From Fistulifera solaris (lineage: Eukaryota), in assembly GCA_030295235.1 (NCBI GenBank), contig AP026157.1, forward strand, positions 310,001 to 374,000: a stretch of 64,000 nt of DNA, given 5' to 3'. The position numbers and the translations under genes are program-made. A model generated the notes under the pieces. That model was not told the DNA's origin. It searched no databases and worked only from the letters and a program-made list of their open reading frames with translations. Position 1 is the stretch's first letter. Each line of letters begins with the position of its first letter. Positions 1 through 64,000 of the stretch are shown piece by piece.

Positions 1-530
1 TCGATGTAGGTCTCGCGAATGATGACTTTGAAGAGGCAGGGTCCGCTGATAATGCCGTTAATGGTGTACTGGTCCCGCCAGATAGTGATTTTATCGATGG
101 CGGTCGAACTGAGGTTGTTGAGGAGGCAGTTTGCTGCCATGTAGGAGTCCTGGGCCGCTCGTGTCTGACTGCTGACATAGGTGCGGGCATGTTCCTGGAT
201 GTGCTCCAAAGTGATATCACCGTAGTTGGTGATCAGGTTCGTCGTGTGCTGGGCAGGTTCGGCCTGCTCAAGGTCGACTGGGATGTTGAAGATGATTCCC
301 CATCCAAAGTTGTTGGCATGGATGCCAAATGCCTCGATGAAGGCAACGCATGCGACCGGGATCGCGAAGTCAAAACGTTCTTCGCCAATCTGCTTCGTAG
401 CAGTCTCGTACAGGCGAGAACCCTCACGGGTGGCGAAGTTAATGACTTGGTTTGTGCTCAAGCCGGGGCTTAGAGCGAAGGGAACTGCGTTGGGCGCGGC
501 GTTGGCGTTGTTCGCGTTAGCGTCAGCCAT
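1..530 (-). CDS. gag: Gag N-terminus of a CoDi-type Ty1/Copia retrotransposon (runs off the left edge of the window)
   Basis: Hand translation from ATG 530 is open to base 1: MADANANNANAAPNAVPFALSPGLSTNQVINFATREGSRLYETATK...GWGIIFNIP...NLITNYGDITLEHI...RAAQDSYMAANCLLNNLS...KITIWRDQY...SGPCLFKVIIRETYID. FALSP, NL..NYG, RAAQDS and SG..L.KVIIRE match diatom Copia Gag as I recall it. Not in the ORF track because there is no stop in the window. Confidence 0.8.
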   Translation of the reverse strand, partial: MADANANNANAAPNAVPFALSPGLSTNQVINFATREGSRLYETATKQIGEERFDFAIPVACVAFIEAFGIHANNFGWGIIFNIPVDLEQAEPAQHTTNLITNYGDITLEHIQEHARTYVSSQTRAAQDSYMAANCLLNNLSSTAIDKITIWRDQYTINGIISGPCLFKVIIRETYI

Positions 531-637
531 TTCGTCGGAACGAAAGAAGTCGTCGTGAAAGCTCGGAGCTTTGTTGTCACTTGGCAGAGGAAGCGTGTTG
601 AAATCCACCGATGTCGGGACCGTCGGAGGATTGGGCT

Positions 638-702
638 GAACGGATCAGAGGCCTGAACGGATCAGAGTTGTGTGCGAACGGATTGCTGCAAACGGATTGC
701 TG
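638..702. repeat. Short direct repeats in the retroelement leader (GAACGGATCAGAG x2, AACGGATTGCTG x2)
   Basis: Read directly: gaacggatcagag gcct gaacggatcagag ttgtgtgcg aacggattgctg ca aacggattgctg. Confidence 0.8.
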
Positions 703-1344
703 GTGATAAAACTAGATGCTAATCTTATAAGGCTATCGTATTCTATTGTTCGTGATCTTTTCACTTCAAAGATGTCGCATTTCAACATGTAAGATACTCC
801 GTAATAAAATGGCAACGTCAGCTGTATAGGTCTTGTCAGTGTATTGGGATGCTTTTCCACTGCAGTTAGCCATATCGGGAACGAGTTTCGGAGAATAGTT
901 TGATCGCTGTTCGCTACTCAATTCCCTATAGTAAGAACTCGTGTAAACGAGACTTTCCCGTTGGTTCATGACTCGTTTACTCACGGGTTATTCAACACAC
1001 CACGATGACATAAACGAGTTGCCCTTCAGAATCCAAACAAAAAAATAATGAGCCTGACACACATACTTTATCATTTGTACAAATAATACACCGCTTCCTT
1101 TTCTTTGACTCCTCATCGTGCTCTGAAATATGATGATGGAACGGAATTTTTCCGCGAGCAGGTATTGTTCTCACAAGCTCTCTTGTTCAACTACATGTTA
1201 TCAATTCAAACTAAAAAGTACGCTAAAATCATGCTACTGTTTATGGACGCACAATCTTGCCGCAATCTATCTCACTAAGCAAGTTTTTTACAGCCGTGCA
1301 GACATTTATTATTCATCATTCATTCTTTCATTCATTCATTCATC

Positions 1345-3338
1345 ATGATTGTCAACATGCAATACCTCAAGGTGCCCCCCCTCGCTCTCGGTTGTGCCCT
1401 TCCGCGAACAGTTGCTGATCCTCGACCGTCGACAGTACTGCAGCTAGACCTATCATCTCCTGTTGGCCGTCCCCCTGATTGCCACAACACCATCTGTCTC
1501 TCTGTTCCCTCAGATGGAGACCCCAAAATCGTTATCGGAGCTCACTCGATGTTCGATTACATCTTCCAGTGCAATTTTGGGGACGCACGTTGTTCGTTGG
1601 GTACGGTCTACCAGATTGAGGGAACAGGTGTTTTGCTGGAGGTATCCCTGCTCTTTGGTCCTTCCAGTTCGACGGGTTCTATTGCTGTGTTTGAAGGTTG
1701 CCTTAGTGGTGCCAGCGCTACCGATGGATCCGATAGCACCCACAACGAAGGAATATTTCCTGACTGTGTCAGAGACGATTCTAACCAAGGCACTCGTTGG
1801 ATAGCAAAAAGGGTCATTTCTACTCAATCGTGGTATATGCGCGATTGGGTCCTTCTTCCAAGCCTTTCATTCTTCGCGTTAACACTGCAAAATCGTATCC
1901 AGTTTGCGACACAGAGGAAAAGAAAATGATTGCTCCCGTTGATCTGGGTACTGTGAACGCGACTTCTGTCTGCGAAGACTCTTCAGCGGTTGATATGGTG
2001 TCGGGCAGATTCTCGGCAACCGTCAATCATCATGATGCCAAATTATACAGAGACCTCCACGCTTGCTTCGCAATGTATCACGGTCAGCAAGATAGATTGC
2101 AGTCATCCTACGTTTCGATTGCAGAGCCCATCAATAGTCCTGCAAGGGTCTTCAAGATAACCGGTGACGGAGAAACTTATGTTGCTTATGCAACTCATTC
2201 CTCCGCTCCTGATCCATATACTATTCTAAGTGACTTCGTCAAGATGGCTCTTTTCACTGTCAGTGAATGTGAAGCCACACCACAATGTGTTCAGGGACAT
2301 GAGTACCGTAGGACTATCTCTTTCGAAACAACTGCTGGTGAGACCTACTACTTGGCAGTCTACAATGATGACGGCGACAGTTTGGAAACACTCGACTTGC
2401 AACTCTCTTTTTTGTCTAGTAAGGCTCCTTGCGAAGATGCAACCAATCTAGGAATAGTTGGCAGTTCAGGGCGAACAATTAGCGGCACAATGGATGGAGC
2501 TAATCTGTACAAGGGCTTAGAATACGGTTCTTTTTATGAGATTATTCGTGCGCGAGTTTTTGCCTTCGTTGCAGAGAAGGACGGTCCATTTATGGTCACT
2601 GTCAAGGGGTCTGTCACAACACCCTACAACTGCAGCAAGATTTGTTGGGGTTTGGTACGGGGAGAGTGTTTGCATTACACGTTGCTCCATGTAACGGCTG
2701 TGCCGAGCTGTGATGTCAAGGCCAAATTGAGGAATCCTGGCACTCCTTATTTTGCTACGTCAGGAGTTTCGTATGACGTTGTCGTCTTCTCAAATCATTT
2801 GTTCGCCTCCGAAGACTTCCAGCTAGCTATAGACTTTTTAGAAACCGCCGAAGTCTGTGGTAGCGAGCACGTTGTGAATATGGGATCTATTCCTGATGAA
2901 GGTACTGTATTCAGCGGAACCACAGAGTTCGCTCCTTTGTTTGTACTTCCCCAGTCGTGTCAGGTCCACAATAACTACGCTTCACCAGTGACGCGTGCAG
3001 CTAAATTCAGTCTAACAGGCGACGGAAATACCTATATGCTTATTATGGGCGCGTATTCCTCTCACTTCCAGATACTCGTGTTTCAAGGGAGCTGTGAGGA
3101 TTTGGAATGCATGCCCCAACCTGAAGCGAGCCGCGTCTTGTTGGATACCAAGGTGGGCGAGACCTACACGGTTTTAGTTAGCGACGGGACAAGCAACGGG
3201 GAATTCATTTTGCACGTCAACAAAAAGGCAGCCCTGGTAAGCGTCATTGCTGACTCGATGGAGACAGTCTTGCATCTGCTGGCCTTTATATGTTTGTTTG
3301 CCTCTGTGTTCGGTGGTCTTGCCCGCTATCGTATATAA
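1345..3338 (+). CDS. Family A paralog 1: Cys-rich repeat-domain surface protein, short form (about 4 domains plus C-terminal hydrophobic anchor)
   Basis: ORFs 1345-1929 and 1797-3338 join by a frameshift at the A-run near 1806 (GTRWIAK|KGHFYSIVVY, compare GARWHAKAGQLYTIVVY in paralog 2). Repeats read C.DA..LG...GT...(VF/FS)..GDG..Y...VF.GSC..L.C...GETY.I.V. Tail LLAFICLFASVFGG. Confidence 0.75.
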
Positions 3339-4005
3339 GCTTTACGGTTTCTATGATCCAGACGCTGTCGGTGACTCGATAAGCTTGGGAAGTTGGATCG
3401 CACGGCCATTTTGGATACACATTGAAAGCGGTGATAGCAACGGCGCGCTCGGTTGACTGTCTTTTCAGTGTAATAAGGTAATACGATGAAGCTATGTGTA
3501 ACTGGTTTGAACCTAGAAAACAAGCATTTCTCTTGAAGACCATGTGACACATACTATTGGGAAGGAGTGAGAGCAACAGATGAGATCAACTAATAGAGTC
3601 GAGAAAACCTTCTGAACTACCGACTGACAATGGCTCCTCTCATGCAGGATTTAACTGTTGACGGTTCCGTTGTATACCTCTTCAATTGGTATAGCTTGCT
3701 TCTCAAACGTCCCGGAACCGTGCAAGTGACGATCTTTTGACAAGAAAAAAATGATGCTTAAATCGCGTACTCTCTCTCTATAGAGTAGATCGCTACTACA
3801 ATGAGGATAATGAGGTGGACGTCAGTACCCGTACGTCTTCGGGAGTGAATGTACTGAAGCATACGGGGGACGCGCTGTGTTTTTTTACTCCGTGTTTCGT
3901 TTTTCCATTACTTTCTATTCATTTGAATTGATGATGATGAGAGTGTGATGATTGTTCTTTTTGATTACACAAAATGAAAAAGAATGAAATAATAAGTGCT
4001 TGAAA

Positions 4006-4115
4006 TTTTTGCGCCCAAGTACCATAATGACGCCCGACAGCCGGTAGGCATTATCGTTGAACTTCACATTCGAGGGACATCGAGCTCGCATTCGGAAGGA
4101 AACAGAAAAAATGAA
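4006..4115 (+). promoter_or_regulatory. Conserved upstream block of family A genes (copy before paralog 2)
   Basis: TTTTGCGCC.AA.GTACCA..TGACGCCCG...CTCGCATTCGGAAG.AAA recurs at 15241-15326 and 19164-19253, 200-350 bp before each ATG. Confidence 0.65.
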
Positions 4116-6463
4116 CCATTCATTATCATTCCATCAAGTTGTAGGCTCATCCGTGAATAATGCTACAATGGGAAGACACAACATTGGCAAATAAAGGTCA
4201 TTCTGCTTGCACAGCTTCTCATCCTTACAGAAAAAAATGGTCAAGAAACGCAACGCCCAATCATGGGCATTTTATTTTTTTACAAAGATTTGAGGAGCAG
4301 GAGTCGTCTCAGCTATTGGTTTCGCTTTTCTCAGTCCCTTTTATTCCGCATGCGCTCAATCCTGGTAATATTCCTGAACCTATACGGGGTCCTTTTCAAT
4401 AAGACGGCAGCCGACGGTGTCGCACTTCTCCCGCCGTCTCTCGGTGTTTCGGAAAAGGTTCCTCTTTCTCCTATTATGACAAAAGTAGGTTCTTTGTGCG
4501 AAAACAATATCAAGCTTTCTGTCCCTGTAAAGGGTAGCCCGACGATTGTTAGTGGAATCCATTCGAAGCTTTACTCCGTTTCGGATTGCTCTTCTTTGGA
4601 TCTTGGACAACCTCCGGCAACAGTCTATCAAATCGAAGGAACAGGTGCGATGCTCGAGATAACCATGTTCTCGGGTATGCTCGGCTCCTCGAGTGACCTT
4701 GCTGTTTTGGAAGATTGCTCGGAAGGGTATATTGCTGCATCCGATACGAAGGGCGGCACCGTCCCCCACTGCGTTCCAGGCCAGTATCACCAGGGTGCTC
4801 GCTGGCACGCCAAAGCGGGCCAACTATACACCATCGTTGTGTATTCCTACACAGATCTCTCTTCTAAGCATTTTATGTTTCGACTCAAAGCAGTGAAAGC
4901 AACCCCGATTTGCGGCGCCAGTATCCTTCCCATCGACTTGAGCACTCTCAACGCCACTTACAACTCCGTGCAGCGACTCGGCGGGCCCGAAGATAGCGTG
5001 ATGCCATCCGGACTTCCCTCGTGCGACTCCAAGCCACTGTCTTCTTCTGTTTTCTATAAGATTACTATAAGTCAGCCGAATGTGGCAGTATTGGTCCACG
5101 TGCAAGGTGGCGGTTCCCACGCAAGCGTCTATCGAGGTGATTGCGAGAACGGTTACTCGTGTCTTACTTCCGCCAACGTCGAGTACGGACTTCCCCCGAT
5201 TTATGATAATGGCGATGCGGAAAACGGAACTGATGGCGAAGTTTCCATTGAGGATGAAATCGCAGTTGTGGACCCTCAAGCTCGGCAGGGAAATATGCCA
5301 TTGCCTCGAATCGTGTACAACCTCCACTCGTTTCACAACGCCAAGGCAGAGACTTCTTATCTCATCGTGATCAGTTCGTGTTGTCATACGAATGTTGCCG
5401 ATTTTCGGCTGACGGTAAATTCCACTAATTACGGCAGTATTTGCGAGGATTCTGCAGCAATTGATTTGTCCTCCGGCTCCTTTTCCAATGCCGTCGACCT
5501 TTCCGGCGCAAAAGTATACAGAGATCTTTTGATGTGAACATCACCACCGTCTCCAACAAAGCACCTTGTGATGATGCGACTGACTTGGGATCAATGGGAA
5601 GTGCTGGACTAAACGTCAACGACACTTTGAACCGAGGTGGTTTCTACAGGGACTTGGACCTTTGCGGCGTAGTTGCTGGAATTTCTCGTCTTCGCGTTTT
5701 TTCGTTTATTGCAGAAGCAGATGGTCCAATGATGGCCACTGTCAAAGCAGAGTCAACGATGAAAGTGAACCCTCAATCTCCGTTACAGCATCTTGCGAGA
5801 CTAACGAGTGTGTTGCTGGCTTATCAACCCTTGATATCACATTGAAATCCCAGGCTGCGGTGTGGGACGCCAAAGTCGGGGCTCGTTATTACCTTTTGGT
5901 CAAAAGTCATGACTACACGATCACCGACGGAAACTTTCTTCTGACTGTACAAACCTTTCCGACAACGCCGCTTTGCGATCATAAAGATGTGGTTGACATA
6001 GGAACTATTCCCGACGAAGGCGTTAAATTCGACGGAAGCACAATATCTGAACTCTTGTTTTCTCTGCCAACATTATGTCAGATTTCAGACGGGCACTTGT
6101 CGTCAGCAATCCGTGGAATAGCCTTCACCTTTACAGGTGATGGAACTGCGCGCACGTTCTAAGTGTGGGCAGCGATATCGGCTTTAAGCCCCTAAGGTGA
6201 CTATATTCAAGGGGAGTTGTGATAGTCTTGAATGCCTCCCCACAGACTCACATACAGACAGCTTTTTGGTGGGGACCGAGCCGGGCGAAACGTATATAAT
6301 TTTGATTGGCGATTGCTGCACCTTGGGTATAGTCGACGGGACATTTACATTGCATGCCAAACGTGTCGTCACGGGCAACATGGCTGCAGATTTGACGGGG
6401 AAGATTGACTCTCTAGACAGTGTGAAAAAGATGTTGAATGGGTCAACTTCAACTGGTATTTTT

Positions 6464-6882
6464 TAACAATAGCTAGAAACGATTTGCACCTTTTCTGCTA
6501 TTGGTATCGCTCTCTGACGAGGGACGAGACACAGATGACAATCAAACGAACGATAAAGTAGGAGGCGACCCTACGCTTACGCGGCACCGGTAAACCTCCA
6601 GAAGGGAGCACTGCTTCAATCGGTCTACCTTGAGTTCCTCCACTACACGAGGGGGGAGAAACACAAGAGATGGTTATCGACGAGAGGCGAATAACAACAA
6701 CAACAAGACAGATCAAATTATGATTAGAAACGTTCGTTAATCTACTGCGTAAAACTGCGATTGCTCCCGAATCAAATCTGCTAAACGTGATAAATATGCA
6801 AATTGTGTCACAGCGTTGTCTTGAGGAAAAACCCAATGACCACGACCCAAATTCCAGTCGTGAGTGATCCAAACTATTGTTA
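6464..6882 (-). repeat. 3' LTR (419 bp), termini TAACAATAG...CTATTGTTA
   Basis: Direct repeat of 13155-13570. By eye it differs by about 4 substitutions and 3 nt of indels. Confidence 0.95.
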
Positions 6883-6894
6883 CTCCCCATTTTT
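6883..6894 (-). other. Polypurine tract (AAAAATGGGGAG on minus strand)
   Basis: Purine-rich run immediately 5' of the 3' LTR on the coding strand. Confidence 0.85.
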
Positions 6895-6985
6895 CCGAAG
6901 GACAACACACACAATTGATTCCAATGTAAACATGTAAGTAAAGTGCCCACCGCACATCCTCCCCAACAGCTGACAACAGTAGTTG

Positions 6986-9900
6986 TCAAGCTTCCACCTT
7001 ATCGTCCTCTTCGCCGTCGCTAGGCTTGCCACCGACTAGAAACAACAGAGGACGAAGAATGAACTTCCACGTCTTGGCGTAAGACCAATGCTTGCTAAGA
7101 AGGTCAGCAGCATTCAATTCTCCCGGAATGTAGTGAAACTCAATCATACCTGACGCAATAGCCTCACGCTGCGATGATACGACAACATCGTGTGGCTAGA
7201 AGTTTAGAACCAGGAAGTGCCGAGCTATCAACAACCGACTTGTTGTCACCGAACAGATAACTCGTCTTCCGAACCGGAATCCCCAAATAACGCAACGTCA
7301 AAGCGCAGGTCCGTAATCTGCTCAACCGCAGTACGTGCCGCACTAAATTCACTCCCATAAGTAGCTGTTTCCACAGTAGCCTGTTTCTTCGAATACCATT
7401 CATACGGGCGTGTTGTTGATCATATGCAGAATTCCTGTAACCGACTTGCCTGTCAACATGTCATGATAGAGATTGGCATCCACGTATGTAGTAGTCAACA
7501 CAGGCTTTCCCAAAGACTCCGGTGCGTCATGTGGAATCATTTCCTCAGCACCAGCATAGACGGAATAATCCCAATCGTGGACAACTGCCGGCAACGTGCT
7601 GTAGTCAGGCTCCGAAACATCCACGCGAATAGCCGAATGACGGAACTTATACAGATATCCGTAGATGCGCTTGACACGATCCATGTGCCCAAAGCGTGGT
7701 TCCGAGCGAAACGATGACATCGACATGACAGCTGTAAAGATATCAATCCGACCAATCGTGACGAGCCACTGCAATGCACCAATGAGCGATTGATACGTCT
7801 TCGTCTTCTCATCATCAAGGAATTCTGAAGTGTCAAGCTCTGGATGATCATTTGGCTCTAACGGCGACTGGTAGTTCCGAGGCTTCTGACCGAAGACACG
7901 CTCATAATTGACGAACATCCGCTCCAGGTATTTTGTCGGCGAGTAGCTAAGAGTGTCCGTCGAGTCTTTGACGAAGTTCATCCCCAAATGAAAAAACACA
8001 GGCCCTGTTCCCTTCAATTTGAAACCGTACTTGTGCTTCAGTGCTTCGACAATCAGCATCGGTTGCTTCGATACGATGAGCAAATCGTCGACATAAACGG
8101 CAATGTACTCGTACAAGTCATCACAACGACGCATCCACACGTCTGGTTCCGACTTCGAAGGGAAGAAACCCATTTCACGGAGAACATCGGCAAGTCGTTC
8201 CGCCCAACGGTAATTACTCGAGCGCAAGCCATACAACGCTTTGACGATGACAAGAATGTGGTCTTTCAACTCACCGAACTCTGGACCGGCGATGATGTAC
8301 ACTTTCTCACGCGTCTTGGCTTCGAGATATGCATTACCGACATCGGTCGCATAAAGCTCTTGGTTAAGCTCTGCAACGAAGACAACGACGCGAATACCCT
8401 TGATGGTAACAACTCCGGCGTAAACACTATCTAACGGAATATCCGTCAAATGTCCGTCAGCAACAAGTCTCGCTTTGTGGCGACCGTCATGTTTCACGTC
8501 GTATACAAAGTGAACTCGAATTTTCTTGTAACCGTCGAGAGGCCGAACTTTATCCTTGTGTCCACAGTCACGGAACGTGGAGTACTCATGGAGCGAACCA
8601 GACTCCAAAGCGGTTGCGTCCATCCACTTGGTGTTTCCATTCCGTTCATCCAACAAGATGGCGTGGAGAAAGTTCCGCGGAATCTCATACCCATACTTGT
8701 ATCGTGGTGCTGTATTGTAGGAACGAAGCTTGGCTTGTTTGACGAGACGTTCAAATATTTTCTCCTTCTTCTTTGCCATCGCACGGAACCGACGCCAACC
8801 ATTGGCATGCAACAAATCATTGGCCTTGGCGTAAATTGCACATTCGACCGGTGCCTCCTTTGCAAATTGATCCAACGGCATCCAGGTCACCTCCCCATTC
8901 TCCCATGCAACCTTGACGTTGTACGGCGATCCTGCATACTCTTTGTTCTTATCAGTAAGCGGGCCTTGGTTATCCACAATCTTCCGGAATTTCCATGCAG
9001 TAGGATTCGCGATGTCACGGTTAATGTACTCCATGACCTCCCCATAGGTCAGCATCGCCTCAAATTGACCGTCGTTGATGGAACAACGATACTGGATGCG
9101 GTTGCGATTCTGCTCAAATTCGGCCGCAGCCTCAGCAATATCACCAGCGATGCCCAGGATCTTAGCTCGATACTTGAGTCCTTCGGGGTTCGGGATCGTA
9201 AAGGAACGACCAATCAGCTCGTCCGGGGTGAAAGATCGGAACATCGGCACGACTTGAACCATGCTCCCCATCCAGCTCACGGCGAGAAACCAGTTCGAGC
9301 TGACGGGCAGGAGGGGGTCCAATCTCCCCATCAATCGGGCGATGATCCGAGGTGGTGCTACAAGCGGATCGACCACGGCGGTTCGGGTCGGTCTCCGTTT
9401 CAGCCGAAGCCGGACAGCAGAACGGTGAATGATGCGTCGGCTCCCCATGGTCAGAATCTTGAACGTCATGGCGTTACCGACGTTCTTGGAGACTCCCACA
9501 AAGTAACCGACATCTTCACGAGACTGCGATGGAAACGAGTGTGCATCAACACGATAATACACTTTCTCAAAGAAGCGGAAGCGAATGAAAGGACTGATGT
9601 CGGGCGTGTTGCCATTCAAAACGCCGAAGTGGAACGTCCTTGAGCGCACGATTGTAATGCGTATGGTTAAGGATATCGGCGACATGCGACAAACATTCAA
9701 ACCATAAATCGTCCGGCGCACCCGATCTGTCCATGACAATGTCACAAATCCATTTTGACGTCTTGAATCTTCCGTTCAGCATAGTTCTGGTGCTGGTAAC
9801 TACCTTCACTCATCCAACTGCCAATAAAAAGAGTGTCGAGGATGTCCTGGACACGTTTGTTGACCACAGCTTTGGCTTGGTCGCTAAGGACGCGTGTTGG

Positions 9901-12900
9901 TGCACCGCGATCGCGAATGACGTCCGTCAGCACAGTAGCAAAGTGCGTTTGACTGTGAAGAGGATAGATATCGATCACACCGGAATCGACACCAACGAAG
10001 AGTTGGGCATGCTTCACACCGAGGCCAAAAGCTTTCGTGTTGGAAAAGATGGTATCCGTGGCGATCGCTTCCTTGCGACGTGCAACATTCATGGCAGGAT
10101 GCGGCGATTTGAAGAGCTTCTGCAACACTGGGGAGTTGTATTCACGCGCATACTGTGTGGTGCGAGCAAAGGTCTCCTTGATAACATCGAAACCAAGATA
10201 AGCAAGCATCGGACGGACCTTTTCGACGTCGACTGGTTTCATCCGAATGTCAAGAATCGGCGAACGTCGTGAGTCGGTGGATCTGTAGAAATTAAAGTAG
10301 TTTCATCAGATGGCGTTGATTCACCCGTTAAAGCCGGAATCCCTGGAGTCACGTTGTTGACTTGCGACGGCGGAGTGTTCTCTGGTGGCACAGAAGGTAC
10401 AATCTCGTTGTCAGCAACAGTAAGAGCTGCAAAAACGTCAACAATATCCTGAACCGGGTCGAAACGATCGAGATCTTCGAGCGGATCAAACGGAGGGACC
10501 GATTGCAACACATTAGTGACGACGCGAGCAATGGCAGTGGCGATGACGGAATCGTGGAGATGAGCGTCGATATAGCTACGGTACTCGCCGAATTCGTCGA
10601 AGAGATTCGCATCCGATGTGTCTTCCAGAGCAGGCGGAGGCGGTCCCTTCCATTCATCGTCATCCATCTTGTGATCGAGCACTGTCGGATCCCATTCCTT
10701 GTCGTCAGTGAGGAAGATGTGTGGCAGTTCATCCCATTCCTCGTCGGTGTATGGGCGAATGTCCAATCGACAGAGACCTCGCGTAACGATGAGTGGTAAA
10801 ACGTATCCGTCCTTGGTGAGGATCCGCTGCGTACCACCGACCTTTACAGATCGATCATCCACCTTTTGTCCATACTTCTCCAACTGTCCAGATGAATGGA
10901 TCGTGACACCGCGCCCGTGTAAGCGTACTTATGGAACACAGCAATCCGCTCGCGGACTTGGGTCTTGACAACTCCAGCAACCGTGGCAATCGGAACTCGG
11001 GGCATCTGGTGGTTATCTATGCCTTGGATGTCAACAAAACGATCCGGAACCGTTCGCATAAGGCGTACATCTTCACCACCTACACCACCATTCGCTCCAC
11101 GGTCAATGAGCGATAACTTGGTGTCCGAGATCACTCGATTGCTGACCGAGTAAACATGGGCCATGTTGACGCTAACTTGATCGAAGTTGACGCTTTTCTT
11201 TCCACTTGTATTCGTCTTGGGGCCTTGAATAGTTTTCTTCTCCAAAGTATTATGCAGGGACCCTGGATGCAACGAGTGCTTTTCGTTCTTGAAAGGATTC
11301 GACTTCGTTTGGTTGATTTCGACAGCTTGCGTTTTGTCGTCATCGTCATCTTCGGTGTACGACTCGTTACGAGAATGAACAAGCGCTGACAGCATCTGAC
11401 TGAGCGTGACGTCTCCCAGCGTGGCGTCACTCATGTTTGCTTGACGAGCAGTACCTGGATACTTTTCGCTACGCTTGGCAGGCGGTTGCTTCGAGGCGGA
11501 GTTGACACGATGCATGATCGTCGATTTTCCCGCATCGGAGAGCTTGTCCCAGACGATACGGTCTTCAGGCGACAATTTTGACCACTGTTCGCGAGTGAGC
11601 TTGGGGAAATAGCCTGTCTGTCCGCTAGCAAGATATGCTTCATACGTGTCCTCCCCACTCAACAATTCACCGTGTTCAAGTCTTCGATCGGGTCTCCAAA
11701 GATGTCGTGTGTAGACGTTAAGCTTTCCGCCCTTGCTCGTAGCACGGAACTGATCGTCGTGCTCTAAAGCGGCAACCATCAATGCTTCCATGTACTTCGT
11801 GACTGAGGTTGGTACCAGTACCAATCTTCATAATACCGGCACTGCTGCGAACATTCATCAGGCATGGGATACCTTTGATGAGATTCTGTGTGAGAGAGTT
11901 CTTCATCGCATTGGAAAGACGTTCTTCGTGTGGCACAAGGGAGTCGTGAACGACGAAGCTCACTTTGAAATTGAAGGAGGTAGAACTCGTAAGACATTCC
12001 TTTTCCATCCGTGAGCATTCGAACTCGCATGAGCTTGGCGAGTAAATCTTGAGCCGTTAAAGACGAGTTCGTGGAGTCGGTGTAATACTCGAGAACCTCG
12101 CGGAAAACTGCCTGTGCATCCTTGTCCTCAATGTGCTCGTTGAGAATCTGTCGACTCTTTGCGGTCTTGAGCGTGGTATCGAAAACTGCAAGCATGTACT
12201 TTTTCTGCAGTTTGAACAATTCTTCATCCTCCCTCGGTCAGCGGTACGTAGTCTGGATCTAGCACTTCCGAACAATCTTGATTATCAGCATGACGACGCT
12301 GGTCGAATCGTACCAGTCCAGCCATTGGTTTTGATGCTTCAAGACCATGAAAGCTGCTTCGTTCCGTTTTGCTTTCATGAAATTCTGCGCTTTCGTCGGA
12401 GTGTATGGGGCGTACGAGGTGTGCACTGACTTGGTCGGGAGAGGCAGGCGAAGGTATCACAAAGCCAGGATGCATCGGAAGAGACAGGAACGTCGTCTGG
12501 AACCGGGGCGGCTGTAATGTTCCTCCCACATTTCAAAAGTAACCGCATAGAAACTTGATTCCGTACGATAGTTCCGAGTGTTCAAAGATCGTACAAACTT
12601 GTGAAACTTGATGAGTGAGATGATAGCGCCATTCAATGGTTGAATTCGATTTCCCCTCTCATCCATGTACGAAAGTGCGTCGATATACTGTGGCTCGTTG
12701 TCGTACTTGAAGTGCATGCACGAATCCATCCCGTTTGCAACAAGTGCCTTGTAGATCGGCGAGTCTTTTGTAACTTTCCGTAAACATTCAACATGAGATG
12801 TTCAAAGGCGGTAAACTCTACATCGACTTCTTCCTTTTTCTCGACCTTCGTATCTTCGACTTCCTTCTCCCCTTTTTGCTCACTTTCGACTTGACTTTCG

Positions 12901-13047
12901 TCGTTCTTTTTCTTCACGTCTCTTTTCTTTGTCATCTTTGTCCTTTACTCGAAGTTCCGGTTCATTCTTCTCTTCTTCGGTGCTAGTCTTGTTGTCAGGA
13001 TCCGGATCAGGCGGAGGACGCTTCTTCTCAGCCTTGGGTTTAGCCAT
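6986..13047 (-). CDS. gag-pol: Gag-Pol polyprotein, broken into many ORFs by frameshifts
   Basis: Start MAKPKAEKK (ATG 13047); protease LIDRGANGG (~11090-11110); integrase ATDTIFS...VLSDQA...HQNYAERKIQ (9742-10242); RT KARLVADG, DVGNAYLEA, KALYGL, YVDDLL; RNase H YVDANLYHD...GKSVTG, FGDNKSVV, NAADLLSK; stop at 6986. Confidence 0.92.
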
Positions 13048-13140
13048 GTTGCGGTAACAACAAAAAGAACCGAAGGGTGCAACAAACAGTCGACAGAGAG
13101 CGATCTGATAGACAGACAAGCTCTAACGAGAGAATCGTTA

Positions 13141-13154
13141 TGCGACTGTTAATC
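13141..13154 (-). other. Primer-binding site complementary to the tRNA-Asn(GUU) anticodon arm
   Basis: Plus strand TGCGACTGTTAATC abuts the 5' LTR and reads as stem-CU-GUU-AA-stem (tRNA positions 27-40). No TGG-starting PBS is present. Confidence 0.75.
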
Positions 13155-13570
13155 TAACAATAGCTAGAAACGATTTGCACCTTTTCTGCTATTGGTATCG
13201 CTCTCTGACGAGGGACGAGACACAGATGACAATCAAACGAACGATAAAGTAGGAGCGACCCTACGCTTACGCGGCACCGGTAAACCTCCAGAAGGGAGCA
13301 GTGCTTCAATTGGTCTACCTTGAGTTCCTCCACTACACGAGGGGGGAGAAACACAAGAGATGGTTATTGACGAGACGAATAACAACAACAACAAGACAGA
13401 TCAAATTATGATTAGAAACGTTCGTTAATCTACTGCGTAAAACTGCGATTGCTCCCGAATCAAATCTGCAAAACGTGATAAATATGCAAATTGTGTCACA
13501 GCGTTGTCTTGAGGAAAAACCCAATGACCACGACCCAAATTCCAGTCGTGAGTGATCCAAACTATTGTTA
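13155..13570 (-). repeat. 5' LTR (416 bp)
   Basis: Direct repeat of 6464-6882 with the same 9-bp terminal inverted repeat. Confidence 0.95.
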
Positions 13571-15240
13571 TTTTTTATCCTAACTTGCCGATGTGCGACT
13601 TTTCGGTCGATTCTCCTGCTGCTGTCTATCAGCTGGATACTGGCGCTGGTTTTTTCTCCGCTCAAGTTTCCGGCTTTGGATTCAATGTTCATTTATCTGT
13701 TGTGAAAGCAAACGGCTTGGGAGGATTTGAATGTTACGGAACACCCAGTGATCGACAAATTTCGTGGGAGGGAGAAGAAAGACTATATCTTGTCGTTTAT
13801 GGTTGTTGTGACATGAATGCAGTTGGAGACTTTTCCCTGCGCTTAACTAAACATCCAAGCTCAAACAAGCCATGCAATGGCGTACGATCTTGGCCACGTT
13901 CCTGATGATGGGTTGAGGCACGCCGGGACATTTGCCGGTTGGCAGTTTCCTTACCCTCAAAATGTCACCCCTTGCGATTATGGAGGTCACGTCGCTTCCT
14001 CGGCTGGCCGGTCGAAGGTATTTCGAGTGATTGGGAACGGAAAAACATTGGCGGCTTTCATGTTTGTACCTCAATCGACTTTGAGTCAGGGAATTCAGGT
14101 CTCCTTAACCGTTGTGAAAGGAATTTGTCGTACTATGGAGTGCATCAAAGGTGCTTACTCGACAGTTGACCCCTTTTGGTCGGTCACCTGGCCGTCTGTA
14201 GCAGGGGAGACTTATGATATTTTGATATCCACGTGCTGCGCGGAAGTCGAAGACGAATTCATACTCATGGTGTACGAGGGATGGTAGGGAGTTGTTTGGC
14301 AGTAATGAGACAGCAGTCACGGGACTCGGAAATAAGGGTGGCGTCGATGCGGATTCTTCAAGCAGCAATTGAGAAAGGGCATGTCATTCTTGTTGAATGC
14401 CGTGGTATTGGTAGCATTGTTTTGCTGTTACTAATGGAAAGTCGTTCATCAAGGTAAAGTATTGTCGCTTAGATAGGCAAAGAGCAATAATTCATGAGAT
14501 TTTGTAGTTGCTGAATCTGTGCATAGGATACTAGCTTCTTTTCCTTCGAATTGTCAGGTCAAGATAGCACATATAGATCTACGTTTTTCAATTTCCAAAT
14601 GGTGTGACGCACTCAACTACAAATCACGAAACCTAACACCAAACTAGTCCAGGACATAGAGTTGTTGACCAACCTTCAGAATCCACCCAGTAATCCAACC
14701 CCAAAAAACCTAACAAACGTCAATTTGACCACAATCGGCACCAAGTACAACCTAATAGTCAATTCGGCCGTCGGACCTGGCCACATCACCCAGTCCGAAC
14801 AAGATGACAGCCCCCTTGCTCACCACACCAGTGACATGGTAATCTATGTATAGGAAGTCAGCCTATCACAGATTGCACTACGGTTCAGTCATAGGGATAG
14901 GACGTAAGAACGATATATTCTCAGTTTTTTTATATTTATTTGTAGCCATAGCTATCTCTCTAAAGAGTTAAGTCGGCCTGTACCGGTACGCCATGAGGAA
15001 TGTTACTAATTATATACCAGTATCAGGTAAAATAGCATCATCGTTGCAATTCTTTCACCCACTGCGCAGCAGAGGGGCGACGGGCGACGGCGACGATGAG
15101 GCATTCTAAAAAAATATTATTATTTCTCCTTTGTTATTTCCTTGAATGAAAGTGGAGATGTATTATGTACTATTGTATTTACAAAGCATGAGTGACGAAA
15201 TATCTGGTTCTATACCAGAATCATACGATGGAGCTTCACG

Positions 15241-15326
15241 GTTTTGCGCCAAATAAGTACCAGTGACGCCCGGCGGCTGTAAATCTTACATGAAAATCTC
15301 GCATTCGGAAGCAAACAGAAAAATGA
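15241..15326 (+). promoter_or_regulatory. Conserved upstream block of family A genes (before paralog 3)
   Basis: gttttgcgccaaataagtaccagtgacgcccg...aaaatctcgcattcggaagcaaacagaaaaatgaa, matching the other two copies. Confidence 0.65.
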
Positions 15327-15536
15327 AAAGCCATTCATCCCAAGTCAATCAAGTCGTTGTTCATTCGTGATTGCGCCATTATTTTAATAAAAAGTTGCAT
15401 ATGCATACTTCCACAATCCTTGGAGCTTGGAGCGGCTCATTTTTTACGAACGATACGCCCAAACGGATCTATCACATTATTCATGAGTTGAGCTGGAGCC
15501 TCAAGCCTTTTTTCGCAGTAATTTTTGCATTCAACA

Positions 15537-18500
15537 ATGCGTCGTTTGCAGGCGACTTTCGTTGTACTTTGTGATGCGCTTCCCACGATGGCAGCCGACG
15601 GTCTTATTCCACCACCGCCTCCCAGTGCACCGGATTCGTTTGCTCCTCCCCTTTCGGAATTTGGTTCCTTGTGCGAAGACACCATTGTGCTTACGGTTCC
15701 TGCGGAAGACAGCACCGCGGTTGTGACTGGAGCTCATGCGAAGCTTTTTTCTTTTCTGGATTGCGCATTTCTCGACACAGGCTCCGCCCCAGCGACGGTG
15801 TACCAGATAGAAGGAACGGGTGCCATGCTAGATGTATTCTTGTTTGGAGATCAATACGGATCAAGTCAAGTTGCTGTTTTTGAAGGATGTCCCAGTCAAC
15901 CCGGCCGTAATGGCGCCGTGAACGTCAGTGGTGGGAAATACCCGAATTGTGTTGCCGGCCAGTATATCCAGGGCGCTCGCTGGCAAACACAAGCGGGTCA
16001 ACTGTACACGATCGTTGTGTATTCGTATGCGTCTCTTTCTTCAACTTCTTTCATTCTTCAAATTGAATCCGTTAAAGCTAGTCCAATTTGTGGCACGGAA
16101 AGCATTTCTCTTATAAATGTCGGGACACTGAACACTATTTCGGTGCAACTGCTGGGCGGATCGGAAGATAGCGTGACAATCACGGATCTTCCTCCGTGTG
16201 ATTATCAGACACGATCGTCTTTTGTTCTCTATGAATTTACTGTTTTGCAGTCGAATGTGATAATCTCGGCATCAGTCGAAGGCGTTGATTCCGTTGTCAC
16301 GGTCTATCAGGGCAACTGCGAAAGTAGCTACACGTGTTTACCGCATGCTGGAAGTGGTGACGCCTCCGTCAGCGATAAAAGCTCTGTAGTCAATAGGAAC
16401 AGCGAAGAAGTAACGGACGGGGAGGGTGCATCCGGGATGGAGTCGCAAGTCCGACTGGAAAGTATCGCGATGCCTCGGGCCAACTACAACGTTCACTCGT
16501 TTCACAATGAGATGGCAGGGGCTACCTACCTTGTTGCAGTCAGTTCGTGTTGTGGCAATAATGTTGAGGACTTTCGATTGACGTTGAATGTTACCGAATA
16601 CGGTAACGTATGCGAGACTCTGTTGAGATCAATTTGTCGTCAAACGAAACTTCGGCAATCGTCAATCTCTCTAAGGGGAAAGTGTACCAAGACCTCTCTT
16701 CTTGTCACGCAAACGGTTATCTCGATTCCAGTGGGCAACAGGCTTCTATGATGATCAGTAGTCCAGTGGCGTTCTACAAATTGATCGGTGACGGAAATAA
16801 TTATATCGCATACATTGCGCCTTCGGACCCAAATAAGTCCTTCGGTCAAGTACGGACATCACTTTATACTACCACTACGTGCAACAAGCCGCCAGAGTGC
16901 TTGCGAGGCGACAATCAAAACAACCAACTTTTAATCTCGACGGTGATTGGTGAGACGTACTATTTGGCATCTTACAGCGACCATACCGAAGATCAGGGTT
17001 CCTATGTTCTCAAGATGAGATCTTTATCCAGCAAAACTCCTTGTGAAGATGCAACCTATCTCGGATCCGTCGGCAATACGGGACTAACGGTCAACGGAAC
17101 CTTGTCAGAGGTTGCGTTCTACAGCAACTTCAGTATTTGCAACGTGTATGCCGAAACCACTCGTTTTCGCGTTTTCTTGTTCATTGCAGAAAAGGACGGA
17201 CCGATGGTTGCCACTGCCACAAAAGTCGATCCAAATATCAACTTCTACCCTCTTTTGACAGTTGTAACAAGTTGTGAGAGTGGCGAATGCATCGCTGGCT
17301 CGTCGAACTTTGATATCGACTTGCTGACTCCCGCTCTTTTCTGGAACGCCGAGGCGGGTGTAAAGTATTACGTTGTGGTCAGTAGTCTTGAGTTAACGTT
17401 CGACTCTGGAGAGTTTATTTTGACTGTGGAGCCCTTGACAGCGACGACGATTTGTGGCGAAAATGTAGTTGACATGGGAATCATTCCCAGGGAAGGCGCT
17501 ATGTTCAACGGGAGTACGATATCAGGTCCATTATTTGCTATCCCGGCATCGTGCCAAGACGATAAGACTATCGCTATGGTCAGCCGTTCAACAACCTTCA
17601 CTTTACGAGGCGACGGCAATGTTTACCTTTTAAGCGTGAGTGACGCTTTTGGATTTAGTCCTCAAGCTACTGTTTTTGACGGAAGCTGCGAGAATCTGAG
17701 ATGCATCCCTACTGATGCATATGTAAGCAGTTTCTTGGTGGATACCGCGTTAGATGAGACTTACACAATTGTGATCGGAGATTGCTGCGATCCTGTAGGA
17801 CTAGGAGGGACATTCAGACTTCACGCGAAAAAAAGTCAATAAGGGCAGTTTGACTTCCGACGCAATGGCTATGAATTTACCGTGGGGCACTGAAACCAAA
17901 CGAGTTACGGGATCGACTTCTTCTGGCTCATTTTATCCGGGTTTGCCTTTGTGTCACATCTCGGTCGATTCTCCCGCTACCGTCTATAAGCTGGACTTTG
18001 GCGACGGTTACTTTTCCGCTCAAGTTTCAGGTTTTAGTTTTGATGCCCAGCTTTCGCTCCTTAAAGCAAATGACTTAAGTGGTTTCGAGTGCTACGGAAC
18101 ACACGGACATCGACATGTCTTTTGGGAGGTAGGAGAGGCACAAAGTCTGTATCTTGTTGTTCACGGTTGCTGTGACATGAATGCCGTCGGTGACTTCTCC
18201 CTGCAGTTGCGCAAATTAAGCATATCAGGTGAACCATGCAATGACGTGCATGATCTTGGCAACGTCCCCAAAGACGGTTTGGTTTATGTCGGAACATCGA
18301 ATGACTGGTTTTTTGTTGCTAATGATGGTTCTGAAAGTGAGCCGCTTTGTGAATACGAAAACCAGCGCGCTTTCTCGCCTGAAAGGTCAAAGCTTTTTAC
18401 CGTCGATGGTAGTGGAAAGACGCTGGCGGCTTCTGCGTTCGTTTCTCATACGACTGCGATCAGGATCTCTCTAACCGTTGTGAAGAGCTTTTGTGGTTCG

Positions 18501-18812
18501 GTGGAATGCATCGAAGGTGCTTACTTGACGGTCGACCCCTTTGAGTCGATCACCTGGCCGTCTGTACCAGGAGAAACGTATGATATTTTCGTAACCATGT
18601 CGGTGTCGGAGACCGAAGACGAATTCATACTCATGGTATACGAGGACGGCACAGAATTGTTTGGTAGTAATAGGACAGCAGTCACGGGGCTCGGAAATAA
18701 CACAATGAACGACACCAGCCACGGCGCCGATTCTTCGAGCAGCAAATTGAGAAAGGCCATATCATTCTTGTTGAACGCCGGGGTATTGGTAGTAATGTTT
18801 TGCTGTTACTAA
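15537..18812 (+). CDS. Family A paralog 3: about 1090-aa secreted protein with 7 Cys-containing beta-sandwich-like repeats and a GPI-like tail
   Basis: ORFs 15525-16751, 16610-17842 and 17850-18812 are collinear with paralog 4, with frameshifts near 16615 and in the A-run near 17830. Start MRRLQATFVVLCDALPTMAADG. End GADSSSSKLRKAISFLLNAGVLVVMFCCY. Confidence 0.85.
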
Positions 18813-19163
18813 TGGGAATCCGTTCGTCAAGATAGGTTATTCTTGTAGTCGGTATAATTCTGTGCACTTAGGCTACTAGATTTTCCTTTTCCTCGCCGAC
18901 TTCAGGTGCACGTAGCCAACAATAACAGAGAAAGTCAGTTAGTACCGGTACGCCATGCGAACGGTTGCTACTTAAGGAAAATTAAGCTCACACCTCGTTT
19001 TTCGTTCTATCATGTCTCACGTAATACACTACTGGTACGTATGCTTCCTAATAAACTATTATTTCACCTCTTTCCTTTTTTATAAAATAAAAGCGGAGGC
19101 GATTATTGTTGTTTTCACAAAGCAAGAGTGCTGAATGCGCTGATCATACGATGGTGCTGGACG

Positions 19164-19253
19164 TTTTCGCGCCAAAAGTACCACAGTGACGCCCGCCGGC
19201 TCGTATAACCCTTATCTGAAAATCTCGCATTCGGAAGCAAATAATAAATGAAT
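19164..19253 (+). promoter_or_regulatory. Conserved upstream block of family A genes (before paralog 4), including TTTTCGCGCCAAAA
   Basis: Same block as at 4006 and 15241. Confidence 0.65.
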
Positions 19254-19413
19254 CCATTTATTTTAAAGTGAATCAAGTCGTTGATATTCATTCGTGATTG
19301 CGCTTTTACGGCAAGCAGGGCGCCTCAACTTCCACAACCTTCACACGTTCTTCGAGGGCTCATTCTTTTGAGAAAGATACGCCGAAAACGGCAATCACGA
19401 CAGTTTAGGGGAG

Positions 19414-22400
19414 ATGCGCCGCTTCCGGGCGATATTCTCTGTGATCTGCGGGATCCTTTCCGAGACGGCAGCTGACGGTAAAGATCTAACACCAAAGCCT
19501 CTCGATCTTTCGGATGGGCTTTCTCCTCCCCCTGACGGAAAGTGGATCGTTGTGCGAAGAAGCCTTACAACTCTCGGTTCCTGCGGATGGGAGCCCCCAG
19601 GTGATTAGGGGGGCGCATGCCAAGCTGTTTTCTTTTTTCGGATTGCGCTTTTAATGACATAAAAGCCGTCTCAGCCACGGTGTATCAAATCGAAGGAAGT
19701 GGTACGATGTTGGATGTATTTTTGTTTCGAGATGAACTCGGATCGAATAAAGTTGCTGTTATGGAAGGATGCCCCAGTAAAGCTGGCAACAATTTCACCG
19801 GCGCCCCAAAAGATAGCAGCGGAGGCATGTCCTCGAATTGTGTTGTAGAGCAGTACGCTCAAGGCGCTCGCTGGCAAACAAAAGCAGGTCAACTCTACAC
19901 TATCATTATTTACTCCCCCGCTTCGATTTCTTCGACAGCTTACATTCTTCGCATCGAATCCATTCAAGCCAGTCCGGTTTGTGGCACAATTGCAAACTCT
20001 TTCATTCAATTGGATGCGCTAAACACAGGAAACTCATTGCAGTTACTGGGCGGATTGGAAGACAGCGTGAGTGGAGTCACGGACCTTCCTCCATGCGACT
20101 ATCAGACACGATCGTCGTCCGTTCTCTACCAGATTACTGTCGGTCTGCAGCCAAATGCTGTAATATCCGTCTTCGTCGAAGGTGATGACTCCGTTGTCAC
20201 GGTATATGAAGGCAACTGCGACAGTGGCTACTCGTGTTTGCCTTTGTCAGATGTCATAACTGATGACACCGCGATCGATTATAAAGGTTCTAAAATGATT
20301 TCGGAAAACAAAGATGGAAAAAGGGAGGGTACTGGCGCCCTCGCATTAGAGCCTCAGGTCAGGCGAGGAGGTATTGCGATCCCTCGGGTCACCTACAGCG
20401 GTCAGTCTTTCCACCATGAAAAGGCAGGGACAACATATCTTATTGAAGTAAGCTCCTGCTGTGGGGCTAGTATTGGCGACTTTCGTTTGACCTTGAATGC
20501 CACCAGTTATGGGAATGTTTGCGAGGACTCTGTAGAAATCGATTTGTTGTCAGGCAAATCATCAGTAACCGTCAACCTGTCCGAGGCAAAAGTATACAGG
20601 AATTTAGATTCATGCCATGCAAGCGGCGATTACGATGTCGATGGGCATCGGACTTCAAACGTTGGTTCGACAGCGTTCATTAGTAGTCCAGCGGTGATCT
20701 TCAAAATTACCGGCGACGGAAACAGTTATATAGCCTATATTGCTCCTTTGCACCCAAATTCGTCCATCGAGCAAATCAGGACGACTCTCCTAATGTCAAG
20801 TTATTGTGACAGAACGCTCCAATGTTTGCAGGGCGATAATTTCAGTAATTTGCTTTTGATCGAAACGCGGGTCAATGAGACGTACTACTTGGCAGTCTAC
20901 AGCGAGCAAACTGAAGATAAGGAATCTTACGATATGATTATTAGTCCCCTATCCAGGAATACGCCATGTCAAGATGCCATCAATCTAGAATCCGTCGGTG
21001 ATGGGATAACGGTTAATGGAACTTTGGCAGGAGCTGCTCTGTACAACAAATTGAGCATGTGTAACGTTTATGGCCAATTTTCTCGATTTCGCGTCTACTC
21101 ATTCGTTGCAGACAAAGACGGTCCAATGGTGGCCACCGCCAAGGTCGACCCAAATCTGAATTTCTACCCTTTTCTGACGGTTGTTACAAGCTGCGTGAAC
21201 GGCGAGTGTATCGCTGGACTTTCACATGTGGAGATCGAGGTGTCTCAACCGGCTGTTGTTTGGTATGCTGAGTCCGGTTCCACGTATTACGTTGCCGTCA
21301 GGAGGCTTGATTACGTAACTTACAACGGAAATTTCCAGTTGACAGTGGAGCCCTTGACAACGACGGCAATTTGCGATTACGAAAATGTGGTTGACATGGG
21401 TACTATTCCGGATGAAGGCGCTACATTTGACGGAAGCACAATATCTGGTCCCCTGTTTTCTGTCCCAGATTCGTGCCAAAAGGAACTAGCTGACACTTTT
21501 CCAACCAGTCGTGCCGCAACCTTCACCTTAAAAGGCGACGGCAATGCTTACATGCTAAGCGTCAGCGACGCTTCCGGCATTAGCCCTCAGGTCATTGTCT
21601 TTCAGGGAAGTTGTGATAATCTTAGTTGCATCCCAACAGACTTAAATGCAGACAGTTTTTGGTGGGAACAAAATTGGGCGAGACGTACACGATTGTTATC
21701 GGAGATTGCTGCACATCCGTACACATAGGAGGGACATTCAAACTTCATGCAAAGAAGATTATTTCGGGCAATTTTACTGCCGACGCGAAGGCATTGAGTG
21801 TGCCCGTAGGTACTGAGACCCAAAGAGTGTTAGACTCAACTTCATTGGGCCGCCTTTATCCCGGCTTGCCGTTATGTCACTTTTCGGTCGATTCTCCCGC
21901 AACTGTCTATAAGATAGAATCCAGCGTAGGTTTGTTCTCTGCTCAAGTTACCGGATTTGGTTTTGATGCTCAGCTTTCTCTTTTCAAAGAAGATGCCACG
22001 GGGGTTTTAGATTGCTACGGAACACATGACAATCGAGAAATCTCGTGGGAAGTAAAGAAGGCGCAAGATCTTTACCTTGTGGTTTACGGTTGTTGTGGCA
22101 TGAGTGTAGCTGGCGACTTTTCGCTGCAGTTGAGCAGGATGAAAATAAGAGGTGAACCGTGCAATGATGTGCATGATCTTGGCACCGTATCCGAGGATGG
22201 TTTGAATTATGTCGGGACATTAAGTGAATTGTCAATCGTGGCTACTGATGCTTTTGAAAGTGAATTGATTTGTGAATACGCAAGACAACATACTTTTCCT
22301 CTGGTGAGGTCCAAGATTTTCAAGGTCAATGGAAACGGGAAAATACTGGCGGCTTCCGCGCTCGTTTCTCAAACGACTTCAATGCAGATCTCCCACACCG

Positions 22401-22696
22401 TTGTCAAGAGCTTCTGCGGCTCGGCCGAATGCATTGAGGGAGCTTACTTCAGCGCAAGCCCCTTTGGATTGATCATCTGGCCGTCTGTAGCAGGAGAGAC
22501 ATACGATATTGTCGTATCCACGTCGCTGTCGGAAACCGATGACGAATTTATACTCATGGTGTACGAAGAAGGCTCGGAATTGTTTCAGAGCAACTCCACC
22601 AAAGAAATCGACCACGACGACTTAAACTCTTCTAGTAACAAGCGGATGAAGGGCATGTGGATGGCTTTAGTGGGGGCCATGTGTTGGTTTTTGTGA
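19414..22696 (+). CDS. Family A paralog 4: full-length 7-repeat secreted, probably GPI-anchored protein
   Basis: Start MRRFRAIFSVICGILSETAADG. ORFs 19617-21728 and 21626-22696 join at the T-run near 21657. Tail NSSSNKRMKGMWMALVGAMCWFL. Confidence 0.85.
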
Positions 22697-22924
22697 TGAA
22701 AATCAGTCGCCACGATGCTACTAATGAAAAAGTCGGTCGTCACCATAAGAAAAAATTGTCAAAATTGCTTGCACTCTAGCGAAATTGCATCTTCTGTTAC
22801 CATTACAAGCAGCATTATCCTCAAAACTAATGCAGAGTGTTCTACTGTGTCTGCTATGTTTGTTATTGTTTTCAATCACAAAACGCGGTCGTAGTACTTA
22901 GCAGTTACTATACGTTACTACTTT

Positions 22925-22980
22925 GTATAGGACAAAGTGTATACACCATTCTTCATCAACAGGACTGGACTTTAGTCACG
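22925..22980 (+). promoter_or_regulatory. Copy of the dispersed bipartite motif, about 125 bp upstream of EMC3
   Basis: GTATAG gacaa AGTGT, 22-nt spacer, GACTGGACTTTAGTCACG. This is the reverse complement of the copies at 28535, 28766, 46288, 51233 and in the tandem array. Confidence 0.5.
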
Positions 22981-23103
22981 GGTCTGAAATAATTGGCTGC
23001 GCGACGCATTTCTGTTTTGTTGATGAAAAGCTAATTATACACATTCATTTGCTTCTTTGATTCCGAATCTTCTTCATTTAACAATTAGCACACAAACTAA
23101 AAA

Positions 23104-24023
23104 ATGACAACAACACTTTTATTAGACCCCGACATTCGCGATTGGGTCGTGTTGCCGCTATTTGTCATCATGGTAGCGGCGGGCTTGTTGCGGCACAGTG
23201 TTAGTGTCTTGTTGCAAGGTTCGCCCGTCAAGGCACAGGCCATTTCCGCACGGAGTTCTTCTTTGCTAAGACAAACGATGAAATTACAGACGGGAGCGGC
23301 GCATTATATGACAACGTGGCGTTGGCAGTGTCGCAAAGAACACGCGATCCAAACCTTGCGACAGGAAGCGGACTGGGCCGAAGCAGAACAAACGAAGAAA
23401 TCGGAAAGCGGTGACGCGACGGATAACGCCGATGATCCCATGAGTGCCATGATGAACAATCCTATGAGTATGATGAAAGGGAATATGGTCTTTATGGTTC
23501 AAAATATGGTCATGATGCAAGGAATTCAACACTTTTTCAGTGGCTTTATTCTTCTCAAAGTGCCCTTTCCGCTCACGGCCGGATTCAAGAGTATGTTTCA
23601 ACGCGGTCTCGGAGCGGAATTGCCCGATCTGGAACCCAGTTACGTCAGTTCCGTCAGTTGGTACTTTTTGGTCATGTACGGATTGCGTTCCTTTTGCAAC
23701 TCGTCATTGGCGATCCACCCCTCGAAGTGCGTGAACAGTCCTCCAAGACGATGCAGTACGGATACTTGCCTCCGGGACGGACGGGACAAGATGGAGCCGC
23801 CGTCGCGCAACAATTACGACAAGAAGCAGAAAATCTGGAAGTCTTTGTGCAGCCCCGCAAATCGGAATTTGATTCGGTCGAAAAACGTGTCTTGGGTGTT
23901 CAGCGATATCCCAAAAAATCGAAGTTGACCGGTCCTGACAGTCACGATAGCTTATTTACGAATGCAAATACTGGTAATACAAAAGGCAAAGGAGGCAAAA
24001 GAAGAGTAATTGAGCCGTTATAA
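23104..24023 (+). CDS. EMC3: ER membrane protein complex subunit 3 (DUF106 family)
   Basis: LLLDPDIRDWVVLP, MMKGNM, FFSGF..LKVPFPLT..FKSM.QRG, YVSSVSWYFL..YGLR. Frameshift at the T-run near 23693 continues into ORF 23658-24023 (...EAENLE). Confidence 0.92.
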
Positions 24024-24103
24024 GAGATAACGATTTTTAAAAACTTGTATTATCATTCGTATTTACTAATTGAAATATCGCGTTTACTCATCTCCCCTTA
24101 AAA

Positions 24104-25306
24104 TCAATCTACCTTTTCATAAACTAGTATATTCTTTCGATTCGAACTCTTGTTGGCTTGGTTGCCGCCGTCCTCGTCTCCGAGAAGCCGCAGAAAATAA
24201 GAAGCAACTCGTCCCGCCATTGCCAGGTAATATTCCCAAAACGATAGCTGCAACAGTAGATCCTCTTCCTTCTCTTGCCGCTCTTCGTTATGCTGTTGTT
24301 CTCTCTTATGAACAGTCTCTTGGGAACGACGAGGAGCTCGCAAAGTAGAATATGCTTTCCGTGAAGGTACGGATGGTGTATTAAAAATACCCACCCCCCT
24401 GTTTGGACCGTCTGACTTGTTGGAATGCTTCTTCATCATCACTTGTTGTAAAGACTCTTTTTGTTGCCGTTGATTTTGTTTCGCTTCTTTTGCTTTTTCT
24501 TGCACATTCCGCAATTCGGTTTGAATCACTTTTCGTTCGAATTCATTCGATACCAACTTTAACGCACGTTCATAATCGGTCTTGGCTGCCTGGTACTCAC
24601 CACGATATTTCCGAGCCTTGCCTCGCCGAAAGTACAGTTTCGAAAGTTGTTCTGAATGGGTCACGTCTACTTGTTGCGTTGGTTGTTGTTGCTCCGCGAA
24701 GTATTCCAAAGCCATAGTACAAACGGTTTCCGCTTTTCGATACCACTGCAATTGCAAAGCGGATTGAGCTAAATTGTTCATAATTTTGCAGTAAAGTAGC
24801 AGTCGTTGTTGCTGATCCTCTGCGTCGTTGTCTTCAGAATTTCGTTGCTGTGAATCCTGGTTTTCATTTTCAACAATATCGGAGGAACGATGATGATGGA
24901 TACCAATTACCGGCAAGCACGTCAAATACACTTGAATAGCATTCTCATATTGCTGTTCCTGATACAATTGATTGCCATAACAGCGTTGCACTTCGGCCCA
25001 TTCGTATTGTTCAGCCTTTGTTTTTAAGGAATTTAACCACTGCGTGGCTTGTTGCAAGCGCGTTTGACAATCGGCGGCCGCTTGTTCGGCCGGAGAGGCT
25101 TTGCGGGTAGAACCATCCGGTAAACGGCGTTGCAATTCGAAATACGATCCTCCGCCATGTAATTCGTGCAAGGTACGATTGATGGAATGCAAAACATCCG
25201 TCGTGGTCACAAAGGATTCCTCGGGGGGACGTGCATAGGTTGTAGTAGGCGATGGATTGTTGCTTTTGTCAGAGATCTTTTCATTACTCCTCGTTTCAGC
25301 GGGCAT
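24104..25306 (-). CDS. TPR-domain protein (three-TPR co-chaperone-like clamp)
   Basis: 400-aa ORF with GNQLYQEQQYENAIQVY, NNLAQSALQLQWYRKAETVCTMAL and KLYFRRGKARKYRGEYQAAKTDYERAL. Confidence 0.85.
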   Translation of the reverse strand: MPAETRSNEKISDKSNNPSPTTTYARPPEESFVTTTDVLHSINRTLHELHGGGSYFELQRRLPDGSTRKASPAEQAAADCQTRLQQATQWLNSLKTKAEQYEWAEVQRCYGNQLYQEQQYENAIQVYLTCLPVIGIHHHRSSDIVENENQDSQQRNSEDNDAEDQQQRLLLYCKIMNNLAQSALQLQWYRKAETVCTMALEYFAEQQQPTQQVDVTHSEQLSKLYFRRGKARKYRGEYQAAKTDYERALKLVSNEFERKVIQTELRNVQEKAKEAKQNQRQQKESLQQVMMKKHSNKSDGPNRGVGIFNTPSVPSRKAYSTLRAPRRSQETVHKREQQHNEERQEKEEDLLLQLSFWEYYLAMAGRVASYFLRLLGDEDGGNQANKSSNRKNILVYEKVD

Positions 25307-25410
25307 GATGAAACGTTGCCTTCATCATTACACCGTCAGGCTTTCGTAAATGTGTTTTGTTTGCTTTTATTATGAATGGAGAAAAAGGGGGTCCGCATCA
25401 TAACGCAGAA

Positions 25411-26410
25411 CGCGGAACGCTTTGTTTTTGGTTCATGACTCATGACTACTGTACAATTCAGTCTTGGCTGGCGTAAATCAACACTCTGTTTTATACTAAA
25501 AAAATCAAGGTGTCGATCCTCGGATTGTCGACGTGAAAACAAAAGAAACTCTTAACAAGTAGATCAGAGTCATTATCATTGCGACTTTATTTACCCGTAC
25601 TTTAATTATATTTGCAGTTGAATGACAGTGGACGGATGCGAGAGACGCAAAACGGAACCGTTTGTTGTTTGGTTCATGACTCATGACTACTTTAGAATTC
25701 AGTCTTGGCTGGCGTAAACCAACACTCCGTTTGATAGTGGAAATTCAAGGTGTCGATCATCGGATTTAGTCAGGAAATTGCGTATCAGGAATCGAATTAA
25801 ATACCATAATATCTTCCCACTCCCTCACGGGGAGCCTCTCTTTGAGGCACAGTCGGCTCAGCATGTAAAACGGAACGCTTTAATGTTCGGTTCATGACTC
25901 ATGACTACTGTACAATTCAGTCTTGGCTGGCGTAAACCAACATTCCGTTTCATAGTGGAAATTCAAGGTGTCTTTCCTCGGATTCTTTCGACGTGAAAAA
26001 TAAAAGAAACTTTTAACAAGTAGTTCAGAATCATTATCATTGCGACTTTATTTACCCGTACTTTAATTATATTTGCAGTTGAATGACAGTGGACGGATGC
26101 GAGAGACGCAAAACGGAACACTTTGTTGTTCGGTTCATGACTCATGACTACTGTACAATTCAGTCTTGGCTGGCGTAAACCAACACTCCGTTTGATAGTG
26201 GAAATTCAAGGTGTCGATCCTGGGATTGTCGACGTGAAAACAAAAGAAACTCTAAACAAGTAGTTCAGAATCATCATTGTTGCGATTTTATTTACCTGTA
26301 ATTAAAACAATACTCTGAGTTGAATGGCAATGGACGGATGCGAGAGACGCAAAACGGAACCCTTTTTGTTCAGTTCATGACTACTGCAAAATTTTTGGCT
26401 GGCGTAAACC
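25411..26410. repeat. Tandem repeat, unit about 240 bp, roughly 4.3 copies, with one unit half-replaced by unique sequence
   Basis: GTTCATGACT(CATGACT)ACT...GGCTGGCGTAAA recurs near 25430, 25671, 25889, 26132 and 26373. The second half-unit (GACGTGAAAA...GGACGGATGCGAGAGACGCAAAACGGAAC) occurs three times. Confidence 0.95.
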
Positions 26411-26502
26411 TGTCTAGAGCTAGGTTTCGAGTTATTATTTATGAAAAAGAAATTTTTCGTTCTATACCCTAAAGCAAGTATATTCTAATTACTGTTAATT
26501 CG

Positions 26503-28138
26503 TTACCAAATCGCATCTTTCATTTCAATTCCAGCCACCGCACCCATCGTATGCTGCATGGGTGGAATGATACGATATTGCGTCCGCAATTGGCCCGCTG
26601 TGAGTGGGATTTCGGTCGACACAACGGAGGACGGCGTTTGAAAATACGATTGACTCGTCCAGATCCGTTCCCGTGTTTCCGTCGGTGTTTCTCGGAGCGC
26701 CGTTCGAATTTGACCACCACCATTGATGCAACCCGAGGGACACGCCATGATTTCCATATAATCAAAGGGCGGCAAAGCATTCTCTTGAAATGGCTTTAAT
26801 GCTCTTTGAATCGTTTGCATCCCATTGGCAATGGCAAACCTCAGGACGGGACGAGACTCTGGAGTCAGCGCAGTGGAATAAGTTTCACTGGAAGGATGAT
26901 AATACAGAGTCGCGTGTAAAAATTCGCGACGTCGCTTTTGCGAGGCAATTCGAGCACTCACGACACTCTGCTTCTGCTTGGTTTCGTCAAGTTCCATAAA
27001 CGGCTGCCACAGACTAGAAAAGTCATGTATGTCGGTGTGAAACAGTTCCCGGGCGGCGTAGCGAAACAGGAAATCCGCGTAACCTCCCGAGGACTCGGCA
27101 AAGAAGGTGGAATTCGGTGCAATCGTCGAATTACTTGACACCGATCTACAGTCTCGGGGTGCAATCAAACAAGGTGGGCTGCAAGCAGCACTCCATTCTT
27201 GTACCGACGTATAAACGGCAGAGAGTGGTAATTGCTCTACAATCTGGGTAATGTGTTGTTGTGTGGTTGCATTCTCTCTTCGACAAAACTCTTGCATCAA
27301 TTGCCAGCACTCCGTGGTGGTAATCGACATGTCTACAAACGGTTCTTCCTGGTCATTGGTAAATTCGGTTCGCGAAGCTTCTAATTTCTTATCATGACAC
27401 GGCATGACGGCCAAATGAAAGCATTCGGCGTCTTGTTGCTGAAAGTAAGCTCCAGCACACGACATAGAAGACGGAATCGGCGACAAGTGCGGGATGGCTG
27501 CATGAATGGACTTTTCAATCAAACATACGGTGGCCGGACACGACGAAGCGAGTTGAGGCAGTAAAATTTTGTTTGTTTGTGATTCTTGCTGTCGATACGC
27601 CTCGACAAAGGATTGTGCCGCCGCCAGTCTCGACCATTCCAACGGTACGTTGGCATCCATAACCACATCCACGGCCCAATACTGATGAAAGAAGGTGGTC
27701 ATTTGTTGTTGTCGTGTCCGAAGATTGGAATTCTGCAAATTCATATGACGCATCAAATCGGCCCAACTGGAAGGTGATATTGTGACCACAAATCGTTTCC
27801 CTTACACTTGTTTGAACACGTTGATGAATCCATTGTCGCAACTTTTCGATCGAATGCTTTTCTTCCAATAAGACGGTTTCGGCGGTAGTGACACAACCCG
27901 AACAAGCCAAACAATCGGCAATCGAAGCGGACACGACTGCGTTAGTTGGTGGTGTATTTGTCGTGTTTGTCGTATCCGATCGTTCCCTAACCGTCCGTCG
28001 TTTTCGTGTTCGTACGGCTCCTTCTGGAGTGGGTGTCGTTATTGTTGTTGTGCTATCCGTATTGCTAAACAAAGGATTCACACACGCTTGGGAAGGTCCT
28101 AAATAATCATCAACGTTGCTCAAGAAAACGGATGACAT
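26503..28138 (-). CDS. NAR1: Cytosolic Fe-S cluster assembly factor Nar1/NARFL (iron-only hydrogenase-like)
   Basis: MSSVFLSNVDDYLGPSQACVNP, IADCLACSGCVTTAETVL, LASSCP, VMPCHDKKLEASR, SSGGY, EIMACPSGCINGGGQ. One frameshift near 27800. Confidence 0.93.
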
Positions 28139-28534
28139 TGTTTCGTAGTTGTTCGCACCCTTGTCCCCAAACAGCGACTCCAGAGGATATATTGCAATAC
28201 TGCGCCCGATAAAACCCGAACAAAGAAGGAAAGAGACGGAAAAATGAATACAGATTGAACGGAGGACGACTTTTTGGGAATGCGAAAAGAAAAAAGAAGA
28301 GAAAAAAGAAATAAACGAGTGAAGCGGCATTTTTGCTGACCGACGGACAGACTTTTGAGCGCCCTTTCTGCGCTGCCTTCGTCCTTTTTTGTAGCTAACT
28401 TCACGGGCTGCGTCGCTAATGGCGAATAAAGAAACAACGGAAATTAGCTTTGATTCAAGTAAAGACAATTAACGATGAGTAGGCGATGGTTACGTCTCAA
28501 ACCAAGGTTGCCAGCAAAAATGATAGGCCAGCGT

Positions 28535-28588
28535 TATGACTGAAATCCACTCTTGGCGAAAAACGGACCACACTTTGGATTTATAGTG
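28535..28588 (-). promoter_or_regulatory. Bipartite motif copy upstream of NAR1
   Basis: TATGACTGAAATCCACTC, 17 nt, ACACT, 8 nt, ATAGTG. Confidence 0.55.
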
Positions 28589-28765
28589 AAATACGGGAGG
28601 CCTCGATTGCGGAGGTTCAACGACCTGATTAGCGAGCATTGCATTGATATTGAAGCCAGAAGAGCAACGAAACAACATCCCGTCATCGAAAAGTCGAGGA
28701 ATGATTGATGATTAGTAAAATATTGGCATGAACAGAGAGAAAATTTACATTCAATATGCCTTCTT

Positions 28766-28819
28766 CATGACTGAAATCCAGTCTTGGCGAAACGTCGTAT
28801 ACACTGAAGCCCTATACTG
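28766..28819 (-). promoter_or_regulatory. Second bipartite motif copy upstream of NAR1
   Basis: CATGACTGAAATCCAGTC, 17 nt, ACACT, 8 nt, ATACTG. Confidence 0.55.
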
Positions 28820-31800
28820 ATATTAGGAAAACTATTTAAAGCATCATTTATCAAGTGTTGCAAATATATTACGCACCAGGATTTGCGGCTCAAAAGTGAG
28901 ATTGATGTAAGCTATTCTATTGAGAAATAGAGGAATTTTATTTCTCTCATCAGTCATTCATTTTTCTCTAAAAAACAGATGTTTGCATTCGCGGCTCACG
29001 ACTTCGCATCGGTACTCAAATGCTAATATAGCAGTGGAACATACCTGGTACACGAGCATGCAATTATTCCCACCGGAACGAGGAGTTTTATTTTATGTTG
29101 CATACCTGGTATTGCATCGTTTTTCCCTATTGCGTTTACTCCTACTACGTATGTCCTGCGTGTTTTGCTGCACGCTATGTTATACTGATTGCGGCCAGGG
29201 CATTGCCATGGTCGTCCCCTAAGATTGGGAGGAGGATTGCTTTGGGAAGAGAAAATCGAAATCAGGCCTGCCTCACATCTGCCTTTAATAAAAAAATGGC
29301 TAGAATTTACTATGCTTACGTCCTATCCCTACAAGAGAACCGAATCTCTAATCGAGTTAGAGAAACACAACTGACCCAGTGGACAATGGATGAAATCCAT
29401 TGAACACCGAACCGCTGCCAGGTCACAATCGGAGCAGAGGGGCTCCTGTCTGATTCGGACATGACCAGGGACCACCGATTGTCTCAAGACTCTCATCTAC
29501 AGCGCTGGGTGCCAAGATCGACCAACCACCGTATCGAACCTCGCCCCTCCGGTGAATATCAGACCAGCTCCCTGCTTTGATGCTGGATGTCTTTCGTCAG
29601 CGTGTGTATTGTGCACAGAGAAATCTGGTAGAAGGTTGTGCGCCGAAAATCTGAGTCGTTGAATGCAAGCCGTGGCACTTTCCATTATTCGTCCAGACAA
29701 CATTGCTTCTGATTCTTATCGCTCTTGACGCACACAATTACACAACAACCAATGTAGAACCCGTCCTTGTTAGTCTCGTCTCCGGTTCTCAAGGCCTTGT
29801 TGAGCTAACGGCACAGATGTTGCTACGAAGCATAGTACAACCTTCTTGGCGGTTGTTGCAGCCCAAACCGAAAATCAATGCAGTCGTGACAATTGATTTT
29901 TGAGGCTCGTTACGTGAAGAGCGTCATGGGGCTCCATTTTGCAAGGAATGCTTGTGCACTTTCGTAACAGCTGAGTACGATCCTAGAAAAGCAAAGAAGA
30001 AGAATCTTTTCAACGACAGATCCCATCAAGATAGAGCTTTGAATGCGGGCAAATGATAATGCAGTGGTCATTTTCGTCTGTCGACGAGTGTCGGAAAATC
30101 TTCGGTGAGGTCCGTTAACGAAGCGGTCCCTCGAGAAAGCAGCCTATCAACATCAAGTCAAGGCCCTCCCTTTTCTTCTCTTGTTCATTCATTCATTGAC
30201 ATATCATCAATGCTAAAAGCGATCTCTGCTTGACGACGTGATGGATGGTCGACTTCGAACGACGGGTAGACCACAATTGTAGTCAACAATCAACATCCCT
30301 CTCGACCGTTGCTCCAATGACTCGTGCTAAGATGAGACGTTGGTATTGGCCACGAGAAGCTCAGCGGTAACAGAAGTCGCTGTAGCACGTGACATTTGAG
30401 ACGCGTAGGTCGATATCTAAGCGGCGTCGTCGACGCGGCACGTTTCCAAGGAATGAGCAATTTATGGCGATCGAGACAACGTTCATCATTCCCTCCTTCC
30501 AGGCGTTGAAGTCAAAGTTACCGAAGCGTCCGCATGAGTCGACATCTTCAATTCAGTTTGAATAAGATGAACAAATGAGAATTGCATCGGTTCAATCGCT
30601 CAACCTTGACGGGAAACGAGAGAAAGCCAGGACGCTCTTGCCTCTGACAAGACACTCACATCGGTATGGACTCGTAGGAAGCGTTGCAGCATTGCGATAG
30701 AGCAGACCGCACGATCGCGCACAAGCACAGCAAAAACAATTCAATGACCATCGCATCTGCTAAACTCTGACCTCGACACAGAAGACTTCTTTGTTTGAAA
30801 AGGACTGTGACATCGTTCACTTGCTCAACGTAAAAAAAGCAATGAGATCTGGTGTCTCTTCCGTTTCCTGAAAGCTTCAACGTCAGAGTGACGACAATAC
30901 GGTACCGCTTCGATGCCGCATTGCAGTCTGTCGTAAAGCCAATATATTCTTTCGATCTTCCGCGAGGGCAGTAACATCTTTGATAATCTTGCTTTACCAT
31001 TCGGCCTTCACAATCTTATTCCTTCTATCTCCAAAATGTGGCAAAGCGACAGCAGTTAATGCGGCTCAACGGCACCGATTGCAGCTTCTTCTTTCATCGG
31101 GAGACACAGCAATATTTTCACCATTTCAAAGAGATTACAATCGACAGTTGTTCAGCCCTCAATGGCCTATTGTTTGTTTTGCGGGAAACAATGAGCGCCC
31201 TGAAAGCAACGATAACTTGTTGCGGTACTTTCACGAAAACATACTTGCTGCTGGCAGCGGATGTTACGTTGTAGCTTAGTGATGAAAGCTGAAAGCAACG
31301 GCAGGGATAAGATACCGCACATAACGATGCTCTCCTTGTTTCTTTGCATAAGCGACACGGAGTCGCTGCACCTGTGCATCATCATGACAATCTAGAGTGT
31401 GAGAGATCGACAATTCATTCAAGAGTCTAGTCCAAGATGCAAGTCGATGAACGATGAAAGCGTGCTTGCCTGCTTACCAGGTAAGTGACGTTCAAGATTC
31501 ATGACCCGTGACTCCTTGCCAATAGGTGTTTGCCCCAAAGGCCGCAGGGCTATAGATTTCTGGCCGCCCGGACCTACCTCTAGAGAACCTCTAGATCCCG
31601 ATGATTCTTTTGCATTTTATCCTTAAACAGCGAATCGCAAGATTTCTGTTGGGCTGACGGCACACTGCCACTTAGGATGTCCGAGGGTTCCCGTGTTTTA
31701 CACTTATCAATAGTGTCGCGTATCGCCAATAACCTTAGCCTTTGTACTCATTTCTGGGAACGACCACCGCCGAAGGTCACTTTTGAAGCGTAATAGGCAC

Positions 31801-31876
31801 GCAACCGAAAGCTAAAGTGAACTCAATTCTGTAATGCTCTGCAAGGTCAAAAGGAAGCCCACCAGTATGATCTTCG

Positions 31877-32875
31877 TCACAAAGATTCCTTCTTGTCTTT
31901 CTTCCTCTTCTTCGGTTTCTTGGCTTGCGATCTCATGTACCGCGCCATGGTCTCTTCCGGCACGGTCGACTCGAGATCCAGACGTCGTCGGGTGAGTTCG
32001 GAATCATGCTGATGCTTGTATTGGTCCATTTCTTGCAGATACCTCTCTTTGTCGGCCCGCGCCAGATTGTCGTAATACTGCAGCGTGTCCGGGTCGACGT
32101 TTCGCCACCGTTCACTGATTTCTCGGGCCAAGTCTTCAAAGGATATCCCACTTCGTCTCCGCTTTCTGTCATCATTGTTGCCTTCGCTTTGTATGAGTTG
32201 CTGTCGCTGCGCTTGAAAGAAGAAGTTGTAAGCCGAAAGCGGTCGTTTCGGTTTCGGAATGGATTGCATCGATCGAGCGGATCCATCCAGGTCGTGATGG
32301 TTTCTCGCCGACTCTTCCACATTTCGTTCAACATGTGTTTCGACAGGAACGCGCTCGGAGATGTTCTGTAGTCTCGCACTGGGAATTAGAGAGGATACTT
32401 GCGGTAGAGGTACTTGCAAGCTGTTGCTGCTCAGCTCCAAGAGGCGCGCTGCCATCGGCGGAGCCGGATGGAACGAAAGCAAAGGATCTAGCAACAGTGG
32501 CGAAGATTGTTGATACATAGATGGAAGGGCAGGAACCGATGCGAAAGGATTCCCCAACCAGTTCGAATTGAGAGCGGCAAGTGATTGCAAAGGTATATCT
32601 TGCATAAGCGGAAGGGAAGTTTGAGCCGAATACAACGGTTGTTGCGACAGGCTGGCTAGTGGGTCTGAGTTGGCTAAGGAAAGCAACAGAGAATCATAGC
32701 TTGAAAGACCAATGTAGCTGGCTGCATTCGGAGCAGCAAAGGGGAGGCATTGGCTTGCATCGGAATCGTCGTTTTTGTTTGTTTGCGAGGAGCCTCTTGC
32801 GGCTGAGTGCGATTGCGATGAGGACTCGTCGGTGTCTTTCGAGTCTTTGTCTTGTTTTTGCCGAGGTCGATACAT
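31877..32875 (-). CDS. HMG-box DNA-binding protein
   Basis: PKPKRPLSAYNFFFQAQR...ISFEDLAREISERWRNVD...ARADKERYLQEMDQY, a S/P/Q-rich N-terminus and a basic NLS-like tail. Confidence 0.92.
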   Translation of the reverse strand: MYRPRQKQDKDSKDTDESSSQSHSAARGSSQTNKNDDSDASQCLPFAAPNAASYIGLSSYDSLLLSLANSDPLASLSQQPLYSAQTSLPLMQDIPLQSLAALNSNWLGNPFASVPALPSMYQQSSPLLLDPLLSFHPAPPMAARLLELSSNSLQVPLPQVSSLIPSARLQNISERVPVETHVERNVEESARNHHDLDGSARSMQSIPKPKRPLSAYNFFFQAQRQQLIQSEGNNDDRKRRRSGISFEDLAREISERWRNVDPDTLQYYDNLARADKERYLQEMDQYKHQHDSELTRRRLDLESTVPEETMARYMRSQAKKPKKRKKDKKESL

Positions 32876-34051
32876 GGTTCAAGAGGTGCTTGACGATAAT
32901 GAAAGATGACGATCCGTTTTGTAAGAAGAGCAATTTTGTAAAAGCGAGACGCCGAGGAAGGGAAGGTGAGTGCACGTCCAGTGCACGTCTAACGGAACCT
33001 TGGCGGCAAGACAAAAGACAAAGGTTTTCGCAAAGCGCAAAATAGAGTTGCCCGCCTGAAATCTGAGATAAGCATCGACCTTTAGTACTCTCTCGCTGTT
33101 AGCGCTCACATAGACAGTCGACGAGACTGGCCCCAAAAGAATTCGCTAAGGTGCGTATCTCCCCGAACAAGAGGATGTAGCATTTTTCTAAGCCGCAGCG
33201 AAAGCGGGCTGCCATCGCCAGACGCCGCCTTTTACAATCATCTCGTCGTCTTGCCGTTTTGTTTCTACTTTGAAACTCATTGTCTATCACATTTCCTTCT
33301 CTGTGCAGTCTTTGGTAACAGAGAAGCTTACTGAATTTATGAAGGCAATACTACGTTCAATACAACACCATGTGCTATTTCGTCCATAAGATTGTATCCC
33401 AACGTTATCATTCAGTCATAGGATCTAATCTAGGAGGACTAAACATTTATGATTAACTGACACAACCGACAACCGTCAAAGATACAGTAAAAACTAAGGT
33501 GTCCGTCTTGTGTCTTGTCCAGCTCTTCATACCTGGTAGTGTCACGTTGAAAATCGCGGTGGGATACACTCAGAATTTCTGGAAGATGGTTTTGTACGGC
33601 AGCATTTCGGAACACATCGTCGGAAGTAGAAATTGCAGAACGCGGAACAAAAAGGAGCTATCAGTAGTAACATTTTATGTACTAATTCTTTTGCGTTTCC
33701 TTCTTTTCGAAACGCTAAAAACTGGAAGTAGAAAGTAGAAAGTTCGGTCGGTAGCTATGAGGTGGTTGAGTACATCTTCGTTCTTATTAGAACTTCAACC
33801 GAAGCTGTTCTCTTTTTCTTCGTCAGCGCTTCGCATTTTGCGCATTGTTCATTCGCACTTCACCTGCGTCTAAGTGGTATTCATGACGTTTTATCCACGT
33901 CATCATCACGTCTGTACTTCACTACGTTGTGACAGGTCTTTTGTCGTCATCTGCAACGCGCCCATTAACACGCAAGGAATAAGAAGCAATTACCTTCTCT
34001 TATTTATTACTTCTTGTCGTGCTTTAACCACTCTCTTGTATAAGATCAGTC

Positions 34052-34851
34052 ATGACGATCACTGTGAAGAAAGCCGGCGAGAAACTAGCCAAAGCAGTCG
34101 TGCAATCGAACGCACCGCGCGCCATTACGGCCGCCGAAGCACCGCATGTGCCTCCGGCCAAAGCCAGTACTACCACTTCGATGCAACCATGGAACAATTG
34201 GTTCAATACCGCCTTGCGTGATTTCTTGGGAGAAGAACGTTACAAAAAATATCGCAACTTTGCCGCCTTCATGCCCGACGATATTTACGACTTGTCGCCC
34301 GTTCCGAAACCGGCGCAAAAATTCCCATCTCCAAGACGGACCCGACGATCACCGCCGAATGGCGTTATCCGTCTCCCGGATCACAGAAACCGGTGCGTAT
34401 GCCTCAATTCGATCTCGATATGAAGGAAGACCCGTACGATTCCGGATACTTCAAACGCGACACGCGTCGTCGTCACTTGTTCTCCGAATTGGCCAACAAG
34501 GACGTGGAAAAGCTTAAATTAGAGATGATGGACCCAGAAGACCCGTCGGTGGTGGAAGAAAAACAAAAAGTCGAAGCGGGACCCGTCAGTTCTCCAGGAA
34601 ACAAGGGTGTCTTTGCGACGGGACCGACGGATTTCGATCCGACCGGGTTGCGTGCGACCATGTCCGCCACATGGGGTGCTTTGGAAAAGTCGCTGGATGC
34701 GCACATGCCCAATCACTTGCCCAAGCCGGTTTGGAAAGGAAAGGAAGACGAAATTATTCAGTGGTACAAAGAACGCGACCTTCCGGTGCCCGTGGGTGGT
34801 TATTACGAACCTCTCAAAACCCCGGTGTATCGACGCGTCGCGCGATGGTAA
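34052..34851 (+). CDS. Probable mitochondrial complex I accessory subunit (NDUFA7/B14.5a/NUZM-like)
   Basis: Adding one A at the run near 34317 gives PAQKIPISKTDPTITAEWRYPSPGSQKPVRMPQFD...DPYDSGYFKRDTRRR. P.PGS and Y..RD.RR resemble B14.5a/NUZM as I recall them. Confidence 0.5.
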
Positions 34852-34946
34852 TAAAGGCGCAGTAATCGAGAGTCCTTCGTTTCTATTATCAAGAAACATT
34901 GTAGCCACATTTATTTAATAGCCTTTAGTTGCGATTCATTAGACGC

Positions 34947-35887
34947 TTATTTCCTTTGCAGAGACGCCAAATCGAGGGGCCTCGGTACAACGGGCCGGGT
35001 GTAAACAAAATAATCCCCCGAAACATCTTCGACAATACGGAAATCATCATCCACATACCGGATAAATACTTTACAAACAGCATCTCGCCCTTTATTCCAT
35101 GGCAACAGCTTCCAAATGGCACCCACAGGAACCTTAATGCTCCAAATCCATTCTCCCAATCCCGACAAACCTGGAACCGGCCTCGATGTCGTGTAATCAC
35201 CTTCATCTGCAAGGTTCCTTCGTTCTCTAACTTGGCCGTGGCCGCCGTAATGACGCATCCTCCGAATGTGGGAAGTAATTTGAACCAACCCAAGATGGGA
35301 ATGACCGTCAACGAAAAGATGCTCGTATCAAATTCGGAATACAAATAATCCTCCGTAATCGTTTGAGCGACACGACCGACTTTCGAAATACCCCACGAAC
35401 ATGTCTGCAATTCGTGCAGCTTAAAAAACAAATCGGCCTTGCTCATGCCATTGCCCATCGTCTTTTCTTCCGCATAGACTTCGTACGCTTCTTGAATGGC
35501 GAGAAAGAAGGGCGACGAACGGAAAATGCCGTGCGGAACGGTACTGAGCACCAACTCCCATTCGCCTTGTATATCTGCCATGCTTTGGGGTGGTTTCGGA
35601 TACTGTTGGACAAAGTCGCGGATGGTGGCTGTCGCGGCTTGCATGCGATCGGCGTAATAGTCACCCGATGTTGGATTGTATGCTTGTCCCCGGTCCAGTG
35701 AAGCACCCAATTGCAGCAATTTCATCTTATATGCTTCTACAGAAAGTGCCGGCGTTTCGATGGCCGAGGAAGTTGCGGAAAGTGACAATGATTTCGTCGA
35801 ATGGATGGGAAAGACATTCGTCGTCCAGGCAGTGACGATGTCATGCGTGAGGCTTAAACAAAAAAGAAAAAATAAGAGACCACGCAT
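34947..35887 (-). CDS. Plastid lipid-associated protein (PAP/fibrillin)
   Basis: Signal peptide plus AWT transit start; LGASLDRGQ, IQGEWELVLST, and C-terminal RYVDDDFRIVED..G.YFVY.R in ORF 34947-35288. Frameshift near 35200. Confidence 0.85.
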
Positions 35888-36268
35888 AATTTGTTTGTTA
35901 ACTGATTAGAGGGAACCTCTGTATTCAAGAACAGCTACTCTGTTTTATTGACGATCAACAAATGAAAGTAATGAGAAGTTATAGAGAACGCATCACATGA
36001 TCAACGGCAAACGAGAAAAGGCTCACAATAAAATGTGACGTGTTCGAGCTTTATTACCGGTCATCATTAAGGCTAGCGATCAAATACTAAGGGGAACTCT
36101 CGCCGAAGGCAGTCTTTATTAGGATACCACAGTGCCAGGTCGACAATTAGCATAGTAACAGGCAACAAATGGTCTTCATTTATCTGTACTTGGCGTCTAA
36201 CGATTCGACTCCGTATTTCAGAAGGATTGTAAAAGCATAGCAATCCACCATTATAATACTGTGTGTGT

Positions 36269-37625
36269 CTAATATTCTAAAGAACCTTCGGTCGATTCAT
36301 CATCTTCCATTTGACTAAAATCGTCCCCGGAAATCACCGTACCACGATGATCTTTGTTCGGGACGGCATAGACACGATCCATGTTACAAGTCATCCAATG
36401 GAAGAGTACTTCAATACTCGACACGCTGGCATCATCCAAATCACCCGAATACATGACACGTGGACCATCCACAATATCCGAATCTTCACTGTCCATCATG
36501 GACTCGTAGTCCGGAGTGGTAGTGATGCGTCGGGCTCGATGAATGGCTTCAATCACAGAAACGATCCATTGCTTTTTGGCGGGCGGGGTCCACGGGTGAG
36601 AGTGTTTGCCGTGTATGATCCGCCACAAGGAGTTCGGTTGTTATTGTTGGCTTGGTGGATGTTGCGCGGGGTGAAACAACGTGTTCCGAGTGAAATACCT
36701 CCAGCAGAAAGGATCCATGCTTCTTGGCAGTGCGAGACAAATTGGATGTCGGTAAACGGGCGAATGATGTTAGAGAGTCAACGAAGTTGGAGAAACCTTT
36801 TCCGCTCGATCTTGGGGAATATCCGAATCATCGACTTTTGTCGTCGTACTTTGATCGACCTTGAGTTCCCCCCTTCTGTTGTAATTGCGAACCATCAACA
36901 GTAACAACGATAGGGCTCATCGACACGCGTCTGGTATCGTTGGCAATTATTTCATGCACAATTTCCTTCGGTGCACTTTTTAATGGCTGGAGTCGATTTC
37001 TCGTCTCTTTCTCTCCGTCCACCGAATCGTGAGAAAAGGCCCTTCTTTTTTGCCTTGCCCTTTGTCGCTATTGGTTCCGAAGACATTGCCGTTTTGTCAT
37101 CAACACCTTTCTTGGATTGGAAAAGACAGGTTCCTTATCACGCTGCACGGTGCCTGTAGGAGATACAACTGCCGAGAAAGATTTTTCCTTTTGCCAGATT
37201 TCAAAACAGTCTTTGAAGAGGTCACCATGTTTGGCGACTTGGGCGAAAGTGGCTGATCGACGACTTCACACTGAATATTTGTTGAAACCTGAGGCCTCGC
37301 TTTTGGGGGAACGAAGTGGAGGAGCGTCGATGACTATGTCGTCGTTGTCATCTCTCTGAACATTGGTCGTTACACTACCGGGCGTTGCAATTCGGGTATC
37401 TGGCTGAACACGCGAGGGCGCTCTTTTTGGAAGGGAAGCAGCAGCTTTCGGAGGAGGCTCTTTTTCTTCCCGCTTTACAACAGTAGTCTTTCTGCTTTTT
37501 GCATTTCTCTCTGTCCAGGCTCTCGGCGAACTCAGTTGCTTTCGTTGCGCTAAGTTTGGCCTCGCCATTTTGGTCGGATCTGCATCGAGGCTGGCACCCG
37601 AATCGTTACTTGCCGTCCAATGCAT
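36269..37625 (-). CDS. Hypothetical low-complexity basic/Ser-Pro-rich protein (fragmented)
   Basis: A chain of minus-strand ORFs (37266-37670, 36828-37022, 36269-36628) with coding-like composition and no recognisable domain. Confidence 0.4.
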
Positions 37626-38202
37626 AGCCCGCATATGACTTGTGCGCGGCCCTCCGAGAAAATTCACCATTATGCTTACTTTTTATTATATTCGATGATG
37701 CATGAAAGAAGTCCCTTTGTTACGAAATTTCGACAAGAAAGTGGAGGGGGAGTGTGCGAGAAAAATCAAAAAGTGTGATGTGACACGTGAACGCGTATGA
37801 GTTAACCGTTTTCTCATAGCAAAATAACGGTGGCGTTGAAATGTTTGACATTCCCTATAGCAAAGAGTACATTTTCTTTCGCCCACCGCTCGCGGAATTT
37901 TCGCTTATTAGGAAGAATTTATTAGCACCTACACAATAACCAAGAACACGGAACTGTACTTTCTACTAGCAGTTACGATTACCACATGGATATGGATGGG
38001 GGTTCAGTATAGTACAGTACTTGTACTGGTACCTCACACGCCGCACACCCTGTTTACGCTATGGCTATGGCTAACCTTATGGCTAAGCTTTTTCTTTTTG
38101 CAAGTCTTTTTGTAGTCTAGCAAAGCTAGAAAGACAAAGGTACAGGGTGCTAACAAGAATATTAATGTGATGTACAGTATAAATTTTTCCATTATAAAGC
38201 GG

Positions 38203-39666
38203 CTATATTTCAAGCGTCTCAACAACATGATGGCGCTTTTGCCTTCGAGTTATTCGCTTCTTGGGCAATGAAACGGACTTGCGTTGCTTCATTTCTTCCC
38301 TCGTCATTTGAAAATCGATATCTTGTGTTACATCGCTGCCCTCGTTTGTGGAGGAGTCATGACCTGGAGATGGATAATGAAATTCTTTCTTGCTAGAAAA
38401 CCGTACGCGGGGTTTCTCATCGATCTGCGTTATTGGTTCCATCGCGTCAACGGAAAACTCGATTTCGCGTGCAGATTGCGACTGCCAGCTGTCGTCATTG
38501 GATGAACCCGTTGGTTCGGAGTGTTCTTTCTTACTAGGAGGGGTAACGTCGTTGTATACATCTTCGTCGGAGGAATAATCGTACGCATTGCGTCTGTACG
38601 GATACAGATCGACGTCGGAATTCTCATCGTCTTCCCATAAATGATCAAAGTCCATGGTCGTCGCCGGTGCCTCGACGGCGCAAATATCCCAAATCTTTTC
38701 CTCTTTGGTGGGTGCCGCGTCGGGACCCCACGGTCGAGCCGCTACGGGGGCGGATGCCGCCGGGCGACTGAATGTTCGGTTCTCCACAAATAGACCGGAA
38801 TCCACCGATGAATCATCCTCCACAAACTCGTCGCTGTCGTCGTTCACTACATCCTTCGACAATTGCTCTTCTTCGTAACTTTCAAATGTATCGACAACTT
38901 GATCGATGCCTTTCATGTCGAGGTCCATCATGTCCATCACACTCGTAGGACTACTACTCGCAGTTGATTTGGTGGCTTGATCCGAGGTGATGGGAAGAGA
39001 CGACGAGTCGTCGGGGTTACCATCTTCCATCATATTAGATTTGTCGGCTATTTGTGATCGATTTTCTTTGGCTGGTGTCGTGTATTCGAGATCGGGGAGC
39101 GTAGGGGCAGGAATCGGTTCTGAAATGGCGGCGTTCGCATCGCCTTCGGGAATCATCGGCCTTCGCCGGAACGGCCTCGACACCATTATTTCTTCCCGTA
39201 CCAACAAATCATCATCGTCGCTGTCCTTACTTTCCTCATGATGATTTTCCTCAATTTCATTCAATCGCGTCCGCAGCAAATCGTTGTAATTGACACGCAG
39301 CGTCCCATCTGTGACACAGCCTTCTTGACGCAAGAATTCTTGCAATTTCTCAAATGCCGAAGGGTCACTTAAAATGAGCCCGACCTTATCTTGACTGAGG
39401 CGAACATCGTGTCTCTTTTGAAAGGAAAATATATTTTCAATTTTGAAATTACTCAAGAAATAGCGATTGTAATTCCCTGTGGCTGGCTTGGAAGAAGATG
39501 CGTTCTTGTTTCGCTTGTTCGATTTTGTATTATTATTTGTTTCTTCAGTCTCTTTTCGCGTCTCGTGTTCCGTCGAGGATTGTGTTTCGTCCTCGATGGG
39601 TTCTTCCGTCTTGGTTTCTAACGAAGAATCATTGTGAGAGGATGACGGTGCAGAAAGGACTTCCAT
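38203..39666 (-). CDS. Hypothetical acidic, largely disordered protein (487 aa)
   Basis: Long uninterrupted D/E/S-rich ORF with a basic C-terminus. Confidence 0.75.
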   Translation of the reverse strand: MEVLSAPSSSHNDSSLETKTEEPIEDETQSSTEHETRKETEETNNNTKSNKRNKNASSSKPATGNYNRYFLSNFKIENIFSFQKRHDVRLSQDKVGLILSDPSAFEKLQEFLRQEGCVTDGTLRVNYNDLLRTRLNEIEENHHEESKDSDDDDLLVREEIMVSRPFRRRPMIPEGDANAAISEPIPAPTLPDLEYTTPAKENRSQIADKSNMMEDGNPDDSSSLPITSDQATKSTASSSPTSVMDMMDLDMKGIDQVVDTFESYEEEQLSKDVVNDDSDEFVEDDSSVDSGLFVENRTFSRPAASAPVAARPWGPDAAPTKEEKIWDICAVEAPATTMDFDHLWEDDENSDVDLYPYRRNAYDYSSDEDVYNDVTPPSKKEHSEPTGSSNDDSWQSQSAREIEFSVDAMEPITQIDEKPRVRFSSKKEFHYPSPGHDSSTNEGSDVTQDIDFQMTREEMKQRKSVSLPKKRITRRQKRHHVVETLEI

Positions 39667-40448
39667 TTTGCAAGATGCTCGTTCGTTCGTTTGTTATTCC
39701 TCAACTGGCTCCGGATGACACTCGCTTGAATACGCAACTCAGCGCAAAGTCGATGCGGATGCTTATTAAAAAGGAAATGAGAGTGTAAGTAAGTTGTTAT
39801 CAGTCAAATCTTTTGCTGTATTATTATTTCTGACTCCTCCTTTCATCTAAAAGGTCACACACTCTCTTGTTGGTTGTCTTCTCACACTGCGCCACATTGA
39901 TTTTTTTTTATTTATTGTGGAGGAGGAGTTGCGCGAAGTGGGGCAAGCCGGGTTTACTATCACGAAACATGTAGTTCAATGGCACGGCCTGCTCGCTGGT
40001 ACTCCACATTTTTGCTTACTTACGGACTTTTGGTGCCGGATCCAAATGGTTCGAATTTTCATTACACCAAAGTGAAGAGTAAGTCTTCAACCGAAAAAAC
40101 TACTTTCGTGTCCACAGCACGAGCTTGATTCGTATTTAGGATATTTCTGGCTGGCATTTAAGTGTAAGTCACGGATCCTTCACTGAGCTCAGAAGCACGA
40201 ACTCTAGATTAGGCTTATCCCTAATACAGTAGGACTACAATGCCATCGAAACGGAGCAAAAGCATGCAAGGCATTACTGTACCAGTACAGTACCAGTTAC
40301 AAGGTAACATGCGCGATGAACAAACATATCAAGCGGGCTAAAAAAAGGACGAGAAAACTACCATGGTTTGTCGACGAGAGTCCTATTAAATTTTATCCAA
40401 GCACTTGGCATGTATATTACTCAATCGTCTGTGCGAAAAGTGAAAAAC

Positions 40449-41113
40449 TTAGACACTGGGGAAAAGGGTGTCAACGTTTCCGAGCTTGTCGTGAACCATA
40501 AGTCCCAACAATCCCATCATGGCGGCACGGCCTTGGTTGAGCTCGATGGCACGCTTTTGAAGCTTGGTCTCTTCATCCTGAAAGAATGGCATGTTAAAGG
40601 CATGTTTCATTGAAAACAATGATCAAAGCAATAAAATATACTTACGAACGAGTCCCATCCGAAGTCAATGAAGTTGTTGCGGAAGTCACCAACGAACTCT
40701 CCTCCGGTGATGTCCTTCATGACGGCAAGCTCCAAGAAACCAACAAAGGCAAGAACCTGGAGAGCACCGGCAACAGGAACGGCAGTGGATCCCTCCCATC
40801 CGGCAGGGATATCGGCGAACTTGGTTCCGGAGTAGTCAATGTCTCCCGGAAGGCGGATTCCGGCGGCGGTGACCAAGTATCCGACAACACCCAACATGCA
40901 GATGCGGCCGTGCTTGATCTCGACGTATCGGAGGCGGTCGAACTTCTCTTGGTCACCATCGGCAACAAGGCCAAGGGGATCAAAGAAACCAAGAGGAGCC
41001 TGGGCACCGAGTTCGTCTTCGAAAGCCTTCAAGGCAGTGCTGGAGGCAGTCTTTTGGGCCGGGGCGAAAGCGGCGGCAGAGGCGATGAGGGAGGCAAGGA
41101 CGGCGGTCTTCAT
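40449..41113 (-). CDS. Lhcf: Fucoxanthin-chlorophyll a/c binding protein, 198 aa, intron 40578-40645
   Basis: MKTAVLASLIASAAAFAP, GFFDPLG, RLRYVEIKHGRICML, FGWDSF|DEETKLQKRAIELNQGRAAMMG. The GTAAGT...CAG intron restores the frame. Confidence 0.98.
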
Positions 41114-41309
41114 TTTTGCGAGTTCGTTCGAATACTTGATTCTGAGAATTGTGAGAAGAGTGAAGAGGTCGAATGCTTGCAATTCTTGACAACCTTGGAG
41201 GCAACGTGGATAACAAAAGGATACCCTTTCAAGTCAAATCTTTCGATCCTGGTAATTCAACTTCGAGGACCGGATTTTTGAGTGAACATGACTGTACTGC
41301 GATTGTGTC

Positions 41310-41389
41310 TGACGTGCGTTCTTTTAGTACAATAAGTAGATATACAATAATTTTCTTTATAATGTCGAAAGTATAAGCCCAGATGACGT
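41310..41389. promoter_or_regulatory. Two TGACGT (aureochrome/bZIP) boxes in the Lhcf promoter
   Basis: TGACGT at 41310-41315 and 41384-41389, with TGACG variants near 41430 and 41475. Confidence 0.4.
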
Positions 41390-41871
41390 TTGTCTTTGGG
41401 GTTCTCCTTTCACTAAATAAGTTGTTGCTTGACGATCTGAAGATATTACGAATTGGATCTATGATCTGCAACCGTGACGCATAACGCTCATCCCAGTGGC
41501 TATAGCTCGTGCGCTACGAAGGGTTCAACAACACGCGACCGATCCGCCACGCAACGGGCACGAGTCGCGCTGGCTATAGCTGCACAGAATTCAACAGAAC
41601 AACTCTAAATCCAGCAGGAATCTTCTCTGCATTCAATGCAAGAAGTCAACATGAGAAGAACCAGGGCCAGTCCTTTTATTATTGTATACGGTAGTTGATA
41701 TAGTATTCTGCAATCCGAGGGCTAACGAAGCTTGCAAATGCGCAATTCGTTATAGTCTAGATGCAATCTGCATAACGGGTGTGTATTCATAAATACTAGA
41801 TATATCATTAAGCGCTTCAATTTAGCTATGGTTAGCGCGCATATTGTCAATGCAAACAATAATTCGACTAG

Positions 41872-43138
41872 TCAGCATCCATTTTCGCCGTCGCTTAGAT
41901 ATGGCTCTTCCGGAAGACGAACTCCATGTTCCGGATCACCGGGTGGCGGAGACGCCACAACGACGGTCACTCCAATGTAGTTGACAATGTTCTCTTGAGC
42001 ATCGCGCAAGGCGGCAATGAAAAGTTTGTTCCAGAACGGGGTGCCATCTTTCATATAATTGATAAAGGTGACACTCACATCCTCGCCTTTGGATAATCCG
42101 TCGCGGATCATCGCCAGTTTCGCTTTGCTTGTTTGTTCGCCCTGTAAAAAGCGGCAGTTACGGCCCAACACTTCGGAACGGTCGTAACCGGTCAACTTTA
42201 AAAAAGTCATCGGAGGCAAAGACAATCGGATTGTCTTGCAAACTAGGATCGGTAATGATAAAAGCGTGTTGCGACTTTTGGATGCTTTGAACAAGGTTGA
42301 AGTCTTGAGAATCCATGTCCTCAAATCCTTCCGAGCATGCTTCCAGCACCGACGGAGGCATTCGTTCTAAAGCGTTACATCCATCCAGAATTTGTCGGGC
42401 AACTCCTTCTTCTAGATTTTCTTTCACAATGGCCTTGAGATTCAGGTTATCTCGTTGTAGATCCAATATTTCTTTTTGTAGCGACTCGAAAAAGAACTTT
42501 TTCCGAAGACGAGTTCGTTTGGCCAGAACACGATTGCGCTCCCTACGACGATCGACTTGGTCTTGTGACTTTTTCTTTCGTCCTCGAGCGGGTTGCTGCA
42601 ACATGGCCTGCGCCGCCGCGCTGGAGAGCGCAGATACAAACGAGTTGGTCGGAGCCACGGCGTAGATAGCACCATTGTTTCCCTCGACACGCATACGCTT
42701 CGACATTTCTGCTTCATCGCTGCCCACCGGACACGGTAACACAGGAAAACCTATTGGGGCGGCTGTCGGCTGCTGTTGCTGTTGCAGAACACCCCCGTCG
42801 TATTGCATCGTAGAAGGAAAAGTACTATCATCGCCACACAAAGGATGAAATCCATCTTCGCTGTTCTCGGGTGATACATACGAGCCCGCATTCCCATTTC
42901 CATGACTGCGCCAAGTAGATCAGGTAGTTAGACAAGTAAGATAAGCGAACATCGCATAATACAATCAGTATACTCACTTGAAATCAAACGTTACGCCGCT
43001 CGGCTTCTCTTCGCCCAAAAGAAAGGCGGCCAGCACATCGACATCAAAGTTATCGGTATCACACCATTCGTTCAGGTTCCCCGTCCCTGCGCGACCGAAC
43101 CGGGGAGCAAAGCTGGAGTAATCCACATGATCGGTCAT
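41872..43138 (-). CDS. AUREO1c: Aureochrome (bZIP-LOV blue-light transcription factor), 1c-like; intron 42906-42977
   Basis: bZIP RRRERNRVLAKRTRLRKKFFFESLQKE; LOV ITDPSLQDNPIVFASDDF|LKLTGY..SEVLGRNCRFLQG, NY.KDGTPFWN. GTGAGT...CAG intron is in frame. Frameshift at the A-run 42200-42205. The subclass is from recall of the bZIP sequence. Confidence 0.93.
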
Positions 43139-44970
43139 GTTGATTCTGTTCGACGACAAACAAGGAGTTGTGAGAAGTGTTCGAGAGAAATCAAAGAATT
43201 GTTGTCGGAAAATGAGACGAACGGGGGCTCTACATTCGAGTTGACAGTAGAGGCCGAACCGGTACTTAATACTATGACGCAAAAGGGCTAAATCGTTCGC
43301 AACAAGACGGTTCACCGTCTACCGCACGCTTGACACCACCATGGGCGACGAGCGCAAAGGAACGAAGAACCCTTCAAGCAGCGAGAAAAAGGATGAATTT
43401 CACTTGAAATAAAGCAAACAGGAACAGACACAATGCATCCGTGGAAAGAGCGGCGCCAGGAACGACATGGCTGCGACTCAAACAGCCCATTTTCTCACAA
43501 GAACAAATAGATTGATAGGAATTCAAGAGTCGTGCGTTTTGGCGTTGCGCTTGCGACCGAGCATGATAAAGTAAAGTATTAACGGCTCGCTCATTCGGAA
43601 TCGAAGTAATGTGGAGATAGAACATGAAATCCCACGCATCACCCCGAAACGCGACATTCCCCTTTGACCCCGTATCTGCAAGTACCAATCCTACGGCGTT
43701 CTACTTCAACGTGCCCGAAGACACTTTCACATTGCGTGCGCTTGCCAAACTGCCCTTTCTCGCGCCTCGCCTCCGCCAGGACGTCTTAACAATGAATGAA
43801 AACCTACCTGAAGGTAAAAATGAATTTCACACACACCTTAAAGTCAACAGGATGATTTGCGCTGTCTTTTTCAGTGACAAAAAATTGGCTCCCTTTTGGA
43901 TTGTTCTCGACCTCGAGCGAGCGAGAGACATGCAAGAGAGAGAGCAAGTCGTTCAAAGTCTGGAATACACTTCATTCAATAGTAAGTACGACACCATCAT
44001 TCTTTTGGAGATCTTAGTACATGTTAGAGCATAGAGCTGGACAGAAACGGTACTCAGTTGATGTTTCAGCCACACTTCATCCATGTACAGAACATGAAGA
44101 ACACTGTCGCTGTGGTTCACGTTGACTCGTGACTAAAATTAGGAAGAGTCGTCAAAGATCCCTTTCGACAAACGAGGAGTCTCTCACGAATTGCATGAAC
44201 ATTCATCTAAATATTTGCTATAACTTCTAAAAATCTTACCGATTCTTTTACTTTAATGAACACAGATCACTTGACGGCAACAAAAGAAGAGTCTTGAAGG
44301 CAGCTTGTGCCGCTCGACAGAGTGATTCACTTTCGAAGCAAAGTTGCGTCCGAAACGCAAAAAAACGCGCTGTTGAAAGTTGAAAATGATTTCATTGGGA
44401 CAGTTGCAGCCGCCTCTCTATTGTTTAAGCGTTACGAACTGTCGCTAATGCTTTGGCGCGATGTCCTCTTGCTAGTGTTATCATAGCTTATCAGTGCTCC
44501 ACTGATAGTTCAAAACGAACAAAGAAGAGGACACTTGAATACTAACAGGTCAAAGGGTTGCGTCCAACGTCTATTCTTTCGCTCTCTCTTGAAACAAGAA
44601 CGCATTTCTTTGGCCTTTCGTTTCGCATTCCAAAGAATTCGTGCACCGACTCCGTGTTGGATTTCTTTGTTTCGTTCCGAATTCAACGGAAATCGTTTTT
44701 GGCGAAGCCAAAGCTGGATCGTCGACTTTGACAAAAAGTGTACTAAGTGGGACTGAGCACTGAATCGTGACAATAAAAGTGGCCGCCGATCCACGCTCGC
44801 TCTTTCAGTAGAATTCCATCGCACGAAAGCCGACCGCAGCGAAGGTCGTTTCGATCAAATTCAAAAAAAAATTTCGTTGATCGACTGGACTGCTTTTCTC
44901 ACAAAGCGTCGGCGCATTTCCAATTTCAAACAGTCTATCTTACGTGCGTGCCCTCCATTGCTTGACTTTA

Positions 44971-45837
44971 ATGACGACAACAGCGCCCATGACTGCGATT
45001 ACTATACCCACCAGCATCATGACCAAGAGTATGAAAGCACGCGATGACATTCAACGCGTGCAAACGACCGCCATTCAAGCTTTTCGTCAATCGCAATTTG
45101 AGGAAGCCATCACAGCGACCGAAGAATGGATGTATTTGGAACGCAAACACGGTGAGCTCGAATCTGCCGCCGTCGCCGAGACACTCAACTTTTTGGGCAA
45201 AGTCTATTGCACCATGGGGGACAGTGATTCGGCCATTTTGTATTTCAAGCAGGCCGTCGAAATGATGCGAAAGGTCCAACCCGATTCGAAAATTATGGCC
45301 AAAACGTTGACGAATATGGGATTTATTTACAAGCAGCACGAGCGAAATGCGCAGGCCTTGCGGTTGTTGGAAGAATCGCTGTCAATTTTGGAAAAAGTCG
45401 CTCCCAACACCATGACGCTAGCGAACAACTACAGCAACGTTGCCATGATCCTTAAAGACATGGATCGCGTCAAGGAAAGCATTCGTCGGGAGAAACAGGG
45501 CATGGAAATCAAGGAGAAAATTGCACCCGGAACGGAATCGCTGGCCGTCACATACCTCACTTTGGGGCAACTCTATTTGTCGATCGGCAATCCGACCAAA
45601 GCGATTAAATACCTGCAACTCGCCAAGAAAATAGCGATACCTTTGGATAAGAATCCTTTGAAAATGGATGTGACCATGACATTGAATGAAGCGCTCTCGT
45701 TGCAATTGAAGAAGGGACAGACCAAGAAGAAGAAACGAGCCAAGAAAGAGCCTATTTCACTCAAAGAACAAGTTGTGGCGTACAAAATGGTGCGACCAAA
45801 GCTACTGAATCCGGAAGATCGCCTGATCAGTATATAG
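44971..45837 (+). CDS. TPR-repeat protein (kinesin-light-chain-type repeats)
   Basis: Repeats AETLNFLGKVY, AKTLTNMGFIY, ANNYSNVAMIL and AVTYLTLGQLY at about 40-aa spacing. Confidence 0.88.
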   Translation: MTTTAPMTAITIPTSIMTKSMKARDDIQRVQTTAIQAFRQSQFEEAITATEEWMYLERKHGELESAAVAETLNFLGKVYCTMGDSDSAILYFKQAVEMMRKVQPDSKIMAKTLTNMGFIYKQHERNAQALRLLEESLSILEKVAPNTMTLANNYSNVAMILKDMDRVKESIRREKQGMEIKEKIAPGTESLAVTYLTLGQLYLSIGNPTKAIKYLQLAKKIAIPLDKNPLKMDVTMTLNEALSLQLKKGQTKKKKRAKKEPISLKEQVVAYKMVRPKLLNPEDRLISI

Positions 45838-46287
45838 TATACATGGATGGAATCGCCTGTAGCAAATTGCATAAATGTGTGTCCTGACGATGTGAAAGTG
45901 TGTGAGTCCTTTGTACAATGGGTGACTTGCTGTTTGCTGTGAAAAAAGTGAAAGAATGAAAATAAATAGCTTTCAAGTAATTAGTAAATTATAGTGGAAT
46001 AAGAATAGAGAAGGAGTAAACACGCAAGTGATTTAGCATCTCAATGATACGGTGGAAAATAATCCGGGACTGAGATAAAGTTGAGTCGGAGAAAAAGTCG
46101 TCTACAAGTTATTATATAGTGAATTGAATTAATTGCAAAGATGGCCTTTGGTTCGGTCTATATTCCATGTTAGTCGATGTAATTAATCGACAGCGGGAAC
46201 TATGAATTTTTTTAAAAAGTTAAAATCACTTTCCTTTCGTTGAAGCTCCCATGCTACAATAGCAACGATGATTTTCCGCTTCTTGCT

Positions 46288-46341
46288 CATGACTGTAATC
46301 CAGTCGTGGCATCCTTGAACCAACACTTCGTGCGATAGTAG
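46288..46341 (-). promoter_or_regulatory. Bipartite motif copy about 130 bp before the ATG at 46473
   Basis: CATGACTGTAATCCAGTC, 17 nt, ACACT, 7 nt, ATAGTA. Confidence 0.55.
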
Positions 46342-46472
46342 AATGTCATCACACGCAAATGGCGCGAAAAACGCAGTGACGCGATGTTCGCTCGCGGAGC
46401 GATCTTTTGTTTATTACAAGTATTTGTTCTTTCATTCTTTCATTTTTTCATTCCTTCATTATTCGTAAAAAG

Positions 46473-48502
46473 ATGACAACCACAAGTAGTATAGAAGAGA
46501 TTCGTTGTATTTGCATTCAAGAACTATCAAGACGAAAACGCGCTCCTATGAGAAACTTCGAAAGAAAAAGGTGCGTAACTTGTTCTCACCCCGCATCGAA
46601 AAAAAAGGCTTCTTTGCACCGCTCTCATCCGCTATTTCGCTGTTTAGACTACCGGAATGGTTGTTTTACGGCGTGACGGTATTTTTGGCCCTTATCGCCG
46701 GTCAATATACGTTGAAAGGCCTGGATGCACGACGTCACGAAGGAGAATGTCTCCACGCCGCATTGCAGCTAAAGGCAATGCAAACGATGGAACGATTGGA
46801 AGGGAACGAAATTGCGGACCAAGTCGAGTACGTTCACCATGAATTGCATAAACTACAAGATCAAACTGCAAGTCTGATGCAAAAGGTGGATTGGGAACAA
46901 GCGCAGGCACAATACGATGTTCTGCAGGCCCAATCGTTGCAGAATGTCGCCGAACAGAACCAACAAAAAGCGGTCTGGATGGACGAGCAAGTGAATGCGA
47001 CCGATCAGAAGCGTATGGCGTTACTAAACACCATCCAGGGAGGAAGTACAGGCCGAACAAGAACGGTTGCAACAGTTACATGATTCTCAGTTCACCAGCA
47101 ATTTCTGTGATACTCTTGGAATTTCACTTCTGTGTGACTGGCTGGGAGATTTGACCAACTTGCAAAGAGAATCCGACGAAGCCGACGTACAGATTCATCG
47201 TGATATGGAACAACTCGACAAAATGGATCAACAAGAGTATTTACAAAGACTTATTGAACAAGCTTTTCAGCATCAAGCCCAAAAATACCAGCGTGTCGCC
47301 GACGATCTCTTACGTATCGCCCGTCGATGGGCCTTACAGGCCAAATTGGATCAGCACAAGCTAGCTGCGCTCGTTGAAACTACAAAGGCCGTCGAACAGG
47401 ATACTTTGTCTTTGGAACAACAAAGTTCCCGATATGAACATTCCGTAGTGGAAATGACAGACGCTGTAAAGCGTTTGCTCCAGGATGCTCATCAGTACGA
47501 AACAGCGTCCGAAATGAATTTCTACATTACGTTCATTCTCTTGGTAATTCCATTGGTCGTGTTAACGTCGCGGTGCGCAGCGCGATTGGTGAACGCGGTT
47601 CATCGAGGCGTTGCCTACTTCCAACAAAAGAATCCACCACCCATCGTTCAGGACGTTAGTCTCATTCTTCTTCATGGCTTGTTTTTTCTTGTCACCGCAT
47701 TCGCATGTCGTGACTATTTGGCAAATCTAGAGCAGTACAGTACTCGCAAGCGGTGTATTGCCATTCTTTATTTTGCCTTTCTCGGTTCCTTGGCGCAGAG
47801 TTTCTGCCTACAACTGGTTCCGCATGTGATGTACGAGCAACCCTGGAGAGCGCCTCGGACTGTTACAGCGTCAATCATTTGGAAAATCGTCAAGTGCTTT
47901 CTAAAGCGGCTAGTTTTACTGCTGCCGTGCTTTGTTTTGGAGTTTCTTATGCTGTGGCTTAGTCCTTGGCGCCTGTCGGTTCTGCATCCCAGTGACCGTA
48001 TGCTTTACTCTGTCCATGCCTCTTTAGTATTGGGACTGTTGTTCTATTTTCTTTTTCGGGGTCTCAGCACAATGATGTTTCGGAACGTGTGGAGAGGGAC
48101 GATCACTCTACCGTGAACCAGGATGATAGTGAAGACGAAGTGTCCGTAAAAGAACACACGCCGCTAAAGATCGCCGACAGCAGCTTGACGGACACGGAAC
48201 TATTTCCCGAACTGCATTTGGCTCGAATGGATGATCGCGAGGAACGCGAAGAGGTGTCTCGTTATTCAGCTGACGAGTCTTCGCCGTACTCCGTTGACTT
48301 TGCAACTGGCTTGCGTCGGCTACTTTTCCTGGCCGAAACATTTACACTATGTTACGTGTTGGTGAATTTCAACCTGATTGTAACATCACTGATGCCAGCC
48401 CACACGCAAGCATTGCGAGTTGTCTTGTGCTGCTTCCTTGCAGGACTGACACTCTTCTTGGCGTATCATACACAGAGACACAATTTTTCGTTTTTAAATT
48501 GA
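46473..48502 (+). CDS. Hypothetical multi-pass membrane protein with a long coiled-coil region (frameshifted)
   Basis: Overlapping ORFs 46407-46676, 46505-47083, 47067-48116 and 48089-48502: one TM, Q/E-rich heptads, then several TM segments. Confidence 0.65.
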
Positions 48503-48888
48503 GAGCAACATTTGAGTTCGACGCCAAAACGATGGATGTCTGATGCCTGATCCTAGGAATTGTTCACTGTATATTGTATTTATTAATTGATTGTAGAACT
48601 TCTTTAAAAATTGTGATTCACAATTGCTAATTCATCTCTAGCCATTTGGTGCAGATGAAGTCTGAAATTCTAGCCATGACATTTGCAGGAAAAGGCCACT
48701 CTGTACTTATTGCGTAGAGCTCATAAAAATAACACATGCTGTTTCACCGCAAGCCACGCGTTACGATCAAGCCGCTTCAGCAATAACGATGAGCGCAGAC
48801 CACTCGCGTCTTTTCTTTCGATGTTCCTTGGCTTCAAAATTTTGTCCTACTCCTGGTTTACTTCGCAAAAGCTATTACGGAATAAATC

Positions 48889-49335
48889 ATGAAGACTTCG
48901 GGGTGGCAGTCAACGTTTGTTGCAACCCCTTTGGGCATCAGTGACATACAAGGGCCAAATCTGCCGTTCAGATATGTCACCCCGGGCAATGGGATTACTG
49001 GCCTATATTCTGAAAGCGGTACTGCATACACCATTCAAATGGACCGCATCAGCTGCGAATTGGGCCCTGCTTTGTCGTTCTTTAAAGGTTACAGAAGCAA
49101 ACTTCCCGTTGGATGCTTTCTCTGTGCAGAGAGTGCCGAGCTAACTTTGGTTGCTACGGCAGACGATAACGAAGCCGAGCTGTGGCGGAACCATTTGCTG
49201 ATCCCAACTCATTTTTCTTTCAAGAGAATGGCCGTTCACGCGAGTCGTTGTCGATTCCACCCTGGTCAGCAACAGTTATAAAGCAACTGAGGGGTATCTG
49301 TACGAAGTGAAGATCAATCCTCGAACGACTTGGGA
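48889..49335 (+). pseudogene. Degenerate family B copy
   Basis: Fragments across frames: LQPLWASVTYKGQICR, WDYW, GTAYTIQMDRISCELGPALSFF, ELTLVATADDNE, GYLYEVKINPR. Multiple indels and no clean start. Confidence 0.75.
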
Positions 49336-49380
49336 AATGGAGATTACCTAAGAGTTGTATGTTTCACATCCTCTCTTCGT

Positions 49381-50803
49381 TCAAATAAGTCGAACCATGT
49401 CATGGTCACGCGTCCCACCTAGACGGCGACCAGCACCCAAATGATCCCAGGACGATGGCAACGATTCTTGCACGCTGTTTTTTTCTGCAACATCGATAGC
49501 CTTAAGAATCTCTCGTGTGGGTTTCAGCACGGTCCAGTTCAAGGCATAGTAAAAAATTCCTGATGATGTCTCTTGATACAGACGATGCGAGTGGATCATC
49601 GACACAAGAGTGATCATCGAGACGACGGTCCGAAATACCAAAGTCAAGATGGAGGGTATCATAAAACCCCAAACCGGTTGAAGCATGACCATCCAAGCGC
49701 CTGCGGTCATTACATCCGTCACAAGTATGAATAAAGCGACCACAGCATATCCGCGGGCCATGGTCGTATCGTCAGATCGAGTAGAAAACCACCAAACCAC
49801 CAAAATCAGATATTCGAGTGACAATTTCGATAGACAGCCACCCAGTGCGAAAACAGAACATATCCATGCGAAACAATGGGCGATCGCGATCAATATGAAA
49901 TTAGACGAATTAGATCCACGTCGTCGCGAAAGGTATCGTGTCCGATCTTGTTGCAGACACCATACAAAGTGCGCGAAAGGTATCGAAATTGCCGGCCACC
50001 ACAACGCGTCTGGCAAAAGTCTCCATTGATACACGAACCCTACCACAATCCCGGCCAAGTGACCCGTCCACGACGCTCGAGGTAACAACAACTGCATCAT
50101 TACCAACTGAATCAAAGGCCCCGGATGAATGGAAAATCCACCCCCAATGAAACCGCCGAAAAACATAAATCGGGCAAAAGAATACCGGGCAAACCGTCCC
50201 CTGTTCCATAGACAATACCACTAACCATGCGAATAGCACTCCCGAGTACCCCACCGTCGGAATGGAGGGTTGATGGTTGGAGGTTGAGCGCAACAACAAC
50301 CATTGCAACATCCACCACAGGATTCCGCTAAACAACATCATGGTGAGATTGGAGGCGAAAAATGCCATACTTCCCACCTTTTTGTGTTCCAAGGCCGTCC
50401 CCAAAGACGATAACGTCATCATATTCATCCCGAAATGCCACACATCAAAATGTGCCGTCGCCCCCGTGAACCAGCGCCACGGTTCATCGACTTGATGGTA
50501 GATTAATCCGACCGCCGATGGCGCTAGACGAGCATTCCAGTAGGTGACAGCCAGTATTGTTTGGAATAGCAATAAGAAGCTGGTCGCCGGGGAGTTTTGG
50601 AGATAGGAGGGCAAGGAAACCTGCGGTGGATTGACACGAGAGACGCGCATCGATGCTCCGCTCGTAGCATGAATGTAGGTTCCGGAGAAACTGCCCGAAG
50701 AACAGTATTCGCGTGTTTCGTATTCACAACAAACACTTTCATTCGGTTTTGATCGGCGTAAAGTCATTGGTTGTTGAGTTCTTCTCGCCGATGACTGATT
50801 CAT
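49381..50803 (-). CDS. Rhomboid-family intramembrane serine protease with extra C-terminal TM segments
   Basis: PWRWFT..TAHFDVWHFGMNM, catalytic VGYSGVLF, SWTGHLAGIVVG. Frameshift near 50178. Confidence 0.9.
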
Positions 50804-51232
50804 GTAGTAGTGATCGAGAGACAGAAGATCGATCGGAGGCGCCGCCACAGGAAACAAAGTTAACGCATCTTGCGACACTTGGACGCTGTTTTGAAACCAT
50901 TCAGCCGTATCACCCTGCGTCACAACCCAAAAGGAGGAAAGAGACGCGACGGAAGCAGCGAAATGCAGATAAGATATGAGGAAGGGAAGGCCGTAGGTCG
51001 CAAAAGGAGAAGACAGGAATGAAAAAGAAACGACCTTGCTGAAGCACTTATCATCAACGCCATTCTATCCATTCATTGCAACTAGTCAAGCCATGATCAC
51101 TTATTTATGTAATAAAGTGCAGTTGTTCGAATACAAGTACCAGGTAATGGTAATACTCCAGTATTATTATCATCATGTTTCGTCTCCACGGTCGCGGCGC
51201 GTCGCGACGTAATATACGACGCATGACCTTAG

Positions 51233-51292
51233 GACTGAAATGCAGTCATGCTGAAAGCTGATAGGCCGTCTACACTCATTGGGACTATAGTG
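51233..51292 (-). promoter_or_regulatory. Bipartite motif copy upstream of the rhomboid gene (looser spacing)
   Basis: GACTGAAATGCAGTC, 24 nt, ACACT, 10 nt, ATAGTG. Confidence 0.45.
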
Positions 51293-52642
51293 AACATCAT
51301 TGTTTTCTTTTTTTATTCCTTGTTTTAGCAGGATTCGGAAGTAATTTATAAGTCCTTAGTCGGAAGATCACTTAAAACGCGTGATACACAACCAATTGCC
51401 AATGTAGGTATATAAATATGATTAGCAGAGCAAAACAACTCTCTTGCTTTGCAGCAATCTTTGACAGACGTTAAGGGTTGCTGGGACCCGATCATCATCA
51501 CTATAGAGCCCAAAAAATGGTAAAAAAATGAATGACGGAAAACGGAGTTCAAGCCCTACCAGATGGTTTGACGAAGCAAGTACTTTCCTGGCTTCGAAAT
51601 AGATGGTATTGACGGATTAAATGCGGATAGTATAGAATCCCTTTACCTGCGACTATACCTGATTGCTGCGCTTGCAGGGCAGCAGTTTAGTCGAGTCGCG
51701 CAGGTGAGCGTGTCTGGCCGTCACCAGCGCCAAAACATTATTATACGCATAAAAGATACAGTAAATGTCAACGACCATGATGAAACATTACAGTATTTTT
51801 CAACCGCAAAGTAAGCCAATAAGCAAGATGCACCCGCTTGATAGGTCTCGCCTATAATACTCAAGGGTTATAAGCGACCGCCGATAACACTTGAAACAGA
51901 GGAAGAAGGAATCCAAGTCGTGATACGAAAAAGGAACGTAGACGCGGGGCTTTCGCTGCCATTCGTTGACGTTTTCCTGACCAATGAATGCAATCAATAT
52001 ACTTTTAGAGTAAGGGTCGAGACAACTGTCGCCTCGTGTTGACTTACTGCAGGAGCAGAATTGCAGCGCGGAAGGTGTACGTATCGCCAACTTCGAGACG
52101 AGCAAATTAGGCAGAATCTGCTCATTTCCCTCTCCTTCCATCAAAGACGAAAAGGAGGCCTCATGGCCGCTCTTCTGTACGTGAAAATGAATTGCGGGTC
52201 AAAAAGTTGTCAATCGTTTCAAGGAATAAAGAGAAGCGATCTGGAATGTACATAGAGAACGTAGTGCGAAGAGGCATAAGGGTGAGAACGAATGATTGGC
52301 ATAAGACTGTTCCATCCCCGAATGGACCCAAAGATCAGCCACAGAAATCACAATATGTGACTACGAGGGAATTGATGTTCACCGCGTTTGGTTTATGTTG
52401 CAAGGGACGCATAAGATCCGATCCACGAGACGGTCATACGTGAACTATTTCATGTTCACTGACGCGACCTAATTTTCCATGTGACCGATCAGTGAAAACG
52501 AACGACGAAATGAAGCCTTACAAAAGACACAAAACGACACCTGGACTTTGAGGTACGTGACTATTCGAAATTATGATATGAAAGATAATGCAGAACAACA
52601 TGCTTATTAAGTATTCGCTTGTTCGACGCAGATTGTCAAAAC

Positions 52643-53254
52643 ATGAAGTTTTCTTGCTCTATCATCGCCTTAGTCACTTTTTTGACAAACCTCTTCACCA
52701 TTACCATGGCCAATGAAGTCACGGTTGCCTCGGAAAAACAGATTTTGGTTGCCCACGATAAAAATCGTTCGTTGCGCGGCCTTCGGGGAGAATTATCTTA
52801 CCAGGGTCGAATCTGCAGTTCCGAGAGCGAAGGTGTCTTTCGTTGCAACACAGCGAACACGCAATGTCAGCCCGATCAATGGGATTACTGGCTTCTTCAT
52901 TTGGAAGGCAATACTACGTACACCATCGAAGTTGACCGCATCAGCTGTAATTTAGATCCTGCCTTGTTTGTGTCGGAGGGGTTTGGAACCAGACTCCCAA
53001 CTGCGTGCTATTTCAATGCTTTCAGCCCCGAACTTGGATTGATTGGGTTCGCCAATGACAACGATCCAAAGCCAGCATTTTGCTTGGGACTTGTCCCGTC
53101 ACCATTCGATGATCCAAAGTTCGTGGTGGTTCCCCATGCCAGTGGGCCCTTCACTCTGGGAGTTGTCAACTATGCATCGGACCCTTTGTCGTGCAGAGTA
53201 GCTACCGGCTTTCGGTACAAAATAAAGATCAGTCCTCGTCCCTCTTGTGCCTAG
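52643..53254 (+). CDS. Family B small secreted protein (PPC-like beta-sandwich, RXL propeptide)
   Basis: Signal peptide MKFSCSIIALV..., RSLRGLR, WDYWLLHL...TTYTIEVDRISCNLDPAL, ANDND, FDDP, GPFTLGV, 8 Cys in the mature part. Confidence 0.85.
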   Translation: MKFSCSIIALVTFLTNLFTITMANEVTVASEKQILVAHDKNRSLRGLRGELSYQGRICSSESEGVFRCNTANTQCQPDQWDYWLLHLEGNTTYTIEVDRISCNLDPALFVSEGFGTRLPTACYFNAFSPELGLIGFANDNDPKPAFCLGLVPSPFDDPKFVVVPHASGPFTLGVVNYASDPLSCRVATGFRYKIKISPRPSCA

Positions 53255-54056
53255 TCTTCACATTTGAAGGGACCGAAAGGTTATTTCATACGCCATTAGC
53301 TGCAAAGAACGAAAATAGATGGATCTTTAAAGTTGTTTCAATCGCATTGCTTTGTGAGCAAGTCAAAATCCAAAATTTTGATTTCATCCATCATCCAGAA
53401 GGAAGTTCATTTTTCCACCTGGGCGTATGGACCCGTTGAAACCAATTAAGGTCAAAATACATAGAGTCTCATTAAATCGAAAGCTATTAGAGATGCATAA
53501 GCTGTTGACAATAAATACATAATGAGATTTATTGGTGCTGTTTGTTCACAGCGACGCCTCGAAAGCTTGCATGCTGTCGACACAAAATGAGCGGACAGCA
53601 GTTCACGAAGGCAAATCTTAACCGACAGCGACGAAGCTTTTTGAGGCAACGACGAAGATGTGCGACACCCGAAACAGCTTGACCGCGCAAAACGCGTGCA
53701 AGCTTCTTCACAGTGGAGCAGAAAAAAATGTAAAAGACTAGCATAAGATTCGGTTCATGTATACAAACGATTGCATCCGATTCCGTGCCAAAAGATCCCG
53801 AAAAGATCGCTGTCGAGGCCTAAATTGTTAACAAAGTGGCGGCTAAGGAGCCATTCAACGAGCGTCAAGATTTCGATTTTCCGTTTTATTTGCTTGGTTA
53901 TCCGCTCACAAATCATCTACTCAATTGTTTCGGTACGCGGCCAATGGTGATGATGTCAAACCACGTCCAAATTGTTATCTCAACACGCATTTTTCTTTCT
54001 TTTAAGTTGAATCGGTAGATCCTATAATCGTTTCTATCGTCATCAACGAACCTACA

Positions 54057-54697
54057 ATGAAGATTTTTGGAACCCTTTTCTTTCTTATCTTGGCCGTATT
54101 TTGGAAGGAGACTCTTGCTACGGAGGTCAAGGTCGCCCCGGAACTCATGTCGTTCGAGGAGAAGCAAGCGATGGTCAAAGACAACAGCGGTTATCGTTCC
54201 TTGCGCGTCCTTCAGGAAGCCTTGACCTACAAAGGCCAAATTTGCCGCGCGGAGACTACAGGCGTCATGACGTGCAATACGGCATTGACCGTTTGTCAGC
54301 CCAACCAGTTCGACTACTGGCTCTTGAACTTAAGATCCGGTGTTACGTACACCATCGAAGTGAATCGTGTCAGCTGCAATCTAGATCCGGCCTTGTCGTT
54401 GTTTGAAGGAGTCGGAACTGTCCTTCCAGAGGGGGATGCTTTGGTGATATTGGGAGTCCCGAACTCACGCTGATTGCTACGGCGGATGACACTGAAGTCG
54501 TACCGGCCAACTGCGATCCGCAATCGTTGCCGTTCCTTGACCCCACCATCGTTGTCACGCCGAGCAACACCGGGCCGTTTACGTTGGCGGTAATCAACTT
54601 TGGTTCCGATAGTGGTTCGTGCCGGGCCTCCGCGGGATATCAATACAAGATAACGATCAATCCCCGTCCTTCCTGCGTCACACAATCCTTGCCGTGA
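54057..54697 (+). CDS. Family B small secreted protein
   Basis: MKIFGTLFFLILAV...RSLRVLQEALTYKGQIC. A frameshift in the G-run near 54433 continues GCFGDIGSPELTLIATADD...GPFTLAVINF...INPRPSCVTQSLP stop. Confidence 0.85.
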
Positions 54698-56027
54698 GTT
54701 AAAGGACTTATTCGTTCGTTCGACACGAGAGGTTTGATTTCCAAATATGAAAGCACCTTGTCTCATCTGCATTAACCTTTCTATAACCTTGATGATTACA
54801 TAATTCCCTGCAAGGCTTACATTCGACCGAGTATTCGTCAAAATTGCAGCTTTATTGTTGAGTAATTCTTCTTCCTTTTCTCGGTTCTTTCGACTAGGAA
54901 AGTCAATTATCTTGGAACACAACAAAAACCATCAGTGGTCTGGCTGACTTAAAATCGGTATCGATTTCAGAAGTTGCAAAATGAATGCGATGACGAACTT
55001 ACGGCGTCGTTGTTTGCCGGGACTTTCGCTCCGCCAAGAATCGTCACCAAATACTTTGGTAAAAAAGGCAACCTGGAACTCGCGTTGATTGCTCAGGGAA
55101 AATGAAGTCGTTTCCGACTGTTAAGAACCCAACTTGTCACTAATTTTTCGCTCCCACCATCGTCGTCACTCTCTCAGCATCACAAGGCCTTTTACGTTGC
55201 CCGTTTTACACTTTTGCTTCCAACACGCCGTGCCTCCTGCTCGGCAACCGCAGGCTATCCAAACAAAGTGAGAACTCGTCCCTCGTGTGTTGACACGATT
55301 CTTGCCGTAAGTTACTTGCCTCCGCGGCATAGGAGTAAGTAAAAACCGATATCCGCGGAATAAGGTTTACGTCTAAAATAATAATGAAGGGGCACACCTT
55401 GCATCGACTGGGAGACACGGGAACGCACCTCTGCTTGGTACAATTTTCGACGCAAGCCTACGTGAGTGTACACTTTTTCCCGAACCTTCCTGTCAACGCA
55501 TCTTCCAAAACCGCCTCAGTTAAACACTGCGTCGCCGCACTTTCAACCAATAGTATCATTTAACTAGAGACTTTGGTTGAGTATTTCATTCATCGATTTT
55601 CTTGGTGCGTTGGAATGCACCCCGCTGACACGAGAAGCGGCGAACGGAAAAGCTTTTCTCCATCATCGCACGCCAAAATGTAACAGGCGTTTCTCCAAGG
55701 CAATCTCCAACCGAGATTCGATTTGATCCTGGCAGCTGCTCTTATGATTCGATCACTTTCCATAAACAATAAGAACATAATATGCTCGTATCAATGGTTG
55801 CTTTTCATTCGAATGCGGTGCGCGATGTGGTGATGAATACGAAGTCTCTAACGGGACTGATGTCGGCCTTAAGTCGGGTAAATGGCATCATCATTTTGTT
55901 GTGAAGACGATATAAGCATTTTTGCTGCATTCCCAAGTAGAATAACACATAATACTAAAATATCGAATGCATTTACTTGTTTCTTCTATTTTCCTCATTC
56001 CAGTTGTTTAAAATTAAAATGCAACAA

Positions 56028-56870
56028 TCAAATACGCGGCTCCTCTTTAGCGCACTTCACCCCGGCGTTGTCTGGACCTGGATCCGATCCGTTCGCCAGG
56101 ACACAAATCGGAAAGGCCGTGGAGCACTGAATTATTCATACCGGCAACAATATTTTGACTCGGTGAGATGATAGAACATTTCAAAGACTCAATGATAATA
56201 CAACGCGACAACTTACTCCTCGATCAGTACCGCTACCGGTACGTTTCGTATCCACGCATTTCGCGACACACTTTGTACCAACGGCTTTGTGGGCCGGATC
56301 TTTACCGGTCGCATCCACACACATGGGCGCAAAGGGAGGACATCCTTCATCCATGTTACCGGGATGTACCGCATTCGCGATGGAATTGGTACAGACAGCA
56401 CACGCAAATCCTTCCGTGTTGCCAGCCAAAGTGGTATTGCCGTTCTTGCCCACGCAAATGCGAAATTCGTTAGTGCAACCTTCGTCGGGAGTGACTTGAC
56501 CGGGGCTGGCACCGAATCGAGAGTTAATGCAAGTGGCGCAGTGATCGCCGAAGCCACTGTTGCTGACCACACCACCGCGGGGGTGCACGCAAATGGGTTG
56601 CGCCGGTGTGCATTCTTTATCAACCACATTCTTACCCAGATCTTGACAACGCGGACCGGATTCAACGACTCCGGGACAAGGAAACGTCCCAGCGGGACAC
56701 TTTCCTTGGCTGTTCAAGTTGAAGCAGGTGGCACCTGGACTGGCTTGGCATTGCGTGCCGGGGCTACCGGATCGGCAACGGGGGCATGCCCCCTGCAACT
56801 CGCGCTGAGCAAGCCTGGCGTAAGCCGACGTTGCGAACAAGAGAATCGCTCCGAATGATACGACGCGCAT
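56028..56870 (-). CDS. Family C secreted Cys-rich repeat protein; intron 56127-56216
   Basis: Signal peptide, QRELQ, four D.(G/E)C....(P).CV repeats. The GTAAGT...CAG intron joins DRG|CSTAFPICVLANGSDPGPDNAGVKCAKEEPRI stop. Confidence 0.85.
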
Positions 56871-57224
56871 GATCTATGTTGTGTGAGTTGAAATTGTGGT
56901 GGTTGCGAACTAACATTTGAACACCATGCTCTTACCTTAATTGTTTTGAGTGTATCGGCTTTTCAAAGGGCAGTCAATAGATTTTGTGATAGATTTGAGT
57001 TTGTTTCGCGAAATCTTTGCTGATTGGATGTTGTCACGTGCCGGACGTAGGATATAAAACGTTCCACTTTTAACTTTATTGTTTTAGGGTGAATTGCGAA
57101 CTCGGCTAAGCGCTTTCTGCTCAGAACGTTAATTAAAAAAGTATTCGAGGCATCAAGCAACGCAATAATGCATTACTGGATACTGGAAAGTGGAAAGTGG
57201 CTTGAATTTCCTGTTTCCTGCACG

Positions 57225-57336
57225 CATCGTGCATCGTGCATCTTTGATCGTTGATTGTTGATTGCTGCTTGTTGATTTGGTACGTTGTAGTTGGTAGTGG
57301 TAGAGTGGTAGGTAGTAGGTACAGTAAGAGGTAAGC
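57225..57336. repeat. Drifting 7-nt periodic low-complexity array
   Basis: gcatcgt gcatcgt gcatctt tgatcgt tgattgt tgattgc ... gtaggta gtaggta cagtaag aggtaag. Confidence 0.55.
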
Positions 57337-58531
57337 ATTAGTTTTTATAAGAGTCTCTCTAGTAGAGACGCAAGACATCTAAGATCTAAAAACTAAAAAC
57401 GGCAGTCCCGAGAATCTACAATATTTGAAATTTAAATCTACAATTGAAAACCGCTTGAAAATGAAAGCTTTTTCCTGGACTCTCTACATCGAAGTAGAAA
57501 TCAGTTTCTGTTCTTTCCTCGACAAAGTTCTTGGATGCTTCTGGATCCAATAAGACAGAAACAGCTGATTAAAAGAAAAGTTGCAAGATTTATGCTTCTT
57601 CTCCAGTCGAATTCAGTACAAAGCATTCACTTATTGCTTGTGCGTTCTAATTCTGAACAATGTTTATGTTGTAACTACATAATAATCCTTACTCATACTG
57701 TGACTGGAACCTGGAGCGGAACAAAAAAGAACACGTAGCAATTTATGTACACGTCTGACAACTTTGCTGTGTTTAATCGCGCATTCACGAATCCTCATCA
57801 TTCACCATAAACAACTGTGCTACGGAGTATGGGCTGCTCCAAAAAACAAAAACGCAATCAATAGGGTCTAATCAATAGTCACTTTTTTTTATAAAAAAAC
57901 AAGAAATGAAAAATGACGTTTTCCATTTTTTAAGCCATCGCAAAGTGTGTTCTTCGCGATTGCGCATGCGGGTGGAGGGTGGCGAAGCTGGATGGAAGAA
58001 GAAGATTGGAGTAGAGACTCTAGAGAGTCTAAACCACTCCGGAAGGAATTAAATTTACAATTTTTAGTGACGAGACGTCAGGAAATGATTTGTGTTAGGT
58101 TCGCTCATTCTTATCATTGGTTCATTTTACAATTACAATAGGAATACCAGAGATTAGCTAGTTCTTTCTTCACATTTCCATCATGTCCCAAAGGCACGCC
58201 TAAGTATTTTGGTTCCGTGCAATTAGTTTGAATTTACTTGTGTAATTGAGTTCAAACACTTTGCACATCATTTTGTTCGAAGCTAACGACGACGCTCACA
58301 CTAGCCTTACCCAGATTAACTGACGAGACGTGCCTGCTGTCCGCTGCTTTTTCCCTTGACTACCATTCGGTCACGCGTCATGCGTCATGTTCTGTGGCAT
58401 GCAAAGGGGCGTCATTGTTTTGCGAGCGCACATTATTATTTTGTACTCAAAGGTGCTGCTAAAAGCAATGTTTACCATGAGAAGCTTACTTGTTTATTAT
58501 TTTCTCTTCAATTAGCTACATCTGAATCGCT

Positions 58532-59470
58532 TTAGAATTGGGCACCGGTCGAGCCGAAGAGTTCCGCCGGACGACGTGTAATATCAGAAGCATCGGTCAC
58601 TTTCGCAATCCTCAAAACAATAGCCGGCTCCGCAGCATAACGAAGTACTTCTCTGATTCGGCCCGCATTGTAACTGCACTCAAAACATTACCGCAATTGC
58701 TATCACGCCAGCATTACGGATAGCCTTCCATACCACAAACGCAATCAGCGACACGGGCATACTGCGTGCAGTCATAAGCGTGCGCACTGCCAGTCCGATG
58801 CTTCGAGTCACTTTCCACGAAAGTCAGATCCATTGTCGACGTGCTAATCGCCGACGAAGGGGTCACAGATGTTGTCTGTGCAGGTATTGTTTTCATAACA
58901 GAGCAACAAAATGCATAGGGCGCCCCGCACCGGATCCGTCTTCGAAAGTGCAAATAGGGTATTTTCGGAGGCACTTTTATTTACTCAAAGCAACAGATAA
59001 TCCGTTGTTAGTCACGTGGTATCTCATGAGAAAAATTCATTGCGACAAGGCTCAATAAGCAAAGCAACCTACGACTTTATCGGAGCCTAAACGACTCCCG
59101 TATCGACACAATCTGCCACACACTTTGTTGCGAATTTGCGGATCTCTGACCCGCATCAGTGGGTGTCGTGGATGGAGAGCCGTCATCAATGTCGTTGGGA
59201 TCAGTAGCAGGCGATATTGAGTTGACGAGGACTTTTGAACCCAACGAGCGAGCGAGCGCATACGCATTAGACGGAATTCTATCACATGTTTCATAAGGGG
59301 CCATTTTTGAGTTGGTTCTCAGAAACGCAAGCTAATGCACAAGTCGAAATTGATGTCCAGCATTGACTCCGTCTACCTCACCTTCAGTGGTGTATACCAC
59401 GTGGGAGACGCATTGGTGCAGCCTCAATCAATGACTTCTTTACCGAGATCGCACCATGGTGGACCGGCTC
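58532..59470 (-). pseudogene. Degenerate family C copy
   Basis: Nucleotide similarity to 59634-60670: NSISPATDPNDIDDG, GPPWCDLGKEVID and terminal PAELFGSTGAQF stop. Lost cysteines, stops and no 5' end. Confidence 0.8.
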
Positions 59471-59633
59471 CAATTCTCCATTCCGTACCGTCGAGAAGCC
59501 AGGAAAAATCTCAAATATGATTTCGCCACACAAGACACATTTGCTGCTAACAGGAAACATTGCTAGGTATTGAAAAGGATTCTTATTTGCTTATCTGTCT
59601 TCGAAATGCAACAATCAACTGCGTACCGCTCAG

Positions 59634-60883
59634 TTAGAAATGAGCACCGGTCGGGCCGAAGAGTTCCGCCGGAGTGAGACGACGACGAGATTCATTAGAG
59701 CCTTCGGACAAAGCACAATCCTCAAAACAGTGGCCGTCTCCGCAGCACGACGAAGCGCATCGTTGCGTAGGACCACAATCCGCGTTCGAGCTGCAAGAAG
59801 CAACATTCACGCAATTATTGTCGCGCCAGCAAAGGGAGATCCTTCAACATCAACGTCGCAAATGCAGTCGTACACACCGACACGAGGATACTGCGTGCAG
59901 ATCGGAGTCGGAAGCGTACACTGCCAGTCCGAGGCAACGACTCCTCCTCCACAGGAACAAGACCCGTTGTCAACGTGAGAACAGCCGACCAAAGGATCGC
60001 AAATGTCGTCGGTGCATGGATCGTTATCATCACAAAGCAAGGGAGAACAAACGGCGCACTGCACTCCGGCGTTGCCTTGACCTGGATCCGCTCCGTCGGC
60101 AGTGGTACAAATCGGATAGCCACGGGGACACTGTATTCATGAAATGCAACAATCAATCAGTTTCGAAGATACATCCGTTAGTAAATGAAGCAAAAGGCAC
60201 ACGGCAAAAACTTTCGACAATAGCAATCCGCAACAACTCACTCCTCTATCGGCACCTAAACGACTCGTATCGACGCAATTCGCCACACATTTCGTGCCAA
60301 AAGTGCGCAGGGCCGGACTCTGGCCAGAGTCATTGACACAGATCGGTGCGGTGGGAGGACATCCATCATCAATGTCGTTGGGATCTGTAGCAGCCGAGAT
60401 TGAGTTGACACAAAGGGCGCACGCGGTTCCTTCGACGTTGGCAGCCAGCGGGCGGCTTCCAACACAGACACGGAATTCTTCATCGCATCCTTCATCCGGA
60501 GCGACTTGACCGGCATTGCTTGGGAAACGCGAGTTGATGCACAAGGCGCAATGATGACCGCCAAGTCCGCCGACTACCTGACCACCATTGGCGTACACAC
60601 ACGTAGGGAACGCTTCGGTACAACCTTGATCGATCACTTCTTTACCGAGATCGCGACACGGCGGACCCGTTTCGACGACTCCAGGACAAGGACTAGTCCC
60701 AGCCGGGCACTGACCGCTTGCGTTGAGGTTGTAGCAGACACCGCCAGCTTGGGCTTGGCACTGCGTGCCGGGGCTACCAGGATAGCAACTATCGCATGCC
60801 TGCAAGTCGCGCTGCTGAGGAATCTCGGCATACGCAGTTGCCGTGATTGCGAGTAGAGTTCCAACAAATGAGAGACGCACCAT
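59634..60883 (-). CDS. Family C secreted Cys-rich protein, long form; intron 60131-60241
   Basis: MVRLSFVGTLL..QRDLQ, with the same repeats and intron position as 56028-56870. Exon 2 adds CDDNDPCTDDICDPLVGCSH and, after a frameshift near 59832, CWRDNNC...CSSNADC...SCCGDGHCFEDC...RRRLTPAELFGPTGAHF stop. Confidence 0.85.
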
Positions 60884-61650
60884 CTGCAACAACGATGCCT
60901 GTGAGTTTATCCCTCGAGAAAAGCGAGAATAAAACAATTACTAATCGCTTGGGGTCATACCTTTGATGTTCATCAATTGGCCGGCGGTCCAAAAATTGAT
61001 CGAGTGATTTTATGATATTTTTGGATCTTTTTGGTTGTCATGCAAGATCTTTCTTGCATGGAACCTGTAATATTTGGAGTAAATTGGGAATTGCGGACAT
61101 GGTAGGTAACATATCTAGGGGCATAAAAGGTTTGGAGCAGGAATCTCAAGCCTGCACAGGCGTTTGCTCGCCTATTGTCTTTCCACTTTCACATTTCGCG
61201 GAGAAAGTGAATTGCTCGGGCAAATGAATGATGTATGATTGTATGATGTATTGTTTTTGACTTCTTGTCTCTTGACATCAATATTCTTCGACCCAGATAA
61301 TTAAGACGTAATTATCAGTTATCACTTATCACATTTCACCATAAATGCCGACTGCAAGCTTCTGTTACTCCTCGTTCCCCGTAGCTCCTCGTGAGTCGTA
61401 TTTTTTTCTAGAGTGTCTTATGTCGTGTATCGTGTCTCATGATTCATGATTCACATGACTCTAGCGTGACAAGTGACAAATCGGAATGCAGATTGCAGAT
61501 TGTAGGATAATGAATTTTCAATGGAAGTTTGAAAACGGAACACAGAACACTACATGATTGCAGAATATTTATTAGAGCTCGGATCTTGATATTAGCGTAG
61601 CGTCCTAGAGCGTTGCCCAATCCCAAATCCCAATCACGGGTCAGGAGGAG

Positions 61651-61723
61651 TCAATAATCAATAATCAATAGCCAATAGCCAATAGCCAACCGCCAACAGC
61701 TAACAGCTAACAAACGACAAACG
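61651..61723. repeat. Drifting heptamer tandem array
   Basis: tcaataa tcaataa tcaatag ccaatag ccaatag ccaaccg ccaacag ctaacag ctaacaa acgacaa acg. Confidence 0.8.
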
Positions 61724-62276
61724 CGAACTTATGTACTGGTTTGTAGCATAGACAATAGCCCATGGCTCATAGCGATAAATATCTTACATTTTCTTACATT
61801 TTTGTCCGTAAAATTAAGCTATTAGAACTGTACTCGGTACAGGTACTGGTATTCTCAAGTCTGAAGAAAAAGCGAAAGCCGAACGGGTTCTCTACCAGGT
61901 ACGGAGTAATTTTTATGATACTAGCACAGTAACTCTTATTGAGACTAGAGATCGACTTTCTCTCCAAGTCGCATTTTGAACTTCAAAGGTATAATAAGGT
62001 AAAAGGTTGCATGCATTTTTCGCGCGAGCATAATTAAACAGAATCATAGTGTCGAAGTCAACAAAGATCTCTAAAAAGATCCGATATCAGGGCAAGAAAA
62101 AGATCCTCTTACATTTTCAAAACATCACCGAACCGCATATTTTCAATTAGCTCGACCAGGTAAACAGATTTACAAATAATATCGCTGTGAACATTTTCGT
62201 GGCTATCGAACTAACAAACTTCTTTCCCACTCGTTTCGTTCAGACAGTTCAGTGCTCTCTCTATTCGAATCCAATC

Positions 62277-62903
62277 ATGAAGTTTCTTATCTCGAAAATT
62301 GTCCTCGTGTTTTCCATCCTTACGACCGCTACGGCGACAATTGAGGTCGAAGCCGCCCCTGAACCAATGACATTTGCAGAAAAACTAGCGTTGATTGAAG
62401 GCGATGGTAACCGTCGGTCGATGCGAGAGCTTCAAGCATCTCTGACGTACAAGGGTAATATTTGCAGCACGGAGACGCAAATGATGATGTTCTGCAGCAC
62501 TCGAGACTCGGACTGCCGCTCCAGTGACTGGGACTACTGGCGATTGAATTTGCAAGCCGGCACGACCTACACCATCGAAGTGGACCGTGTTACGTGCTCC
62601 ATGGATCCTGCTCTCAGTTTGTTTCAGGGAGTCGGGACTACCTTGCCTGAGGATTGTTTCTATATAGAACAAAGCACGGAAACGCTAACTTTTGTTGCCG
62701 AATCGGACGACAATGATCCAGAACCCGCTTTTTGTCTTGAACAATCGTCGCCCTTTTCCGATCCCAAAATCACTGTCACTCCCGACACGACTGGGCCGTT
62801 CACTTTGGCTGTCATTAATTTCGCCTCAAACATCGAACTCTGCACTGGAGCTGTGGGTTATCAGTATAAGGTGATCATCAATCCATCTCCTTCGTGCAGT
62901 TAA
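62277..62903 (+). CDS. Family B small secreted protein
   Basis: MKFLISKIVLVFSIL...RRSMRELQASLTYKGNIC...WDYWRLNL.AGTTYTIEVDRVTCSMDPAL...SDDND...GPFTLAVINF...INPSPSCS. Confidence 0.88.
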   Translation: MKFLISKIVLVFSILTTATATIEVEAAPEPMTFAEKLALIEGDGNRRSMRELQASLTYKGNICSTETQMMMFCSTRDSDCRSSDWDYWRLNLQAGTTYTIEVDRVTCSMDPALSLFQGVGTTLPEDCFYIEQSTETLTFVAESDDNDPEPAFCLEQSSPFSDPKITVTPDTTGPFTLAVINFASNIELCTGAVGYQYKVIINPSPSCS

Positions 62904-63502
62904 TGAGCAGAGCGAACAGTGGCCGACAGTTAGTACTCTTTGCAATGCGATATTCGCTCCTTCCGGCAAGGTATGATTCCAACTTTTAAGATGCGATAAG
63001 ATCGAATACTTAACGATTTCACAAATAATCATCTTGTTCGCCTCGTATCGGAGGATTAGCACTGTTTCATTGTGATGAACGAGTGAATGTGGTTCGAAGA
63101 TGCGCGGTGTCTCAACATCCACAGAAACTCTGTTTGACTTTTATAGATTTGCAGAAAATCTGTACAGCGGCTGCTTCCGGCGCGGCTTCGACATTATTTC
63201 AGTCACGTTCTCGACTGAATGTTTCGTCGTCCGTTCGTCTACACGCCAAGCGAATAAAATAGGCCGTGTTTTTTTTCGCGTTTTTGGTTTTGATGATGAT
63301 GCGGTCACATCGCGCATTACTTGGCATAATAACAAGGATGAGCTTTTGCTGTCGTTCGAGTGAAGCAAATTGCGAAACAAGTCAAGCGCAACAAACGGAC
63401 GGGTAATGACAAAGAAGAGTTAACAATTACTTTAGAAACAATCAACTCGGCGAAAGGAGTTTTGTCATTCTATTTCTTTTCTCTTTCGAACATATTCTGA
63501 CA

Positions 63503-64000
63503 ATGACGAGTGAATCATCAACGACGGCGGAAGTTCCTTCACGTAACCGCCGTTCCGCTTTGTATTTCCTAATAACTGTATGTATATGGTCGTTCTTCTT
63601 TCTCGTACAAGAACGAGAGAGTTTGACCCTGTTAGCGTCGTCCTTACAAGGACGTTCTTCACTACAACAAGTTGAAACAAGCAGAAATTACATTCGTAAC
63701 ATTGACGAGAGCTATTACAGTCGCAACAGCACAAGGAACAATGAAACCATTCACATATTATTCGGTCTCAAAGGAAAAGACCCAGCGTTTCTGGCGGAAT
63801 TTCAAGTCGCACTCAAAAATGTGTTATTGCAAGCTCCGCTCGATCAACCCATGCACATTCATATAATGGCCGATGAAGAAGCGTATCAAGCTATTACAAT
63901 CAAATCAAAACAACCCACCGATCCACTGCGCATCTTTGTGCCGTCGTTGCATCAAAAGTGGATGTCTTTGCAACCTATACAACTCCATATCTACAATGTC
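63503..64000 (+). CDS. Type II membrane glycosyltransferase, GT8/LARGE-xylosyltransferase-like (partial)
   Basis: Hand translation MTSESSTT...RRSALYFLITVCIWSFFFLV...IHILFGL...EFQVALKNVLLQAP...MHIHIMAD, open to the window end. Confidence 0.6.
   Translation, partial: MTSESSTTAEVPSRNRRSALYFLITVCIWSFFFLVQERESLTLLASSLQGRSSLQQVETSRNYIRNIDESYYSRNSTRNNETIHILFGLKGKDPAFLAEFQVALKNVLLQAPLDQPMHIHIMADEEAYQAITIKSKQPTDPLRIFVPSLHQKWMSLQPIQLHIYNV

Follow-up and report, generated by a model that had tools for sequence, protein, structure and literature searches.

A Ty1/copia retrotransposon on the minus strand of a 64-kb stretch of diatom DNA (the window, here the whole 64,000 nt analysed) carries 14 nt directly beside its 5′ LTR that very probably act as the minus-strand primer binding site (PBS), with priming by a half-molecule of tRNA-Asn cut after C40. 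Four observations are laid out below as the basis: how the element is built, the exact match of the site to real tRNA-Asn arms, the invariance of an 11-nt core among related elements, and the lack of a site for a tRNA 3′-CCA end or for self-priming.

Results

Overall structure of the element

The element is a Ty1/copia LTR retrotransposon (Pseudoviridae), recognised by its LTR pair, target site duplication (TSD), polypurine tract and RVT_2 domain. It lies on the minus strand, which is the coding strand, and consists of the following parts:

6459..6463: target site duplication, left copy, TTTTT on the plus strand
6464..6882, minus strand: 3′ LTR, 419 nt (direct-repeat search and alignment)
6883..6894, minus strand: polypurine tract AAAAATGGGGAG, directly upstream of the 3′ LTR (read from the LTR alignment)
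7164..13047, minus strand: internal coding region in at least eight frames (ORF list, Pfam, relatives)
7400-9775, minus strand: RT/RNase H, with the RVT_2 match at about 7913-8533
9742-10928, minus strand: integrase region, upstream of RT (weak rve match and homologues)
about 10900-11150, minus strand: protease motif
11779-13047, minus strand: gag-like part (ORF list)
13048..13140, minus strand: untranslated leader, from the PBS to the first gag-like ATG (sequence and ORF list)
13141..13154, minus strand: very probable primer binding site, GATTAACAGTCGCA (tRNA-Asn identity and family conservation)
13155..13570, minus strand: 5′ LTR, 416 nt, termini TAACA...TGTTA, direct repeat of 6464-6882
13571..13575: target site duplication, right copy, TTTTT on the plus strand

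The two LTRs are in direct orientation and bear the terminal inverted repeats TAACAATAG/CTATTGTTA. Their blocks are 98-100% identical in the direct-repeat search, and alignment, which fixes both ends, shows four substitutions and two small indels between the copies. The LTR termini read TAACA...TGTTA (TA...TA) and not the usual TG...CA, at 13155-13159 and 13566-13570 in the 5′ LTR and at 6464-6468 and 6878-6882 in the 3′ LTR. The target duplication measures 5 bp and is present at both outer ends. At ~17930 and ~21853 the target exists in uninterrupted paralogous form, and alignment of these sites across the junction confirms both ends of the element.

In the interior, the first ATG of the gag-like frame occupies 13047-13045 of the minus strand. 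Pfam recognises RVT_2 with E=1.7e-27, and a weak rve match (E=0.0014, below the cut-off) is positioned upstream of RT; homologues of the integrase region are likewise located upstream of RT, giving the copia domain order. The many frame breaks of the window copy reflect either decay or assembly indel errors; this copy is probably decayed and no longer autonomous.

The element splits one unit of a tandem array of ~3.9-4.4 kb paralogous units (window 4263-6463 and 13571-23600). These units correspond to repeat families D2-D5, D8 and D9, share 69-80% identity, and contain long ORFs (e.g. 15537-16751, 16610-17842 and 19617-21728) with no Pfam match.

The diatom origin proposed in the earlier note on this DNA is borne out by the ORF at 26503-27753, whose product matches, at 100% identity, a protein listed by NCBI under the diatom Fistulifera solaris. 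The same product is 82% identical to a second F. solaris protein with a paired locus name (H/L), a pairing that fits two diverged subgenomes in this species. Between this Nar1/Fe-hydrogenase-like ORF and a TPR-repeat ORF (24104-25306) sits an array of ~230-nt tandem units, in three copies of 60-95% identity, at 25501-26306.

The site adjacent to the 5′ LTR

Positions 13141-13154 read TGCGACTGTTAATC on the plus strand and GATTAACAGTCGCA on the coding strand. Alignment places the LTR end at 13155, so that the 14-mer begins at the first base past the 5′ LTR with zero spacer, as the earlier note had described. The 11 nt nearest the LTR (13144-13154) form the invariant core and are complementary to tRNA-Asn(GUU) positions 30-40, and the remaining three (13141-13143) are complementary to positions 27-29.

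The site opens with GAT and is not complementary to a tRNA 3′-CCA end. A canonical PBS is not supported for this element, as no TGG occurs in the first 30 nt after the LTR and no better match to a tRNA 3′ end was found; nor is Tf1-like self-priming, as no stretch of 7 nt or more in the 5′ LTR is an exact complement of the site.

In the 64-kb window the exact 14-mer is found a single time, and no second match with up to two mismatches is present on either strand. Since 38 of 100 shuffles also gave at least one match at this level, the count in the window is by itself not significant. This favours a chance resemblance, with an unrecognised canonical or self-priming site in use, a reading whose probability we regard as close to nil. 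Against it, TGG and a complement in the LTR are both missing, the 14-mer is identical to positions 27-40 of tRNA-Asn, and 33 non-redundant elements, diverged in other respects, keep the 11 nt unchanged; the last two points place the 14-mer beyond chance.

In the window copy, eight nucleotides of the PBS, AACAGTCG (13143-13150), form an inverted repeat with CGACTGTT in the leader (13084-13091). The leader complement starts 49 nt downstream of the PBS end, with a shuffle P of about 0.02.

Identity with the tRNA-Asn anticodon arm

An exact scan of IMG/VR with the 14-mer gave at least 120 loci; in the 120 listed, tRNA genes were called by ARAGORN. In 65 of these 120 the 14-mer is embedded in a tRNA-Asn(GTT) gene. 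Altogether at least 66 tRNA-Asn genes of at least 46 distinct sequences carry it, on phage-like and giant-virus contigs. By ARAGORN numbering it spans positions 27-40 with GTT at 34-36, in agreement with the arm and anticodon assigned to it in the earlier note. In tRNA-Asn genes of 73 nt (anticodon at 34), the GC(A/G) that follows the 14-mer closes the stem, and the stretch matching the core, positions 30-40, reads GACUGUUAAUC. Judged by these genes, the 14-mer corresponds to a genuine anticodon arm of tRNA-Asn(GUU).

No tRNA gene was found in the 64-kb window or in 79 related metagenome loci. Five small IMG/VR contigs from different samples (L035, L050, L061, L073 and L097) share a near-identical tRNA-Asn gene with conserved flanks. 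Two of them, L035 and L061, were considered as retroelements and rejected: they have no RVT_2 and are rated as virus fragments 2-4% complete. In the literature searched, the 14-mer, its complement and its RNA form were not found, and the 11-mer occurs in seven papers, all unrelated by title.

A candidate tRNA-Asn gene of the host

Of the words sampled from window 12000-16000, sequencing run X1 contains a fraction of 0.81. Its contigs were matched, at 80% likeness, to the tRNA-Asn gene of a giant-virus locus (L069). A 414-nt contig with a depth of 26, other X1 pieces having depths of 15-18, covers L069 294-336 without gaps and with 4 differing letters in 43. This segment comprises the 3′ half of the D arm, the anticodon arm and the beginning of the T arm. 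On its 5′ side, the contig supplies the pairing acceptor strand and the D stem, and on its 3′ side the rest of the T stem, the matching acceptor strand, the discriminator and TTTTT. By this fold, the contig carries a well-formed tRNA gene of nuclear type at nuclear-like depth.

The letters of the 3′ T-stem strand require that three of the four differences lie in the 5′ T-stem strand, leaving at most one for the anticodon-arm region. The host arm therefore agrees with the 14-mer in at least 13 of 14 positions, a bound set by stem pairing and not by a letter-by-letter read-out. Overall, 39/43 letters match. By the stem-pairing bound, a host arm that departs from the site at several positions, which the earlier note had seen as a danger to its proposal, is not expected for this X1 contig.

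A second X1 contig, of depth 220 and with AT-rich flanks, covers L069 280-322 with 5 differing letters in 43 (38/43) and is probably the plastid tRNA-Asn gene (trnN). Three further X1 contigs that align to L069 70-109 over 35-38 nt, outside the tRNA, were taken as chance matches. Runs X2 and X3 gave no contigs matching the L069 tRNA-Asn reference.

The probable plastid gene matches the same reference as the nuclear-type one, and the core is common to very different tRNA-Asn genes (at least 46 sequences), among which sequence alone cannot discriminate. Both points allow for a primer that is another RNA with the same 11 nt, an organellar tRNA-Asn or the transcript of a tRNA-derived repeat in place of the cytosolic tRNA. 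We consider such a primer highly unlikely. The host run contains a tRNA gene at nuclear depth whose arm is within one difference of the site, and LTR retrotransposons are reverse-transcribed within particles in the cytoplasm, with cytosolic tRNAs.

Conservation of the site in related elements

Relatives of the RT region are abundant in metagenomes (2194 matches, the best ~60% identical). A metagenome scan with a protease/integrase alignment of the clade gave 565 pattern matches, of which 367 were confirmed and 79 loci kept; these are 36-63% identical to the window's protein. Searches with the single protein found no related locus in viral_contigs and one distant locus in genome_contigs (L001, 33% identity), which was left out of the comparison.

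Of the 79 loci, 35 contain the 11-nt core GATTAACAGTC exactly, once and in sense orientation; they represent 34 distinct sites as L184 and L185 overlap. The core precedes the protein match by 1859-4824 nt, or follows it by 4150-5468 nt in permuted contigs, and all 35 sites begin with GATTAAC. By calculation, ~0.09 exact 11-mers are expected by chance on one strand of 385,560 nt. No variant of the core with one substitution is found in any of the 79 loci; in L144, the core has a 1-nt insertion and follows a TGTCA end.

The conservation profile comprises 33 non-redundant sites, the window and 32 others. Agreement is 100% in the 11 core columns and at the last LTR base, and 76-88% at the four LTR bases before the last, mostly as in TGTCA. 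All columns beyond the core and the LTR tip drop to 27-67%. Each core site is preceded by a short LTR-end-like motif (TGTCA in 18/33 and TGTTA in 4/33 non-redundant elements), with true adjacency to an LTR end demonstrated only for the window and for L169, where the LTR repeat runs to 135 and the core follows from 136.

The three nucleotides after the core vary among the 33 elements: GCA, TTG and ACA occur seven times each, TCG four times, GCG and GTA twice each, and four triplets once. Loci with the same triplet tend to have common flanks. Such variation would fit an adaptation to positions 27-29 of each host's tRNA, or a functional site of only 11 nt. Conservation of the site in the family, as the earlier note expected it, thus holds for the 11-nt core, kept in 35/79 loci with no substitution, and fails for the last three letters of the 14-mer.

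Among the 43 loci without the core, 26 do not extend far enough on either side to include the site, and 11 start downstream of it, according to nucleotide similarity to core-bearing relatives. The six others (L133, L134, L142, L162, L193 and L198) have no clear 5′ junction. In L134 and L142, similarity to relatives places the site within the contig, yet no such core is there. Some relatives may use another primer or may be rearranged.

A conserved 11-mer could also be a leader signal, for packaging, for dimerisation or for an intact tRNA-Asn to dock through its anticodon loop, with a different primer in use. The constrained part is short (11 nt), the evidence consists of sequence complementarity and conservation alone, and the window's leader offers its 8-nt complement of the site, all of which would suit such a signal. 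We nevertheless judge it quite improbable. The core is at the PBS position, after an LTR-end-like motif, in 36 cases, with adjacency demonstrated for the window and L169; the window element has no alternative PBS, neither TGG nor a self-priming complement. The 8-nt inverted repeat was rejected as a family trait, the mean longest complement being 4.8 in the family versus 4.5 in shuffles. In copia, Ty5, Bianca, FunCo1 and rust Copia elements, a site laid out in this way is accepted in the literature as the PBS.

Two of the metagenome loci carry single unbroken gag-pol frames, L162 at 143-6082 (1980 aa) and L186 at 228-5876 (1883 aa), and are possibly active elements. L162 has TGTCA at 35-39, followed by a different sequence without the Asn core. 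Several contigs of the clade run in the permuted order pol-LTR-PBS-gag, and identical overlaps of 91-127 nt are shared by the two ends of L125, L127, L138, L146, L159, L178, L191 and others. End overlaps and permuted order are to be expected when an assembler collapses elements of many copies, or when the elements exist in circular or tandem form.

A model for half-tRNA priming

Priming by a cut tRNA-Asn, as first proposed, is the explanation best supported by anatomy, tRNA identity and conservation. The PBS would pair with the anticodon stem-loop of cytosolic tRNA-Asn(GUU), 11 nt of it with positions 30-40, and in the window copy three extra nucleotides would pair with positions 27-29. The first PBS nucleotide would face C40, a base in the 3′ strand of the anticodon stem. 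For the LTR bases upstream of the PBS (TGTTA here, mostly TGTCA in the family), pairing with tRNA positions 41-43 is impossible. Beyond C40 the 3′ tail of an intact tRNA would be unpaired, so that it would be unable to prime, and the absence of pairing at 41-43 implies that the primer would have to be the 5′ part of tRNA-Asn ending at C40. The reverse transcriptase would then extend C40 and copy U5-R, yielding minus-strand strong-stop DNA. The cut after C40, the identity of the nuclease and the cytosolic rather than organellar source of the tRNA-Asn are what we infer in this model.

Given the family-wide variation of the last three nucleotides, the constrained site may be only 11 nt long. In eukaryotic tRNAs, G26 often bears a dimethyl modification at which reverse transcriptases stop; such a block would fit a copyable stretch of exactly 27-40. 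The anticodon loop of tRNA-Asn normally carries modified bases, usually at position 37 and at the wobble base. These modifications could possibly hinder pairing or copying, a difficulty common to the iMet cases.

Discussion

The half-tRNA of Drosophila copia ends at position 39. Drosophila copia and yeast Ty5 use initiator tRNA-Met, whereas the window element matches tRNA-Asn(GUU), with predicted pairing that ends at C40. Review text describes copia as primed by a half-tRNA and Ty5 as starting from an end made by internal cleavage, attributed to RNase P (PMC5371799). Both are classed as Hemivirus (Pseudoviridae) and, like the window element, belong to the Ty1/copia superfamily and have a PBS that abuts the 5′ LTR without TGG (PMC5371799, PMC10886601). 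Their pairing with an anticodon stem-loop and their primer 3′ end inside the tRNA, so that a cut tRNA is needed, are predicted for the window element as well. The likeness of the window element to Hemivirus concerns the priming layout.

Non-initiator tRNAs have been described in this role. Anticodon-loop PBSs for Tyr, Ile, Asp and iMet are reported in rust-fungus Copia and Helenus elements (Kojima 2024, PMC10886601), whose TSDs of 5 bp equal that of the window element. Together with the plant, FunCo1 and Candida cases below, the anticodon-arm primers in print other than iMet include Ile, Lys, Arg, Tyr and Asp. In the literature searched, priming by a tRNA-Asn-GTT anticodon arm has been published once, for fungal Helenus elements (PMC10886601). 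That case concerns a fungal host and a non-autonomous lineage mobilised by Copia, and section 3.6 of the paper names no autonomous Asn-primed Copia; its likeness to the window element is one of tRNA identity. Here, the Asn site is kept in a clade of autonomous type from a diatom and aquatic metagenomes. The novelty that the earlier note claimed for the primer among hemivirus-type elements was, on these published cases, overstated.

In plants, half-molecule tRNA-Met is used by Osser, Bryco and part of Gymco-II, and tRNA-Ile by Bianca (Neumann 2019, PMC6317226). As is proposed for the window's clade, these lineages have a lineage-wide half-tRNA PBS as a stable trait; they differ in the tRNA and in their green-plant hosts. 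In the accessible portion of that survey, tRNA-Asn appears only as a 3′-end primer, in 2% of elements. The FunCo1 PBS, ATTAAGAGTCT, matches an internal region of tRNA-Lys (Donnart 2017) and deviates by a single base from the part of the core that it overlaps, opposite the first base of the anticodon. For Candida, a review names PBSs that correspond to internal stretches of tRNA-Arg(UCU) and tRNA-iMet. The FunCo1 and Candida Copia elements thus resemble the window element in matching an internal region of a non-initiator tRNA and differ from it in the tRNAs and the fungal hosts.

The CoDi lineages of diatoms (Maumus 2009, PMC2806351) are copia-type elements of a diatom host, as is the window element, the likeness being one of host and type alone. 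The main text of that paper does not mention tRNA, and its only 'PBS' is a buffer; descriptions of CoDi or other diatom PBSs were not found in the literature searched.

The priming mechanism is therefore already known, and the primer identity is rare, not unprecedented. A large diatom-associated Copia clade with an unchanged tRNA-Asn anticodon-arm site appears to be unreported in the literature searched. Half-tRNA priming by tRNA-Asn would add stramenopile Copia elements to the animal, fungal and plant cases of this mechanism, with an 11-nt site kept without substitution across a deeply diverged clade.

It can further be imagined, although we hold it to be unlikely, that the diatom Copia clade depends on a tRNA-Asn 5′ fragment ending at C40, that the supply of this fragment gates retrotransposition, and that the post-core triplet tracks positions 27-29 of the host tRNA. 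If so, cleavage of tRNA-Asn, for example under nitrogen or other stress, would link stress to the stress-activated diatom retrotransposons of Maumus 2009.

In conclusion, the core offers a simple annotation marker for the elements of this clade, a defined target for testing how the primer fragment arises, and a concrete handle on whether tRNA cleavage limits transposition in diatoms.
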